64,000 bases of DNA, taken from contig NIVC01000352.1 in the NCBI GenBank assembly GCA_002269645.1, positions 124,001 through 188,000 on the forward strand, read 5' to 3'. The translations under genes were made by a program, and so were the position numbers. The notes under the pieces are model-generated. The model ran no database searches, was not told the origin of the DNA, and saw only the letters and a program-made list of their open reading frames with translations. Source of the DNA: Macrostomum lignano (taxonomy: Eukaryota). Shown piece by piece: positions 1-64,000 of the stretch (positions are counted from its first letter, which is position 1; every line of letters begins with the position of its first letter).

Positions 1-3000
1 GCCTCCAGCAGTGGTGCCTCATCTGGCGCCGAGGCCAAGTACTCGGTCGGCCGGGGCAACAAGCTGTCAGCCGAGCAGGTCAGTCGTCAAATCGATCGAC
101 AGTTGAAAGCCGACCGGGAGCTTCGACGCCACGAACGCCGCATCCTGTTGCTAGGCACTGCAGCTAGCGGTAAAAGTACATTTCTGAGATCGATGCGTAT
201 TATACACGAGGATCGATTCTCTGAGCAGGAGCTGCTCAGTTTCAAGTCAGTTATCTATTGCAATATTTGGCGCGGCCTGATGAAATTGCTGTACGTTAAA
301 AAACGGCTTGGCATTCGCTGGGAGAATAATAAAACTGGCGTACCGGCTGTTAAAGCGCTGCTGGCTCTGGAGAAGGAAATTGGCCACTCGGCGCTCATGG
401 CCTGCGGCCTGCGCGAGGATCAGTTCCTCAGGGCAGCGCCTTTTATTCAGGTATTTCTGTTTGCATGCTCTCCTGTGATTATTATCCATTAGGTCATTAG
501 GGTTTTGTTAGCTTTCCCATGATTGTCCATTAGGCCATTAGCATTTTTCTTGCTTTAATTCCCATGATGATTATCCATTAGGTCATTAGCGGTTTTCTTG
601 CTTTAATTCCTATGGTGATTATCCATTAGGTCATTGAGGTTTTCTTGCTTTAATTCCCATGATGGTTATTCATTAGGTCATTAGCGGTTTTCTTGCTTTC
701 CCATGATGATTATCCATTAGGTCATTAGCAGTTTTCTTGCTTTAATTCCCATGATGGTTATTCATTAGGTCATTAGCGGTTTTCTTGCTTTCCCATGATG
801 ATTATCCATTAGGTCATTAGCGGTTTTCTTGCTTTCCCATGATGATTATCCATTAGGTCATTAGCGGTTTTCTTGCTTTCCCATGATGATTAACCATTAG
901 GTCATTAGCGGTTTTCTTGCTTTAATCCCTATGGTGATTATCCATTAGGTCATTAGCGGTTTTCTTGCTTTAATTCCCATGATGATTAACCATTAGGTCG
1001 TTAGCGGTTTTCTTGCTTTAATTCCAATGATGATTATCCATTAGGTCATTAGCGGTTTTCTTGCTTTCCCATGATGATTATCCATTAGGTCATTAGCGGT
1101 TTTCTTGCTTTCCAATGATGATTATCCATTAGGTCATTAGCGGTTTTCTTGCTTTCCCATGATGATTATCCATTAGGTCATTAGCGGTTTTCTTGCTTTC
1201 CCATGATGATTATCCATTAGGTCATTAGCAGTTTTCTTGCTTTAATTCCCATGATGGTTATTCATTAGGTCATTAGCGGTTTTCTTGCTTTCCCATGATG
1301 ATTATCCATTAGGTCATTAGCGGTTTTCTTGCTTTCCCATGATGATTATCCATTAGGTCATTAGCGGTTTTCTTGCTTTAATCCCTATGGTGATTATCCA
1401 TTAGGTCATTAGCGGTTTTCTTGCTTTAATTCCCATGATGATTAACCATTAGGTCGTTAGCGGTTTTCTTGCTTTAATTCCAATGATGATTATCCATTAG
1501 GTCATTAGCGGTTTTCTTGCTTTCCAATGATGATTATCCATTAGGTCATTAGCGGTTTTCTTGCTTTCCCATGATGATTATCCATTAGGTCATTAGCGGT
1601 TTTCTTGCTTTCCCATGATGATTAACCATTAGGTCATTAGCGGTTTTCTTGCTTTAATTCCCATGATGATTATCCATTAGGTCATTAGCGGTTTTCTTGC
1701 TTTCCCATGATGATTATCCAGTAGGTCATTAGCAGTTTTCTTGCTTTCCCAAGAGGACTATCTATTTAGTCATAGGGTTTCGACTACTAAAATATGATTT
1801 GCCATTACCTGGGTTGGAAGGGCCAGTGTCCTATAGCTGTTTGTGAATTCCAATCCGATTGCCACATGTACAGGAAACTTTTACTAATGAAATGTTATTG
1901 GGAAACTGGCTGCTATCCGACAAGCGGCGCACTAATCGCTATCCGTATTTGATAGGAATGAGTCAATCAGGCCAGCAGCAGTCAGTTTCTTATGGGCAAG
2001 CATTAGCCAGAATATTTCTGCGCAGCGTTACTCTTGGGGATGGGGTGCAAGGGCGAATGGCCATCCTGCTTTCCCCTCTTTCTCTCTCCCCCTCTCTCCC
2101 ACAGAAACTTTCCTGCATTTCTGGTCGGTCAGTCGTACTTCAATTTTCAAACTTTTCCGGAGCTCCCTCTTGTTTTTCCTATTCGAATGATCCGCATATC
2201 AGGCTTGGCTTGGCATATCATTACAGATTCAAATAGGCGTATGTATCTATACAGGCCATGGTGGTCTGTCCGCAGTGGCTTTGCACTCTCCCTCTTCCCA
2301 CTGCTTCCCCCATTTCACCTCTGCTGGGCTTGCTACCGACAGGCCTATCTACTTCTAGTGCAGCTCTGTTGTGTTGTATTTAATGGCGGATTCTTGTCGC
2401 GCCCCCTGACTTGGCTGCTGTAGATAATAGCTTTGCCTTTTGCTATTTTTTTGTCTGCAAATGCAGTGTGTAGTAGTCCATATATACTACTGACAGTAGT
2501 TTATGATTTTCAATGAGCAGAATGAGTTTCATTAGATTTTAATTTTGTATTTTCTGTCAAATGTGTGTCAGCTGGCTACTGTGTTGTCTGTCAAATGTGT
2601 GTCAGCTGGCTACTGTGTTGTCTGTCCAATGTGTGTCAGCTGGCTACTGTGTTGTCTGTCCAATGTGTGTCAGCTGGCTACTGTGTTGTCTGTCCAATGT
2701 GTGTCAGCTGGCTACTGTGTTGTCTGTCAAATGTGTGTCAGCTAGCTACTGTGTTGTCTGTCAAATGTGTGTCAGCTGGCTACTGTGTTGTCTGTCAAAT
2801 GTGTGTCAGCTGGCTACTGTGTTGTCTGTCCAATGTGTGTCAGCTGGCTACTGTGTTGTCTGTCAAATGTGTGTCAGCTGGCTACTGTGTTGTCTGTCAA
2901 ATGTGTGTCAGCTGGCTACTGTGTTGTCTGTCAAATGTGTGTCAGCTGGCTACTGTGTTGTCTGTCAAATGTGTGTCAGCTAGCTACTGTGTTGTCTGTC

Positions 3001-4501
3001 AAATGTGTGTCAGCTGGCTACTGTGTTGTCTGTCAAATGTGTGTCAGCTAGCTACTGTGTTGTCTGTCAAATGTGTGTCAGCTGGCTACTGTGTTGTCTG
3101 TCAAATGTGTGTCAGTTGGCTACTGTGTTGTCTGTCAAATGTGTCAGCTGGCTACTGTGCCATCTCTGCATCTTCGCATGATTGAACATTGCCATGAGCT
3201 GGGAAGCTTATCACACCACACGCACAGGTTTGAATAGAATTAAAATGCTGTTTTTCACCTGCCCAGGTGCTCTGGTGCGACGCCGGAGTTCGTGAAGCAT
3301 TCGAGCGCCGGCACAGCGTACCCGGCGACGAGGAGTTCAAAGATGTCGGAGAGAATCTGGATTACTATTTGAATAGGCTCAAATCTATCTCGGTTGTTAA
3401 CTACAGGCCAACTGACGCGCACATATTGCATAGCAGGCGGTTTACTGACTCGGTAAGGCAGTTTGTCTGGCTGCGATCTGCGAACTCTTTGCTGCCTACT
3501 TGCAGTAGTTTTCAAGTGATTACTGAGAGTCAGCCCCAAGCCCTACTGAGAGTCAGCCCCAAGCCCTACTGAGAGTCAGCCCCAAACCCTACTGAGAGTC
3601 AGCCGCAAACCCACTGAGAGTCAGCCGCAAACCCTACTGAGAGTCAGCCGCAAACCCTACTGAGAGTCAGCCCCAAGCCCTACTGAGAGTCAGCCCCAAA
3701 CCCTACTGAGAGTCAGCCGCAAACCTACTGAGAGTCAGCCGCAAGCCCTACTGAGAGTCAGCCCCAAACCCTACTGAGAGTCAGCCCCAAACCTACTGAG
3801 AGTCAGCCCCAAACCCTACTGAGAGTCAGCCCCAAGCCCTACTGAGAGTCAGCCCCAAACCCTACTGAGAGTCAGCCGCAAACCCTACTGAGAGTCAGCC
3901 CCAAACCCTACTGAGAGTCAGCCGCAAACTCCACCCGCAGGTATTCGAAAAGTGCCTGCTATACGAGGGCGTGCCCCTGCGCATTATCGACATTGGCGGG
4001 CACACTAACGAGCGCCGGAAATGGTCGAAAACGTTGCGCATATTCCAGGGCGAGCTGCAGTCGGTTATCTACATAATCGCCTGTTCAACATTCAACGAAA
4101 CCTACACCAAAGCCAGCGGCGAGCTCATCAACAAGCTCGACGAGAGTTTCCTCTGTCTGCGCCACCTTCTAGACGTGAAATCGGAGCTGTTCACCCGCGA
4201 CATGAACCTGATCGTGTTCTTCAACAAAGACGACCTGTTCTCTTACAAGATCGCCAGCCTTCGTGTCGATTATTCAAAGTTCGATTCGACCTTTCCAGCT
4301 GATCGATTCGATCCGTTGGATCTCGGCCAGGTGCGCGAGCATCTGATCAGACGCCTGACCACTGTTGTGCCGCCTAATCGGCAGTTGCGCAGGTACACTC
4401 ACTTCACCACCTCGATTGATCTCAGCAATGTCAGACGGGTGTTCCGCGACATCCGGGACACTGTTATGCTCAACTTTCTCAGAGAGGCCCTGCCGGCTTA
4501 G
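1..4501 (+). CDS. Heterotrimeric G-protein alpha subunit, divergent G12/13-like; 5' end outside window. Exons <1-450, 3267-3452, 3941-4501
   Basis: Frame open from base 1. G1 box GTAASGKST, switch I LHSRRFTDSV, G3 DIGGH..ERRKW, G4 FFNKDD, G5 HFTTSID (resembles G12/13 HFTTAID). Both introns are phase 0 GT-AG (cag|gtattt..cccag|gtg; tcg|gtaagg..cgcag|gta). Confidence 0.93.
475..1750. repeat. Minisatellite, 44/48-bp unit (ATTATCCATTAGGTCATTAGCGGTTTTCTTGCTT[TAAT]TCCCATGATG), G-alpha intron 1
   Basis: Direct reading of tandem units, roughly 28 copies. Confidence 0.95.
2550..3160. repeat. Minisatellite, 34-bp unit (AATGTGTGTCAGCTGGCTACTGTGTTGTCTGTCA), G-alpha intron 1
   Basis: Tandem units; source of the Cys/Val-rich ORFs at 2545-3185. 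Confidence 0.95.
3520..3930. repeat. Minisatellite, 23-bp unit (CCCTACTGAGAGTCAGCCCCAAA), G-alpha intron 2
   Basis: Tandem units ending about 10 nt before the acceptor at 3940. Confidence 0.95.
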
Positions 4502-4614
4502 GTAGCGCCTTCTATTCGATTCATTCATTCCCGGCTACAGATAATATATAACTAGATTGCTCACTTCAAAATTTTACTCCTGCACTTACTCTTAGGCCCA
4601 GATGTAAGAGGGGG

Positions 4615-4820
4615 AAAGGGAGGGATGGGGAGCTAGGAGAGGGAGGGGAGCTAGGAGAGGGTGGGGAGCTAGGAGAGGGAGGGGAGCTAGGAGAGGGAGG
4701 GGAGCTAGGAGAGAAGGGGAGCTAGGAGAGAGAGGGGAGCTAGGAGAGAAGGGGAGCTAGGAGAGGGAGGGGAGCTAGAAGAGGGAGTAGAGCTAGGAGA
4801 GGGAGGGGAGCTAGGATAAA
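4615..4820. repeat. Purine-rich 17-18-bp tandem repeat (GGGGAGCTAGGAGAGGGA)
   Basis: Tandem units downstream of the G-alpha stop codon. Confidence 0.9.
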
Positions 4821-6065
4821 TAAATTCAGGAGACTGACACAGGAGGCGCTAAAAGATCATTACCCGATCTACTAGTAAATGAAATAAGATTTTTTAAATA
4901 ACACTCAGATGCGAACAGACAATCTGACGTGGTATAAGAGCACTGTAATATTGTTCTTGTAGATATCATTAAACGAAGGCACTGCTAGTTTATTATCGCA
5001 AAAATTCTGCCTGGATAAGATGGCAACTTGATGCTAGTAAACACCTTTAGAAACCTTTAGAACCTATGTACATATGCATTAGTTTATTTACTTCCAATTA
5101 AATTTTACGCGCTGATGAGAATTAATCTTTGCACATGCAAATTATACTACTGTCATTATAGTAGCCAAACGTATAGATACGAGAGTGACAGATCAAGTTA
5201 TATATTGTGTTCCCGGCTGGATGTTTTAGGCATAGCAGAAATGCGTTTATTGATGAAAAGTCGCTTACTATTAATTAGTAGCTTTAACTGAATCCTTCCA
5301 AAACGGGTTGCTATAGAAAAACAGCAATTTTATCATCGCTGCTTTCAAATGATTCATTTTATGAAATTATGAAGGTGAGGAAGTCGAGTTCAATGTCTTT
5401 TAGCCTACTAAAAGGTACCTAGTAGTATCTTTCGACTGCCTTAAATATTTAATCGTTTGTACGGGAGTCACAAACCATAGCTTCTGAGCATGAGCATTAC
5501 AACAGCTGTTTAATGCCACTATCCTTATACTAATCAATACGAGAGCTGTCAGCTGTTGTGAATCAATAAATTATTTTATTTTCAGCAGGCTAACAATCCC
5601 TGGCTTTGTGATGCAATAAGATTTCTTACTCTAATGCTATTTTGTTATTTCCTATTCGATGGAGTACAGTTTTTGATTCACAAGATCATTCAGTTTGTAG
5701 TGGACAATATATAAACTATATGTTATATATGTATGCTTATTATCGTATAGATAATAATACAGACTTTATCTATTACTGAGCCATTGAGTCCGAGTATTTG
5801 TCTTTTGTCTTAACACTTCCCCTTGGTGCTTCTTATAGATGTATATATATGTATGCATAGTTTGTTGAGCTAGTTTGTTCAATTATATACTCTTATTAGT
5901 AGCAGTTTGTCTGCTTGTACAATCTTTTTATTTCGAGTCAGTTTGGCCTTGGTCTTTTCTACTCCTATACATATTTATAATTTGTACAATAAGGCGACCA
6001 TATGCGAGGCATATATACATATGCCTTGTATATTGTATTTAAATTTGCTTTTCATGGCCTTATTT

Positions 6066-6510
6066 AGGTTTAGAGATGCCATCCAAGGTGTGGAAACCAC
6101 TCACTCAGCCAGGTTTAGAGACGCCATCCAAGGTGTGGAAACCACTCACTCAGCCAGGTTTAGAGATGCCATCCAAGGTGTGGAAGCCACTCACTCAGCC
6201 AGGTTTAGAGATGCCATCCAAGGTGTGGAAGCCACTCACTCAGCCAGGTTTAGAGATGCCATCCAAGGTGTGGAAGCCACTCACTCAGCCAGGTTTAGAG
6301 ACGCCATCCAAGGTGTGGAAGCCACTCACTCAGCCAGGATTAGAGATGCCATCCAAGGTGTGGAAGCCACTCACTCAGCCAAGTTTAGAGATGCCATCCA
6401 AGGTGTGGAAGCCACTCACTCAGCCAGGTTTAGAGATGCCATCCAAGGTGTGGAAGCCACTCACTCAGCCAGGTTTAGAGACGCCATCCAAGGTGTGGAA
6501 GCCACTCTCT
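6066..6510. repeat. Minisatellite, 45-bp unit (AGGTTTAGAGATGCCATCCAAGGTGTGGAAGCCACTCACTCAGCC), ~10 copies
   Basis: Tandem units; open in two frames because the unit is a multiple of 3. Confidence 0.95.
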
Positions 6511-7139
6511 GTTCAACCTGCACAATTTTTAAACGTATCGGTATTTGAGTTGTTATGAGGTCGAGAGATGCATTATTGTAATTGTGATTTATATTTTCTT
6601 CCAACTATATGTAATATTAGTTGTGAATATTGGTATATAATATATTTTACTGATTCAGTAGACCCAAGAAAGCATTCGATTGTGTATGAAATCGCTGCGC
6701 TTATCTTATCAGAGTTGACTTGGGCCAGCACAGGGCAGGCATTTGATGTGTGCTAAGCAACAATTTGAAACGAAATTTTCTACGATTTCAGTGTTTTGTT
6801 TGTCCCCAATGTACATAGGAGCGTTGCCGCTTTTTTGCTATTTAATTATTGTTTGCTAATTCGAATTATTTTATTTAATTCTTCCTATTTTATTGGCCTT
6901 GTGCCAGGTTGATTCAGTAATAATATACGCGAGTAAGTTGATGCTTCGCTGCGTTGTCTATTAAACACAAAATACATGTAGTAATTCTTTTTTAACCTTT
7001 TCTTTTAAGCTGGTCAAATGTTTCAATCTGTAGAGCAGGGGTTCCCGACGGAGGCAGGGCAGCTCCGTCTCACTCTTGTGCCTACCTTCATTTGGGGCTT
7101 TTGTGCACACAAAGTTGGCCGCCGGGTTGCCGTGCGATT

Positions 7140-7545
7140 CACCCACAAATCACACAGAGTGTACATGCCTGACGCCTGTGCCGCTGTACACCCTTTGTGA
7201 GCCTGCGTACAGTATTGGCACGCTTTTGTGTTCACTGCTCAGGAGCCTTACTCCGCTGCAGGAGGCTCCGTCGACGTCCATTTCGCTAACCCCTAGCGAC
7301 CTGCTAGTGTTGCGGTGTCGCGCAGGGAGCTCCGGTGGTGTCGGTGTATAGCGGTCGCCGGCCCAGTAGCTGGCAGACATTCTCGGGCCCGAAAACGACT
7401 GAGAGATCTAGCATCCTGTCCCGAGTAAATGCGGGACATTCGCAGATGTAGTGCTCCGCATTCTCAACACCAGAGAGGCAGAATTTAGGCATTCCTCATT
7501 GGAGAGTGCTCAGGAGTCGACTGGATGGGCAGAATTGCCTCATCA
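7140..7545 (+). mobile_element. 5'-truncated SINE copy interrupted by a LINE 3' fragment
   Basis: Shares GCCGCTGTACACCCT..TGTGAG and GCTCAGGAGTC..GGGCAGAATTGCC with copies near 27050, 43015 and 54625. Confidence 0.7.
7246..7506 (-). mobile_element. Non-LTR retrotransposon 3' fragment (C-terminal zinc-knuckle region) with 10-bp TSD
   Basis: Translation ENAEHYICECPAFTRDR fits the E..EH....CP....R motif at the end of LINE ORF2. Flanked by TGCTCAGGAG at 7236-7245 and 7507-7516. Confidence 0.7.
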
Positions 7546-8035
7546 CTGGTTTTGGTGACTCTACCTATATGTGCCCCAAGATATTTGTTGCAGCCTTGTC
7601 CGCTCGGATGTAATGACGCAACTTAACCTGGCTACGCATCTAGACTTGAACAATGAACTGCATGTACCGACAATGAAGAAATTATCAAAAAATGTTTTGT
7701 TCACACGAGCGCATATCATTTAGTATATTATAAAATATAAAATGTACAATAAAAAAGATTGCTGTAAATCTTTCTCAATCAATAATAAGACTGTTAAAAA
7801 TACGCACTTATCAGTTATATAACATGTTTAATACAATATGCTACTGAAAGTAGCACGCTACAATACGAGTATTGTGGAAAACAAAGCAAGCGGCGCGCAA
7901 TGATTACTCGTAGTTGATAAGCATAACTTAGCAGTGAATGACTTTTGACTGGCAAAATATAATTTGAGTTGCTTTCATAACCGGTTAGAACAGTACTTTG
8001 GCGGCTTGACAGCGTGTACATGACGAATGCTATGG

Positions 8036-8142
8036 CAGGGGTCGGCAAAATTTTTAACACACAAACCCAGAGCAGTCCGGATTCAAAGGACTCGAGAGCC
8101 GGATAGAGAGGCTTTTGCAGGCAAAGAGTTTGCCTACCCCTG
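8036..8142. mobile_element. Short hAT-like MITE
   Basis: TIR CAGGGGTCGGCAAA ... TTTGCCTACCCCTG; no clean TSD. Confidence 0.65.
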
Positions 8143-8267
8143 AAGCAAGGCATTTTACTATTTTCTATTTAACAAATGCTTTTATAACCAACACATACCG
8201 ACATCTATACTACTAACTAAGTTAGTAGTGATGAACTGAACGCCTTTCAGGCTTTCAGCGGCTACAA

Positions 8268-11200
8268 TCAAGAAGTGTTTTCCTCGCGTTCTATAATCTC
8301 CATTAGATCGTCCCACAGTTCTTCTTCAGACGGTGCTGCTGCTACTGCTGCCGGTGGGAATGGCTCCTGTGTGAAAAAATCTTCCTCGAATGTTCGAGTT
8401 CTCCGAGCGTCCTTGCTTAGCAGCTCCGGACATTCCAATATCCCGACTGAGGAGGCGGCGCCAGCTGACATTGGCTGCACCAGAAACTGCTCTGGCTGCT
8501 GAGGATGAAGCTCGGGTTCTGCCGCAGTTGCAGCCCCACTATCAAAGATGTTGGGTCTTGAGTACACCTGCTGCTGCTGCTGATGGACCAGATTGATGGC
8601 CGGAGGTTGCACGCTTGGCCCCAGCCCAGCCTGAGGCTGGAGAACCGGCTGCCATTGGACCAGGTTGATAGCCGGGGCTTCACGAGCTGAACAACCGGCT
8701 GCGTCTGCTGCCCAGATACGCCACTGGCGCCGGCTTGCTTGCGACGCGGTTCTGTAATTATTAATTATTTATTAATTACAGTTACAGGAGGGGGCCGTAG
8801 CCTTGTAGTATAGCGCGGCGCTCTAATGTACCAGCGGCCCAGGCTCGATTCCAAGTTCAGTCGCATTAATTTAGGGAATCTCGGCTTGGCTCTGCTCGTG
8901 CAATTAACGCCCTTGAGGGCCAACCCCCAAGGCACAGTGAAGTGTACATGCCTAACGATAAATAAAGTTAGGGCCGCTGTGGACTCCTGTGTGAGTGAGG
9001 ATGGCGGAGGCCCAGTGTGAGAATGGCGGAGGCCCAGTGTGAGGATGGCGGAGGCCCAGTGTGAGGATGGCGGAGGCCCAGTGTAAGGATGGCAGAGGCC
9101 CAGTGTGAGGATGGCGGAGGCCCAGTGTAAGGATGGCAGAGGCCCAGTGTGAGGATGGCAGAGACCCAGTGTGAGGATGGCGGAGGCCCAGTGTAAGGAT
9201 AGGCCCAGTGTGAGGATAGGCCCAGTGTGAGGATAGCAGAGTCTCAGTGTAAGGATGGCAGAGTCTCAGTGTGAGGATGGCAGAGGCCCAGTGTGACGAT
9301 GGCGGAGGCCCAGTGTGAGGATGGCGGAGGCCCAGTGTAAGGATGGCAGAGTCTCAGTGTGAGGATGGCGGAGGCCCAGTGTGAGAATGGCGGAGGCCCA
9401 GTGTGAGGATGGCGGAGGCCCAGTGTGAGGATGACGGAGGCCCAGTGTGAGGATGGCGGAGGCCCAGTGTGAGGATGGCGGAGGCCCAGTGTGAGGATGG
9501 CGGAGGCTCAGTGTGAGGATGGCGAAGGCCCAGTGTGAGGATGGCGCAGGCTCAGTGTGAGGATGGCGGAGGCCCAGTGTGAGGATGGCGGAGGCCCAGT
9601 GTGAGGATGGCGGAGGCCCAGTGTGAGGATCTGAGAAAGTTTCCGAACAAACTGAGACATAGAGAAAGGGTTGGAATCAGGTTTCTCTTGTTTTCCTGCT
9701 AACACACGGAAGAGTTACCGCGATGCTCGAATGCAGAGGACGAGCTCGCACGGGGCAGACTGAGTTGAATTGGATTCTGCTGGCTATCGCAGCTGCCGCA
9801 GCCCCATCTGAAGCGGATTGGCTCGCTTTCTGCTGCTGGCTCACTTTGAGTTTCCATGGCAACAAAGAATCGGCAAGAGAAGCAATCCAAATTGCGGCTC
9901 TCAATGATGTCAATCAGTTCAGCCGGGATGCAACTTCCAACAGGTTCAATCTCCAGCAGGTGCTGAAATGATAAATATTGTACTCATTAACGATACGAGC
10001 TAAATAAAGCAACAGACATGCCAGACTGAAGAGAAGCTGTAAAAACTCGAACTCTCACCCCAGTGTGCCGTTTCACCGGGCAGTCAAACAGTCTGAAGTC
10101 GTCAATTTGACAGGTGACCTTCAAATTTTTGCCGCCTAAAATATCGATTTTTATTTAATAGCGTTACTAATCTATAAAAAAATTTATAGCGAAACTTTGT
10201 ACTGCTCACCGCTTATCGCATCTCTCAGCAGGATGGCCAGATGGGTACTTCCAAATTTAGTACAGCAGGGCTCCGCCACAGCGGTCAGAATTTTCTCCAC
10301 TGACACTCTCGGTGCTGAATTGGGGCGGGATTGGATGTGAGTGACAATGTGATTGCATGTGAGTGACAATGTGATTGCATGTGAGTGACAATGTGATTGC
10401 ATGTGAGTGACAATGTGATTGTATGTGAGTGACAATGTGATTGCATGTGAGTGACAATGTGATTGCATGTGAGTGACAATGTGATTGGATGTGAGTGACA
10501 ATGTGATTGGATGTGAGTGACAATGTGATTGGATGTGAGTGACAATGTGATTGCATGTGAGTGACAATGTGATTGGATGTAAGTGACAATGTGATTGGAT
10601 GTGAGTGACAAAGTGATTGGATGTGAGTGACAAAGTGATTGGATGTGAGTGACAAAGTGATTGGATGTGAGTGACAAAGTGATTGGATGTGAGTGACAAT
10701 GTGATTGCATGTGAGTGACAATGTGATTGCATGTGAGTGACAATGTGATTGCATGTGAGTGACAAAGTGATTGGATGTGAGTGACAAAGTGATTGGATGT
10801 GAGTGACAAAGTGATTGCATGTGAGTGACAAAGTGATTGCATGTGAGTGACAAAGTGATTGGATGAGTTACAATGATTGCATGTGAGTGACAATGTGATT
10901 GGATGTGAGTGACAATGTGATTGGATGTGAGTGACAATGTGATTGGATGTGAGTGACAATGTGATTGGATGTGAGTGACAATGTGATTGGATGTGAGAGA
11001 CAATGTGATTGGATGTGAGTGACAATGATTGGATGTGAGTGACAATGCTTGGATGTGAGTGACAATGCTTGGATGTGAGTGACAATGCTTGGATGTGAGT
11101 GACAATGATTGGATGTGAGTGACAATGTGATTGGATGTGAGCGAAAATGTGATTGGATGCGAGCGATAATGGGATTGGATGCAAGTGACAATGATTGGAC

Positions 11201-13264
11201 GAGTAAAGCGAAGTGATTAGACGAGCGACAAAGTGATTGACGAATGGCATAAAGTGATTAGACGAGTGACATAAAGTGATTAGACGAGTGACATAAAGTG
11301 ATTAGATGAGTGACATAAAGTGATTAGACGAGTGACATGAAGTGATTAGGCGAGTGACATGAAGTGATTAGACGAGTGACATGAAGTGATTAGACGAGTG
11401 ACATGAAGTGATTAGACGAGTGACATGAAGTGATTAGACGAGTGACATGAAGTGATTAGACGAGTGACAAAGTGACAGCCGCTTACAAACGGACTGGGAG
11501 GCGGCGGCGCCGTGGGCCGGTCCGACGCCCTGGAATTCCGTTGTCGATGCCTCAGTGCGGTTATCTACCTCGGGTAGGTAGAAATTGATTCGAAGTTTTT
11601 TTACTGTTTTTGCCGAAAAATTTACGCCGGGATCTGAAATTCAAAAATAAAAACTCGTGCTTCTTAAAACACAGGAGAAACGAGCAAAGGAAATTCACCT
11701 GACATACCTGCAATATTTATATTGAAGTTTTCAAGAGTCGCCTTTTTACTAGCCATCGCCTCTCTCCACTTACTCTGCTGACAGGACCGCACCATCACGC
11801 GATCCAGACTGCAACGGGATATGACAGTGAAAAATAAAAATGTCTGTCTGATCTAATCCTCTTAACACCAATCCAGATCCTCCTCCTCCCCACCAATCCA
11901 TATCCCCCTCCCCACTAATCCAGATCCCCCTCCCCACTAATCCATATCCCCCTCCCCACCAATCCAGATCCCCTCCCCACCAATCCAGATCCCCCTCCCC
12001 ATCAATCCAGATCCCCTTCCTCACCAATCCAGATCCCCCTCCCCATCAATCCAGATCCCCCTCCCCATCAATCCAGACCCCCTTTCCCTCCAATCCAGAC
12101 CCCCTTCCCCACCAATCCATACCCCCTTCCCCATCAATCCAGATCCCCCTCCCCACCAATCCGGATCCTCCTCCCCACCAATCCAGATTCTCCTCCCCAC
12201 CAATCCAGATCCTCCTCCCCACCAATCCAGATCCTCCTCCCCACCAATCCAGATCCCCCTCCCCACCAATCCAGATCCCCTTTCCCTCCAATCCAGATCC
12301 CCTTTCCCTCCAATCCAGATCCCCTTCCCCACCAATCCAGATCCCCCTCCCCATCAATCCAGATCCCCGTCCTCACCAATCCAGACCCCCCTCCTCATCA
12401 ATCCAGATCCCCTTCCTCACCAATCCAGATCCCTCCCCATCAATCCAGACCCCCCTCCCCATCAATCCAGATCCCCTTCCTTACCAATCCAGATCCCTCC
12501 CCATCAATCCAGATCCCCTTCCCCACCAATCCAGCTCCCCTTCCCCACCAATCCAGATCCCCCCTCCCCACCAATCCAGCTCCCCTTCCCCACCAATCCA
12601 GATCCCCTTCCCCACCAATCCAGATCCCCCTCCCCATCAATCCATACCCCCTCCCCATCAATCCAGATTCCCTTCCCCATCAATCCAGATCCCACTCCCA
12701 ACCAATCCAGATCCCCCTCCCCATTAATCCAGATCCCCTTCCCCACCAATCCAGATCCCCCTCCCCACCAATCCAGACCCCCCTCCCCATCAATCCGGAT
12801 CCCCTTTCTCACCAATCCAGATCCCCCTCCCCATCAATCCAGATCCCCTTCCTCACCAATCCAGACCCCCTTTCCCTCCAATCCAGATCTCATTCCTCGA
12901 CCATTTAGATGCCACAGCCAGCTTACAGCTTTTAAACAAGCCAAGTGATTCATGCTCACCGGACCAGCGCTTTCTCTTCGCCAGCAGGAATAGTAACAAC
13001 CTTCTTGAATATGCCATCAGTGCAGCTGTTGCCATCCAATTGATACGGGTGATTCTCGCCATCTACACTAACCAAAACAGCTATAACTGTGCACTGAAGT
13101 AAGCTTGATGGACCTGCGACCTCGCCTAATTTTCGCTGAACAGCCAATGTCACGCACTGACCTTCCAATTGGCCTCGCAAGTACAGAGTCTCATTTAAAT
13201 TTCGAGTGCGGGCATTGCCAAGTGGACAAGTGGGTGCAGGCTGCACTTCAATGCGCATATACAT
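8268..13264 (-). CDS. Divergent Rel-homology-domain transcription factor (NF-kB/Rel/NFAT family). Exons 13264-12960, 11808-11708, 11633-11487, 10314-10210, 10135-10059, 9962-9719, 8751-8268; apparent 1-nt frameshift at 8674-8677; ~487 aa when corrected
   Basis: All six introns are GT-AG with matching phases (2,1,1,1,0,1). Motifs: YMRIEVQP (NFATc LRIEVQP, RelA YVEIIEQP); RTRNLNE (RelA RFRYKCE, NFAT5 RARYLTE); HPYQLDGNSCTDGIF (RelA HPHELVGKDCRDGFY); KLRINFYLP; SEPIRFRW (RelA SEPMEFQY); basic PRRKQ after the IPT domain; Gln-rich/acidic tail ending EELWDDLMEII. Confidence 0.82.
8790..9000 (+). mobile_element. tRNA-derived SINE; 3' part replaced by a minisatellite
   Basis: tRNA-like head with B-box-like GGCTCGATTCC; about 200 bp nearly identical to 26885-27075. 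Confidence 0.75.
8990..9630. repeat. Minisatellite, 22-bp unit (GTGTGAGGATGGCGGAGGCCCA), Rel-like intron 6
   Basis: Tandem units starting in the SINE's GTGTGAG tract. Confidence 0.95.
10325..11478. repeat. Minisatellite, 20-22-bp unit (GTGATTGGATGTGAGTGACAAT, grading to GTGATTAGACGAGTGACATGAA); fills Rel-like intron 3
   Basis: Tandem units reach to within about 10 nt of both splice sites. Confidence 0.95.
11865..12890. repeat. Pyrimidine-rich minisatellite, ~21-22-bp unit (CCAATCCAGATCCCCCTCCCCA), Rel-like intron 1
   Basis: Tandem units; source of the Gly/Trp-rich ORFs. Confidence 0.95.
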
Positions 13265-14504
13265 TTATGTAGGTAGCATGAAGTCAATAAATTTTTTGTT
13301 AAAGTCCACAGGTTAAAATATTATTTTCAATGCTAAAATTTATATACATTGAATATGCCAGTAATGTAAAATTAATTCTATATTTATATAGCCTAGGCCT
13401 ATGGTTGTCATCAATAACATTTATAATCATCTATATGCAACCTCCTCAATTTAGTTTTAAAATGTGACTTATTTATTTGGTCTATCTGCAACTTGGTAGT
13501 TGGTTCTAATAATGGTATAGTTGTGACTTTCTTTTGCTTTCTTTCTCTTTTGTTGGTTTTACCATTTATTGTTTTATTTTCTTCCTTGCTTCTTTTTTTC
13601 CACTTACATTGGTCATTTATTGTTCTTTTTACTTATTATTATTATTATTGTACTTATTTTTATTATTGATCTACTCTAGAAAGTGGTTTCTTATGCCAAA
13701 AATGATGGCATATTTACTATGACATACTTAAAATGATTTTTAAATAAAACATTGGCATGCAGAGTTGGAATGCACAAAAAATGGCACCAAGTTCAAGTTT
13801 GGCATAAATGGATATATCTAAATTTTGATTAAGTAAAACCTTTTTATAGAGTTTTGCTGTAGCAGTGGATATGGCTATAGGAAATTATTACAGATATGGT
13901 TATAGGAACACATATTTCCTATATCTAGTTCTTGTATTTAGTAATAGCACTCAACTGAGACTTAAGACAATTGAAGCTGTTGATTTAATAGGGGTAAAGA
14001 TGAATGAATGTTCAAAGTGAGGGAACTTTTAAGTCCTTGGAATTTAGGACTCAAGCATCAACATAGATTTTCAATGCCATGTCCACATTGTGGTTGAGTG
14101 ATAGGGGCTAAAGTTAAGATAATTTTGTCACTTTCAAAGGGGAGCACCTAAGAACCTGCATGGATTTGGGGGCTTAAGCAATAGAGTTTTGATGCCATAT
14201 GCACATTGTAGTTGGGTGGTAGAGACTAAAGTTAATATAAATATTTTCAATTTCCAGGGGAACTCTTAAGTTCCTAGAATTAAAGACTAGGGTTGGGTTA
14301 GGGTAGTAAGGGCTAAATTTAAGATGAATGTTTTCACTTTTAATATGAAATGTCAATGTCAAGGCTAATGTGGGGATTGCTAAGATATAAAAGCTAAGGT
14401 CAGAAGCTACATTTAGTTTATTCAAAAAAATATTTACATTCTTTGTTGGCTGGCTCCTAACAGGAAACACTGATAAAAGAAGCAAGCCAAAAATAAAAGA
14501 TAAG

Positions 14505-14900
14505 TCATGTCAAACATAAAAGAAGCATTATGTCAAACATAAAGAAGCATCATGTCAAACATCATGTCAAACATCATGTCAAACATAAAGAAGCATCATG
14601 TCAAACATAAAAGAAGCATCATGTCAAACATAAAGAAGTATCATGTCAAATGTAAAGAAGCATCATGTCAAACATAAAAGAAGCATCATGTCAAACATAA
14701 AGAAGTATCATGTCAAATGTAAAGAAGCATCATGTCAAACATAAAAGAAGCATCATGTCAAACATAAAGAAGCATCATGTCAAACATAAAGAAGTATCAT
14801 GTCAAATGTAAAGAAGCATCATGTCAAACATAAAGAAGCATCATGTCAAACATAAAGAAGCATCATGTCAAACATAAAGAAGCATCATGTCAAACATTCT
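14505..14900. repeat. Minisatellite, 22-23-bp unit (CATCATGTCAAACATAAAGAAG)
   Basis: Tandem units within an AT-rich block. Confidence 0.95.
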
Positions 14901-16189
14901 ATATATAAACATATTGCCTGGTTTGAAAATTAGCTAGGACAGGAGGGCTTGTAGGCCACAGTAGGTGGATAGATAAATCTAGGGTATATTTGCGAGTTAC
15001 TTGTATATTATCCTAAGTGTATATTAATCCCCTAGCCAATGAATATGAAAGAGAAGATTTGTAGGTCAAAAATTAAACATGCTTTAATGCCAGTCTGACA
15101 ATCCAATTGTTATATATTATCCTTGGTTATGACTAGATTAGGGTTAAGATTAGGGTTAGGTTTAGGACTAGGATTTTAGGGTTAGAGTTAGTTGAAATTG
15201 CTTAGAGTTCAAGGCTCACAGGGGGATTGTTAAGATATTAAGGCTTTAAATGCAATTTATTATAAGATTGTATTCTATTTTTTTTTGGCTCCCCAACAAA
15301 GATGCAAATTGCTATTCTATCTGCTAAAACTCATCAATCTTTCTATTTAATCTATTATAGTATTCATTGTTAAACTAAATATAATTTTAAAGAAAATAAT
15401 TAAACATGCAAAAGTAAAAGAGTGCCTATTATCCTCCCTATAGGAAAAATTTGTAAAACTGTGGACAGTGTCTAGTGCACTTTCAAAAATTTTCTAAAGT
15501 GCAGTGCATACACAGGTGTGCAACGCCTACGCACGCTGCCCTTTCCTATTGGCTGCTGCTCTAGCAAATAAATATACATGGAAAAGGGTCTAATACCTTT
15601 GTGGAAGGGGCCTATACACTCGTTATTTCTCATATAATGCTTAGAGATGTTCCAAAATTTCAATTTTGATTTTCCAAAATTTGGAATTACAATTTTGAAA
15701 TAATTCGGAAGTCAAAATTTTGGAAGTGTGTAAGAGTGACTAAAAATAAACTAATTTGTATTTGTATTTTGTTTTGCATAAGCAGTAAATCAAGAGTAAA
15801 AAAGTGAGTTTTTGTCATAGTAAACTTTGTTTTTCTGAATTTTGATTTTGGAAAATTTTAATTATGATTTTGAAAAGTTAGTGAATTTTGATTTTGAGAA
15901 AATGATTTCTAATAATCCTAAAGCACAATAAAATAATTTGACTCTTTTTCTAAAGTGCACATCTGCAAGTTTTCAACATTTATTCCAATAGGGATAATCC
16001 TTATAATTAATTTTTTTCTATTTTTATTAAGCCCACTTATTTTTAAACTATAATTTATATAAGGGCCTAACTTAAAACTCAAGTTAAAGTCAAAATACCT
16101 GGTAGATCTAGGTCTATTAGATATTGTCATTCCTTTTAACTTTATATTCTATTTGTTTCTTCTATTTTAATTCATTTAGCTTCCCTTTA

Positions 16190-16870
16190 ATAGTTCTATA
16201 GATTTTGATAAAGCAGTGCTTATCTTTATAGTATCTATGAATAATTTCTATCTTATTCCTGCATTATTGTGAGAATAATTTTCTGCTTAATCTACATGGC
16301 ATATGGACAAGATAGCAATCCTATTGATTTATATAATATGCTATAAGAATAATTTCTGTCTTAGGCCTATCCACATGGCATACTAATATAATAAGATAGT
16401 TGATTTTCCTACAAATATTATAGGGAATAATTAATGTCTTATCCTTATGGCACAATGACAAAAAAGCCTAGTCTACCTTATCTTTCTATAGATATATTAT
16501 AGGCCTATAGAATAATTTAGTTTGTTACTTAGTTGTTAGGAGTTAGGCCTAGGCCTATGGTCTAATTGCAATATAATAATATAACTTTGCTTGAAGATTT
16601 GTTTTATAGAAATAAAAATTAAAAATAATAAATAATAAAGCAAAGGTATATATAGAAGATAAGACAGCTATATTGTTAGTATGTCATGTGGATAAAAAGA
16701 AAATTATTCTCAAAGTATATATATAGATCAATAGGATGGGCTAGCTATCTTGCCCATGTGGCATGTGCCATATAGATAAGCAAAAAATTATCCCCACAGT
16801 ACTATAAGAGTAAGACAAATTATTCTTATGGTACCGTGGGGATAAACACTACCTTTTGATAAATCCATGC
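16190..16870. repeat. Degenerate long inverted repeat (arms ~16190-16400 and ~16660-16870)
   Basis: The reverse complement of 16665-16830 aligns by eye to 16238-16400 (GAATAATTT..CTACATGGCA..GACAAGATAGC..ATCCTATTGAT..GAATAATTT..ATCCACATGGCATACTAA). Confidence 0.6.
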
Positions 16871-17809
16871 CATTTATTAATCATTACTCAATTTAACTAT
16901 CAGAATAAATAATTATGCCAATTGCTAATGTTTTAGGGCTACAGCATTTCTGTCTAAATCATTTTGAGTCATAGGGGCCAAGTCTCATGATGACATGATT
17001 GAGTTGGGAGCTTGTATCAGAAATCAAAAACTTATTAATTTATGTTGCACTAAAGATTAAATTATAAACTTATTGTGTTGAACCAGCCAAACTAGGCTAG
17101 ACACATAGCATAGGCCTAGGCCTATCTGTGCCTGAGGCTGGATACCGAGTTCTGTTTTTATATCAACTGAGTCCTAAGCCACACTACAATGTTACATTGC
17201 CAACATTACTAATAATGCCCTTTACTGCCTAAGGCATGCAATGATATTGGTAATGTCCTTACAAATAAAATAATTAACGTATACAAAAAGTTATAGTAAC
17301 TGAATTGTCACTAATAATATAATAACAGTTTTAATGATATCCATAACCAATACCATCATACTATATTCTATAAGAAGATGTTTTATCACTTATATTATCA
17401 GCCCGGTCACGATCGCGGCTGAGGCAAGATCGCACTGAGAAGGCGGAGGACACCTGCTGCTTCGTAGAAAAAAATAGATTTAAACTTTGCGATGAGTTGT
17501 CAAAATATTTAACAAATATATTTTATAAGAAAGTCTAAAAAAGCTCGAATAAATGTCGTATCCACGCTTTTTATTTTTCCATTTTTGTGTTTAATTTAAA
17601 ATATCTTACTAATTATACTAAACGGAAGTCGGAAGGCTACTCTCGCTTTTTATGTCACCACTGGACTGTACTATAGTACAATAATAATACATTATTGCAT
17701 TATTATCTACTATAATCAATAAATAAATTTACTTTCGGTATCTTTCTGTAAACATATGTTAAACATATCATTTTACCAAGGGCTAGGACCGCACAGCAGT
17801 ATGTACTAT

Positions 17810-18740
17810 AGCAACAACAACAACAACAGAGAATACGCAGTTAGCGTCACAGGGCGCGCTTCAAGGCCAGGTCGCGAATAAACGCCACGCCGCCGGCCGA
17901 ATCCGGGGCGCCGGCGTCAGCCAGCAGGCAGTCGACACGAAACGCCGAGTGCGCGCCTGCCCTGCCATAGATTGGCCCAGCAACTGGGGATCTGGGAGGC
18001 TAGTGGCCCAGCAACTGAGGATCTGGGAGGCTGGTGGCCCAGCAACTGAGGATCTGGGGAGGCCAGGGTGGCCTGCAGCGTTAGCAGCAGCACCTCCTGC
18101 ACCGGCTCTGGGCAGTACGACTCAGCGCGGATGATGTGGCCTGCCAGCTGGATCGTCACCGACGGCGCAACAGGTCGCTTGGACGGACCAGGCCGGCGCG
18201 GCGATACAAAGCCGCGTTGCATGTGGTCACTCGCTCGTAGACGATCTTGAAGGCGGCGCGCAGCAGGCCAGCGTGCGCCGCGTCAACTTGTTGCTCGAGT
18301 GACTCCGTCAGCGTCCAGGTCTCGGCGTTGTACAACAGGACGGTCTCGATCACCGCCTGGAACAGCGCCGCGGCCCCCTCTGGCGGTCGGATAAGGCCTC
18401 GGACTGCAGGACTGCCCTCACAGAAAGAAAGGCAGCCCAGGCAAGCCCGCAGCGACGCCGCAAATCCTCGCGGACGCCGGGAACCAGACCGCCGAGGTAG
18501 ACGAACTGCTGACAACGTGGAAGCTCTGTCACCTGTCCATCAGCGCCTCGGCACAAAATCGATGTCGTCCGGCACGCAGAGCACAACAGTCCTTCTGCGT
18601 GTTGACCACCAGGCCGACACTCGCCGCAACAGCAACTAGCTTGTCCAGTTGTCGCTGGGCGCCCTCGATAGGAGGACAGCAGGGCGAGTTCGTCGGCGTA
18701 GCCAAGCACGCTGATGAAACGCCTCTCCTGTTGACGTCCA
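17810..18740 (-). mobile_element. Degenerate non-LTR retrotransposon (RTE/CR1-like) 3' half: RT C-terminus to tail
   Basis: Frameshifted pieces: VLGYADELALLS (YADD motif), GAQRQLDKLVAVAASVGLVVN, FVYLGG, ALFQAVIETVLLYNAETWTLT, LQLAGHIIR. (TTG)n-type tail at 17810-17828. Internal ~30-bp tandem expansion at 17975-18070. Confidence 0.9.
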
Positions 18741-20062
18741 ACCGGAGATACGATAGCAGATCTTTGCATTACATGTATAACACAATAAATATTGGCTGCG
18801 CCATGCATTGCGTGATACTTTTTTTACTTTGACAGACAGCAATACCGCGTATATTTCGATTTTCGATTAAACTAAATACATATTTGGGCTTATGAAATAA
18901 AAAAACAATATGAAAATTAAACTCAGTACACACAGACTCTATATAATAAAACATAAAGTGGGGTGAAAATGCAATCAATTGTTCGAATCGTATATTCTTC
19001 AATATTGCTTTCAAATTTAGAAAACGGAACCCAATGTTTAAATCCTATAAAGAGTCTGCATGGCCCATTGCCAACAACAATATGCTATAATTTCTGACTG
19101 AGAAACTCGACTGAGAGCTAGTTATGCAAAATTGTGAACGCCTGCAGAGACACGCTTGTCTTAGAATATCTGAGAAAGATACTAAAACTATAGACTATTG
19201 CAAAGAACAATTGATGCATTGTCATCAGAAGAGCACTTTGCTACGATTCTTCGCCATCAGTAATAAGTAGTTTTGTATGAGAAAACTTCGTACGCACGCA
19301 CCCAAGTTCAAGCGAACTATTTGATATAACAGAGCAGCTAGGCTATGAAAAGTTTGCTCTTGCTCTCAACTAGGGGAGCGTACTTGCGAATCTCGGCGAC
19401 AGGCACTTTCATGCAATGCCTCTTTGGTAACCCCCAATACGCCCTCCTCAGGGGGCCTGCTCAAGTATAGTCCGTTGGTTTCTTAGACTCTAGACTCTTA
19501 GACTTAGACTCTAAGATCTTACTTACTCACCGCCCGCTATCTGCTGTGCATGGCCTGCCTAATGTACAGCGAATGAAGGGTGGTGAGAAATTCTGGATAT
19601 TTCTGTACAGCCCCAGCCTGTACTCCGGCCCTCTCTACCCCTCTGTTGTGTGGCCGGTTGCCTAGAGCAAGGGCGACCCCCCCCTCCCAACGCATTCCAT
19701 TCAAGCTCTAGCTTATTAATTGAGATGCTCCCCACAAACTCCGCTTACTCACTGCGCATCCCTACTCCATCCTAACCATTCCTCCTTTTCTATCCCTTGT
19801 GTCAAAATCAGTTCCCTTTCCCCCATCTTCTCTTGAGTCTCTCCTTCCAATACCTCAATTATTAAGATAGATAGAAAGCCTTTTTATATACTCGTATATC
19901 AAGCAGAAGACGACCGTGAGTGACTTTTAATTCGTGACTGCAACCGAGATTTTATAATTTAACAGAAAGAAACGTTCGCAAAGAAACCACAACAGAAACG
20001 GACATCAAAACTAAAAGCAATCGCGGTATCCGAATTCGCTTGCGCGTCTCAGCAGTCTCAGC

Positions 20063-21412
20063 ATGCCGTACTACAACTGGGTCTACTTTGTCCAGCTGGC
20101 AATCGTTGCTGGCGTGATGGTCATTCTGTTCCTGCTGGTTTTTTCCCACACAATGGCCATCATTTTCGCAAGATCCCACTTTTACAAGAAGGTAGCTTTC
20201 GAGCCGGCCGCTGTCGAGGCCGGCCTGCCCGGCGTGTCCATCATCAAGCCGCTGGTTGGCATAGACAAGAATGTGTACAGCAACCTGGAGACCTACTTCA
20301 GGCTGGACTATCCCCGTTACGAGCTGCTGTTCTGCCTGGAGAGCGCGGACGATGCCGTCACTATGGTGGTGGACACACTGATGCAAAAGTACCCCAAAGT
20401 AGACACCCGGGTATTTACGTCACCTGTGCGTCACAACGTCAATCCCAAGATCAACAACATGATGCAGGGCTACTCAGCAGCAAAGTACGACCTCGTGATG
20501 GTCTCAGACAGCGGCGTTAAAATGCGACCAGAGGCGCTGATGGACATGGTTTGGTGCATGTCGCAAAAGGATATCGGAATTGTCCACCAGATGCCATTCA
20601 TTGAGCAGCGACCTGGCTTTCGCAACTTGGCCCATTCCACGCATTTTGGCTGCACGCATGCCAAGTTTTACATTAGCGCCCACTGTCTGGGGATCAACTG
20701 CTGCACAGGAATGTCCTGCCTGCTGCGCAAGCCCGTCATCGACAAGAAGCCGGGCGGTCTCGCCTACTTCGGCCGCTACCTAGCCGAGGATTTCTTCGTG
20801 GCGCAGCACTTCATTGAAAACGGTTACAAGATGACGCTGTCGCACTATCCCGCGCTGCAGGACGGCAGTGGAGAAGTTAGAGGTCTGCGTAGGCGTCTGA
20901 TACGCTGGCTGCAGCTGCGCGTCGCAATGGTGCCACAGCTGGTGAGTAAATGCGGCGCTCAATGACAGCTAATAACCATCGAGTTTTAGTGTATTGGGAT
21001 TTCAAAAGTTTACGCAAGTTCCCTAATAAATACTGCTCTCCAGGTGGTACTCGAGATGCTTGCCGAGTGCCTCGTGTCCGGCGCCATGGGTGCCTGGGCG
21101 TTCGCTTTCCTGCTTCCGAGCCTGGTCAATCCAATTGTGTACTTTCTAACCCACTGCCTGATCTGGTTGCTGGCCGACTATACCCTGCTGTGCAGCTGCC
21201 TGGACCCGGCCGAGCCGCTCATGTTCAGCCGGCTGGCGTTCATGTTCACGTGGCTATTCTGGATCGGAACCCAGCCGATCACGGTGGTTCGATCGCTCTT
21301 CCACTCAGAGATTGTCTGGCGGGACAAGCGCTTCCGGCTGCAGTGGGGCGGCAACACGGTGGAGCTGCCAGGCCTGCCTGTCAACCTCAGCGCTGCCAAG
21401 CAGGCAGTTTGA
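20063..21412 (+). CDS. UGCG: Ceramide glucosyltransferase (glucosylceramide synthase, GT21). Exons 20063-20941 and 21044-21412; 415 aa
   Basis: N-terminal TM helix, GVSIIKPLVG, NPKINN, SDSG, TGMSCLLRK, LAEDFF, RxxRW (RLIRW), hydrophobic C-terminus. Phase-0 GT-AG intron 20942-21043. Confidence 0.95.
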
Positions 21413-23869
21413 CAGCGTCTGCATGCGTGCGCGGTAGATGATGATAATTACAAGCCAACCTGTCTGCTAGATGACTACGTCGCACAGCTGACGAGGTCCC
21501 AGTTTTACCCACACTTGATGAGATGCGTCCACTTAAGTAATAAATTTTATCAGCTGTGCATTTTACCCTTGTACTACGCATGTAGCTGTCTCTCTGAACC
21601 AAAAGAACAGCCCCAGCCTGTGTGTGGTTCATTTAAAAATATTGCGTATTAATTTTAGTCTGTAGAATCTTCCCTACTTAGATTTTAGGCAATGCGCGTT
21701 TCATAAGCCACATCCGAACGCTGGGTTTCAGATTTTACTGGATCTAAAACGAGAATGTTGCACAGATGCGAATTATGAAACGTGCATACCCAGTCCCGAT
21801 AAACCCGGCTTTTAACATTGATTTTTTAACTGATTTCTTCTAGACATTTTCTCAACCACCTGTCACCTGTCTGTCAGCTTTGACTGCTTTCAGCTCTGCT
21901 TCTAATGTGCCGTACCTCCTTAATAACTAATCTCCTGCCTACCTATTCAATAATGATTTGATTCATTTTGCGTGCTAAACTTCGAGTTCCCGCACCTGCT
22001 AGCTAGTACGAGTATAATATAACATTCGAAGGCGTGATTGAATATCACCAGCAATCCCTGTAGTTCCAAAAAGCTACACTGATTTTTAATAAAACCTTTC
22101 TTACTGTTTGCGAGCATGAGTCAATGCTAAGGTATAACTCGATATTTTTGTCTCTGTAATTTATTTATGTTTTGCCTGGCCAAACAAATTTTCGATTAGT
22201 ATACAAATTAAAACAAATGAAATGTCCGGGCCGTTGCTAAACCAGCAAGAGACAGAGTGATTTGCCTGAGAGCAGTTATAAGAGAGCTAATTCAAGCTTG
22301 TTGTTTGTCTCTGTTTCCAGGCAAAGCCCCGACAACGCGAACTCTTATTTAAGCTCTGACTACTCAACCAGATGGCCTAAACCGCGAGGCTACTCGTTCA
22401 ATAAACTTGTCTCGTTTTGTCCGACGTCAGACGCGTGGCTAAGATAGAAAGAGAGGCGCAAAACAATGGTGCTGCAATAGCGTAGATTACAGACGGTTGC
22501 CGAGAAAGGCATTGTGGTCTATTATACGCGTAAATTGTATCAGCTCAGTCCGTCGCCCCTATGACCCCTTGCTCACTTGAGCCACGCCCTATCTTCGTGA
22601 CGGGCGGGAGGTGGGCTGCCTGGGTCAAGCTCAATGCAGCGAATGCGGAGAAGAGAGAGAACAGAGTGAGAGCAGAGTTGAAACTGGATGAGTAGGTTGG
22701 GTAGGCAATAGCACTGCTACAGGGCATCCTGCAGGCCTATAATTTGCTGAGCACAATGCAAATGATACAGACAGAATGATGCTGTTGTCATTGGTCAATA
22801 ACGCGCCTCTTCGTCCCTCATCAGTACTCACACGGACTGCAGGCCGCGAGTGTACAGCATGAGAACAGATGGAGACTGAAGGATAGAAAACGTCTGCCGG
22901 TGAACTATGGCAACAAGGGAAAGAGGGTGAGAGAGAATTCAGCAAGCCAGCGGGCGGTAGACAATGTTATAACCTTTAAGGCAATGGAACAAAACAGCAG
23001 AACAGCAGCGAATTGAAATAATGAATTCTGAGACAACCAGCAATTTTATGTGTAATTTGTTCATTCAGGTTTCATTACAACACAAAATTAAGTGCAAATT
23101 TGCTAATATATTTTAAATTACAAAGCTGTTTGCAAAAATATGTTCTCCAGCAGGTCAATGATGGCTCATGCATCGAAGTTGTTACTGATTGTGACAGACA
23201 CCAATATCGCGTGTTCCAAACCATGGTTTTACGGCAACAATCGAAAAGTACACAAAAAGCTGTGATTGCTTTTCCTACTAGCCGTATACTTTTCCAGGTA
23301 TAGCGATATTACCATGTACCTGTCAAACACATACACTGACAACTAAAGTACATTTAAAAGTACGCTACACTCGCAAAATCGTGCAAATTTAGGAATGTTT
23401 TAGTTTCTAAAAACAAAGTTTAAATATGCCACCTGAACTCCGAATTGCAAACAAAGGAAGTGTGCAGTGCGTTGTGCATTGCTCACAAGTTTATCAAACT
23501 TGTTTCAACAGGCTGATTTTCAAGTTGGAGTTCAGATAGTCCTTGAGTGACATTGGGAATTCAATGCTGAAAACACTGAAAACTTCCCATCTCACCAAAA
23601 TCTGCACGATTCGAGAGTACAGCGTTCTTCTGCTCTAAGTTATCCATGCTCAAGCGATCACTCCTTGTAGCAGAAAAGAATATATATTTGAACCGATAAA
23701 AACTTCAGTTTACATTGGATTGTTTTTTTCAAATTGCCTAATGATAAATGACAATTTAAGCAAGCAGGAAAAAATTCATCTCATGCTAATGAATATTGGT
23801 AACATTTTTTGACCATTCGACCATCAAAGATTATCTTCGAACCCAATGCATGCGGATTTTTTTACTTTT

Positions 23870-26800
23870 GTTTCAGCCATTTCTGCCGCTGCCAGAAAAG
23901 AAGTTCATCTGAAAGAGTGAAAAAACACAATGATGGGTTCTACTATCAGTAGCATGAAGTAGAGAACAACATTTTTATATTTGCCAACGAAACTTACTAC
24001 CTGCGTATTAGCTGGAGAAGCAATAAAGTAAGCTCTGGTGAGATTCACCCAATGGAGAGTGAGACTCCTTCGATTGAGAGTGAGACTCCTTCGATTAAGA
24101 GTGAGACTCCTTCGATTGAGAGTGAGACTCCTTCGATTAAGAGTGAGACTCCTTCGATTAAGAGTGAGACTCTTTCGATGGAGAGTGAGACTCCTTCTTT
24201 TGAGAGTGAGACTCCTTCGATTAAGAGTGAGACTCCTCCGATAGAGAGTGAGACTCCTCCGATGGAGAGTGAGACTCCTCCGATGGAGAGTGAGACTCTC
24301 CTAACTAACTAACTAACGGAGAGCAAGACTCAGACTCAGAAGAGATATGATACGAGTCTTAGCCAACTGATTTCTCTGCTTCATGTTGACCGATAATGAC
24401 ATGAGGACAATCTTAAAACAGTAATAAGAGATAATAATAATACTTCAGCTATTTGCTTACCACGGTGTCGCTGAGGGCATTGAAACTGGATCGCCTTGAG
24501 GAGCCCGAGTCACCGGCAGCCCGATCCTGCAGCAGTTCAGTCATGTAGGGGTTGTTGTTGCTATTCTCAGACTTCAAGAGAACACTGCTGACTCCGCTTG
24601 AGCACAGAATCCAGTTTGCCGGACTCAATAGAAAGTTTTAGATGGACATGAATGTCATTTTACTAAGTGTAAGTCTCCAAGTGGAGCGCCTTAGTCTACA
24701 GGGGGTGGTATAGGGCATGGGGAACCCTGGTACCAAAATTTTGCCGATATGTAGTATCAATGAGGCACCATCACAAACCCAAAAAACCACAACTCCGAAA
24801 GTACTTCCCATCATAAACCCGAAATATCCCAAACCCGAAATATCCCAAACCCGAAATATCACAAACCCGAAATATCACAAACCCGAAATATCACAAACCC
24901 GAAATATCACAAACCCGAAATATCACAAACCCGAAATATCACAAACCCGAAATATCACAAACCCGAAATATCACAAACCCGAAATATCACAAACCAAAAG
25001 TATCACAAACCCGAAATATCACAAACCCGAAATATCACAAGCCAGAAGTATCACAAACCCGAAATATCCCAAACCCGAAATATCACAAACCCGAAATATC
25101 ACAAACCCGAAATATCACAAACCAAAAGTATCACAAAACCGAAATATCACAAACCCGAAATATCACAAACCCGAAATATCACAAGCCAGAAGTATCACAA
25201 ACCCGAAATATCACAAACCCGAAAAATCACACACCCGAAATATCACAAACCCGAAATATCACAAACCCGAAATATCACAAACCTGAAATATCACAAACCC
25301 AAAATATCACAAACCCGAAATATCACAAACCCGAAATATCACAAACCCGAAATATCACAAACCCAAAATATCACAAACCCGAAATATCACACACCCGAAG
25401 TATCACAAACCCGAAGTATCACAAACCCGAAATATCACACACCCGAAATATCACAAACCCGAAATATCACAAACCCGAAATATCACAAACCCGAAATATC
25501 ACAAACCCGAAATATCACAAACCAAAAATATCACAAACCCGAAATATCACAAACCCGAAATATCACAAGCCAGAAGTATCACAAACCCGAAATATCCCAA
25601 ACCCGAAATATCACAAACCCGAAATATCACAAACCCGAAATATCACAAACCAAAAGTATCACAAAACCGAAATATCACAAACCCGAAATATCACAAACCC
25701 GAAATATCACAAGCCAGAAGTATCACAAACCCGAAATATCACAAACCCGAAAAATCACACACCCGAAATATCACAAACCCGAAATATCACAAACCCGAAA
25801 TATCACAAACCTGAAATATCACAAACCCAAAATATCACAAACCCGAAATATCACAAACCCGAAATATCACAAACCCGAAATATCACAAACCCAAAATATC
25901 ACAAACCCGAAATATCACACACCCGAAGTATCACAAACCCGAAATATCACAAACCCGAAATATCACACACCCGAAATATCACAAACCCGAAATATCACAA
26001 ACCCGAAATATCACAAACCCGAAATATCACAAACCCGAAATATCACAAACCCGAAATATCACAAACCCGAAATATCACAAACCCGAAATATCACAAACCC
26101 GAAATATCACAAACCCGAAATATCACAAACCCGAAATATCACAAACCTGAAATATCCCAAACTCAAAATATCACAAACCCGAAATATCACAAACCCCAAA
26201 AGTTCTAGCAACCTCCAACGGTACTTTTTGTTTTCGGAGTTGTGATATTTCGGGTTTTTATGCCCCCCCCGTATCAATCCACATAACCTTCTAGCTTCAG
26301 AAACATTCGTGTTTTTATAAAAACCCCATCATATTAGAAACTACGCTCTCATTAGGCTTCAATGGACCGCCCATTGACCGCCCCAAGCTATTCCCGTTCC
26401 AGCGGACGCACCGGCGTGAGGTTGCACGTTGACGGTCTCCGGCTTGACAGCTTGGAGCCGGGCGGCGAGAAGAACTGATGACCTTCAGCTGTGGTGCCGC
26501 CTGCGGCAAGACTTCCGCCGCTACCGCTGCACCCGCTGCCGCCGTGAGCCCCGGCGAATGATGAAGCTACTGAGGAGCTGCCAGCTGCCGATTGCGGAGA
26601 CGTGTTGACGCTGTGCCGCCTTGGCTGCACCGCCGTCGGCAGGGAGAGCGTGAAGCTGCGGTTGGCGTCTTCCTGGAAATGTTGCCATTTTAAGATACGT
26701 TTGTAAAAAATGCTCACGTGTCTTATTGACAATACTAGTCAAAAATAACATTGAAAGAAAGTGGTGTAGGTTTAATATCCCGGGAAAAATAATACACGTA

Positions 26801-28810
26801 GATAAACGCAGTTTAAACAGTTATGTCAGGAGCAGAGCTAGTATTGAATTAACGAAATACTGATAATATGGTCCAATCTGCATGTGAACTGTGCCAGGGT
26901 GGTCCAGCGCGGCGCTCTGATGTGCCAGCGGCCCAGGCTCGATTCCAAGTTGGAATCCTGGCTTGGCTCTGCTCGTGCAATTAACGGCCTTGAGGGCCAA
27001 CCATCAAGACACAGTGAAGTGTACATGCCTAACGATAAATAAAGTTAGGACCGCTGTACACTCCTGTGTGAGTGTGTGCCTGTGCGTATGACTGCGTACG
27101 TATCCGCTCTCAGGGGAGTCGGCGGAATGGGCAGCAATGCCTCTCGCCGGTTGTGTGACAATGTCGCTTAAAGTGCGCCAAGGTGCACACAGCCCAGTAA
27201 TTGAAAATCTGGCTTTCAAGACATTTTCCAAGACAGTCAAAAAGTAAATGATGTACATGTATGTGTAGCAAATATAAAGAAGCAGCCAAATGTGTAAATT
27301 AATAAGCAGAGAAGCATCGCCTTATGGGAAGTTTAAGTCGCTTGGGATGCTTGGCTACTTGTAGAAACTCTCAGTCTGCTCATGAATGACGCGCGAGATT
27401 CTCGACTTCGCGAGTTCGGCTGCGCCAGGCAGAACGGCTTCCGGTTTAATAGTTTGGCAAGACAGAAAAACGCCTTGGCTTAGAGAAGACTGAACAGTAG
27501 AATGCACAGAGACACCGGGGAGATATTAAGCAGAGGATACTGATGGATTGAGCAGCCGACCACTTTGCCAATTGAATTTCTTCCGCTACTGAGGCGGCAG
27601 CAGCCGATCCAGGAAATTGCGACTTGGCGTGCGACACTGAGGAATCGGGCCTCATCAAATATAGCTTCATCGTCTGCTTGAGCTGGAATTGCTCCGCAAA
27701 ATGGCTGATAAATCCATAAAGCCGGTAGAGATTATTGGAAGAGCTTTTTCACGGCATAAAAATCGCAATTGCGAAATGATGAAGCACTTTGGGAGTACGG
27801 ATGCTGGTGTAACCGCCCTGTCCTTCTCAGCCCCCATCGTGAGGGAATAGGGTACATAAAACAAAATACGGCTAGATCGTGGGAAACTGATGAATGCTCA
27901 CTAGAAGATGCCTTCAGGAAAAATTCCTGGGTTGAATCTTTGCGTTTCGAGCAGCCCAGGGGCCCCTTACCTCATTGACAGATGGTGCATTTTTTCCTTT
28001 TAAACTTCAAATTGTAAGGCCACTTCAAAGAAATCATTAAAATATTGAGGTTCAAAGCCATGGGATTTTGGCAGCTAGCCGAAATGGGACGAATTTGCAA
28101 ATCCAGCAAGCAGTTCAAATATAAGATAAGGAACGCAGAGGCTACAGGGATACTCGTAGATAGTCAATGGACACAGGACAAGATAAAAGATTGCCTGACT
28201 GGTGAGACATCAGGCACAGAGCACATGAACTGGACAGACACACGACTGATACAACGTGGCTAGCAAAACATCAATTAAGCTTTTCAAAACTCAAAAAGCA
28301 AATCAAACTGTAGACAGAGAGATTTGGATAAAGGGCAGAAGGTTCAGCAGCGGCGCTCGTACACTGCTGCTGTACAAGTGACGCCTCGCAGCAGACATCG
28401 ACTCCCCGATTGGAGGATGGGGCGTCACGTCCAGACTCCGACTGCGCGGCTGATGCTGCTCAAAGTGATGCGTTATCATCAGCCTGGGCGGCTGCTGGCA
28501 GCGGTTCGGCCAGCGGTGCTGCTGCGGCTGCTGCGGCTGCTGCTGCTGTTGGTTCTGATGGTACTGGTGATGCTGGTGGAGATGTAGCAGCCTCTGTCGA
28601 CCTCTGTTATCCTCAGGGAGTAGAATCTGAGCCGCTGCCTGCTCTGCATCAGCATCAGCCGATGTAGTGACAATGATGGGCACGGAGAGGGAGTGCTGCG
28701 GCGGTTGGTGCACCCGCAGACAGTCCGGATGGGTGCCGAGCGAGCCGCTTTTAATGCGGGATGCAGCGGAGGCTGCACTGTCGCCAGCAACTGACGATGC
28801 GCTGGACTGA
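23870..28810 (-). CDS. Unidentified multi-exon gene (low-complexity, Gln/His- and RRxS-rich); exon model tentative
   Basis: Best-supported exon 26672-26412 (phase 0/0, ttccag|..ccg|gtgcgt). Exon ending at donor 24461 (SSRRSSFNALSDTV). Poly-Q segment ~28800-28365; candidate exons near 27700-27555 and 24413-24355. No domain recognised. Confidence 0.5.
24055..24300. repeat. Minisatellite, 21-bp unit (GAGAGTGAGACTCCTTCGATT)
   Basis: Tandem units. Confidence 0.95.
24700..26270 (+). mobile_element. Putative non-autonomous DNA element carrying a ~1.4-kb array of a 16-bp unit (CCCGAAATATCACAAA)
   Basis: Array at 24800-26200. Subterminal inverted segments (CACAACTCCGAAA near 24790; TTTCGGAGTTGTG near 26235). 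Related inverted copy at 45990-46330. Confidence 0.6.
26885..27145 (+). mobile_element. tRNA-derived SINE, near full-length copy
   Basis: tRNA-like head (GGTGGTCCAGCG..GGCTCGATTCC), body shared with 8790-9000, tail shared with 7140-7545, 43010-43130 and 54625-54720. Confidence 0.75.
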
Positions 28811-30903
28811 CAGTTTTTTCGGGGTTGCGATTAAATCAAAACTGAGGTTTGCGAGAGTGCTCTGGTTTCAGTTCTAGGGGATAAGGTACATTTTTGTCTG
28901 CGCGTTTCAATCTGACATTCGGAAAATCTAATTCTAAAAAAGCACAACAAAACAAAAGCCTCCACCGCTTGAACTGTACGGATGGACTAGCTAGAGTGAA
29001 TCAGCGCTCCATCTATTATGTTATTTAGTTCGATTTGCAAGTTAGGCTTCAGCAGCGTAACTTACTCGTAAGCATCAACGGAACTTAATGGGATTAGGGC
29101 TGGGAAGAGTATACCGGGTATATGAGTATGTAGGCTGATACCTAATGGAATTAGGAACGCATCGTGCATGGGCATGGCTCAGTGAGTTGACTGCAGCTCC
29201 TGTATGGATTTATGCACAGATAACAAAAAGTGCTTACTACCAATTGAAAACTATTCTACTAGTCACTAACTATAAGCTAGGGGCTTTATCTGCTGCAAAT
29301 AGGAAGATCAAAGTTTGTCGCCACTCACTGCGGTACCGCTGGCACAAAATACGTCAGTTGCCGAGCCTTTCCGAGGACTGGCGCGCAGACTGAAGGACGG
29401 ACTGCTGCCCGTTTTTCCCATCTTCACCACGGGGTCCTCGCCTGCAGGGGGAAGACGGTGTTTCACTTGAACTAAAGCTTGCCAAGATTATGCGACATCT
29501 GTAGTTTCAAAACGCATTTTACATGAAAGAAACAGGATATGTTTCATCCGGGGCGGTGACAGTGCTGGCTTGCGGGGTTAGAAAATCAATCAAGTTGGAA
29601 ACAAAACGGTGGAAAATTATTTTAAACGAATTACAGAAAGATTTTACAGAAAGTGCATCAAGGTTTAAAATTTATTGAATTTAATCGATTTATCATCACT
29701 AATAGAAGGCGTCGTCACGTGACGCAAATGGGTAACCTAAGGTTTCATCCCCGAACGAGATGTTGCTACTGAATGCGAATGAGTCACCTCCGGCGGAGTG
29801 AGGTTGGTGTCAGGTGCATTTCATTTTTTAGATCCTTTACTGAGTAAAGTCTGCAAAGCTACAATATAACTGTCAAAATACAGTATCCGGTTTAAGCAAT
29901 GGAACACTAAAAGTTCCACAATCCATAAATGGACTAAAGCTTGGTCTTAGAATTTTTATTCGTAAAGAACTTTTGTCTTTCATACCCTGAGCAGCTCTTT
30001 GCTTGCATAGCTAATTGGGTATGGGGCGGGCAACACTAGCTTTGCGGCTGTGGAGAATTCAATATCGACTTAGTAGTATAGACACGAGTGCTAAGCCATC
30101 CACTCTGCAACAGACCTTAGCCCTCTCAGCTTATTATCCTTGCCCCATCTACATCCGTTCTTCCCCCGACTGCACCTGGCTTCGGCTGAACTGCAACCAT
30201 CTGGGAACGGAAAAAATTACTGGGCAACCACATGTTACGTCTTCTGCACACCTGAGAGCAATCGGCCTGACGTTCGTGCAAGCGAAACTTGACAGTCGGA
30301 GTCGGTGCAACTAAAGGCAACAAAGGAAACGCATCAACGAGAGAACGGCTTGTTTTGTATACCTGCTATCGAGGCGATAGGTCAGAAGTTTTATCGGATT
30401 TAGAAATTCGTGAAAGAAGCATGCGGCATGTGTTGTTAGAGAGTTTTTAATCTTGTTTCACTTTTCATAGAACCACTTATGAGAGCTTATGATCTCATTT
30501 CCCAATGTGCGATGGTTCTGCAAAATTTCTCCTTAAGCTAAATGGAAGGATTAAAATAATTACGTGAAGCAGTTTGAAAGGAAGTAATGATGAAAATCTA
30601 GCTAACTACCATGGATGTATTAAGATTACTGAGGAATTAGGGAAGACTCAAAATGCTATTGCTTGAGTTGGCGGGTACCGAATCGTTATCCCATTGGCTA
30701 CGGCAGGGTGAAGAGATGCAGCCAAAACACGCAACCCGAGAATGCTCTACACAATAAAAGCCCTAGCAATATCCCCCTGACATCCCTGCTGTTAGTCCTG
30801 CTCGTGAAATTCGAACTCGAACCGGCTGGGACTCAGAACTTCGTTTCCTTTTCCATAATCACTTCGAAGCCATAAGAAATTCAGCACGACAGCTGTAGCC
30901 AGC

Positions 30904-31404
30904 ATGCGTAGGGCCGTAGCTTGCGTCGTAATATTGACCTGGATTCTATGCGAAGTCCGCTCAGCGGAGATGACGCAGAATCAGCACCTGACCGAGTCGA
31001 AAGGTGACCTGGAAAAGGCAAAACGATTCTCTTCTCCCGGGACCTACGACTGGAAGAAGAAGAGGTTCTCGTCTCCTGGAACCTATGACTGGAAGAAGAA
31101 GAGGTTCTCGTCTCCTGGAACCTATGACTGGAAGAAGAAGAGGTTCTCGTCTCCTGGAACCTATGACTGGAAGAAGAAGAGGTTCTCGTCTCCCGGGACC
31201 TATGACTGGAAGAAGAAGAGGTTCTCGTCTCCCGGGACCTATGACTGGAAGAAGAAGAGGTTCTCGTCTCTAGGAACCTATGACTGGAAGAAGAAGAGGT
31301 TCTCGTCTCCCGGGACCTACGACTGGAAGAAGAAGAGGTTCTCGTCTCCCGGGACCTATGACTGGAAAAAGAAGAGGTTCTCGTCTTCTGGAAGCCGTGG
31401 CTGA
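30904..31404 (+). CDS. Neuropeptide precursor: signal peptide, 9 x FSS(P/L)GTYDW separated by KKKR, C-terminal FSSSGSRG
   Basis: Hydrophobic N-terminus (MRRAVACVVILTWILCEVRSA), KR/KKKR convertase sites. Variation between units is mostly synonymous third-position (CCC/CCT, GGG/GGA, TAC/TAT, AAG/AAA). AATAAA at 31549-31554. Confidence 0.9.
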   Translation: MRRAVACVVILTWILCEVRSAEMTQNQHLTESKGDLEKAKRFSSPGTYDWKKKRFSSPGTYDWKKKRFSSPGTYDWKKKRFSSPGTYDWKKKRFSSPGTYDWKKKRFSSPGTYDWKKKRFSSLGTYDWKKKRFSSPGTYDWKKKRFSSPGTYDWKKKRFSSSGSRG

Positions 31405-31548
31405 GAAAACAATCCAATATCGAACTATTTTATCTGACAATAGCAGCGAAAAGGGAAAGCTTATTCCACGAAAGCTTATCAGCATCCCTAATTACATTGC
31501 ATCCTATGAGTACGACTCAGCTGACTAAAGCAAAGTTTTTTTCTGATG

Positions 31549-31554
31549 AATAAA
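31549..31554 (+). terminator. Candidate polyadenylation signal of the neuropeptide precursor gene
   Basis: AATAAA about 145 nt after the stop codon, followed by T-rich sequence. Confidence 0.5.
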
Positions 31555-32577
31555 CGGCCTATTAAACTCGATTTCTATCTCGCTATCTCTTCTATTGATT
31601 TTCGAAGGAGATATTAAATAATTTGTTTATGCGAAGCCTACTGACGGCATGCAACGTCGTCTTTTTAAACTGAATTGCTCATCTGTCCACTAGTAGGCAC
31701 TGGTTGAACTCGAGTTACCCGGCTATAGTGCTACCTGTACACTGTCTCTCTTTTCAACTGCTATTACCGGTGCTCGTGATCATAATTGGGGCCATATTCT
31801 AAATCCATCAGGGACAGGAAGGAGCTAACTGCATTGGCTCTCAAGCTGCAAGCGAAGAATAGCGCGCACAAGTGTCTTCAAGTGGCCGCCTATTGAACTG
31901 ACCGGATAAACAAATAGGGCATCCAACTCCGATGTAGATGGCTAAAGAGACTATTAAAGCAAAGCTATCCGGCATAAAAAAGTAAACAACGGCTTACAGT
32001 CGGCATAGGAAAAAAAATAGTGATGTGCAAGTCAGCTACCGAGTGCGAGCGAGCATGCAGTAGTCTAATACAGACTGCTTAGTAACCAGGAAAGGATGAA
32101 AAAAAACAAAATAAATCGTCATCTAGGCTGCGATTACTTGCGAGACGGTATGACGAGACACACGGACCAAAGCATGCGACAGTGGATAGTATGAGCTAAA
32201 TGGGGCTTGGCATGGGCCAATCCAGATATTGTTACTAATGCTAACTCAGTGACCGAATTACCGACCAGTCATTTCTGTAATGTTTACGCTTTAAGTTCGT
32301 ACCCCTATTTTTGTTGAGCATGTTCTCATACAATTAGTAGGCACACAGAAAATCATTTCATTAGGACGAACTAAGAGCAGATTTCGGTGTCAGGGGAGCC
32401 CGTTGTAAGACACGAAAATCCCTCAAAGCTAATTCTTTGAGACATACGACCACTCTGTGATAGAAAATCTGAGGCTAATTAGCACTGTAATGTGTAACAC
32501 TATGGCCTTTAGAATTCCCCAAAAGTCTAAGTACTATTATTCCATATAGTGTTATAATGTTTTCCAACCTTAGCTTA

Positions 32578-35500
32578 TCAAGTTTTTTTCAACACATCCC
32601 TTTCCCATCTTTCCTCATCCCAGAGACAAGCACCTGAGTCGCACAGGCGACTGGGACTCGGGTTCCCATGGCTGGGCCTTCGCATCACATTGTCCTCTGA
32701 AGTTTGCCGAGTCAGAGAGCTGCGCCTTCGCGAGTCTCGGTACCGCGATATCGCATTGGTTATATCGCCTGCCCTGCTCGCCTCCAACAGCTTGGAGATG
32801 GCCTCGATGCGCTTGCTTAGCGGAGCGGCCGACAGGTCTGCGAAAATTGGTTTGGCTCGCTTGGTTGCGAATTTTATTCGGTCTTGAACTGGCCGGACTT
32901 CTTGTGCAGGCCTTGGACGGCACATAATAGCTTGTTAGCTCTACTAAGGACTTGTCGCTTACTAAGGAAGTCATTCCAGCATGAATTTTTTCCAGCAAAG
33001 TCCTCAGACCCCTTCACTCGTCAAAGCTTTTAGTTTACTCCTTCAAATGTCAAATCTTTGTTAACAGCCACCTCACTCCCTAGCTCTCCCTAACCCCAAG
33101 CTCCCACAGCCACCTCACTCCCTAGCCCTCCCTAACCCCAAGCTCCTACAGCCACCTCACTCCCTAGCCCTCCCTAACCCCAAGCTCCTACAGCCACCTC
33201 ACTCCCTAGCCCTCCCTAACCCCAAGCTCCTACAGCCACCTCACTCCCTAGCTCTCCCTAACCCCAAGCTCCGACAACCACTCCATCTTCCCTCGCAGTC
33301 CGAGTTGTTACAAAATGTTTTCTACATCACTTGATTTCGATGATATAAAAACGCTTTCATCAATTTTACGTGATCATTCTCTTGTTTTTGCTCGGCCTTA
33401 GAACGAAATCTCAAAAGCACTCGTCGCAAAGAACTCTAGCAAAGTGTGGAACCATGCTCCACTCATCATGCCAACTAATGGCAGACAAAAAAAGCTTCTC
33501 CATTCGAAAATGATAAAACGACGGCTTTGGAAGTCATAAATCACTGGATTTTTGCAGCAAGTCTCACTGGGTCCAATTCGTCACGGCCATCTTGGATGCT
33601 TGCATGAGATCGGCTCAGCTGTCACAAGCATTTGGCTCACCTGTCAGCTAAAGCCTGCTTGGCATTGTAATTGGATAATTGGTCGGAACAAAGTGACTCC
33701 GGGAAATTTTTCAGCGCTGCTTAGCACATTGTCGGATCGGGGACAGACCGGGCTTTCGCACTTTTGATCCGGAGTGTCTGGATAAGCAAACATGCTGCAA
33801 TCAATACACTACAAATAAAATTGACTATAAATCTGGAAAGCAATCAGACTCAGGAGTGCTTATTTGCGAATTAATTATGGAATAAGTTCAACACATCGCC
33901 ATCAAGCCTATTGATCATAAAGAACTGGTTAGTTAATCATTCAATAGCCGTAGATAAGTGTTAGTCCGAACAGGCCCTAACCCTACCTGGATTGGAGTGC
34001 ACACCGGTAGCTGTCTCGTTAAGCTTCTTAATCTGCTCCTTGCGCTGCAGACCGGAGGAGCTCCGCCTGCGATGCTGAAACTTGTCGTCATCGTCTACCA
34101 TTAGCGTCAGTTCAGACTCGAAGCTCGGCTGCTGCATGGTGATGAGCGGCGGCCTGGTGTGGCTGCTGAAGAGTTTTCATTTTCGGAACTAAATTCATTT
34201 CGTGCGCTTACAACTCTACTAAGCTCTATGGTAGAAACTGAATCCAGGTAGACAACTTTCTGGACGCATTAAATCAGCCCATTCAATTGCCCACCAACGC
34301 TCCGCAAACGCCCAGAAAATGATCTGGTGCGTCACTTTCGACGTCAAGGACACCGCAGTTCGACGTCTTATCGGAAAAAAGACCAGAAGTGTTATTCGGT
34401 GCTGTGTTGATATAAAATCAGATCTAACTGAGGTTAATCTTGCGAGTCAAGGGTGTGGAAAGAGCATCAGAAATATAAGCATAGCTAGTTGCAAAGGGCT
34501 TTGAATATTGCCTCAAATTAAGGCGACCATGCAGAAGGCAAGCACACGATTCACACACACGATGCACATTGCAGGCACTCGCTCACACAGGATGCACAGA
34601 ATATGTGGCCGCATTCGGAATCGAACTCGGTGTATTTGGCTATTTAGAATGATTTTGTGATTGTAGAAAAGTACATTCATCGCGGTGCCACCCTGCTTTT
34701 TCAGCATCCTCACCCGGAGTCCTCCATCGAGTCGCTTCCGTTGACCTCCGTCAGCTTCATTTGAGCGGACCGGCCGTTCTCCAGACGCATCCACATCAAA
34801 CTGAGCGTTTCCATGACAACGCGAAAGTCCTCGCGCCTCAGATTTGGATTGACAGTGTAGGGAATGAGGTGCGGCAGCACTTTAGTGGCAATCAGGCTGA
34901 AGGTCAGGCCGAACTTCTTGTCGGAAAGCATATGCTTGTAGATGTCTGCGAATTAACGATTGCTTCTGAATTGCCCTTGACTGAGCTGAACAAGTAAAAA
35001 ATATCACATTACTCACGAATAACTGCCATATAAATGTCGGTGTCCGTAAAGTTGATTTCCAGAAGGAACGGCAAAATCTCCTCCAAAATGATCATCTTGT
35101 CCAGCCGATCAATCAACTGATCTATGCAGGCCAGCGCGTTGATTTGCATCTGAAAAATCGAGAAAACGCACTTTTATCTATTATGAGTAGGCTAACTGTA
35201 ACATGACTGTCCGAATCTTTACTCACAGGCAGCAGGCTGGAGCTGCGGCAGAAGACGGCTTTCGCCTTTGGCAGAATTAGCCGGCGCATCGTCTGCTCGT
35301 CGATGTGATCTTGCAGTACAGCGAAGGAGTTCAGAGCCGCCTCCTGCGAGACGTGCGGGATAATGGTGTAAAATCTACTCTGTAACATTCGATTGTTTAA
35401 CGCGTCACCCGTGCCTCACAAGTTCGTAAAGTTCCTATATATCTATCCAAATCTCAACCAGTCACCCAGGTTCCCACCAACGCCGAGACTTACTTGTCCG

Positions 35501-38500
35501 GACGCGCTGTTGGACTCCAGCATCGCAAACACCAGAGGCAGCAGATCTTCTCTGATGTCCTCGTCTGAGAGTTTGTCAACCAGAACATCAATGTGCTCGA
35601 CTATGACCAGACTGGTCTACAAGTTAATGGTACATAGCAAATGCCAATATTCAGAGAAGCAAAGGTAGGGCCAAGAGGTTTCTTGCTATCTAATTCCTAA
35701 GATGGAGTTTAGAGCCCCGACTTTGGAAAATGGCTCGCAAAATGACTTGAAGAATCAATACTTGCAAAGGTTCAGATGTTCTGTTTAGAAACGAGTGAAT
35801 TTTGAAAGACCCTGAGATAATCCACTAGTGGCCTCGCCATTTAATCAACAAGATCAAGGATGAGGAAAATTCAATAAAATCTGCAACCATTCACTGATTT
35901 ATGGGCAAAGCCTACTTATTGAAGGTAAAAATTAACGGTACCGTGCATACTTGAGCTACGCCAAAAATTTTGAAGGTGCCAAAACTGTTGAGCCTTCATG
36001 ACCTACATTTGTTCAAGCAAACGCGCACACAGAATCAGGCCGCACCTGAGCAGTCTTGGGCCGGCGCAGCAGCTCCAGCAGCGGCTCGCACAGGTGAGCA
36101 GCAAACTCAGCCCGAGTGGCCTGCACAACCGCCTGGAACAGGCAGGGCAGCACGAAGTGGGTGAGCTCAGCCGCCTGGTGCAGGTTCTCAACCAGCAGTG
36201 GCACCACCCGCTTAAGCAGAATAGCCTGCAAAGGTGAACGGAAGCTTGCAAAAAGTAATTGTTTGCAGGAGGGCTATGCACTACCATGGAGCGGGAGTCA
36301 GACGCGTTCACCTTGGAGCTGCTCTGTTCTCAGAAGGGGGGTCAGTCCTGCTCTGTTCTCAGAAGGGGGTTCAGTCCTGCTCTGTTCTCAGAAGGGGGGT
36401 TCAGTCCTGCTCTGTTCTCAGAAGGGGGATTCAGTCCTTCTCTGCTCTCAGAAGGGGGTTCAGTCCTGCTCTGTTCTCAGAAGGGGGGTTCAGTCCTGCT
36501 CTGCTCTCAGAAGGGGGGATTCAGTCCTGCTCTGTGCTCAGAAGGGGGGTTCAGTCCTGCTCTGTTCTCAGAAGGGGGATTCAGTCCTTCTCTGCTCTCA
36601 GAAGGGGGGTTCAGTCCTGCTCTGCTCTCAGAAGGGGGGTTCAGTCCTTCTCTGCTCTCAGAAGGGGGGTTCAGTCCTGCTCTGCTCTCAGAAGGAGGAT
36701 TCAATCTGTTCTGTGTTTTTTCAGAGATAATTGAATCAATAATACTCGCTGCTTGTGCCACGGTTTCAGCTGCAAAAAATTAAAATAGGCTGCCGCACTC
36801 AAGTCACCTGAAAGCGCTTGTTAAATTTCCGTCAGCTCATAAATGCAGCTCTAATTTTAGAGAAAAATTCATCGACAAATTTCAATTAATTAGTGATAGC
36901 CCAGTAAAAATTCACTGCCTGAAAAAGCAGCCTTCCTCCAGACTTCTGATGTCAAGCCTTTTGTCTGATTGTTTTGCATCGACTAGCGCCATCAATGACC
37001 CAGACTCATTCAGCCCCCGACTCTGCAAATCCAGTTTTAATTTGCATGATTGACAGGCTGGTTGGTTTAAACAGCTCAGTGTTGCCACCTTTCGTGAAAT
37101 CTCGGACAGGTTGTTTCCATCGAAAGAGCCAAAGCTGGCCGTAATCCGAGTCGGAAATCTGAGCAAATCCCGGGATGAATCTGTCACGAATTTCACTTCC
37201 GCGCCGATCTGCTTGAACCAAAACAAAAAATCAAGTCAAAAACAACCGGAGACAGGCATTAGTACTGGCGCATTGGGATGAGAAGCACATATACACCTGT
37301 AGCTCGGATAAAGGCTTTGGTTAGTCTTAAACAAGGGATGAAGGAAATCGTCAAGCGACCAAGGTTGAGAAGGGGGAACAGATTAAGGGAGAGAACTCAG
37401 CAGAGGAGAAAAGAACTCGGGTCAGGAGAAAACAGCTCAGGAGAGGAGAGAATTCAGGAGAAGAGGGAACTCAGGAGAGAAGAGAACTCAGGAGAAGAGA
37501 ACTAAAGAGAAGAGAACTCAGGAGAGAAGAGAACTCAGGAGAAGAGAACTCAGGAGAAGAGAACTTAGGAGAGAAGAGAACTCAGGAGAGAAGAGAACTC
37601 AGGAGAAGAGAACTCAAGAGAAGAGAACTCAGGAGAAGAGAACTCAAGAGAAGAGAACTCAGGAGAAGAGAACTTAGGAGAGAAGAGAAATCAGGAGAGA
37701 AGAGAACTCAGGAGAAGAGAACTCAGGAGAAGAGAACTTAGGAGAGAAGAGAACTCAGGAGAGAAGAGAACTCAGGAGAAGAGAACTCAAGAGAAGAGAA
37801 CTCAGGAGAGAAGAGAACTCAGGAGAAGAGAACTCAGGAGTGGAGAGGAGAGTTTAGGAGGAGAGGAGAAAACAACCCAGCAGAGGGGAAGAGAGCTCAG
37901 CAAAAATTCCTCAAGCTCAAATAAATGGGAATTGATCCCCTAAACAATGTCATATTCTCTATAGTAGACAGGTGAAACGGGCAACAGGCGAGCCCACTAA
38001 GATGTGTTCAACAATTGAAATTTCCTGACAATGCTTCCGCTAAATAAAAAGCCAATGATAAACAAAGTGAAAGGACAGTGTGGGAAAAACTATTATTTTG
38101 TGATTATTTTTATCTCCTCTCGCTCCCACTCCCAAACAGAAGTGAAGCAAAAAACGGTGCCAACCCCTTTTTTACCTTGGGAAACTGTTCCCGCATCATT
38201 GTTTGCATCAGCAGGCTGAAAAACTCCCTCTTCTGGTCCATTGTCTTTGCTTCGCAAGTGGAGAGGCCTTCCAGCGCCAGCAGCAGGGGGTCTTGAAAGT
38301 ACTTGATCTGCAATTCGAGTGCGGGTAATTGGTTAGCAATCGCCTTGCTAGTAAATTATCGAAAAATTTAAGTATAGAAAATTCCTAATAGACCAAATAT
38401 TGTTGTCGACTCCTTAAGTAGAGTACTGCAACTGGTAACATTGCTTACATTCTTTAATCTTTCACTTTTTTCATTTGCAGATTATGTTAGATTATAGAAC

Positions 38501-41500
38501 CGAGTTATACACTTTAGCCAATCAGCGACAAGGAGAGGATAAACGGGGTTAGACCCTTCAGCCAATCAGCGACGAGGAGGGTCTAAACGGGGCTTGGATC
38601 TTCAGCCAATCAGCGACGAGGAGAGGCTAAACAGGGCTTGAACCTTCAGCCAATCAGCGACGAAGCTAGACTAAAAGAGTTAGAGCCCAGTCATTTAGGT
38701 AAGAATCGATTAAGTTAAACAGGACCAATAATCTTCCGTCAAACAGCTTGCTCAAGGCAGCTGTCCTTAGCGCTTTCACTCACCTTGGAAAACAACTGCG
38801 CGGTGGGTCGGTGACGCGCCTCCCTGTCCAGCAGTTTCTCCACACTGTCGGCCAGTTCGTGGGGTAGCGCAGACAGCGCCTGGGGCAGAATTTTCGGCAG
38901 CTGCAGTGCGGCCAGTGACAGAAAGTCTGTTGAACTGCCTGCTGACACTATCTACTAGCAGTCTGCTGACACTACCTACTAGCAGCCTGCTGACACTACC
39001 TACTGGCAGCCTGCTGACACTACCTACTGGCAGCCTGCTGACACTACCTACTAGCAGCCTGCTGACACTACCTACTAGCAGCCAGCTGACACTACCTACT
39101 AGCAGCCTGCTGACACTACCTACTAGCAGCCAGCTGACACTACCTACTAGCAGCCTGCTGACACTACCTACTAGCAGCCTGCTGACACTACCTACTAGCA
39201 GCCAGCTGACACTACCTACTAGCAGCCTGCTGACACTACCTACTAGCAGCCTGCTGACACTACCTACTAGCAGCCTGCTGACACTACCTACTAGCAGCCT
39301 GCTGACACTACCTACTGGCAGCCTGCTGACACTACCTACTAGCAGCCTGTTGACACTACCTACTAGCAGCCAGCTGACACTTACCTACTGGCAGTCTGCT
39401 GACACTACCTACTGGCAGCCTGCTGACACTACCTACTAGCAGCCTGCTGACACTACCTACTAGCAGCCAGCTGACACTACCTACTAGCAGTCTGCTGACA
39501 CTACCTACTAGCAGCCTGCTGACACTACCTACTAGCAGCCTGCTGACGCTACCTACTAGCATTCTGCTGACACTACCTACTAGCAGCCTGCTGGCACTAC
39601 CTACTGGCAGTCTGCTGACACTACCTACTAGCAGCCTGCTGACACTACCTACTGGCAGCCTGCTGACACTACCTACTGGCAGCCTGCTGACACTACCTAC
39701 TAGCAGCCTGCTGACACTACCTACTGGCAGCCTGCTGACACTACCTACTAGCAGCCTGCTGACACTACCTACTAGCATTCTGCTGACACTACCTACTAGC
39801 AGCCTGCTGACACTACCTACTAGCAGCCTGCTGACACTACCTACTGGCAGCCTGCTGACACTACCTACTAGCAGCCTGCTGGCACTACCTACTGGCAGTC
39901 TGCTGGCACTACCTACTGGCAGTCTGCTGACACTATCTACTAGCAGCCTGCTGACACTACCTACTAGCAGCCAGCTGACACTACCTACTAGCAGCCTGCT
40001 GGCACTACCTACTGGCAGTCTGCTGACACTACCTACTAGCAGCCTGCTGACACTACCTACTGGCAGCCTGCTGACACTACCTACTGGCAGCCTGCTGACA
40101 CTACCTACTAGCAGCCTGCTGACACTACCTACTGGCAGCCTGCTGACACTACCTACTAGCATTCTGCTGACACTACCTACTAGCATTCTGCTGACACTAC
40201 CTACTAGCAGCCTGCTGACACTACCTACTAGCAGCCTGCTGACACTACCTACTAGCAGCCTGCTGACACTACCTACTAGCAGTCTGCTGACACTACCTAC
40301 TGGCAGCCTGCTGACACTACCTACTGGCAGCCTGCTGACACTACCTACTAGCAGCCTGCTGACACTACCTACTAGCAGCCTGCTGACACTACCTACTAGC
40401 AGCCAGCTGACACTACCTACTAGCAGCCTGCTGACACTACCTACTAGCATTCTGCTGACACTACCTACTAGCAGCCTGCTGACACTACCTACTAGCAGCC
40501 TGCTGACACTACCTACTAGCAGTCTGCTGACACTACCTACTAGCAGCCTGCTGACACTACCTACTGGCAGCCTGCTGACACTACCTACTGGCAGCCTGCT
40601 GACACTACCTACTGGCAGTCTGCTGACACTACCTAACAGCAGCCTGCTGACACTACCTACTAGCAGCCTGCTGACACTACCTACTAGCAGCCTGCTGACA
40701 CTACCTACTGGCAGCCTGCTGACACTACCTACTAGCAGCCTGCTGACACTACCTACTAGCAGCCTGCTGACACTACCTACTGGCAGCCTGCTGACACTAC
40801 CTACTGGCAGCCTGCTGACACTACCTACTAGCAGCCTGCTGACACTACCTACTGGCAGTCTGCTGACACTACCTACTGGCAGCCTGCTGACACTACCTAC
40901 TAGCAGCCTGCTGACACTACCTACTAGCAGTCTGCTGACACTACCTACTAGCAGCCTGCTGACACTACCTACTGGCAGCCTGCTGACACTACCTACTGGC
41001 AGCCTGCTGACACTACCTACTGGCAGCCTGCTGACTGTGAAGGAGTCGCCTACCTGCTAGCACTAGTACTGACACTGCTGACACTACCTACTAGCAGCCT
41101 GCTGACACTACCTACTAGCAGTCTGCTGACACTACCTACTGGCAGCCTGCTGACACTACCTACTGGCAGCCTGCTGACACTACCTACTGGCAGCCTGCTG
41201 ACACTACCTACTGGCAGCCTGCTGACACTACCTACTAGCAGCCTGCTGACTGTGAAGGAGTCGCCCGCAGAAATCGAGGATCAAAATCATAAATGGGGAT
41301 CAAGGAAAGGCAGCTGGGCTGCCAGAAAGCCCCTCCAGACATCGTCATCCTTCAATTTTCCTGCCTCCTTAAAAAAGCTCTAAAAACTGCTCCCTGATCC
41401 CCATAATCCCCATTTTTCGCCACTCGCAGGCATGTCCTTTGTTGATGTCGATAAACCCGGGCAGCTCTGTTTAATTAAAGATCCCCGACTAAGACTCCTA

Positions 41501-44500
41501 TCTATCTCCTTAGAATCGCCATATCCCCGTCCGTCGTTCTCCCTCTTTAATTTTCGAGTCCCTCATCTTTCTCGACTCTCAAGCTGCTCAGCTGGATTCC
41601 CTGCTTTCTGGGAAATACTATTAGAAGCCGATAGCTGAGAGACTGGAGGTTTAAAAAAGGCCCAGTCAGGCCTCTTTGCTCAACTGTGAGATTGGAAAAC
41701 GCAGAGATGGAGAGAACGGCGAGGACATCTGCCCTGCCCCAATGCAGCAGCGCGAGATAAGTGCTTTTAAATGCTCTGAAAGCTGCCATTTGCTAAGTGC
41801 CCGGCCCATCTCAAATAGAGGCGTACGAATTTATCAATGCATAGGAATATTAATTAATCAGGCTAATGAGATGCTGATACTAGCTGCCCAAATTGCTAAT
41901 CGATAAACACTATCCGTTAATCGATAAACACTATCAGTTAATCGATAAACACTATCCGTTAATAGATAAGCACTATCCGTTAATCGATAAATACCATCCG
42001 TTAATAGATAAACACTATCCGTTAATAGATAAACACTGTCCGTTAATCGATAAACACCATTCGCTAATCAATAAACACTATCCGTTAATAGATAAACACT
42101 GTCCGTTAATCGATAAACACTATCCGTTAATCGATAAACACTATCCGTTAATAGATAAACACTATCCGTTAATCGATAAACACCATTCGCTAATCAATAA
42201 ACACTATCCGTTAATAGATAAACACTATCCGTTAATCGATAAACACTATCCGTTAATCGATAAACACTATCCGTTAATTGATAAACACTATCCGTTAATA
42301 GATAAACACTATCCGTTAATAGATAAACACTATCCGTTAATTGATAAACACTATCCGTTAATAGATAAACACTATCCGTTAATCGATAAACACTATCCGT
42401 TAATAGATAAACACTATCCGTTAATCGATAAACACTATCCGTTAATCGATAAACACCATTCGCTAATCGATAAACTACATTTGATACTGGACAATCACCG
42501 ATCGCTACTCCGACTCCGTAAGCCCTAATCCATGCACAATAACCCGAAAATCTCAATCTGATAAACTCCAATCACCTCCGCAATCCTTCGCTGGTAATTC
42601 TGCGCATTCCGCTGCGACTCCAGCAAAGAGACGCCGGCATTGAACACGGCGTGAATGACCAGACCAAAGGAGAACATGTCACAGGCCTGAGTAGCCCTGC
42701 CGTGCAACTGCAAGTCGGGAGCCATGAAGTCTAGATCCGGCTGAGCCATCTTCGACACCTTGGCCGACCATTGGGTGTAATTGTAGGCGTCCTGGTGAGG
42801 GCGATTATGGGGAAGTTGTACTTTGTGTTTGAATTGATCACAAAAATTAAGTAGAAAATAATTTTGATAAGACTCGATCGCAATGTGCAAAGTGTCCAGC
42901 AGACTCTCCCATCCTGGTTCGATTCGATTCATTTGGGGCTTTGAAAACGAAATCTTTCCGGGGGTAATCGTGCGATGAGCCCCACCCCCCCCCCCCAAAG
43001 CACAGAGAAAGTCAGGGCCGCTGTACACCCTATGTGAGTGTCTGTGAGTGCATGCCAGAGTGCAGTATTGGCGCGCTTGCATGTGTGCTCAGGAGTCAGC
43101 GGAACGGGCAGAATTGCCGTCAGAGCTGGTTGTGGGACCGATGTTCTCCAGGGTGCCCACGGCTTTCCTGCGAATGCTGTTCTTATATCGTATTAGCCTC
43201 AGTGTAGTTGTATCCTCCACCTTCAATTCATAATCAGCCAACATGCTAACTTTCTAGGTCAATATATAAGTACGAGCCGTACCTGAGGGAGGTTTTACAA
43301 CGGACCCTTTGGGCTCATAAAACTCGATCGAGTTGTACTTATAATAGACAGAAGAATAGTGGCACGAACTCTGCAGAATCCCAAGCCCTGACTAACAGAG
43401 GCGGAGTCGCGCTTTGTGTTCGCAGTTTTTTCTACGCTATTCATTCTCGAGCACGTGGGCTCGGCCTGAAAATCCCTGCGGAAGCCGGCTTGTAACGGGC
43501 CAATTACTGGCCTTGTCGGCCTGACGAAGCCTTTCATTGCAAAAGTGCAAAGTCGCCCTGCCGGGAACCGTTTAAGCCAGCTGGAGGCTTCCGCATTCTG
43601 TGCGTGCTATGCCAGGCCTCGCGCTATGAGATGCACTTTACACTGTGCCGACGTCTGCAACCCCTGCCCTCTGTGTACTGCCGCTCGCTCTCATGTGATA
43701 GAAGACTCGGGTCTGATTCCTTAGGTTTACATATCAATAGTTCATTTTTGAGTTCGGCGATGGACTTTGAATGCGCAATTAACGTCAAGATGACGCCAAT
43801 GCCAACCATTTGAGGGACAGGAATAAAAAGTTGTGTGCACTCTGTCTTATTGCGTAAGTACGAGGTAGTTATTCTCATTCAAGACAGAATCACCCGTTCT
43901 CACGTGAGTTTCTGGAGATTTTTCCACAAAGCCGAGGCCGGAGAGTTTCCAGCAGCCGCGCTTGGTGACAATAATGGAGAAGAGGCTGAGATTGCCATGG
44001 ATCACGCGTTGGGTGAAGTGCAGGTACTTCAGTGCTTCGTTGATCTGCAAAAATCGTTTTCTGTGGCTCAAAACGCGTGTACCAGGGATCCTGACCAGAC
44101 CAATCAGACACAATGATGACGTAATAATCAGACACAATGATGACGTAATAATCAGACACAATGATGACCCAATAATCAGACACAATGATGACCCAATAAT
44201 CAGACACAATGATGACCCAATAATCAGACACAATGATGACCCAATAATCAGACACAATGATGACCCAATAATCAGACACAATGATGACCCAATAATCAGA
44301 CACAATGATGACCCAATAATCAGACACAATGATGACCCAATAATCAGACACAATGATGACCCAATAATCAGACACAATGATGACCCAATAATCAGACACA
44401 ATGATGACATAATAATTATTCACAAGGACAGCCCGATCAGACGCAATGATGACCTATCAATCAGACACAATGACAGACTGATGACGCAGGGACAGACTGA

Positions 44501-47500
44501 TCAGACACAAGGACAGACCGATCAGACACAAGGCCAGACCGATCAGACACAAGGCCAGACCGATCAGACACAAGGCCAGACCGATCAGACACAAGGCCAG
44601 ACCGATCAGACACACGGACACACCGATCAGACACAAGGACAGACCGATCAGACACACGGACACACCGATCAGACACAAGGACAGACCGATCAGACACAAG
44701 GACAGACCGATCAGACACAAGGACAGACCGATCAGACACAAGGACAGACCGATCAGACACAAGGACAGACCGATCAGACACAAGGCCAGACCGATTAGAC
44801 ACAAGGATAGACCGAGCAGACACAAGGCCAGACCGATCAGACACAAGGACAGACCGATCAGACACAAGGACAAACCGATCAGACACAAGGACAGACCGAT
44901 CAGACACAAGGACAGACCGATCAGACACACGGACACACCGATCAGACACAAGGACAGACCGATCAGACACAAGGCCAGACCGATAAGACACAAGGACAGA
45001 CCGATCAGACACAAGGACAGACCGATCAGACATAAGGCCAGTGGCACAAACCTGATAGATTCCTTGCTTGATCTCTAGCTCGCCAGAGAAGCCCTCCTGC
45101 AACGGTGGCCGAAGTTGGGGCACTGTAAAGCTGCAATCACGATGCGGACTTGAGACGCAGTCACTCACCTTGATTTCCTGCGGCACGCTGGGCACTCTGT
45201 CGCAGTTTCCCAGAAAGTTGGCCAGGCTGCCCCAGACGGGCTCGGTGGCGAACGCCAGGCTGTCCCTGCGGTGCGCATCGAAGGGGAATCGGGGAGTGAC
45301 GACTCGATCAGTCAGCCGGTTTACTTTAGTTTGCACGCTTCGGTAACCGAAAACCGAGTGAGCAACAAAGGATTGCGTGACACCGAGTTTCGAGTTAACA
45401 AAAGAAACGACAATCATCTCGATAGTTAGTGATGTGGAAATCATTTTTTTCTAAAGTTAGGAGAAAATTGAAACACGCTTTCAGATGCCATGACTTGACG
45501 TTGTTCAATGGGCAGATGTGCAACCGACAGCTCAGCCGCAGCTATTGCGCGGCGCATCTGAAGGCTGCTACGGCTGTACAGTCCAAGGACTGTCGGGTCG
45601 CCACACACAGCCTCAATTACCCCAGCTAATGCTGGCACCCATTTTACAACTGTGTGAACTGAAGCAATGCAGAGTTATAAGTGCCTTGCTCAAGGACACA
45701 AATTGTTCTGAGTAGATCGAGAATCGAACCCCCGACCTTCCAGTCGTGAGTCCGACGCTCTAAACACTAGGCTACAACCCTCAACCAACAAACGTGGAGA
45801 GTAGTGTCTGGGATAGCCGATTGTAGGTATTACCTTGTCCTATACCGGTATACGAGCTCTTGAGGGCTCACCCCCCGGGGAGCAAAGTGCCTGACAAGTG
45901 AGAATGGCAGAGCCCTGTCACCCTGTGCAAGCTGTAGCAGTGTGCACCGGTGTGTGAGTGTTCTCAGACCCGCACCAGGGGAGGCAAGGAAGGGGGGCAT
46001 TTTAAACCCGGAACATCACAAACCCGAAATATCAGAACTCTGTAAACCAAAATACCGTTGGGCAACTTTCGGAGTTATGATATTCCGGTATTGTGATATT
46101 TCGGGTTTATGATATTCCGGTTTTGTGATATTTCGGGTTTATGATATTCCTGGTTTATGATTTCCGGGTTTATGATATTCCGGGTTTATGATATTCCGGG
46201 TTAATGATATTCCGGGTTTATGATTTCCGGATTTATGATATTTTAGGTTTGTGATATTCCGGGTTTATGATGGGAAGTACTTTCGGAGTTGTGATTTTTC
46301 GGGTTTGTGATTTTTCGGGTTTGTGATGGCAACCCGCCGGAGTGCCCCTAATAAGCTGTAAAAGATGATGGCGCCCCCTTCTCAGCAGTAGTGGTGCCCC
46401 TGGTTCCTCAACAACTACTTTGACACCAACGAGGTCTGGCGCCTCTGGTGCTGGCGGCCCCAGTCGCAATTCCAGACAATGTCATAGGGGGGGGGGGGTA
46501 AGTTTTAATACCCAGAATTGTCGCTGCACAGTCAGGGTGATTATCAACCGGGGAAAATATGGGTAGAAAAGGTTAAACAAAAAAGCTTACAACGCCAGGC
46601 ATAGATGCATGAGCTCGGATAAAAAAGTGTGCAGGTCTTCATCTACCTGAATACAGCTTCACCCACTCTCCTTTTCGCAGAGAGCTCCATTAGGAATGAG
46701 GTCTTATGTTTATTAGAGACCTGCCTGTCTGCCTGCCCGCCTGTCTAATTGCAGCCTGTGTTTGTCAGCGATTAACCCAGCAGCCCTTCCCGCGCTTCTG
46801 CTCTCAGGACAGCAGCTGACATCGGCATATGGAAAATGCCATAGAAGGCATTGAGAAGACAGCGAGGCTGGGAATAATGAGAGACGCTGCATCCTTTTGT
46901 CTTTGTATCTACCCTGTATTTAGAGTAGCCTAATATCCCCTAAATTCGCTGCATGTCGAATCAAAATTAATTCATAATTTCAAAAATTCGAGTACTGAAT
47001 TCCCAATTATCTCACCTACTGAACTTGCAAATCTCAATTACATGTACGAGTCAAATACAGTCTAAAGACAATGCTAGACTAGATTAGAACTAGTCTAGAC
47101 TAGACTAGACTGGACTAGACTAGACTGGACTAGACTAGACTAGACTAGGCTAGACTAGACGTCAACTAGACTAGATTAGAACTAGTCTAGACTAAACTGG
47201 ACTGGACTAGACTAGACTGGACTAGACTAGACTGGACTAGACTAGACTAGGCTAGACTAGACATCAACTAGACTAGACATCAACTAGACTAGATTAGAAC
47301 TAGTCTAGACTAAACTGGACTAGACTAGACTAGACTGGACTAGACTAGACTAGGCTAGACTAGACGTCAACTAGACTAGATTAGAAGTAGACTACAGGCG
47401 TAGACTAGATTTCTAATCCGATTGGATTTGACTTGAAATTCCGACTGAAAAAATCCTGCGGGAAATTCTCGTGCTCCCGACAAAGCACCTGCTTGCTGCA

Positions 47501-50500
47501 TTTGCAATCCGGAAGTCCAGCCGGTGAGATATTGGGAATTAAAAAAACCTGAAATCTTCTCATCTCGCTAATGCGAGCGGCCAGCGAAATCTGCGTGACT
47601 TGCAAGTACAGCGTCCGTCTGCTTCAGCTGTCAATGGACCTGCACTTTACCTCGTTCATTCAGACATCGCTGTCCAGGATCGCCCGCTCCGAATTTAATC
47701 TCTTAGTCAGCAAGCAGAAAGCACCCAATGACTCCGACCCCGTGCCTACCGCTTTCCATCTGCCTGTTAGCGTTCAGCCACCTGTTGGAGCCACTCGGGT
47801 CGGGGGGCGGGGGGGGGCAGAGATTCTTTATCTCGCTTCAGCCTCTGAGCCGGCGGGCATCCTTGAGCTGAGCTTAGGCTTAGGCAAGATTAGAAAAAAA
47901 CACAGACTTTGAGGAAAAGTAAGGATGCATGATTGCGGCTTCCGAAGGGTACTTTTATAGGGGTAAAAACACCTGAAAAAACTCCGCAGCTGGGTACTCG
48001 ATCACGCGTCTAAACTCATTCTGCTAATGCTCACCCGGACTCTTCAATCGGGTGCCAGATTTGCAACAGTTTCGGATGCCGGAATCTCTCCAGGTATCTG
48101 ACTTCCCGCCTGAGTATCTCGGACACTGTTTCCTTTCGTTTCGGCTTGTGCAACTTGTCGGCCGTTCGCTTGTCAAAGATGAACAAGGAGCATTCCTGGA
48201 GGTAATAAATCGTGCTTAAGGAATTAATATTAATAAGCCTTTAGTACTAAAAGTGTAACGTAAGTACATTTCGTTCGGGGGTCAGCACAGGTAGGTCTTC
48301 TTTATGTGTTAAGAAGTCTTTACACAAAATTCATGTACGAGTACCGAGACCAAAAAAAATAATTTAAACTTCGCTTCCAGATGGCCCTAAAGAATATTTT
48401 ACCAAGGTCGCACCACCTTTGTTATACATGGACAGCAGAACGCTATCCAGTTGTTCACAGCTCTGTCAGCTGTCAGAGACCGTACGGACAGTGCCACCGC
48501 TCTCTCATCCAGTTGTTCACAGCTCTGTCAGCTGTCAGAGACCGTACGGACAGTGCCACCGCTCTCTCATCCAGTTGTTCACAGCTCTGTCAGCTGTCAG
48601 AGACCGTACGGACAGCGTCACCGCTCTCTCATCCAGTTGTTCACAGCTCTGTCAGCTGTCAGAGACCGTACGGACAGTGCCACCGCTCTCTCATCCAGTT
48701 GTTCACAGCTCTGTCAGCTGTCAGAGACCGTACAGACAGTGCCACCGCTCTCTCATCCAGTTGCTCACAGCTCTGTCAGCTGTCAGAGACCGTACGGACA
48801 GTGCCACCGCTCTCTCATCCAGTTGTTCACAGCTCTGTCAGCTGTCAGAGACCGTACGGACAGTGCCACCGCTCTCTCATCCAGTTGTTCACAGCTCTGT
48901 CAGCTGTCAGAGACCGTACGGACAGCGTCACCGCTCTCTCATCCAGTTGTTCACAGCTCTGTCAGCTGTCAGAGACCGTACGGACAGTGCCACCGCTCTC
49001 TCATCCAGTTGTTCACAGCTCTGTCAGCTGTCAGAGACCGTACAGACAGTGCCACCGCTCTCTCATCCAGCCGTTTTGTTCTTTGCAAGCCAGACTCTTG
49101 CTGATAAAAGACGAAATTCGGTTTGAAATTGATGCCACAAAATGCGAGAAAATTTGTTTCTAAACTATTTTTTCGGAGCTCAAAGCAGCCGAGATGGAGG
49201 GAGCTGAGATAGATTTGCTTCTATCAAGTCGAAAAAACCGAGGCGCTAAACAGTTTAGCAGACCAGAAACTACTTTAGCAGCAAAAATCCCCAAAACTCC
49301 ACTCAGTTTGCAATGCTACAGAGATGCTATTGAGTCCGATTTCGGAGCAATGGAAAGTGCAAGCGAAGGGCAAATGCAGAGCGCTGACTTCCCTATTTTA
49401 TTTTGACTTCATCCCCCTGGGCTGATTATAGAACCGATGACTTGAACGTCTTCCTGTTTCCGCACAGGATCCCCCAAAATCATTTCATTTCTGCGCGCGG
49501 TTGCCGCAACCTCTTCCGGTCGGACCTGAGCTCTCCTAGGGGGCCAGGATTTCCCATGTTTTTTATTGATTCCTCCCTTTGACTTTGGCCACTGCCGTTC
49601 ATTACAGCTTAGCAGTAGCAACTGACTGTACAGGAATACAGTGAAAGAGGCCAATAAAGAACAAAGTCTTTCTTTGCAGCTGCAGATCGGTCCCTTTTTG
49701 AATAGACAAGGAAATTAATTGAATCTTTGAAGAATCGGAAAGCTGCAGCACACACACAGAGAAGAGGCTGGGAAATCTCCATTGATTAAAAATCAGACAC
49801 ACACCGGCTCGCCCCGTCAGGAGGGTCCTCGCAAAAAAGCAAGTCTCGCTACACTAGAGGATAATTCCTGAAATTCATATAGGTGGAAAATCTTGTGGCA
49901 GATAGACACGAGAATTCTATTCCTCAAGCCAGAAGGAGAGGATAACAGTCTTGTCGCTGGGGAGCAAGCGGCCCGACTCCGTCTGATTGGACACGCCGCA
50001 ATTAATTAATACGACGGCTGATTGCAGCCAGGAGCCCGCAGGGGATCGCCGTGTTTGTGCCACCCTAATCAGTGCGGCTGGCAACTCAAGAAAGCTGACC
50101 GCTGGTCCCGCTGCCGATGTCTGCCTCTTTCGCTGGGGGGGGGGAACTTTTCAATTTTTACTTGCTCGACTGCCAAAATGAGGAAGCGTGATTAATCAGC
50201 GTCCGATGTGACTTGTCAGTGTCCTTCTTCACTTTGGTTCAATTGCTTAGAACTGAAATTCTATTGTTCAATACAAATTCTTCCCACAAGCACCTACACT
50301 TTAATACGCAATCACTTGCTTCGCCTAATCTTTTATAAAATTTCCTTTCAAATCTTAGATAATAGTTAAAAATGCTCTAGGGTAAGGGCTCTAGGGTCAG
50401 GGTTCTAGGGTAAGGGTTCTAGGGTAAGGGCTCTCGAGAAAGGGTTCTAGGGTAAATGCTCTAGGGTAAGGGCTCTAGGGTAAGGGCTCTCGAGAAAGGG

Positions 50501-51088
50501 TTCTAGGGTAAATGCTCTAGGGTAAGGGCTCTAGGGTAAGGGCTCTCGAGAAAGGGTTCTAGGGTAAATGCTCTAGGGTCAGGGCACTAGGGTCAAAGCT
50601 CTAGAGAAAGGGTTCTAGGGTAAATGCTCTAGGGTAAGGGTTCTAGGGTAAATGCTCTAGGGTAAGGGTTCTAGGGTAAATGCTCTAGGGTAAGGGTTCT
50701 AGGGTAAATGCTCTAGGGTAAGGGTTCTAGGGTAAATGCTCTAGGGTAAGGGTTCTAGGGTAAATGCTCTAGGGTAAGGGTTTTAGGGTAAATGCTCTAG
50801 GGTCAGGGCTCTAGGGTCAGGGCTCTAGGATAAGTGCTAGGATAAGTGCTTTAGAGTCAAGGCTATGCTTGAGCGAGAGCTAAAGATACGATAGGGTTAG
50901 GGTAGGGCTAAAGGGTTGCTAACCTTTCTGTCCTCCAGTCGGACGGCGTCGAACACTCGCCACAGCAGCTCCTGGCCGGCGCTGCCAGTCTGCCTTCGAA
51001 TCTGAAAAAGTCGGCCAATTGTTGGCGAAGTGTCTGGCGAACTCGAGGCCAGGTTGCTACCGCCGCCACCGCCGCTGCTGCTGCGCAT
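32578..51088 (-). CDS. SCYL2: SCY1-like pseudokinase (SCYL2/CVAK104-like) with HEAT repeats. Exons 51088-50924, 48195-48035, 45265-45169, 45096-45052, 44044-43904, 42791-42576, 38900-38784, 38307-38176, 36225-36046, 35616-35494, 35343-35227, 35149-35017, 34945-34714, 34165-33987, 32930-32578
   Basis: Phase-consistent GT-AG joins. Motifs FIFDK, RFRHPKLLQIWHPIEES, DSLAFATEPVWGSLANFLGN, VIHGNL (HRD degenerate), PDLDFMAPD, CDMFSFG, RHRPTA, KVLPHLIP match SCYL2. The last two exons are less certain. Confidence 0.9.
33065..33290. repeat. Minisatellite, 42-bp unit, ~5 copies (CAGCCACCTCACTCCCTAGCCCTCCCTAACCCCAAGCTCCTA)
   Basis: Tandem units. Confidence 0.9.
36315..36715. repeat. Minisatellite, ~30-bp unit (TCAGTCCTGCTCTGTTCTCAGAAGGGGGGT)
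   Basis: Tandem units in SCYL2 intron 8. Confidence 0.95.
37430..37860. repeat. Purine-rich 15/17-bp tandem repeat (CTCAGGAGAAGAGAA)
   Basis: Tandem units. Confidence 0.95.
38505..38670. repeat. Four degenerate 44-bp units, each containing AGCCAATCAG
   Basis: AGCCAATCAG starts at 38516, 38560, 38604 and 38648. Confidence 0.85.
38930..41250. repeat. Minisatellite, 24-bp unit (CTGCTGACACTACCTACTAGCAGC), ~95 copies
   Basis: Tandem units in SCYL2 intron 6. Confidence 0.97.
41895..42480. repeat. Minisatellite, 21-bp unit (ATCGATAAACACTATCCGTTA)
   Basis: Tandem units. Confidence 0.95.
43010..43130 (+). mobile_element. SINE 3' fragment (same family as 26885-27145)
   Basis: GGGCCGCTGTACACCCTATGTGAG..GCTCAGGAGTCAGCGGAACGGGCAGAATTGCC. 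Confidence 0.65.
44095..45035. repeat. Compound minisatellite: 24-bp (AATAATCAGACACAATGATGACCC) then 21-bp (GATCAGACACAAGGACAGACC) units, filling SCYL2 intron 4
   Basis: Both units share ATCAGACACAA; switch occurs near 44400-44500. Confidence 0.95.
45500..45782 (-). mobile_element. tRNA-derived CORE-type SINE
   Basis: Minus strand: A box TAGCCTAGTG, B box GGTTCGATTC, then GTGTCCTTGAGCAAGGCACTT..CAGTT..GTAAAATGGG, resembling the MIR/CORE domain. Confidence 0.8.
45990..46330 (-). mobile_element. Second, inverted, shorter copy of the 16-bp-array element
   Basis: GGGGGGCAT..AAACCCG end, GATGGGAAGTACTTTCGGAGTTGTG block and TGATATTTCGGGTTT units match the reverse complement of 24770-26270. Confidence 0.7.
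47075..47395. repeat. (GACTA)n pentanucleotide microsatellite with variants
   Basis: Direct reading. Confidence 0.95.
48440..49070. repeat. Minisatellite, 62-bp unit, ~10 copies
   Basis: GTTGTTCACAGCTCTGTCAGCTGTCAGAGACCGTACGGACAGTGCCACCGCTCTCTCATCCA repeated. Confidence 0.95.
50375..50905. repeat. Telomere-like 14-bp tandem repeat (CTAGGGTAAGGGTT / CTAGGGTAAATGCT)
   Basis: Units built on TAGGGT; a TAGGGTTAGGGTAGGG tract at ~50892 lies next to the SCYL2 exon-1 donor. Confidence 0.85.
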
Positions 51089-51925
51089 TGCAAGAGCGAT
51101 AACTGGGAGGGCCTGCTAGTCTTTGTTGCTGCCGGTCAGTCAAGCAAATTTGTTTGCTTGCTCAGCCAGCCAGTAGCAGAGCTACCGCCCAGTTTGTATG
51201 CCTACCGACTGTCTCAATCTCTCAGTACCGAACTGGACAGGAAAATGCGGCGGCTTTTTTTTAAAAACGCCTCGGCAGATTGGAGCTTTTCGGCGCGATT
51301 TTCTGAGCTTGCTGGCAAAATGCAGTCATAGGGACTGAGCGAGCGAAGAGGAGCCCGCGCAAGAGGAAGAGGAAAGGCGGAGTGGGGCGGGGCGCAGGGG
51401 ACTGTTTGAGGATCTGGGAAGCCAACCGGAGACGAAGGGAAGAGGAAGGTTTAGAGGAAGCCGATGAATAGGCAGCGGCAGGGATGCGGAGCGCTGCTAA
51501 TCCTGTCTATCGAGCCTAATCTACCAGACAGCGCCGGTCAGCCATTGGCTATTTGGCCCAGGGTCTCCGGCTCTCGTCCGCTGGCCGAGCGATAAGCCGT
51601 GGAGACTGGGCAGGGAGGCGCGATAGAGCAGCGATAGATTAGTGAGACGGCAGCGAATCCACCTAGCAGAGGATATTGAGAAGTGAAAATTAAACGGTAA
51701 AGAGCAAAATAGAGAAGGTCGCTCAGACAGGGAGAAAAAGGGTGAAAGTCTGAAGCTGAATCAGGGGGATGGAGAAGGAGAGGGAATAGATTGGATTAAT
51801 AATTTCAAGAGGAAGAGGATGAGAGGTCCGGGTTAAAGAGAACGCGTTCATGACACTTTTGCTGCAATATTTTGCATAAAAATTCAAAAGGAATTATTGC
51901 TTTATCATTTAGAATATCATCTCTT

Positions 51926-52000
51926 GAGTAGTGTAGCGATATAAAGCGTCTGAACCTAGCGCCAAACTACACACCCAGGTTCGAATCCGTGCGCGACCAG
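51926..52000 (+). mobile_element. Degenerate tRNA-like head (SINE or tRNA pseudogene)
   Basis: B box GGTTCGAATCC with upstream GTAGTGTAGCG; no convincing cloverleaf. Confidence 0.35.
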
Positions 52001-52389
52001 CATGTACGTGAGCCGTTCCTTCCATCCGCAGTTCGGGAACTGACAGATACAGCCGGCAGGCAGTCAGGCTGACTAACACAAAAAAATCAATATAAAAAGT
52101 TCAAAATCTTCCTGTCCCCCCCGGGTAGTCTAGTTGGCTATAAATTAACGCAGTTGGAGCAGGTGGATGAAGCTCACAGCATCCTGTTCGTGCAGATCGG
52201 TCATGACCGGATGCTGCGGGCCCAGCTGATAAAGGTGTTTTGCGGACAGAGACAGAGGGGGAGGCTGCGTGAAGGGAGCGACTTTGCTTCAGGAACAGCC
52301 GCCGCATTTATTGCAGCTTAATTTGGCAGGCCTCTGTAATATTAGTGACATTTTCTGGGATTCAAAATGAGATACAGTAGAATTTCCAT

Positions 52390-53130
52390 TAGATACTGAG
52401 AGTTTACCTGTGAGACAGTGAGACTCGCTATTGGATAATGAGAGTTTACCTGTGAGACAGTGAGACTCGCTATTGGATAATGAGAGTTTACCTGTGAGAC
52501 AGTGAGACTCGCTATTGGATAATGAGAGTTTACCTGTGAGACAGTGAGACTCGCTATTAGATAATGAGAGTTTACCTGTGAGACAGTGAGACTCGCTATT
52601 AGATAATGAGAGTTTACCTGTGAGACAGTGAGACTCGCTATTGGATAATGAGAGTTTACCTGTGAGACAGTGAGATTCGATATTAGATAATGAGAGTTTA
52701 CCTGTGAGACAGTCAGACTCGATATTAGATAATGAGAGTTTACCTGTGAGACAGTGAGACTCGCTATTAGATAATGAGAGTTTACCTGTGAGACAGTGAG
52801 ACTCGCTATTAGATAATGAGAGTTTACCTGTGAGACAGTCAGACTCGCTATTAGATAATGAGAGTTTACCTGTGAGACAGTGAGACTCGCTATTAGATAA
52901 TGAGAGTTTACCTGTGAGACAGTGAGACTCGCTATTAGATAATGAGAGTTTACCTCTAAGACAGTGAGACTCGCTATTAGATAATGAGAGTTTACCTGTG
53001 AGACAGTGAGACTCGCTATTAGATAATGAGAGTTTACCTGTGAGACAGTGAGACTCGCTATTAGATAATGAGAGTTTACCTGTGAGACAGTGAGACTCGC
53101 TATTAGATAATGAGGGTTTACCTGTGAGAC
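52390..53130. repeat. Minisatellite, 42-bp unit (GAGAGTTTACCTGTGAGACAGTGAGACTCGCTATTAGATAAT)
   Basis: Tandem units, ~17 copies. Confidence 0.95.
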
Positions 53131-54149
53131 AAGAGTTAGCCAAAAATGTGAAAAACAAGGACCAAACGTGTTTTTTCAGAAGAATTTTCTTTTTCTTAAG
53201 TGAAGAGTTTCGATTTTATAATATTCTCTTTTGCATTTTACTGACTGGAAAATCACTGCCGGGATTGCAGTCAAGCAGCCAGAGCGGTCTTGTTTCTTGT
53301 TTTCTTTGGCAGAAACAGGTCCACGGAAGGAAGTCGGTTGACATCAGCTTGAACGATATGTCAGAACGATATATAATTCAGAATTGACGTTTAAACACGA
53401 AAGCAGCGTTTTGATACCTATTAAAGTCCTTGACTATTTTAAAGCAAGATTATAATGAACAGAAACTTCTACTTGGAGCAGTAAGTAGTCGGTATAGACT
53501 TTGACTTGACATTGTTATTCAGTAAATTAATACGCTTGCTCACTATTACAATTTGATCGATATGATAGTTTATCGTCGCCCAACAGAGTACCAATCTCTG
53601 GGTGTCTCAATGCTGCATTTGCTGGCAGAGACAATAAAAAAACACAAGAAATTTATATTATAAAAGCATCTGGGATCAGTGCTAGCGCGAGTCCTTCCTT
53701 CTCGTGGCCATGACTGTACCTATTCGTGGGTTTCCAGTCCAGACGTTAAATGGTAACCCCGAGGTATCCAGAGAAACGGAAGGATAAAATTGATCTCTAT
53801 TGGGTTATTTTTGCATTCAGGCACGGTTTCTGCTTCTAAACAATTGTTGTGCACTATTAATTTGCTTTACAGAAACCAAATTTCTAAACCGCTGTGTTTT
53901 GCTGGGCCAATGTACACCGCACAGCGCACAGTGGCTTAGGAGTATCTTGTGCAAGGAAAGTGCAGCACTTGCTCGACAAGCAAGCGGCATTGGTTGGCTT
54001 GTCTGTTGCCAAATTATTATTTCTCTCAACTGCGCATAAATCTGTTTACCGGGCCCAGCCTCTCGGGCGCGCTCGGGCACAGGGTCAAACGAAATATCTT
54101 CTTCGTGTTTGAATAGAACTGCAAGCCTTAAAAACTCCGAGCATAGAGC

Positions 54150-56047
54150 ATGTCGGACGGTAATCAGGACGACAATTGCAGAGTTGACAGCATCAGAAGC
54201 GACAGCAGCGACAGCAGCGGCGGCAGCGGCGGCAGCGATGCACAATATAACGGCTTGTGCTCGAATTTCGACAGGATCAGCGTGCAGGATCCGGTTGAGG
54301 CCAACGAGGATGTGGTGCTGTTGAAAGGAAAGCCGCCGGGTCAGAAGAACAGAAGCTCCACGTGTCAGATTGCAACCAAGGAGAAGCTGAAAGAGATGCT
54401 GGTGAAGCGACAGCCGATTGACTACACAGTGGATATCAAGAGTTTGGACACGTAATGCACATCTAGGGTCAGGGCTTATGTATTTGAGCGACTAAACTCT
54501 AGGGGTTACATCTAGATATTACCTATAGTCTTGACTCCCATACAACTTCCATCTTCATCCCTACCATCCTCATCATCCGTATTTAGATTGCTCTTGACGG
54601 CACTTCCGACCAGTCTGTATTAGAAAGTCAGGGCCGCTGTACACCCTTTGTGAGCGTGTGTATGAGTGCGTGCTTGCGCTTGAATGTGCTCAGGAGTCAG
54701 CGGAATTGGCAGAATTGCAAGATTTCAAGGCTTATAGGGGAATTTCTGAGATGTCACTAGATTGCTAGAAACTCCTATCTCTCAAACCTATCTCTCCTAC
54801 ACAAATTCACAACTCTCTTTCAGCCCACTTCATCGGTTCCTTGAGGCACCTGAGAATCAACTGAAGTCGAGCAGCGAACTGTTGAGGCAGCTAAAGAGCA
54901 TTCTGACTGAACTGGACAAGCTTGGATTCGTGTCCGTCTACGTTAATATGCCCAACAAGTTTGGACGGGTGAGAATTTAGGGCAGGGGTCGGCGAACTCC
55001 GGCCCGTGGGCCACATGCGGCTCGCAAAGCCTCTCTATCCGGCCCTCGCCTCCTTTGAAGCTTCACATTAGCAACACGGGCCGCACAATGTTTAAGTCTC
55101 TCTCAGCGCTCTTCTCTCTTATCTCCTCCCTCCGCTCCTCTTCTCTCCTCTCTCCTCTTTTCTCTGCTCTCCTCTCCTCTCCTCTCCTCTCCTCTCCTCT
55201 CCTCTCCTCTCCTCTCCTCTCCTCTCCTCTCCTCTCGTCTCTTCTCGTCTCATCTCGTCTCATCTCCCCTGATCTCCTCCTCTCCTCTACTTTCTCCTCT
55301 CCTCTCTCTCATCTCTCCTCTCTCCTCTCTCCTCTCTCCTCTCTCTTCTTCTCTCCTCTCTCTTCTTCTCTCTTCTTCTATTCATCACTCCTCTCCCCTC
55401 TCGTCTCCTCGCTTCTCCTTTATTCTCTCGCCTTTCCTTTTCTGATCTCCCTACTATTGTCTCTTCTTTCCCTGCTCCGGTCCCTGCTTTCCCGACCCCT
55501 GCTTTAGGGCAATGGCAAAGTCGTATAACATTGAAAACCTCGCTCCAAAGATTTTGAAACCATATACCTTAACCCAAACACTCCTGTGAAGTAATTTCCC
55601 CAACCAAGTCACCATCTGAATCCAATAAAAGCAATTCGTAGCACTAACTGGTAGCAAATATTATGCTCTACGCGTATTAAGACTCCGCTGTCCCTGTGTC
55701 TAAAGTCGGAGCGCCTCATTGAGCTGATCTCTCCGCTAGTACTCCACGGCGCCCAGATGCATCACCTGTGCGGCGACCTAAACGAGCGATGCAACCATCT
55801 GCACTACGCTATGCTGAAGTCTTCGCCGCGCGTCATCAACGCTATCCTAGACGAGGTGCTTAACCAGGACCCGTTCGGAGCGGACGGCATGTACGCCTTG
55901 AACAAGCTCTACCAGACGCCAAAGGCTTCGCTGCAAGGCCGAATCAAGCAGGCCGCTGATCTTCCACACGTGCAGGACGAGTTGCGCCGCATCCTGGACA
56001 GAATCCCATGCTACCCGCCTGTTGAAGGGGTGTCTCTGCAGCTTTGA
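54150..56047 (+). CDS. Small ankyrin-repeat protein with Ser/Asp-rich N-terminus. Exons 54150-54451, 54824-54968, 55682-56047; ~270 aa
   Basis: Phase 2 and phase 0 GT-AG introns join to give the ankyrin-like motifs LDTPLHRFL and NKFGRTPLSLCL, plus NHLHYAM. Confidence 0.72.
54625..54720 (+). mobile_element. SINE 3' fragment (same family as 26885-27145)
   Basis: GGGCCGCTGTACACCCTTTGTGAG..GCTCAGGAGTCAGCGGAATTGGCAGAATTGC. Confidence 0.65.
54983..55501. mobile_element. hAT (Charlie/Buster-like) MITE containing a (CTCCT)n microsatellite
   Basis: TIR CAGGGGTCGG ... CCGACCCCTG; 8-bp TSD ATTTAGGG / CTTTAGGG (7 of 8 match). Confidence 0.85.
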
Positions 56048-56139
56048 ACAAAGCGTGCAGGCGTCAAAACCATTTTACAAATATAAGAATTCAGCTAAGC
56101 TGGTGCCATTTGTCAGGACAATCTCTACGACAGCGTAAG

Positions 56140-58790
56140 TACGGGTTCGTGTCAGTGTCTCGTTCTCCCAATGTCCTGATTCACTGTTTGTGCTGTCTCG
56201 CGACCTCAGTGTGTGTCTCATTTTCCAATGTCCCGATTCACTGTTTGTGCTGTCTCATGACCTCAGTGTGTGTCTCATTTTCCAATGTCCTGATTCACTG
56301 TTTGTACTGTCTCATGACCTCAGTGTGTGTCTCATTTTCCAATGTCCCGATTCACTGTTTGTGCTGTCTCATGACCTCCGTGTGGGTCTCATTTTCCAAT
56401 GTCCCGATTCACTGTTTGTGCTGTCTCATGACCTCCGTGTGGGTCTCATTTCCCAATGTCCTGATTCACTGTTTGTGCTGTCTCATGACCTCCGTGTGGG
56501 TCTCATTTTCCAATGTCCTGATTCACTGTTTGTGCTGTCTCATGACCTCAGTGTGTGTCTCATTTTCCAATGTCCCGATTCACTGTTTGCGCTGTCTCAT
56601 GACCTCAATGTGTGTCTCATTTCCCAATGTCCTGATTCACTGTTTTGTACTGTCTCATGACCTCCGTGTGGGTCTCATTTTCCAATGTCCCGATTCACTG
56701 TTTGTGCTGTCTCATGACCTCAGTGTGTGTCTCATTTTCCAATGTCCTGATTCACTGTTTGTACTGTCTCATGACCTCAGTGTGTGTCTCATTTTCCAAT
56801 GTCCCGATTCACTGTTTGTGCTGTCTCATGACCTCCGTGTGGGTCTCATTTTCCAATGTCCCGATTCACTGTTTGTGCTGTCTCATGACCTCCGTGTGGG
56901 TCTCATTTCCCAATGTCCTGATTCACTGTTTGTGCTGTCTCATGACCTCCGTGTGGGTCTCATTTTCCAATGTCCTGATTCACTGTTTGTGCTGTCTCAT
57001 GACCTCAGTGTGTGTCTCATTTTCCAATGTCCCGATTCACTGTTTGCGCTGTCTCATGACCTCAATGTGTGTCTCATTTCCCAATGTCCTGATTCACTGT
57101 TTTGTACTGTCTCATGACCTCCGTGTGGGTCTCATTTTCCAATGTCCCGATTCACTGTTTGCGCTGTCTCATGACCTCCGTGTGGGTCTCATTTCCCAAT
57201 GTCCTGATTCACTGTTTGTGCTGTCTCATGACCTCAGTGTGTGTCTCATTTTCCAATGTCCTGATTCACTGTTTGTGCTGTCTCATGACCTCAATGTGTG
57301 TCTCATTTCCCAATGTCCTGATTCACTGTTTTGTACTGTCTCATGACCTCCGTGTGGGTCTCATTTTCCAATGTCCTGATTCACTGTTTGCGCTGTCTCA
57401 TGACCTCCGTGTGGGTCTCATTTCCCAATGTCCTGATTCACTGTTTGTACTGTCTCATGACCTCCGTGTGTGTCTCATTTTCCAATGTCCCGATTCACTG
57501 TTTGTGCTGTCTCATGACCTCAATGTGTGTCTCATTTCCCAATGTCCTGATTCACTGTTTTGTACTGTCTCATGACCTCCGTGTGGGTCTCATTTTCCAA
57601 TGTCCTGATTCACTGTTTGTGCTGTCTCATGACCTCAATGTGTGTCTCATTTTCCAATGTCCTGATTCACTGTTTGTGCTGTCTCATGACCTCAGTGTGT
57701 GTCTCATTTTCCAATGTCCTGATTCACTGTTTGTGCTGTCTCATGACCTCAATGTGTGTCTCATTTCCCAATGTCCTGATTCACTGTTTTGTACTGTCTC
57801 ATGACCTCAGTGTGTGTCTCATTTTCCAATGTCCTGATTCACTGTTTGTGCTGTCTCATGACCTCAATGTGTGTCTCATTTCCCAATGTCCTGATTCACT
57901 GTTTGTGCTGTCTCGTGACCTCAGTGTGTGTCTCATTTTCCAATGTCCTGATTCACTGTTTGTACTGTCTCATGACCTCCGTGTGGGTCTCATTTCCCAA
58001 TGTCCTGATTCACTGTTTTGTACTGTCTCATGACCTCCGTGTGGGTCTCATTTTCCAATGTCCCGATTCACTGTTTGCGCTGTCTCATGACCTCCGTGTG
58101 TGTCTCATTTCCCGATGTCCCGATTCACTGTTTGTGCTGTCTCGCGACCTCAGTGTGTGTCTCATTTTCCAATGTCCCGATTCACTGTTTGTGCTGTCTC
58201 ATGACCTCCGTGTGGGTCTCATTTTCCAATGTCCTGATTCACTGTTTGTACTGTCTCATGACCTCAGTGTGTGTCTCATTTTCCAATGTCCTGATTCACT
58301 GTTTGTGCTGTCTCATGACCTCAATGTGTGTCTCATTTCCCAATGTCCTGATTCACTGTTTGTGCTGTCTCGTGACCTCAGTGTGTGTCTCATTTCCCAA
58401 TGTCCTGATTCACTGTTTGTACTGTCTCATGACCTCCGTGTGGGTCTCATTTCCCAATGTCCTGATTCACTGTTTTGTACTGTCTCATGACCTCCGTGTG
58501 GGTCTCATTTTCCAATGTCCCGATTCACTGTTTGCGCTGTCTCATGACCTCCGTGTGTGTCTCATTTCCCAATGTCCTGATTCACTGTTTGCGCTGTCTC
58601 ATGACCTCAGTGTGTGTCTCATTTTCCAATGTCCCGATTCATTGTTTGTGCTGTCTCATGACCTCCGTGTGGGTCTTATTTTCCAATGTCCTGATTCACT
58701 GTTTGTGCTGTCTCATGACCTCCGTGTGGGTCTCATTTTCCAATGTCCTGATTCACTGTTTGTACTGTCTCATGACCTCAGTGTCTCATT
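56140..58790. repeat. Minisatellite, 57-bp unit, ~46 copies, with higher-order periodicity
   Basis: TGTCTCATGACCTCAGTGTGTGTCTCATTTTCCAATGTCCTGATTCACTGTTTGTGC. A +1 T variant recurs at 229/457-bp spacing. Confidence 0.97.
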
Positions 58791-59202
58791 ATTAAATTTT
58801 CCAATTCGGAAAGCCAGTCAATGTAAATGCCTTTTGACTGGTCATTAATTTTTTCTCGTTTCGATTAAATTTATTTTCACGTTATTAATATTTAAGCTTA
58901 CATGCGCTTAAAAGACAGTGACACCGCTTGCTGCAAAGTAAACGCTGACACTCCACGATTCCTACCCGGCTAACAGCTTTTTCGAAAACCTGTTCCTAAC
59001 TTTGAAAACAGATTGTTTAGACATTCGGAGCATCGAAGCAAAATGAAAAATATATATTTAGATTCTTGTGCTCGCAAAAATAAAACATCAGAACGAGTAA
59101 AATTACAGAAAAACTGTTATTGTATTATTAATATCAAGGAATTTTATTTGTATCAATACAAACGGTAAATAAAGGTAATATTTATGAGTACATCGTTGAT
59201 GC

Positions 59203-62200
59203 TCAGGAGCGCCGCTCCGGCACCAGACTCCACTGCATCAGCGAAGCGGCCTCTCTGTCCGTGACCAGCAGTCTGGAGTCGCCGAATGCGAACATCAAAT
59301 CGCGAACTGACGACACCAGAGCGTCGGAGGTCACGCACTGGCTCTGTATGGTGGTAGATTGGAAGGGTGGGGGTTTAAGCACAGGGCGGGTTCGTTTATA
59401 TACGAGCCACATACAGGGGTTAACAAACTCCGGCCAGCAGGCCACATGCGGCCCGACAAGCCTCTCTATTTGGCCTTTGGGTCTGTAGGAAATCCATAAT
59501 AGCAATCCAGCGCACTCAAGGTTCGTGTCTCTTCTCTGATATCTCCTCTCCTCTCCTCTTCCCTACTCTCCTCTCTCCTCTCCTCTCCTCTCCTCTCCTC
59601 TCCTCTCCTCTCCTCTCCTCTCCTCTCCTCTCCTCTCCTCTCCTCTCCTCTCCTCTCCTCTCCTCTCCTCTCCTCTCCTCTCCTCTCCTCTCCTCTCCTC
59701 TCCTCTCCTCTCCTCTCCTCTCCTATCCTCTCCTCTTCTCTCCCCTCCTCTCCTCTCCTCTCCTCTCCTCTCCTCTCCTCTCCTCTCCTCTCCTCTCCTC
59801 TCCTCTCCTCTCCTCTCCTATCCTATCTTATCCTATCCTATCCTATCCTCTCCTTTCCCTTCTCTTCTCTCCTCTCTTCTCCATTTTCCTCTCTCTTCTT
59901 CTCTCCCTTCTCTCCTCTCATTTCCCTTCTCCTCTCTTCTCTCCTCTCTCTACTCTTCTCTCCACTGATTTCTCATCTCTCTTCTCGTCTCCAGTGTGAG
60001 TTTTACATGTAAAAACCAAATGAAAAAGACAAGCCTTAATCTCGAGTCACCGATAATCACTCAGCTTAATCTGTAGCATCAACTAATAGTACGCTGCTAA
60101 AGTGCACGCCGTTTTTCAGGCTCCCTCTCCGGAATGGAACCCTGATTCTCCGTTACCCGTTATAACCATGGTAGGCAAATCACCTAAAACCATCGTAAGT
60201 TGATAGGGCAGACACTTGAAAGATACTTCGCCCGCGCAGAGGCCATACGATCAGCACAAAAGTTATCCAGAGTCACCACGCAGACGCGGCAAGCCCCGAT
60301 TGGTTTTGATCTAATAAATGCGCCCCTCCCGTGAGGTCAGGGCTTGTAAGCACGTAATAGCTCTAGATGTTCCACAGTTATCCGAGTAGGATGAGACAAT
60401 CTAAGGAACCATACATGTAGCTGATTTAATGAGCCATTCACGGTTTCACGCCATTTCATGCCATTCGCGGTTTCATGTAGAACTGACATATACAATGTTA
60501 ACTTATAAAACTTTAGCGGCGTACTATTAGTTGATGCTACAAATCACCCTTAACGAAGCTACTAAGGTATAATGAAACTTGATGTCTTGAGGGTGGGTTA
60601 CTTTTCGAAACGAGTCACAAATGTCTATGCTTCATTTGTACTCTATACTACGAGTAGTTGATCGCAATACCCTTTGATTGCATCGAAATGACCTTTTAAG
60701 GTTACCTCAAAGTAAACCATAATTTGTGGGATAGGGAAGTAAGGCCATTGCAAAATAACCCAGCCAGATGATATTCCTTCGTCTACCACTCAGCTTTGCT
60801 GGCTCACCTGTAGTGGATGCGTTGGATAGCGGAAGATGCTCACTTGTCCTGCGCTGTCGCCAGCACAGAGCAGGTCTCCGTGACCGGACAGGCACGAGGC
60901 TGTGATGCCAGTGTCTGAACTGGCTTGATGAAGCTGCCAAGCTGCAGCGTGATAGTAACTCAGTGAGCATGTCTCGGTGGAGAATCTCACGTTACTGACG
61001 GATTCCGCGCCAGGGACCTCAGACATGTTTGGCACCGACCCTGCGTGCAGAGTTAAAGCACCAGCGAACAGCTAGAAAGACTCGCGGCTTTTTGACTTGT
61101 AAACTCGACAAGAATCCAATTTTCATCACAGACTTACAGAATCTGACTTCCAAGTCCTCAGACTGACTTCGAAGGGTGGCTGAATCCACTGAAAAGTCCA
61201 GCCGGACCACCGGACTTGAGTGGCCGGTCAGAGTTCCTTGACGGTATTTTCGATAAACGAGTCCGTTGTCTTCGACAGACATCATGTAGATTCGCCCGTC
61301 GCTGGTGCCCAGGGCCAGCAGACGGCCGTCTTGGCAGCACGGAGTTGGGTTAGGCGGGTACTTTATAGACGCGTCTCATCTCAGGTTTGAAAACAAAACT
61401 TATTGAACTAAACAGAAGCGTCGAAGAAGGAAAGAACCTTGATGGCATCAATCATAACAGTCGCATTGCTGATTTTGATAGCTTTGTACGCTCGTATTCA
61501 AATTACTGTCAGCAACATTTTTCCATTACAAAGGAATTCCAAAGCATGTCACTTACTGCTGCTAAAACGGACGCACACAACGGCCTGGCCTCGTTCGGTG
61601 ACCTGACAGGATATGGCGTACTCCCCGCGCGCATGCTGCAGTGCCACTATCCGACCCGTGGCCGTGCCCAGCAGTAGCAGGTGGCCTCGAGGATGGTAGG
61701 CCGCGCTAGAGCAGGCGTCTTCGACGGCAACCCGCCAGACCAAGCGGCACTGACTGGCCGACCAACGGCAGACTGACATGTCGTCGTCGGCGCCGCCGCA
61801 GGTTGCCAGATCCGGCTCACTCGGATGGGCGCTCACAATCAAACCGTTAGCGTTTGAGGACGATTTATGACCCTGTTGTGCGAGTATTAATTCAAAAGGT
61901 AGAGATATGACCCCTTATTTTTTTAATGTAAAACTGTGCCGCACCTGTACAAGGCAGAAAAACTGATCGTGCAGAGAGCCCTCTAGGATGCAATTGCCAG
62001 TTGTGGCCACCACCAGCCGTCCGTCTAGACTACGCGGATGCTTCAGTGCCAATGCGGCAATGTCCTCCGAGACCTGGCCGCTGGTCTGAATTCAGAGAGT
62101 TATTTCAGGACCTATGTAAGTTCAGGACACCAGGGCACAACCAAGAGCAAAATCTGACGAATTACCAATGCCTCCTTGACATGACTGTAGCCATTCAGTG

Positions 62201-63994
62201 TGTCCCAGACGTGAATTCGCTTTGCCGACACCGAAATCAGAGCGCCATCGCCCAGAATGTACATGCATTGGATTGCCTCCTGTGTGAAGTTAGCATATAA
62301 ATTATACGAAAATTTATCGAATAGGCACATTAGCTAGAGTTAGTATTTTAATTTTAATTTTTAGTATAATATTTAGTATATCTAGATATTACACACCGAA
62401 TGCGCGTGATTCAGTCGTTCCACTGGTCTGAGCACGAATGCGTCATCTTGGTCGCGACACCACAGCTGCAGGCGGCCAGCCGAGTCCCCGGTTATTACGT
62501 TGCCGACAAGATCGAAGGCCACCGCCGTCACCTCGTCTTTCTGGCTTGGTGCCGCTGATCCAGGTGCAAACACACCGCTCTTTTTGTCGCGCAGTGCCCG
62601 GCTCCGGCCCGCACTGTCATGGAAGATGCGCCAGAAGCTCGGTCGCTCGGCGCCCACAGTCACGATTATTGAGTCGTCCTCCGGGTGGAACACAGCTCGA
62701 CTGATTTGATCTCGCGCAGTCTGCGACTTCAGCACCTCCCGACGGGCTGCCCAGTCAAAGACAGTCAACGTCTGTCGATGTCCGGGCGGCTTCGGCGAGT
62801 CCACAGCGAGCAGGTAAGCTCCGAGGCTTTCACCCGAAAATGAAATCGACGTGATGCCAGTCTGCAGATGCGGCTCGGACAAGACAACCCGAGTCTCCAG
62901 ACTCTCGGCGTCCCAGATGCGGATTTGGACTGGAGCTCCGGATCGGGATGCCGCCTGGCCAGAGGCGATGTAGGCATTCACAGGGTGGGCTGCGGCGCTG
63001 CGGATTTTTGGGTAAGCAGAGCGACTCAGTCTGGGTGTGGCCTAGGAGAAAAAGCCAAGCCAAGGCAAGTCATACCCGTACAGTACAACCGACAATAATA
63101 CAACCGACAATAATACAACGCAAATGCCTTGCTTTTCCTCAGTTCCAATCTCACGACCATCCTGGGTTCTTCGTCCTCAGATAATTCGCCAGGCGAGGGG
63201 CTTTCTAGGCTCTGCTAAAAACCAAGGCATAGACCCGAAGCTATCAAGACGTCAGTCGCTGACCCCTGAGCCCCTGATCACCCTCGCATCTTCGTCTCAG
63301 TGGCTGCATGGCTTCACTGCCCCACAACTTACCACGTGACCCGTGCAGTGTGCTCAGTGTAGTGCCTCTGCCGGTGCCGCTTTGAGTCCAGTAGGATCAG
63401 AACATTTCCGGAGGCGTACAGCAGGTCCCCGGTAGGCAGCGCCAGCAGGCCCGCCGAGCTATTGCAGCCGTAGACCCAATCCAATTGGAGAGACACGTCC
63501 GGTGGCTGCAGCTGTTGACGACTCGGCACTGTTGCTGTGGGAGCTGGGAAAGCTGGAAGTAGGGGGCGGTTGAGGGTGGAATGGGCAGCTGGAGCAAGTG
63601 CTTGTTGATGATGGTTGAAGTAAAAAAACAAGCAGCAGCTCACTGTGTAAGGTTCCGCGGATTCTGACGGTAGCGGCTGGAGGTTTCTGCATCGACTCGC
63701 GACCCGACAGCTGCGGGAGCTGCTGGAAGCTGCCAGTCTCTTCATCTTCACTGTTAACAGCGTCGCTGTCTTCTGCTGCTTCGTATCTGCCGGCTGTGAG
63801 ATGAGGGGCAAAACATAAAAAATAGCTGGCCCAGTGAAAACTAGCACAGTGCTTTCTGTTATATTAGAGAAACTCCATACCAACTGCCGGGCTCCTGTCT
63901 CCCAGTTGCTGCTGCTGCTGAACCTGAAGCTGCTCCTGCTGGAGTTGAAGCAGCCGCAGTCGCTGCTGCTCATCAAGCCGATTCTCCTCGCCAT
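59203..63994 (-). CDS. Echinoderm microtubule-associated protein-like (EML/EMAP) HELP-WD40 protein, multi-exon. Checked exons include ..-63333, 62997-62397, 62279-62166, ..-60808, 59343-59203
   Basis: HELP motif LQLDWVYG, HYTEH, CAAAHP..IASGQ..IRIWD, VFDW, ITGDSAG, GHSSPVVRLDFS, CAGDSAGQVSIFRYP, terminal SLMQWSLV. Splice phases are consistent where checked. The 5' end may extend beyond the window. Confidence 0.9.
59414..59990 (+). mobile_element. Partial hAT MITE left end followed by a (CTCCT)n microsatellite
   Basis: CAGGGGTTAACAAACTCCGGCC..GGCCACATGCGGCCC..GCCTCTCTAT matches 54983-55050; no right TIR found. Confidence 0.65.
60072..60541. mobile_element. Non-autonomous TIR element (TGT...ACA, Ginger-like) carrying an 18S rDNA fragment
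   Basis: 32-bp TIRs TGTAGCATCAACTAATAGTACGCTGCTAAAGT (60072-60103) and ACTTTAGCGGCGTACTATTAGTTGATGCTACA (60510-60541), 1 mismatch; 4-bp direct repeat AATC on both flanks. Confidence 0.8.
60105..60475 (-). pseudogene. 18S rRNA 5'-domain fragment (rDNA pseudogene)
   Basis: Minus strand reads GAAACCGCGAATGGC..CTCATTAAATCAGCTA..GGATAACTGTGG..CTAGAGCTA..GCATTTATTAGATCAAAACCAATC..GTCTGCCCTATCAACT..CCTACCATGGTTATAACGGGTAACGG..TCCGGAGAGGGAGCCTGA, i.e. conserved eukaryotic SSU sequence. It is partial, diverged and internally duplicated. Confidence 0.92.
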
Positions 63995-64000
63995 TGCGAG

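What the first reader, a model, noticed from the sequence alone, without database searches (positions are those of the whole stretch)
8268..13264. Highly divergent Rel/NF-kB-type transcription factor with mixed NFAT/Rel features, invisible in the ORF track
Seen: seven phase-consistent exons, separated by repeat-filled introns, assemble an RHD, IPT, basic patch and Gln-rich/acidic tail. The N-terminal strand is NFAT-like (RIEVQP) while the HPYQLDGNSCTDG and SEPIRFRW segments and the C-terminal activation-like tail are RelA-like. The recognition loop RTRNLNE keeps the base-contacting R-x-R..E (RelA R33/R35/E39) but replaces Y36 and the redox Cys38, and has a longer linker. Established: canonical NF-kB is generally reported absent from planarians and parasitic flatworms (recalled from literature; verify). 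Inference: if this genome is a basal flatworm, this may be a retained or neofunctionalised NF-kB-family factor with altered DNA specificity.
Basis: partly seen in the sequence, partly recalled or inferred. Interest (0 to 1): 0.85.

Follow-up and report, generated by a model that had tools for sequence, protein, structure and literature searches.

The report
Divergent Rel-type transcription factor gene
This is a real seven-exon gene of the flatworm Macrostomum lignano that encodes a very diverged relative of the NF-kB/Rel transcription factors; databases already list it as an uncharacterised 'RHD domain' protein, so it is useful for flatworm immune-signalling evolution but is not a new kind of gene.

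Summary
Spliced, they reproduce GenBank PAA84984.1 (Macrostomum lignano BOX15_Mlig005807g2; UniRef name 'RHD domain-containing protein').

One correction: in this window a C4 run (8674-8677) shifts the frame of the last exon. The Gln-rich/acidic tail is in frame only in the sister copy (C5) and in the paralogue.

Standard sequence searches do not detect an RHD:
- Pfam and PDB searches find nothing.
- A search of 1.84 billion representative proteins finds only the protein itself.

Three other tests do support Rel homology:
- Co-linear similarity to an RHD profile is weak but non-random (z about 4.5, p about 1e-3), confined to the N-terminal domain, and Rel scores above NFAT.
- Five of the six introns lie at, or within 4 residues of, RHD-family intron positions in the same phase (P about 1e-3 to 5e-6). 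Two of these positions are found in RELA and Dorsal but not in NFAT5.
- A model of the C-terminal domain alone (pLDDT 64) repeatedly matches Rel/NFAT dimerisation domains.

M. lignano has a separate, conventional NFAT5-like gene, so this gene is not the NFAT5 orthologue.

Verdict: a highly divergent Rel-lineage factor whose hallmark DNA-recognition residues have changed and whose function is untested. Moderately interesting.

The parts
12960..13264 (-). Exon 1 (305 nt, codons 1-102, ends in phase 2). Contains the start ATG, RIEVQP (13255-13238), candidate recognition loop A RTRNLNE (13210-13190), candidate loop B YLRGQLEG (13183-13160) and the Rel-type motif HPYQLDGNSCTDG (13051-13013).
   Evidence: In-frame TAA at 13267-13265, with no AG between it and RIEVQP. 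Donor GTGAGC. The phase-2 intron at R102 falls in the same alignment column as RELA S112 and the NFAT5 intron in both the profile alignment and the MAFFT alignment.
11708..11808 (-). Exon 2 (101 nt; LDRVMVRSCQQSKWREAMASKKATLENFNINIA). Counterpart of the 92-nt RELA exon that encodes FQNLGIQCVKK...NNPFQ.
   Evidence: Bounded by a phase-2 and a phase-1 intron, as in RELA.
11487..11633 (-). Exon 3 (147 nt; contains KLRINF, aligned with the RelA strand VRLCF). Counterpart of the 132-nt RELA exon.
   Evidence: Phase-1 introns on both sides, as in RELA and Dorsal.
10210..10314 (-). Exon 4 (105 nt; PRVSVEKILTAVAEPCCTKFGSTHLAILLRDAIS). Encodes the first strands of the IPT/dimerisation domain. Same length and same phases (1/1) as the RELA exon encoding APNTAELKICRV...LLCDKVQK.
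   Evidence: This exon is skipped in the older ML2 gene models P0003, P0004 and P0126.
10059..10135 (-). Exon 5 (77 nt; GKNLKVTCQIDDFRLFDCPVKRHTG). Ends in phase 0, at or within 2 residues of the ancient phase-0 intron seen in NFAT5 and in ant Dorsal.
   Evidence: The paralogue L001 carries a 6-nt in-frame insertion here.
9719..9962 (-). Exon 6 (244 nt). Covers the rest of the IPT-like domain including SEPIRFRW (9827-9804), followed by a Ser-rich linker.
   Evidence: In the domain-only AlphaFold model this region has pLDDT 65-81.
8268..8751 (-). Exon 7 coding part. Contains the basic patch PRRKQ (8749-8735), a Gln/Pro-rich stretch, and an acidic C-terminus ...EEELWDDLMEIIEREENTS with stop TGA at 8270-8268. 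In this window the spliced frame leaves the conserved frame at the C-run and stops at 8419-8417.
8674..8677 (-). Homopolymer run: C4 on the coding strand, where the sister copy has C5. This is the frameshift site; it truncates the annotated product to 437 aa.
   Evidence: the window reads GTGAAGCCCCGGCTATC and L002 reads GTGAAGCCCCCGGCTATC. P0003, from an independent assembly, carries the same Q43 allele with an intact tail.
11866..12889 (.). Intron 1 tandem array (22-bp unit, about 47 copies).
10329..11469 (.). Intron 3: two adjoining tandem arrays, both with 22-bp units (about 40 and about 13 copies).
8995..9630 (.). Intron 6 tandem array (22-bp unit, about 29 copies).
   Evidence: Array lengths differ between the three genomic copies.

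Best explanation
The locus is one of three near-identical genomic copies of a transcribed Macrostomum lignano gene (Mlig005807/Mlig020545). It descends from the Rel/NF-kB branch of the Rel-homology-domain family but has diverged beyond the reach of standard sequence models. The intact product, about 487 aa, has the layout of a class-II Rel protein: a basic N-terminal RHD-type domain (aa about 4-184), an acidic Ig-like IPT/dimerisation domain (about 185-300), a Ser-rich linker, a short basic patch (RRK, 329-331) where Rel and Dorsal carry their nuclear localisation signal, a Gln/Pro-rich stretch, and an acidic-hydrophobic C-terminus (last 60 aa net charge -11) of the kind that acts as an activation domain. 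It has no ankyrin repeats. Shown: the gene structure, its identity with the database gene model, homology to the Rel family, an Ig-like C-terminal domain that resembles RHD dimerisation domains, and the frame break in this copy. Inferred: it acts as a dimeric, signal-regulated nuclear transcription activator, and its DNA-recognition code differs from kB-site binders, because the equivalents of Tyr36, Cys38 and most other RelA contact positions are replaced. The C4-for-C5 frameshift in this window is most likely a homopolymer error of the long-read assembly rather than a biological truncation.
For: Gene model: the seven GT-AG exons give a product 100% identical to PAA84984.1. The GenBank annotation of this assembly was built from RNA-seq and transcriptome assemblies (PMC5730564). 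Source annotation: UniRef names four of the six family members 'RHD domain-containing protein'. Sequence: a custom 17-sequence RHD HMM aligns aa 68-139 to profile positions 66-135 at 7.7 bits, a score reached by 1 of 2000 shuffles. A global profile alignment gives z 4.4-4.6, reached by 0-1 of 2000-3000 shuffles. The signal lies in the N-terminal domain (all-family profile z 4.8, Rel-only z 4.1, NFAT-only z 1.3). hhalign gives a co-linear match with P 0.014. The Rel motif pattern occurs once against 3e-4 expected. Gene structure: the introns at R102 (phase 2) and G220 (phase 1) coincide exactly with RELA S112 and E222. S185 (phase 1) is 1 residue from R187, D136 (phase 1) is 4 residues from V143, and G245|H246 (phase 0) is 2 residues from the NFAT5 and ant-Dorsal intron. 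The exon between the third and fourth introns is 105 nt in both genes. Monte Carlo P runs from 1.5e-3 for exact matches to 6.5e-5 at +/-2 residues and 5e-6 at +/-4. Fold: a domain-only AlphaFold model of aa 177-307 (pLDDT 64.5, pTM 0.58), built from this family's sequences alone, finds c-Rel, NFAT1, RelB, RelA and p50 chains among its top 50 PDB matches. These include the highest TM-scores of the list (0.51-0.55). Charge: N-domain +3 (pI 8.6) and IPT -3 (pI 5.6), against +4 (8.8) and -2 (5.4) in RelA; the tail is net -13. Tail constraint: between paralogues dN/dS is 0.44, all indels are in frame, and the last 13 residues are identical. Frameshift as error: exon 7 of the window differs from the sister copy only by the missing C, and the same Q43 allele has an intact tail in an independent assembly (P0003).
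Against: Pfam RHD_DNA_bind and RHD_dimer give no hit at E<=10. phmmer against PDB finds nothing. phmmer against 1.84 billion representatives finds only the protein itself. The hallmark loop F-R-Y-x-C-E-G is absent, and its register is ambiguous. The IPT region shows no sequence similarity above chance (z 0.1-0.4). The full-length AlphaFold model was unusable (pLDDT 32), so the N-terminal fold is unverified. The Foldseek E-values for RHD chains are individually weak (0.013-0.05), and C2, FN3 and Ig domains are interleaved with them. The RHD exons differ between paralogues by only 4 synonymous and 8 non-synonymous changes, and the intron ends are equally conserved, so purifying selection on the RHD cannot be shown. 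By exon-anchored alignment most RelA DNA-contact positions outside loop L1 are not conserved; which positions contact DNA comes from my knowledge of the RelA structures. There are no expression, localisation or DNA-binding data.
Confidence: 0.7

Rival explanations
1. The protein is Rel-derived but no longer a sequence-specific DNA binder. It would keep the dimerisation domain and tail but have lost the kB-type contact set, acting for example as a cofactor, a dominant partner of another RHD protein, or a fast-evolving lineage-specific factor with another role.
For: The positions equivalent to Tyr36 and Cys38 are replaced in both possible loop registers. By exon-anchored alignment K122/K123 become Q/S, R187 becomes S185, and K218/Q220/K221 become D/I/S (the contact list is from my knowledge of the RelA-DNA structures). 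Eight of the 12 RHD differences between paralogues are non-synonymous.
Against: The N-domain keeps a RelA-like basic charge (+3, pI 8.6). An R-x-R...E or R...E-G loop is still present. A basic patch in NLS position and an acidic C-terminus under constraint fit a nuclear activator.
Confidence: 0.2
2. The copy in this window is a true pseudogene or truncated allele. On this reading the missing C is real, and this redundant copy of a partly duplicated genome makes a 437-aa protein without the activation tail.
For: The frameshift is present in the window, and the deposited gene model is truncated accordingly. The DV1 line assembly is known to hold about 180 Mb of duplicated blocks, so redundant copies could decay (PMC5730564).
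Against: There is no other disabling change: exon 7 is otherwise 483/483 identical to the intact sister copy. The site is a homopolymer, a typical long-read error site. The same Q43 allele has an intact tail in the independent ML2 assembly (P0003).
Confidence: 0.15
3. The resemblance is due to chance. On this reading the protein is an unrelated lineage-specific beta-rich protein that happens to carry a few Rel-like motifs.
For: No Pfam, PDB or deep phmmer hit. hhalign probability is only 3%. The IPT region shows no sequence signal.
Against: Three independent lines agree. Co-linear profile similarity gives p about 1e-3. Intron position and phase coincidence gives P about 1e-3 to 5e-6. RHD chains recur among the fold matches of a model built without any RHD sequence. 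The UniRef RHD naming adds to this.
Confidence: 0.04
4. The gene is an ordinary NFAT5 (TonEBP) orthologue.
For: RIEVQP is identical to NFATc2. The phase-2, phase-1 and phase-0 ancient introns are also present in NFAT5 genes.
Against: An NFAT-only profile gives z 1.1-1.3. NFAT5 orthologues are strongly conserved, including one in the fluke Paragonimus (P0201), and pass Pfam. M. lignano has its own NFAT5-like protein, P0202 (E 2.7e-18, with KPHGYYQACRVSGK...DCVGILKLRNADVE). Two introns of this gene are shared with RELA and Dorsal but not with the two NFAT5 genes examined.
Confidence: 0.02

Closest known systems
Class-II Rel proteins (RelA/p65, c-Rel, Dorsal)
   Same: Same order of parts: RHD N-domain, IPT domain, short basic patch, then a C-terminal acidic activation-type tail, with no ankyrin repeats. 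It carries the Rel-type motif HP..L.G..C.DG. The exon structure matches RELA: introns of phase 2, 1, 1, 1 and exons of 101/147/105 nt against 92/132/105 nt in RELA. Two of these intron positions were seen in RELA and Armadillidium Dorsal but not in NFAT5. The charge split between the two domains is similar.
   Different: In the hhalign match only 16% of 136 aligned columns are identical, and the protein scores below every Pfam threshold. The FRYxCEG loop is replaced (Tyr36 and Cys38 lost). By alignment, most other RelA DNA-contact positions and the RRPS site are not conserved. The IPT domain has an extra predicted helix between strands (aa about 259-267), and a 24-aa Ser-rich insert precedes the basic patch. 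The first ancient RHD intron (HPTIK|I, phase 0) is missing.
NFAT5/TonEBP and NFATc proteins
   Same: They belong to the same superfamily. The N-terminal hexapeptide RIEVQP is identical to NFATc2. The ancient introns are shared. NFAT1 chains are among the best fold matches of the IPT model.
   Different: There is no NFAT-type profile signal, and the NFAT motifs (RAHYETEG, KPHxFYQ, DCxGILKLRN) are absent. A separate NFAT5-like gene exists in the same species.
Highly divergent RHD transcription factors of the planarian Schmidtea mediterranea (Development 2026, PMC13563047)
   Same: Both are flatworm RHD proteins on long branches with low similarity to immune NF-kB, existing alongside a well conserved NFAT5. 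The phylum lacks canonical TLRs and p50/p105.
   Different: I could not compare them directly because no sequences were held. No flatworm protein outside M. lignano was detectable with this protein as query, so orthology to any planarian RHD gene is unknown.

Membership tests
Rel homology domain superfamily (Rel/NF-kB/NFAT) | Match to Pfam RHD_DNA_bind (PF00554) at or above the gathering score | tested here: not met
   No hit even at E<=10. Canonical members found here all carry it.
Rel homology domain superfamily (Rel/NF-kB/NFAT) | Match to Pfam RHD_dimer (PF16179) | tested here: not met
   No hit. A global profile test of the IPT region gives z 0.1-0.4.
Rel homology domain superfamily (Rel/NF-kB/NFAT) | Match to the PROSITE RHD profile, which I take (from memory) to be the basis of the UniProt name 'RHD domain-containing protein' | not testable with these tools
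   UniRef gives that name to A0A267GHZ8 (this gene), A0A267DXY1, A0A267DXX1 and A0A1I8G5S6. Two exon-4-skipped models are instead named 'Arrestin_C domain-containing'.
Rel homology domain superfamily (Rel/NF-kB/NFAT) | Signature DNA-recognition loop R-x-(F/A)-R/H-Y-x-(C/T)-E-G | tested here: not met
   The loop reads RTRNLNET (profile register) or YLRGQLEG (MAFFT register). Tyr and Cys are absent in both; Arg and Glu are kept.
Rel homology domain superfamily (Rel/NF-kB/NFAT) | Co-linear sequence similarity to a family profile beyond chance | tested here: met
   The signal is weak but reproducible. The local HMM scores 7.7 bits, reached by 1 of 2000 shuffles. The global profile gives z 4.4-4.8, reached by 0-1 of 2000-3000 shuffles, in the N-domain only.
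Rel homology domain superfamily (Rel/NF-kB/NFAT) | Family-typical intron positions and phases | tested here: met
   Two introns match exactly, a third lies within 1 residue, a fourth within 2 and a fifth within 4, all in the same phase. The comparison set was RELA, two Dorsal genes and two NFAT5 genes. P is 1.5e-3 to 5e-6.
Rel homology domain superfamily (Rel/NF-kB/NFAT) | Two-domain fold: RHD-N beta-sandwich plus IPT dimerisation domain | tested here: inconclusive
   The IPT model (pLDDT 64.5) finds c-Rel, NFAT1, RelB, RelA and p50 among its top 50 matches, with the best TM-scores, but E-values are 0.013-0.05. The N-domain could not be modelled (pLDDT about 30).
NF-kB class I (p105/p100/Relish) | C-terminal ankyrin-repeat (IkB-like) region | tested here: not met
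   No Pfam hit in the 166-aa tail. The tail is Gln/Pro-rich and acidic.
Rel class II (RelA/c-Rel/Dorsal) | RHD followed by an NLS and a C-terminal activation domain; Rel-type gene structure | tested here: inconclusive
   The layout and composition fit. The introns at PFQ|V and K221|E222 are shared with RELA and Armadillidium Dorsal and were not seen in two NFAT5 genes. No class-I gene was examined, and activation and NLS function are untested.
NFAT/NFAT5 | NFAT-type RHD sequence; the single conserved orthologue per invertebrate genome | tested here: not met
   The NFAT-only profile gives z 1.1-1.3. A distinct NFAT5-like protein, P0202, exists in M. lignano.

The most novel reading that the evidence does not exclude
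This gene would be the surviving Rel/NF-kB-lineage gene of a phylum that lost Toll-like receptors and p105-type NF-kB. It would have kept the ancestral Rel exon structure and domain plan while rewriting its DNA-recognition loop, with no Tyr36 and no redox-sensitive Cys38. It would then work as a signal-dependent activator with a new DNA specificity in a TLR-independent stress or immune pathway of a flatworm that can be made transgenic.
Probability: 0.25. Interest if true: 0.6.

Novelty: new member of a known kind. Interest (0 to 1): 0.4.

Why it matters
Whether flatworms have a working NF-kB/Rel factor is unsettled. TLRs are absent from M. lignano and other flatworms (PMC8609888). p50/p105 is reported absent from the phylum (PMC11432056). 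In planarians only 'highly divergent' RHD genes without a clear immune role have been found (PMC13563047). This locus shows that a basal flatworm keeps a gene with Rel-type exon structure and domain layout even though its sequence has drifted out of reach of Pfam. The practical lesson is that surveys based on Pfam or BLAST will under-count this family, and that intron positions can recover such members. M. lignano supports transgenesis, so the function of a diverged flatworm Rel protein can be tested directly. The gene itself is already deposited and auto-annotated, so the gain is in interpretation, not in discovery of a new kind of element.

Tried and rejected
- Pfam hmmscan of the spliced RHD part and of the tail gave no relevant hit.
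- phmmer against PDB found nothing.
- Exhaustive phmmer against 1.84 billion representatives found only the protein's own cluster, so no orthologues were available to deepen the alignment.
- AlphaFold2 on the full protein with a 4-sequence alignment gave pLDDT 32. Its Foldseek matches were generic Ig/FN3 folds and I disregarded them.
- hhalign in -glob mode produced a meaningless end-overlap alignment. I replaced it with my own semi-global profile alignment calibrated on shuffles.
- MAFFT L-INS-i of the protein with RHD genes misaligned the central region, so only the phase-2 intron could be compared in that alignment.
- I tried to show purifying selection on the RHD from the paralogues. The intron ends are as conserved as the exons and only 12 coding differences exist, so this was uninformative.
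- I considered feeding AlphaFold an alignment that contained canonical RHD proteins and rejected it as circular.
- Four of ten genomic look-ups, for three p65 models and one Dorsal model, were not on record.
- Graef et al. 2001 on Rel-domain exon structure is not held.
- The planarian paper has no supplement held.
- The gene identifiers appear in no searchable paper.
- NFAT5 orthology was considered and rejected.

Full report
WHAT IS IN THE SEQUENCE. The feature lies on the minus strand. Three-frame translation and inspection of splice sites give seven exons: 13264-12960, 11808-11708, 11633-11487, 10314-10210, 10135-10059, 9962-9719 and 8751 onward. Every intron starts with GT and ends with AG, and the splice phases are compatible. 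An in-frame TAA lies directly before the ATG, and no AG dinucleotide lies between it and the RIEVQP codons, so translation starts at 13264. Introns 1, 3 and 6 are filled by tandem arrays that all have a 22-bp period but different units.

IDENTITY AND DATABASE STATUS. The spliced product is 100% identical to GenBank PAA84984.1, 'hypothetical protein BOX15_Mlig005807g2' of Macrostomum lignano. UniRef (A0A267GHZ8) names it 'RHD domain-containing protein'.
- The same assembly holds a sister copy, Mlig005807g1 (P0125, 487 aa, locus L002), and a paralogue, Mlig020545g1 (P0002, 488 aa, locus L001). Both have the same neighbours.
- The DV1 line assembly is known to contain about 180 Mb of duplicated blocks.
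- Its GenBank annotation was derived from RNA-seq (StringTie/TACO) and a de novo transcriptome. Transcripts at least 95% identical share a name prefix (PMC5730564). The exon junctions therefore have indirect transcript support. I could not inspect reads.
- No paper in the searchable library mentions either gene identifier.

THE FRAME BREAK. In the spliced frame the last exon of this window reads ...QLVKP-RLSTWSNG... and stops at 8419-8417, giving a 437-aa product.
- The sister copy has GTGAAGCCCCCGGCTATC where the window has GTGAAGCCCCGGCTATC. This single missing C, in the run at 8674-8677, is the only difference in the 483-nt exon.
- A protein from the older, independent ML2 assembly (P0003) carries the window's Q43 allele together with the intact tail.
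- I therefore read the frameshift as a probable homopolymer error of the long-read assembly. A real truncated allele remains possible at about 0.15.
- 'Seven phase-consistent exons' is thus true for the junctions but not for the interior of exon 7 in this window.

IS IT A REL HOMOLOGY DOMAIN? SEQUENCE TESTS.
- Pfam gives no RHD_DNA_bind or RHD_dimer hit even at E<=10.
- phmmer against all PDB sequences finds nothing.
- An exhaustive phmmer search of 1.84 billion representative proteins finds only the protein's own cluster.
- This is less damning than it looks. RelA itself does not find any NFAT chain in PDB at E<=1e-3.

The two NFAT sequences, and the RelA sequence used as anchor, were verified residue by residue against PDB entries. 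p50 and Dorsal were not verified. That affects only the power of the tests, not their validity, because the null distributions use the same profile.
- A local HMM aligns aa 68-139 to profile positions 66-135 in the right register through HPYQLDGNSCTDG. It scores 7.7 bits, reached by 1 of 2000 shuffled queries.
- A semi-global profile alignment gives z 4.4-4.6, reached by 0-1 of 2000-3000 shuffles.
- The signal sits entirely in the N-terminal domain: z 4.8 with all sequences, 4.1 with Rel only, 1.3 with NFAT only. The IPT region gives z 0.1-0.4.
- hhalign gives a co-linear match (aa 60-210 against 55-197) at P 0.014.
- The pattern H[PA]..L.G..C.[DE]G occurs once in the six-frame translation of the window, against 3e-4 expected.

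Taken alone, this is suggestive (p about 1e-3) but not proof.

GENE STRUCTURE, AN INDEPENDENT TEST. I mapped exon boundaries exactly for five genes: Bos mutus RELA, Armadillidium and Ooceraea Dorsal, and Capitella and Larimichthys NFAT5. The positions below are converted to human RelA numbering (the Bos model's numbering plus 2).

The RHD family has these recurrent introns:
- a: HPTIK|I, phase 0. Present in all five genes.
- b: S112, phase 2. Present in RELA and NFAT5.
- c: PFQ|V143, phase 1. Present in RELA and both Dorsals, not in NFAT5.
- d: R187, phase 1. Present in all five.
- e: K221|E222, phase 1. Present in RELA and Armadillidium Dorsal, not in NFAT5.
- f: Q247|V248, phase 0. Present in NFAT5 and ant Dorsal.
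- g: just after the domain, phase 1. Present in four of the five genes; the short Capitella NFAT5 model ends before this point.

The flatworm gene has introns at R102 (phase 2), D136 (phase 1), S185 (phase 1), G220 (phase 1), G245|H246 (phase 0) and E327 (phase 1).
- In the profile alignment made earlier, without any reference to introns, R102 falls on S112 and G220 on E222 exactly.
- S185 is 1 residue from d, H246 is 2 residues from f, and D136 is 4 residues from c.
- MAFFT independently puts R102 in the same column as b.
- The run of phases (2, 1, 1, 1) and exon lengths (101, 147, 105 nt) mirrors RELA (2, 1, 1, 1; 92, 132, 105 nt). The exon between d and e is 105 nt in both genes.
- A Monte Carlo with random intron placement gives P 1.5e-3 for the two exact matches, 6.5e-5 at +/-2 residues and 5e-6 at +/-4 residues.
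- Intron g has a counterpart in the same phase just before the basic patch, but it lies 24 residues further from the last strand. I did not count it.
- Intron a is missing.

Together with the sequence signal, this makes homology with the Rel family the only reasonable reading. Sharing c and e points to the Rel/NF-kB branch rather than NFAT. The caveat is that only five genes were sampled and none was a class-I gene.

FOLD. The full-length AlphaFold model, built on four near-identical sequences, was unusable (pLDDT 32). A model of aa 177-307 alone, built from this family's sequences only and therefore not circular, reached pLDDT 64.5 and pTM 0.58, with a seven-strand sandwich plus one helix.
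- Foldseek against PDB gave no match with E<=1e-3.
- The top 50 matches nevertheless include NFAT1 (four entries), c-Rel, RelB, RelA and p50. The IPT-like DBB domain of BCAP also appears.
- These carry the highest query-normalised TM-scores of the list, 0.50-0.55.
- RHD chains are a tiny fraction of the 350,542 chains searched, so their recurrence is informative, but I rate the fold test as inconclusive-positive.
- The N-terminal fold remains untested.

NOT NFAT5. A search with the human NFAT5 RHD recovered conserved NFAT5 proteins from annelids, molluscs, arthropods and a fluke. It also recovered an M. lignano protein, P0202 (A0A1I8IZ70, E 2.7e-18), which carries KPHGYYQACRVSGK and DCVGILKLRNADVE. 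The species therefore has a conventional NFAT5-type gene elsewhere. The only specifically NFAT-like trait of the window gene is the hexapeptide RIEVQP.

DNA-CONTACT RESIDUES. The list of RelA contact residues is from my knowledge of the RelA-DNA crystal structures, not from a tool.
- MAFFT instead places Y28-L-R30-G-Q-L-E34-G35 there, followed by RKLGEVAG opposite RSAGSIPG.
- The register is therefore open, but Tyr36 and Cys38 are lost in both.
- By exon-anchored alignment K122/K123, R187 and K218/Q220/K221 correspond to Q/S, S and D/I/S.
- The N-domain is still basic (+3, pI 8.6, against +4, 8.8 in RelA) and the IPT domain acidic (-3 against -2).
- Altered specificity is plausible, and loss of DNA binding cannot be excluded.

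THE TAIL AND SELECTION.
- After the IPT domain come a Ser-rich linker, the patch PRRKQ, Gln/Pro-rich repeats (PAINLVQ/PAINLVH) and an acidic end. The last 60 aa have net charge -11 and include LWDDLMEII.
- Between the sister copy and the paralogue, the tail has dS 0.28, dN 0.12 and omega 0.44. All indels are multiples of three and the last 13 residues are identical. This is evidence that the tail is coding and constrained.
- The RHD exons differ by only 4 synonymous and 8 non-synonymous changes (dS 0.018), and the unique intron ends are equally identical. The 5' part has therefore been homogenised or duplicated very recently, and it says nothing about selection.

CONTEXT AND LITERATURE.
- TLRs are absent from M. 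lignano and other flatworms (PMC8609888).
- A survey reports no p50/p105 in Platyhelminthes (PMC11432056).
- A 2026 study reports seven RHD genes in S. mediterranea that are 'highly divergent' from invertebrate NF-kB, a well conserved NFAT5, and no effect of the best NF-kB-like candidate on its assay (PMC13563047).

MECHANISM AND VERDICT. Most likely (about 0.7 for the overall picture, about 0.9 for Rel-family descent) this is a diverged class-II-like Rel factor. It would dimerise through the IPT domain, enter the nucleus through the basic patch, bind DNA through the basic N-domain with a changed recognition code, and activate transcription through the acidic C-terminus. Only the anatomy and the homology are shown; every functional step is inferred. 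Rival readings, with my confidence in each:
- A Rel-derived protein that no longer binds DNA: 0.2.
- A truly truncated copy in this window: 0.15.
- Chance resemblance: 0.04.
- NFAT5 orthology: 0.02.

The gene is a new, extremely divergent member of a known family, already deposited and auto-named. Interest is moderate (0.4).

SURROUNDINGS.
- Downstream, in convergent orientation: the 3' exon of a G-alpha gene (3971-4501, plus strand).
- Upstream, in divergent orientation: a family-21 glycosyltransferase (20063-20965, plus strand).
- At the far end of the window: an EML-type beta-propeller exon (62382-62981, minus strand).
- The G-alpha and glycosyltransferase neighbours also flank the sister copy L002, and G-alpha also flanks the paralogue L001.

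Noticed in passing
window 8995-9630, 10329-11193, 11192-11469, 11866-12889, 14505-14897: Five tandem arrays within 6 kb all have a 22-bp period but different consensus units. Three of them fill introns of the gene, and copy numbers differ between the three genomic copies. Most other arrays in the window also have periods of 15-24 bp. The shared period across unrelated units is unexplained.
   Followed up: partly
L002 versus L001 (paralogous loci); window exons 1-6 versus exon 7: Divergence between the paralogues jumps from dS 0.018 in exons 1-6 (intron ends about 100% identical) to dS 0.28 in exon 7, with 80-90% identity in the flanks. This pattern suggests gene conversion or a recombinant origin of the 5' part.
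   Followed up: partly
window 10210-10314 (exon 4); proteins P0003, P0004, P0126: Gene models from the older ML2 assembly join exon 3 directly to exon 5, an in-frame loss of 35 codons that removes the first strands of the IPT domain. Two of these three models (P0003, P0126) are auto-named 'Arrestin_C domain-containing protein' instead of RHD. I did not determine whether this is real alternative splicing or a prediction artefact.
   Followed up: no
protein P0202 (M. lignano A0A1I8IZ70), not in the window: M. lignano has a conventional NFAT5-like RHD protein (a 192-aa fragmentary model, 50% identical to human NFAT5 over the matched part). The fluke Paragonimus has one too (P0201).
   Followed up: partly
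window 10059-10135 (exon 5) versus L001 13903-13985: The paralogue has a 6-nt in-frame insertion plus substitutions, changing DDFRLFDC to DDFSCRPFDC inside a predicted strand region of the IPT-like domain.
   Followed up: no
window 3971-4501 (+), 20063-20965 (+), 62382-62981 (-): Neighbouring genes are a G-protein alpha subunit (last exon, Pfam E 2e-24), a glycosyltransferase of family 21 (E 5e-43) and an EML-type beta-propeller exon (E 9e-41). G-alpha and the glycosyltransferase also flank the sister copy L002, and G-alpha also flanks the paralogue L001.
   Followed up: partly
window 24810-26200, 38937-41250, 56155-58784: Three large satellite arrays (16 bp x 87 copies, 24 bp x 96, 57 bp x 46) account for the strong AT/GC-skew excursions in the composition profile.
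   Followed up: no

What the first reader, a model, noticed from the sequence alone, without database searches (positions are those of the whole stretch)
30904..31404. Neuropeptide precursor encoding a peptide I do not recognise: FSSPGTYDW x8, FSSLGTYDW, and possible FSSSGSR-amide
Seen: signal peptide, nine 13-aa units with tetrabasic KKKR linkers, and mostly synonymous differences between DNA units, unlike the non-coding minisatellites in this window. Established: basic sites are prohormone convertase substrates and a C-terminal Gly is the PAM amidation donor. The repeated peptides lack Gly, so they would be free-acid Trp-ended nonapeptides. I cannot match them to Wamide/MIP, APGWamide, AKH or pedal peptide families; novelty is inference.
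Basis: partly seen in the sequence, partly recalled or inferred. Interest (0 to 1): 0.7.

Follow-up and report, generated by a model that had tools for sequence, protein, structure and literature searches.

The report
Orphan multi-copy secreted peptide precursor, Macrostomum
This is a real, intronless flatworm (Macrostomum lignano) gene for a small secreted precursor that should be cut into nine copies of a Trp-ended nonapeptide (FSSPGTYDW); it belongs to a small uncharacterised gene family seen only in this species, and it is an ordinary kind of gene with a new peptide sequence.

Summary
ORF 30904-31404 (+) encodes 166 aa: a signal-like N-terminus, a spacer, KR, eight FSSPGTYDW units and one FSSLGTYDW unit each followed by KKKR, then FSSSGSRG-stop. 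Five of the six variable columns among the nine units are third codon positions. Other in-phase minisatellites in the window show no such bias.

The window is Macrostomum lignano. The same gene lies on GenBank contig NIVC01002988.1 with 21 units, and a transcript-derived gene model is already called there.

Three paralog types exist in M. lignano: FVQPGTYDW, FSAPGTYDW and FSAPQAFDW. They keep F1, the D-W end and the 3-4 basic linkers, while the signal and spacer diverge. All retrievable entries carry no functional annotation.

Searches of 5.8 and 1.84 billion proteins and of JGI metagenomes found no relatives outside this species. There was no Pfam match, no match in the planarian prohormone tables, and no paper containing the motif.

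Best reading: a convertase-processed multi-copy precursor of non-amidated signalling peptides. Neuronal expression is not shown; an exocrine product is the main rival. FSSSGSR-amide is chemically possible but is a degenerate tenth repeat (TGG to TGA) absent from the paralogs.

Verdict: a new peptide family of a known kind, of moderate to low interest.

The parts
30904..31404 (+). Complete intronless ORF of the precursor (166 aa plus stop)
   Evidence: The same ORF, with identical N-terminus and tail but 21 units, is at L003 20346-21314, where GenBank has a called gene.
30753..30760 (+). TATA-like AATAAAAG about 145 nt upstream of the ATG (possible core promoter; weak)
   Evidence: Read directly. 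The 300 nt upstream plus the pre-repeat ORF are 99.8% identical in L003. No functional test was made.
30904..30963 (+). Predicted signal peptide MRRAVACVVILTWILCEVRS (cleavage S20|A21)
   Evidence: basic n-region, hydrophobic core with KD 2.9, -3/-1 rule met. S20 and A21 are invariant in the alignment with the FVQPGTYDW paralog. This is a heuristic; SignalP was not available.
30964..31020 (+). Acidic spacer propeptide AEMTQNQHLTESKGDLEKA
   Evidence: pI 4.8. It is poorly conserved among paralogs: 16 of the first 41 residues are invariant.
31021..31026 (+). First dibasic cleavage site, KR
   Evidence: K40 and R41 are invariant in all family members.
31027..31377 (+). Nine 39-bp units, each a nonapeptide plus KKKR (8 x FSSPGTYDW; unit 7, 31261-31299, is FSSLGTYDW)
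31378..31404 (+). Degenerate tenth unit FSSSGSRG plus stop (the Trp codon TGG is TGA here)
   Evidence: It is identical in L003 and has no counterpart in the paralog tails.
31549..31554 (+). AATAAA polyadenylation-signal consensus, 145 nt after the stop
   Evidence: Read directly. Inference only.

Best explanation
The gene encodes a secretory multi-copy propeptide of Macrostomum lignano.

Proposed mechanism:
1. The signal peptide is removed, at S20|A21, on entry to the ER.
2. In the regulated secretory pathway, subtilisin/kexin-type prohormone convertases cut after the KR at residues 40-41 and after each KKKR.
3. A carboxypeptidase E/D-type enzyme trims the basic residues.
4. This releases eight FSSPGTYDW and one FSSLGTYDW, as free-acid nonapeptides with net charge about -1 and [M+H]+ of 1059.44 and 1075.47.
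5. By-products are an acidic spacer peptide and a C-terminal remnant, FSSSGSRG, which may become FSSSGSR-amide.

The peptides most likely act as extracellular signals (neuropeptide or peptide hormone) on an unidentified receptor.

Shown here: the ORF and its anatomy, selection on the peptide, the gene family, and the existence of a GenBank gene model at the locus. That the locus is transcribed is inferred from how those models were built (PMC5730564).

Inferred: signal-peptide cleavage, convertase and carboxypeptidase processing, the signalling role and the cell type.
For: Anatomy: a signal-like N-terminus and nine near-identical peptides, each bracketed by di- or tetrabasic sites, in a 166-aa protein.

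Selection acts on the peptide rather than on the DNA repeat:
- Within arrays, variable columns fall at third codon positions: 5 of 6 in the window, 6 of 8 in the 21-unit copy L003, and 6 of 8 in paralog L002, where the other two are K/R swaps in the linker.
- Every peptide-changing variant in the window and L003 is at peptide position 4 (P/L/S). One further replacement in L003 turns a linker into KKKS.
- Comparing the consensus units of the window and paralog L001, the ten codons for F1, P4-W9 and the K-K-R linker carry 6 synonymous nucleotide differences, including Arg AGG versus CGC, and no replacement. Codons 2 and 3 are fully replaced, and one Lys codon is gained or lost in frame (39-bp versus 36-bp unit).
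- Only 16 of the 41 residues of signal peptide, spacer and first KR are invariant.

Family: four paralog types in M. lignano (FSSPGTYDW, FVQPGTYDW, FSAPGTYDW, FSAPQAFDW) all keep F1, D8, W9 and 3-4 basic residues. The window locus and the FVQPGTYDW locus lie in paralogous collinear blocks next to GT21 glucosyltransferase paralogs that are 64-70% identical at the protein level. The duplication is therefore old, and both copies were kept.

Transcription: GenBank M. lignano gene models derive from RNA-seq and transcriptome assemblies (PMC5730564), and a model exists at this locus and at the paralogs.

Machinery and precedent:
- M. lignano has a PC2 homologue expressed in the nervous system (PMC4490696).
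- In Collins et al. 2010, planarian peptidomics reports non-amidated peptides, bolded in Table S5 (for example spp-6 IPGIGFNRNFAIY). Their ppp-1 is a multi-copy, non-amidated precursor with KR/KKR/KRR linkers (PMC2953531).
- Clade-restricted multi-copy peptides, including non-amidated ones, are common in neuropeptidome surveys (PMC6188537).
Against: There is no evidence on cell type, no peptide detection and no receptor.

No relative was found outside M. lignano, so cross-species conservation could not be tested. All comparative evidence comes from paralogs in one genome.

The signal peptide was judged by a heuristic only.

Copy number differs, 9 versus 21, between two 98%-identical copies. 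That is compatible with a neuropeptide gene, but it is equally typical of exocrine repeat peptides, and the shorter array could be an assembly collapse.

The two main flatworm neuropeptide catalogues (McVeigh 2009, Koziol 2016) could not be read, so an earlier naming of this family cannot be excluded.
Confidence: 0.6

Rival explanations
1. Same processing chemistry but an exocrine product. The peptides would be made in gland cells (prostate or seminal fluid, pharyngeal, rhabdite or mucus glands) and released outside the body. They would act as a pheromone, a mating allohormone, or a defensive or deterrent peptide rather than as a neuro/endocrine signal.
For: High and variable copy number (9 versus 21 units) and several paralogs producing near-identical peptides would suit bulk secretion. 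The family is restricted to one lineage. The search also picked up an unrelated protein with the same repeat-plus-dibasic logic (P0046; GSGTQDW-KR repeats). From my own knowledge, yeast alpha-factor and honeybee apidaecin precursors are built the same way.
Against: The three paralog IDs (Mlig017890, Mlig001773, Mlig030851) are absent from the compiled table of in-situ-validated reproduction-related M. lignano transcripts in Brand et al. 2020, supplementary file 16. This is a weak negative, because the window gene's own ID is unknown. The peptide core is strongly conserved between old paralogs (consensus units), which is unlike the rapid evolution reported for reproduction-related genes in this genus (title and abstract of PMC7336406). 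The anionic 9-mer (net charge -1.2) does not look like an antimicrobial peptide.
Confidence: 0.22
2. The protein is secreted intact and is not cleaved. It would be a small, very basic, aromatic-rich repeat protein, for example a component of adhesive, mucus or eggshell material that works through Lys/Arg-aromatic interactions.
For: The uncleaved mature protein would have pI 10.3 and about +28 charge, with W, Y and F in every 13 residues. From my own knowledge, small basic aromatic-rich proteins occur in bioadhesives.
Against: The linkers are conserved as canonical convertase sites ending in K/R-R (KR, KKR, RKR, KKKR), while their length varies between 3 and 4 residues. A KR also precedes the first unit, immediately after a non-repetitive spacer. 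Selection falls on a discrete 9-mer. At 166 aa the protein is very small compared with known flatworm adhesive proteins (my own knowledge).
Confidence: 0.08
3. It is not a functional gene: a 39-bp minisatellite that happens to be open in one frame behind an ATG.
For: The window is full of minisatellites (59 TRF rows). A 178-aa ORF also spans the array on the opposite strand. Copy number is unstable.
Against: Variation is biased to third codon positions, unlike ten control arrays. Old paralogs keep the frame, the peptide and the basic sites with different codons and unit length. The N-terminus is signal-like in all paralogs. Transcript-derived gene models exist.
Confidence: 0.03

Closest known systems
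Uncharacterised M. lignano paralogs: BOX15_Mlig017890g1/g3 and Mlig030851g1 (FVQPGTYDW), BOX15_Mlig001773g8 / PAA48327.1 (FSAPGTYDW), UniRef A0A1I8HD77 (FSAPQAFDW)
   Same: Same architecture: signal peptide, short spacer, KR, then tandem F-x-x-x-x-x-[YF]-D-W nonapeptides separated by 3-4 basic residues. The genomic ORFs are intronless. The Mlig017890 locus is collinear with the window.
   Different: Peptide positions 2-6 differ. The units are 36 bp rather than 39 bp. The tails are NEE or KSME rather than FSSSGSRG. The signal and spacer have diverged. None has a described function.
Planarian pedal-peptide-like prohormone Smed-ppp-1 (Collins et al. 2010, PMC2953531)
   Same: A flatworm multi-copy precursor of non-amidated peptides of about 12 residues, separated by KR, KKR or KRR. 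It should work the same way: convertase cleavage plus carboxypeptidase trimming, with no amidation.
   Different: The peptide motif (x-Y-D-P-I-G-G-G-L-L) is unrelated. No sequence similarity was detected by HMMER.
Wamide / MIP family, for example planarian Smed-npp-5 SAWRDMPWamide (PMC2953531)
   Same: A multi-copy precursor whose peptides end in Trp.
   Different: Wamides have Gly after the Trp (the amidation donor) and usually a second, internal Trp. Here W is followed directly by KKKR and there is no internal Trp.
AKH / RPCH peptides (for example the Drosophila AKH core F-S-P-D-W; recalled from memory)
   Same: A superficial F-S...D-W resemblance.
   Different: AKH precursors carry one peptide directly after the signal peptide, starting with Gln (pyroGlu) and ending W-G-K/R-R (amidated). 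Here there are nine copies after a spacer, with no Gln and no Gly.
Clade-restricted non-amidated multi-copy peptides of acoelomorphs (LWDY and AWDF peptides; Thiel et al. 2018, PMC6188537)
   Same: Lineage-specific, non-amidated multi-copy peptides containing a Trp-Asp/aromatic motif. They show that such orphan families are common.
   Different: The motif order differs (W-D-aromatic versus aromatic-D-W), the phylum differs, and there is no evidence of homology.

Membership tests
Classical multi-copy prohormone / neuropeptide precursor (a functional class, not a homology family) | N-terminal signal peptide | tested here: met
   Heuristic only: basic n-region, 11-residue hydrophobic core with KD 2.9, -3/-1 rule at VRS|A. 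The same holds in two paralogs.
Classical multi-copy prohormone / neuropeptide precursor (a functional class, not a homology family) | Several copies of a conserved short peptide, each flanked by di- or polybasic convertase sites, in a small protein | tested here: met
   KR plus 9 x (9-mer + KKKR) in 166 aa. The sites and the peptide core are conserved in paralogs.
Classical multi-copy prohormone / neuropeptide precursor (a functional class, not a homology family) | Expression in neurons or endocrine cells, and detection of the mature peptide | not testable with these tools
   Only indirect evidence is available: transcript-derived GenBank gene models exist at the locus and at the paralogs. 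No localisation or peptidomic data were found.
Wamide / MIP / allatostatin-B | C-terminal Trp followed by a Gly amidation donor (W-G-basic) | tested here: not met
   In all nine units W is followed directly by KKKR. The same is true of all paralogs.
AKH / RPCH / GnRH-type | A single peptide copy immediately after the signal peptide, N-terminal Gln (pyroGlu), and a C-terminal Gly plus dibasic site | tested here: not met
   There are nine copies after a 19-aa spacer. The peptides start with Phe and have no Gly donor.
APGWamide | Repeated A-P-G-W-G plus a basic site | tested here: not met
   No APGW is present, and no Gly follows the Trp.
Pedal peptide / orcokinin | Non-amidated multi-copy peptides with the conserved [FY]-D-x-I-G...L/F core | tested here: not met
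   The multi-copy, non-amidated format is shared, but the core motif is absent (compare Smed-ppp-1). No HMMER similarity was found.
Any Pfam-A family | Score at or above the gathering threshold | tested here: not met
   Only three sub-threshold chance matches of 17.7-21.9 bits, against cut-offs of 27-43.
Previously named flatworm npp/spp families (McVeigh 2009; Collins 2010; Koziol 2016) | Peptide motif listed in those catalogues | tested here: inconclusive
   The Collins 2010 tables contain no YDW, GTY, DWKK, DWKR, DWRR or DWRK. The McVeigh 2009 and Koziol 2016 papers are not held. Full-text searches for FSSPGTYDW and GTYDW returned no paper.

The most novel reading that the evidence does not exclude
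The F-x-x-x-x-x-[YF]-D-W free-acid nonapeptides could be a Macrostomum-lineage invention used as an externally released signal. That would mean a pheromone or mating allohormone in a model species for sexual conflict. Its dose would be tuned by rapid repeat-number change (9 versus 21 units between near-identical copies) and by paralog multiplication, and it would act on a partner's receptor rather than within the animal's own nervous system.
Probability: 0.1. Interest if true: 0.6.

Novelty: new member of a known kind. Interest (0 to 1): 0.35.

Why it matters
If the peptides are real signals, they add an orphan, non-amidated, Trp-terminated peptide family to the flatworm repertoire. That would mean at least four paralogous genes in M. 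lignano.

M. lignano has RNAi, in situ hybridisation and transgenesis, so function and receptor could be tested directly. Non-amidated peptides are systematically missed by amide-directed antibodies and motif searches, so the family also shows what such screens overlook.

Lineage-restricted multi-copy peptides are found routinely in neuropeptidome surveys (PMC6188537). A specialist would find this useful rather than surprising.

A practical by-product concerns annotation. The GenBank gene models of all three loci examined delete whole repeat units as false introns, so the deposited proteins understate the copy number.

Tried and rejected
1. Another Macrostomum species. I first read the window as coming from a different species, because the first hit locus (L001) was only 70-80% identical in exons. 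I rejected this once the GT21 neighbour proved 99% identical to M. lignano Mlig021767g2 and contig NIVC01002988.1 matched at 98-99.8%. L001 and L002 are therefore paralogs, not orthologs, and I have no cross-species evidence.

2. Relatives elsewhere. I ran an exhaustive HMMER search of 1.84 billion representatives, word-seeded searches of 5.8 billion proteins with the single sequence and with a five-sequence profile, and a JGI metagenome scan. Only M. lignano proteins are true hits. The other 100 or so HMMER hits are unrelated tandem-repeat proteins (inspected).

3. The 231-aa GenBank product at the window's own locus. I tried to recover it by enumerating all in-frame 273-nt deletions. None of the five candidates is in the collection, so its accession remains unknown.

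4. Expression data. The paralog IDs do not occur in the supplements of Grudniewska 2018 or Brand 2020. No Macrostomum peptidomics or neuropeptide catalogue is in the library.

5. GT21 linkage. I asked whether GT21-precursor linkage holds at a third GT21 paralog (L007). No family member lies within 10 kb downstream.

6. Neighbouring ORFs. Pfam searches of ORFs near the gene (26391-26732, 28306-28713, 32581-32925, 34713-35388) found nothing.

7. Tyr sulfation. I considered sulfation at Y-D. It is not conserved, because one paralog has Phe at that position, so I do not propose it.

Full report
OBSERVATION

The feature is exactly as described. ORF 30904-31404 on the + strand encodes 166 aa:

MRRAVACVVILTWILCEVRS / AEMTQNQHLTESKGDLEKA / KR / nine 13-aa units / FSSSGSRG-stop.

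The nine units are exact 39-bp repeats at 31027-31377 (TRF period 39, 9.2 copies, no indels). Eight encode FSSPGTYDW-KKKR and unit 7 encodes FSSLGTYDW-KKKR.

Among the nine units only six columns vary, and five of them are third codon positions. The single amino-acid change is Pro to Leu in unit 7.

An open frame through a 39-bp repeat proves nothing by itself. A 178-aa ORF also spans the array on the minus strand, with shorter ones in another plus-strand frame. I therefore ran the same phase test on ten other minisatellites of the window whose period is a multiple of three. None shows a phase bias.

The N-terminus passes a simple signal-peptide test: an MRR n-region, an 11-residue hydrophobic core with mean Kyte-Doolittle 2.9, and V-R-S|A obeying the -3/-1 rule. 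The ATG has A at -3. A TATA-like AATAAAAG lies at 30753-30760, and an AATAAA lies at 31549-31554, 145 nt after the stop (read). Those last three are consensus matches only.

SOURCE ORGANISM, AND A CORRECTION MADE DURING THE WORK

The only database hit of the precursor was a Macrostomum lignano hypothetical protein, BOX15_Mlig017890g3. Its locus, L001, is collinear with the window. A GT21 glycosyltransferase lies upstream, several small conserved blocks lie between, and another conserved block lies downstream. Identity, however, is only 70-80% at the nucleotide level, so I first took the window for another Macrostomum species.

That was wrong. The window's GT21 ORF (20063-20962) is 99% identical to M. 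lignano BOX15_Mlig021767g2. Its GenBank contig, NIVC01002988.1 (L003), matches window 26947-31393 at 98.1%. The 423 nt that run into the first repeat match at 99.8%.

The window is therefore M. lignano: an allele, a recent duplicate, or another line or assembly. L001 is a paralogous block within the same genome, where the GT21 paralogs are 64-70% identical at the protein level.

THE SAME GENE IN GENBANK

L003 20346-21314 is an uninterrupted ORF with the identical signal, spacer and FSSSGSRG tail, but with 21 units:
- 15 FSSPGTYDW
- 3 FSSSGTYDW
- 2 FSSLGTYDW
- one linker mutated to KKKS
- a 7-unit higher-order periodicity

Six of its eight variable columns are third positions. Every peptide-changing variant is at peptide position 4.

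A gene with a 231-aa product is called at exactly those coordinates. That is 91 aa, or seven units, shorter than the ORF, so the model contains a false intron.

The GenBank annotation of this assembly was derived from RNA-seq and transcriptome assemblies, with expression thresholds (PMC5730564). A model at this locus is therefore indirect evidence of transcription. I could not recover the accession of the 231-aa product.

THE FAMILY

Four paralog types exist in M. lignano:

| Type | Peptide | Source | Detail |
|---|---|---|---|
| A | FSSPGTYDW | window and L003 | 9 and 21 units |
| B | FAQAGTYDW once, then FVQPGTYDW seven times | Mlig017890g1/g3, Mlig030851g1 | KKR linkers, tail NEE; genomic ORF L001 10001-10423 |
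| C | FSAPGTYDW eight times | Mlig001773g8 | KKR/RKR linkers, tail KSME; L002 10001-10402 |
| D | FSAPQAFDW / FSAPHAFDW | UniRef A0A1I8HD77 | fragment |

The invariant features are F1, D8, W9, an aromatic residue at position 7, and 3-4 basic residues after the Trp.

Comparing the consensus units of A and B:
- The ten codons for F, P, G, T, Y, D, W, K, K and R carry six synonymous nucleotide differences, including Arg AGG versus CGC, and no replacement.
- Codons 2 and 3 are completely replaced.
- One Lys codon has been gained or lost in frame.
- Only 16 of the first 41 residues (signal, spacer and first KR) are invariant.

This is the signature of selection on a discrete processed peptide and its cleavage sites, not on a DNA repeat or on a folded protein.

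DISTRIBUTION

No relative was found outside M. lignano. The searches were:
- a word-seeded search of 5.8 billion proteins with the single sequence;
- the same with a five-sequence profile;
- an exhaustive HMMER search of 1.84 billion cluster representatives (the remaining hits are unrelated tandem-repeat proteins, inspected);
- a pattern scan of JGI metagenome contigs.

Transcripts of a related species are present in the collection: its GT21 is 86% identical, from Logan runs SRR28338163-5. No precursor from that species was found. Short repeat-rich transcripts assemble poorly, so this is weak negative evidence.

MECHANISM

The best-supported reading is a classical multi-copy propeptide:
1. Signal-peptide removal.
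2. Convertase cleavage after KR and after each KKKR.
3. Carboxypeptidase trimming.
4. Release of eight FSSPGTYDW and one FSSLGTYDW as free acids. No Gly is present, so there is no amidation. Net charge is about -1, and [M+H]+ is 1059.44 and 1075.47.

Supporting context:
- M. lignano has a PC2 homologue expressed in the nervous system, and its knock-down is lethal to hatchlings (PMC4490696).
- In Collins et al. 2010, planarian peptidomics reports non-amidated peptides, bolded in Table S5. Their Smed-ppp-1 is a multi-copy, non-amidated precursor with KR/KKR/KRR linkers (PMC2953531).

The processing steps and the signalling role are inferred, not shown.

The C-terminal FSSSGSRG could be amidated to FSSSGSR-NH2. 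It is plainly a decayed tenth repeat: TCT for CCT, AGC for ACC, CGT for TAT, GGC for GAC, and TGA for TGG. The paralogs have unrelated tails. I regard it as a by-product.

RIVALS

| Rival | Main points | Confidence |
|---|---|---|
| Exocrine peptide (pheromone, seminal allohormone or deterrent) made by the same chemistry | Favoured by high and unstable copy number and by lineage restriction. Weakly disfavoured because the paralog IDs are absent from the compiled table of in-situ-validated reproductive transcripts, and because old paralogs conserve the peptide strongly. | 0.22 |
| Uncleaved, very basic aromatic repeat protein (pI 10.3, about +28) | Disfavoured by canonical K/R-R sites of variable length, and by the KR that precedes the first unit. 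| 0.08 |
| Non-coding minisatellite with a chance ORF | Effectively excluded by the codon-phase bias, the paralogs and the transcript-derived models. | 0.03 |

COMPARISON WITH KNOWN FAMILIES

- Pfam: no match above threshold.
- Wamide/MIP: excluded, because these need W-Gly. Planarian npp-5, SAWRDMPW-amide, shows the contrast.
- AKH-type: excluded, because it needs a single copy after the signal peptide, pyroGlu and a Gly donor.
- APGWamide: excluded, because the motif is absent.
- Pedal peptide/orcokinin: the format is shared but the core motif is absent.
- Collins et al. 2010 planarian prohormone tables: no YDW, GTY, DWKK, DWKR, DWRR or DWRK.
- Full-text searches for FSSPGTYDW, GTYDW and Mlig017890: no paper.
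- McVeigh 2009 and Koziol 2016: could not be read, so an earlier naming cannot be fully excluded.

Functionally, the closest analogue is any non-amidated multi-copy flatworm prohormone such as Smed-ppp-1. By homology, the closest relatives are the uncharacterised M. lignano paralogs.

VERDICT

The prohormone architecture and the lack of a family match hold. A neuronal role is unproven. The gene is already deposited without functional annotation. FSSSGSR-amide is unsupported.
- This is a new peptide family within a well-known kind of gene.
- Lineage-restricted multi-copy peptides are common finds (PMC6188537), so interest is moderate to low at 0.35. The family is readily testable in a tractable model animal.

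Noticed in passing
window 60093-60493 (-): An isolated fragment of eukaryotic 18S rRNA (Rfam RF01960, model positions 53-429 of 1831, 190 bits) sits between minisatellites and an EML gene. It is probably a dead rDNA fragment.
   Followed up: no
whole window, e.g. 38937-41250, 56155-58784, 24810-26200: Minisatellite density is extreme: 59 TRF rows. Arrays include 24 bp x 96, 57 bp x 46 (with a 229-bp higher-order period) and 16 bp x 87. This agrees with the 15% simple/tandem repeat content reported for M. lignano (PMC5730564).
   Followed up: partly
L001 10001-10423; L002 10001-10402; L003 20346-21314: The GenBank gene models of all three family loci remove whole repeat units as false introns: 92 versus 140 aa, 85 versus 133 aa, and 231 versus 322 aa. 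The deposited proteins therefore understate the peptide copy number. Mlig030851g1 (P0107) also contains frameshift-like junk (EALCPTGTYDW).
   Followed up: yes
window 20063-21438 (+): A GT21 ceramide glucosyltransferase gene, 99% identical to BOX15_Mlig021767g2. M. lignano has at least three GT21 paralogs, at 64% identity to this ORF. Two of them have a peptide-precursor paralog 8-10 kb downstream, which indicates an old block duplication.
   Followed up: partly
window 24452-24526, 26606-26676, 29336-29446: Short blocks are conserved at 75-87% between the window and the paralogous loci (L001, and for the first two also L002), despite otherwise unalignable intergenic DNA. They could be exons of an unannotated gene or regulatory elements. 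There was no Rfam or tRNA hit.
   Followed up: partly
window 33984-35346 (exon-like ORFs on the - strand, 34710-35388): This region is conserved with L001 14400-16289, where no gene is called. The translated pieces have no Pfam hit. It may belong to a multi-exon minus-strand gene that also includes the weak kinase-like ORF at 42525-43079.
   Followed up: partly
window 3971-4498 (+); 62382-62978 and 63329-63991 (-): A G-protein alpha-subunit exon (Pfam G-alpha, E 2e-24) and an EML-type beta-propeller exon (E 1e-40) with an adjacent ORF carrying only a weak HELP-motif match (E 0.005). These are ordinary neighbouring animal genes.
   Followed up: no
window ~17842-17847 versus L003 2713-7860: About 5 kb present in the GenBank DV1 contig is absent from the window. 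It is probably a transposable-element insertion or deletion polymorphism between the two copies.
   Followed up: no
P0005 (UniRef A0A1I8HD77): The FSAPQAFDW paralog fragment is named 'Coat protein' in UniRef. Nothing in its sequence supports the name, so it looks like a spurious automatic label.
   Followed up: no

Follow-up and report, generated by a model that had tools for sequence, protein, structure and literature searches.

A 470-bp insertion with inverted-repeat ends and an 18S rRNA gene interior in the last EML intron of Macrostomum lignano

An insertion of 470 bp, bounded by inverted repeats and a 4-bp target-site duplication and filled almost completely by a decayed fragment of the 18S rRNA gene, was found in the last intron of an EML gene in Macrostomum lignano. 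On balance we read it, with somewhat better than even confidence, as one inserted copy of a small non-autonomous inverted-repeat DNA transposon whose interior has been replaced by rDNA. The initial annotation had proposed a transposon anatomy of this kind with an interior almost all 18S-derived, and the parts recovered in the window (the whole 64-kb stretch of DNA analysed) agree with it:

60068-60071, no strand: target-site duplication, left copy AATC (direct reading)
60072-60541: inserted element, 470 bp, inside the last EML intron
60072-60103, plus strand: left terminal inverted repeat, 32 nt, TGTAGCATCAACTAATAGTACGCTGCTAAAGT (repeat and mismatch scans)
60107-60493, minus strand: 18S rRNA gene fragment, 5' domain, approximately model positions 53-405 (Rfam RF01960; decayed pseudogene)
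60433-60486, minus strand: internal duplication in the 18S fragment, GAAACYGYGAAUGGC about 2.5 times with a 27-nt period (repeat finder and Rfam alignment)
60510-60541, minus strand: right terminal inverted repeat, 32 nt, ending ...GATGCTACA (repeat and mismatch scans)
60542-60545, no strand: target-site duplication, right copy AATC (direct reading)

The two arms are complementary at 31 of 32 positions with a single mismatch and have the termini TGTAG...CTACA, as had been described for them (32-bp repeats with one mismatch, TGT to ACA); the terminal sequence of the element begins TGTAGCATCAAC.... Read together with its flanks, ...CAGCTTAATC/TGTAGC...GCTACA/AATCACCC..., the element is abutted at each end by a perfect AATC at the coordinates listed, which confirms the claimed duplication, and the uninterrupted target predicted as the exact empty site is ...CAGCTTAATCACCCTT.... 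Owing to the partly palindromic flanking duplication, the repeat finder carries the arms on to 35 nt (94%); no base pairing of the arms was found past 32 nt. With up to three mismatches allowed, the terminal 23-nt sequence has just two sites in the window where none is expected (100 shuffles). When all inverted repeats of the window were compared, the arms proved to be its sole long non-satellite inverted repeat, and a scan for a TGT...ACA inverted repeat with a 4-bp duplication returned the element alone in the window and nothing in each of 20 shuffled windows. The DNA directly flanking the element is unique in the window and in three further stretches of M. lignano DNA (L001-L003), the only recurring sequence being the TCTCC microsatellite farther left.

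A terminal stem was predicted in the transcript (fold z = -5.3), and by this prediction the ends can pair into a 32-bp stem within the EML pre-mRNA. As a separate observation, a 14-mer at 60649-60662, TACGAGTAGTTGAT, lies 108 bp to the right of the element in the same orientation as the right-arm sequence TACTATTAGTTGAT, which it matches at 12 of 14 positions. By a rough estimate about 0.1 such matches arise by chance, and the 14-mer may be a remnant of an earlier end, or it may be meaningless. One further TGT...ACA candidate (L002:3044-5931) was rejected, since it consists of a dispersed repeat present in two inverted copies, with homology that continues beyond TGT.

The interior was identified by a match to the Rfam family SSU_rRNA_eukarya (RF01960) at 60093-60493 on the minus strand, covering model positions 53-429 of 1831 (190.5 bits, E 2.1e-53). 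The final 20 model columns (410-429) align poorly, with six of 13 conserved positions wrong and a 7-nt gap, and they overlap the terminal repeat; we therefore place the true end of homology at about 60107-60110 (model position about 405), which leaves about 4-16 nt between the 18S piece and each repeat. No second Rfam family was detected at the repeat or in the 48 nt preceding the SSU match. The units of the internal duplication (60433-60448 and 60460-60475) are 16 nt long, 94% identical and spaced by 27, and they appear in the Rfam alignment as a 24-nt insertion. In the well-aligned core nine of 104 highly conserved SSU positions are altered (about 9%), and the 5' edge is worse (four of ten). 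The cargo is thus a pseudogene, as both the altered positions and the duplication indicate: a functional 18S gene is about 1.8 kb at full length with its conserved core intact, and only model positions 53 to about 405 are present here, interrupted by the 24-nt insertion. A diverged 18S 5'-domain fragment with a small duplication is what had been reported for the interior, and that description holds.

We found no relationship between the arms and the missing 5' end of the 18S gene. Local alignment against 18S positions 1-52 gave no signal over 2000 shuffles, the fraction of shuffles scoring at least as high as the real sequence being 0.87 for the repeat and 0.97 for the first 48 nt. The reference used here was the universal 18S 5' sequence, which agrees with the translation of a spurious 18S ORF (P0123). 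The shuffle test and the unique flanks together speak against arms that belong to native rDNA or to the flanking DNA, the origin that the initial annotation had named as fatal to its proposal. They bear also on the idea that a broken chromosome once captured a stray rDNA pseudogene fragment and that its repair created both the inverted ends and the short direct repeat. Such an event would agree with the single copy found in the window and L001-L003, and genomes are known to contain dispersed fragments of rDNA pseudogenes (PMC10946416), but it leaves unexplained why identical foreign ends of 32 nt, unrelated to the 18S fragment and the flanks, stand in inverted orientation and are precisely abutted by a 4-bp duplication. 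We regard a one-off capture as improbable.

The state of the cargo also bears on a trivial explanation. A library molecule likewise consists of an insert between two inverted sequences, and no contaminant is more abundant than rRNA, so that an rRNA insert between adapter-like inverted sequences might have been misjoined into the contig. Several observations speak against such an assembly or library artefact: real rRNA would show neither the strong decay nor the internal duplication of this cargo, the arms differ from each other by one base, and a chimera would not be expected to leave a clean 4-bp duplication of an otherwise continuous intron. The repeat is also not known to resemble any of the common sequencing adapters, and we consider this origin very improbable indeed. 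If all of the cargo decay had followed the insertion, about five arm mismatches would be expected where one is observed (Poisson P about 0.03), an arithmetic that is weaker if some of the conserved-position changes are lineage-specific. Since the arms differ at only one of 32 positions, the cargo probably decayed largely before the present insertion, either in a propagating element or as an rDNA pseudogene prior to capture.

The gene that houses the element was delimited on the minus strand from open frames, splice sites and protein profiles:

59203-59343, minus strand: last EML exon, SQCVTSDALVSSVRDLMFAFGDSRLLVTDREAASLMQWSLVPERRS then stop codon (ORF translation, splice sites, EML1 alignment)
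59344-60807, minus strand: last EML intron, phase 0, 1464 nt (990 nt minus the insertion), GT at 60807-60806 and AG at 59345-59344
59542-59963: (TCTCC)n array within the last EML intron (tandem-repeat scan)
3' end at 60808, minus strand: penultimate EML exon, inside open frame 60793-61071 (second beta-propeller, PF23414, profile 146-223, E 1.4e-10)
61022-61375, minus strand: EML second propeller, profile positions 90-152 (Pfam)
61549-61842, minus strand: EML second propeller, profile positions 5-92 (Pfam)
62382-62981, minus strand: EML first beta-propeller (Pfam)
63329-63994, minus strand: EML HELP-motif match, weak and under Pfam's cut-off (Pfam)

The frame of the penultimate exon ends ...CTACAG/GTGAGC at 60808/60807, and an in-phase acceptor, ...CATACAG/AGCCAG, lies at 59344/59343 in front of a terminal exon that ends ...ASLMQWSLVPERRS-stop. 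Joined over this junction, the peptide matches the C-terminal end of human EML1 (4CI8 residues 575-654 of 655, E 3e-4). Donor, in-phase acceptor and EML1 alignment therefore place the element in the last EML intron, where it starts 266 nt past the donor with the 18S piece in EML sense. The initial annotation had put it in an EML intron in rRNA sense within the minus-strand pre-mRNA, and the splice sites, the frames and the EML1 alignment bear this out. Most likely the element is carried in this intron as a neutral passenger; it is a single intronic copy without evident effect on the EML gene, and in that respect a curiosity.

The preferred transposon origin would involve the following steps. 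A DDE transposase or integrase supplied in trans would bind the 32-nt inverted ends TGTAG...CTACA and make a staggered cut of 4 nt at the target in the last EML intron, the repair of which would give the AATC duplication. Both the TGTNR ends and the duplication length of 4 bp suggest an enzyme of the integrase type (Ginger2-like). The interior would most likely have been acquired in a longer parent, where repair of an excision gap may have switched template to the abundant rDNA and so replaced the interior of the parent. Gap repair with template switching is well established as an origin of non-autonomous elements whose interior has been replaced. The element is short (470 bp, under the 800 bp usual as a bound for MITEs) and non-coding, its longest ORF being 52 aa, and it has both the inverted repeats and the target duplication of a non-autonomous element. 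It has no subterminal sequence outside the 32-nt repeats, which counts against the transposon reading. Integrase-type inverted-repeat elements that carry fragments of host genes do exist, as exemplified by GingerRoot (PMC6839031).

The class of the element was compared with the Ginger-type assignment of the initial annotation, which stands in part. On the one hand, TGTNR ends and 4-bp duplications are the signature of Ginger1 and Ginger2 (PMC2836005), and the TGTAG termini, the inverted repeats and the 4-bp target duplication seen here are shared with Ginger1 and with Ginger2/TDD, the latter having duplications of 4 bp (metazoan) or 5 bp (PMC2836005, PMC10045372). On the other, Ginger1 duplicates CCGG (75%) or CCGT/ACGG (24%) and has repeats of about 40-270 bp, while Ginger2 has repeats of about 50-180 bp and prefers AT-rich 6-bp targets, RTATAY (PMC2836005). 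The present repeats, at 32 nt, are shorter than both ranges, the duplication is AATC, and the target hexamer TAATCA is AT-rich but fits RTATAY poorly, at two of six positions in a single insertion where a preference needs more. No integrase-type transposase with the ends of this element is known, unlike the case of Ginger1 and Ginger2, and selected ORFs, both close to the insertion and in other parts of the window, showed no integrase domain in Pfam scans. The text of the founding Ginger paper mentions no flatworm (PMC2836005). IS481EU elements also have TGT...ACA ends with 4 bp and are known only from parabasalids, and LTRs typically share TGTNR-type ends and 3-6 bp duplications (PMC10045372). 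Given the missing Ginger1 and Ginger2 features and ends that are common to LTRs, we therefore leave the element unclassified, as one with inverted repeats and ends of the integrase type that may be Ginger2-like.

The ends raise a second origin, that of a solo LTR. An LTR retrotransposon or TRIM-like element would have taken an 18S fragment into its LTR, as could happen when reverse transcriptase switches template to rRNA, inserted by means of a retroelement integrase, and been reduced to a single LTR by LTR-LTR recombination. TG...CA ends of the TGTNR type with duplications of 3-6 bp are a hallmark of LTRs (PMC2836005, PMC10045372) and are present here, 470 bp is a normal LTR length, and rRNA-derived modules are known in LTRs, namely 5S in Cassandra and Ajax (PMC10946416). 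Many LTR retrotransposon families also occur in M. lignano (PMC12801592). A 32-nt inverted repeat matching at 31 of 32 positions nevertheless far exceeds the short inverted ends of LTRs, and within the window there is no directly oriented second copy and no nearby retroelement coding sequence. Inverted ends of LTRs are usually short. We judge both the LTR identity and this route of insertion and recombination to be unlikely, though the solo LTR is a serious competitor of the transposon reading.

Among known elements, Pack-MULEs and GingerRoot resemble the one described here in being non-autonomous inverted-repeat elements with an acquired interior (PMC6839031), its host origin being putative in the present case; they differ in carrying fragments of protein-coding genes rather than an rRNA gene, and the present element has no subterminal sequence of its own. 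Daphnia Pokey/mPok (piggyBac) is likewise a DNA transposon or MITE containing rDNA-derived sequence (PMC10946416 Table 2). Pokey carries intergenic-spacer repeats, targets TTAA in 28S and has a known transposase, whereas the M. lignano element contains 18S coding sequence and lies in an ordinary intron with AATC as its target duplication. Mobile elements with rRNA fragments further include SINE28 (28S), the 5S-derived SINEs and the Cassandra and Ajax TRIMs with 5S in their LTRs (PMC10946416), the last two being the model for the solo-LTR explanation. All of these are retroelements, and in those with 5S the module provides a Pol III promoter, in contrast to the 18S 5' domain without known promoter role and the inverted rather than direct terminal repeats of the M. 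lignano element.

Neither the 23-mer (up to three mismatches) nor blastn of the whole element revealed a second copy, whether in the 64-kb window or in a further 63.9 kb from M. lignano. The sample amounts to about 128 kb in all (window and L001-L003), from which a family of hundreds of copies would escape. An unrelated dispersed repeat of about 280 bp occurs three to four times across the same 128 kb, and the absence of a second copy beside this recurrence thus indicates that the element does not belong to the class of very abundant repeats. The recently mobile element spreading rRNA sequence that the initial annotation had proposed gained no support from this DNA. Multiple dispersed copies with different duplications, the remaining mark of a MITE, were not seen within the 128 kb, a sample far too small to decide the point. 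It is possible, though we lean against it, that the element is a member of a live or recently live Macrostomum inverted-repeat family whose whole cargo is the 18S fragment.

Searches in other collections were also negative. An exact 21-mer and 28-mer of the element gave no match in JGI metagenome contigs, and a scan of viral contigs for element sequence gave none. A single match in GTDB genome contigs, in a Clostridia MAG, was rejected as it did not extend past 21 nt and had no partner, with about 0.27 matches expected by chance. A 68-aa frame over the junction of repeat and 18S gave seven weak matches in an exhaustive search of protein representatives; the best were ordinary 18S ORFs, none of the seven reached the repeat or the duplication, and the candidate was set aside. 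Exact look-ups returned no match for the 52-aa ORF or for three flanking ORFs, and the EML gene of this locus has no entry in the protein database searched.

A 2024 review tabulates rDNA-derived sequences in transposable elements with 5S, 28S and intergenic-spacer modules and lists no 18S-carrying DNA transposon (PMC10946416), and our literature search for inverted-repeat elements carrying 18S found none. The cargo is therefore uncommon and the kind of element ordinary, which makes the insertion a modest curiosity. If the family is real, it would provide the first known case of 18S coding sequence being carried and scattered by a DNA transposon, and 18S would join 5S, 28S and the intergenic spacer as rRNA cargo of mobile elements. 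Many transcripts would then contain rRNA segments enclosed by a 32-bp stem, in sense or antisense according to the orientation of the copy, and the family would offer one route for the dispersal of rDNA-like fragments through the genome. A real family would also bear on rDNA FISH, copy-number estimates and the filtering of rRNA reads, as well as on the reading of rRNA-matching small RNAs in a regeneration model organism. Small-RNA consequences of the element itself are speculation.

Besides the EML gene, three genes were annotated in the window:

103-4501, plus strand: G-protein alpha subunit gene (Pfam G-alpha, E 2e-24)
20063-21412, plus strand: ceramide glucosyltransferase gene (protein match)
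42525-45444, minus strand: gene with ORF 42525-43082, weak protein-kinase match under Pfam's cut-off

The 286-aa exon of the ceramide glucosyltransferase gene (20063-20920) is 99% identical to M. lignano BOX15_Mlig021767g2. The Mlig_3_7 contig NIVC01002988.1 (L001), reached through UGCG, is collinear with window positions 14600-26200 with differing lengths of the satellite arrays. Identity reaches about 95% in the gene region and about 80-90% over most of the flanking DNA, and for this reason L001 is taken as a homeolog or divergent copy rather than the same sequence, which fits the hidden allotetraploidy reported for M. lignano (PMC12801592). A paired homeologous copy should be expected for the EML locus too; L001 itself stops well short of the insertion site.

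Copies of the 280-bp dispersed repeat are 76-83% identical and lie at window 45511-45793 and at L002 2950-3300, 5709-5999 and 8336-8408. Two inverted copies in L002 bracket an annotated 144-aa gene. The outer part of the repeat contains the tRNA-T-arm-like sequence GGTTCGATTCC, and ARAGORN finds no tRNA in L002; the repeat may be a SINE-like family.

The UniRef M. lignano entry A0A1I8FV75 (P0122, 'FH2 domain-containing protein', 839 aa) joins plus-strand exons at 54147-56044 to a frame at 59132-59485 that runs antisense to the last EML exon, and this model has the look of a mis-predicted chimera. For the real plus-strand gene at 54-56 kb, Pfam gives no match. Minisatellites are very dense in the window, with more than 25 arrays of 15-62 bp period, several of them at 21-24 bp, and a 2.6-kb array with periods of 57/229 bp lies just upstream of the EML 3' end. 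Examples are found at 476-1780, 2546-3159, 10329-11193, 11866-12889, 24810-26200, 38937-41250 and 56155-58784, and these arrays yield long spurious ORFs in all frames.
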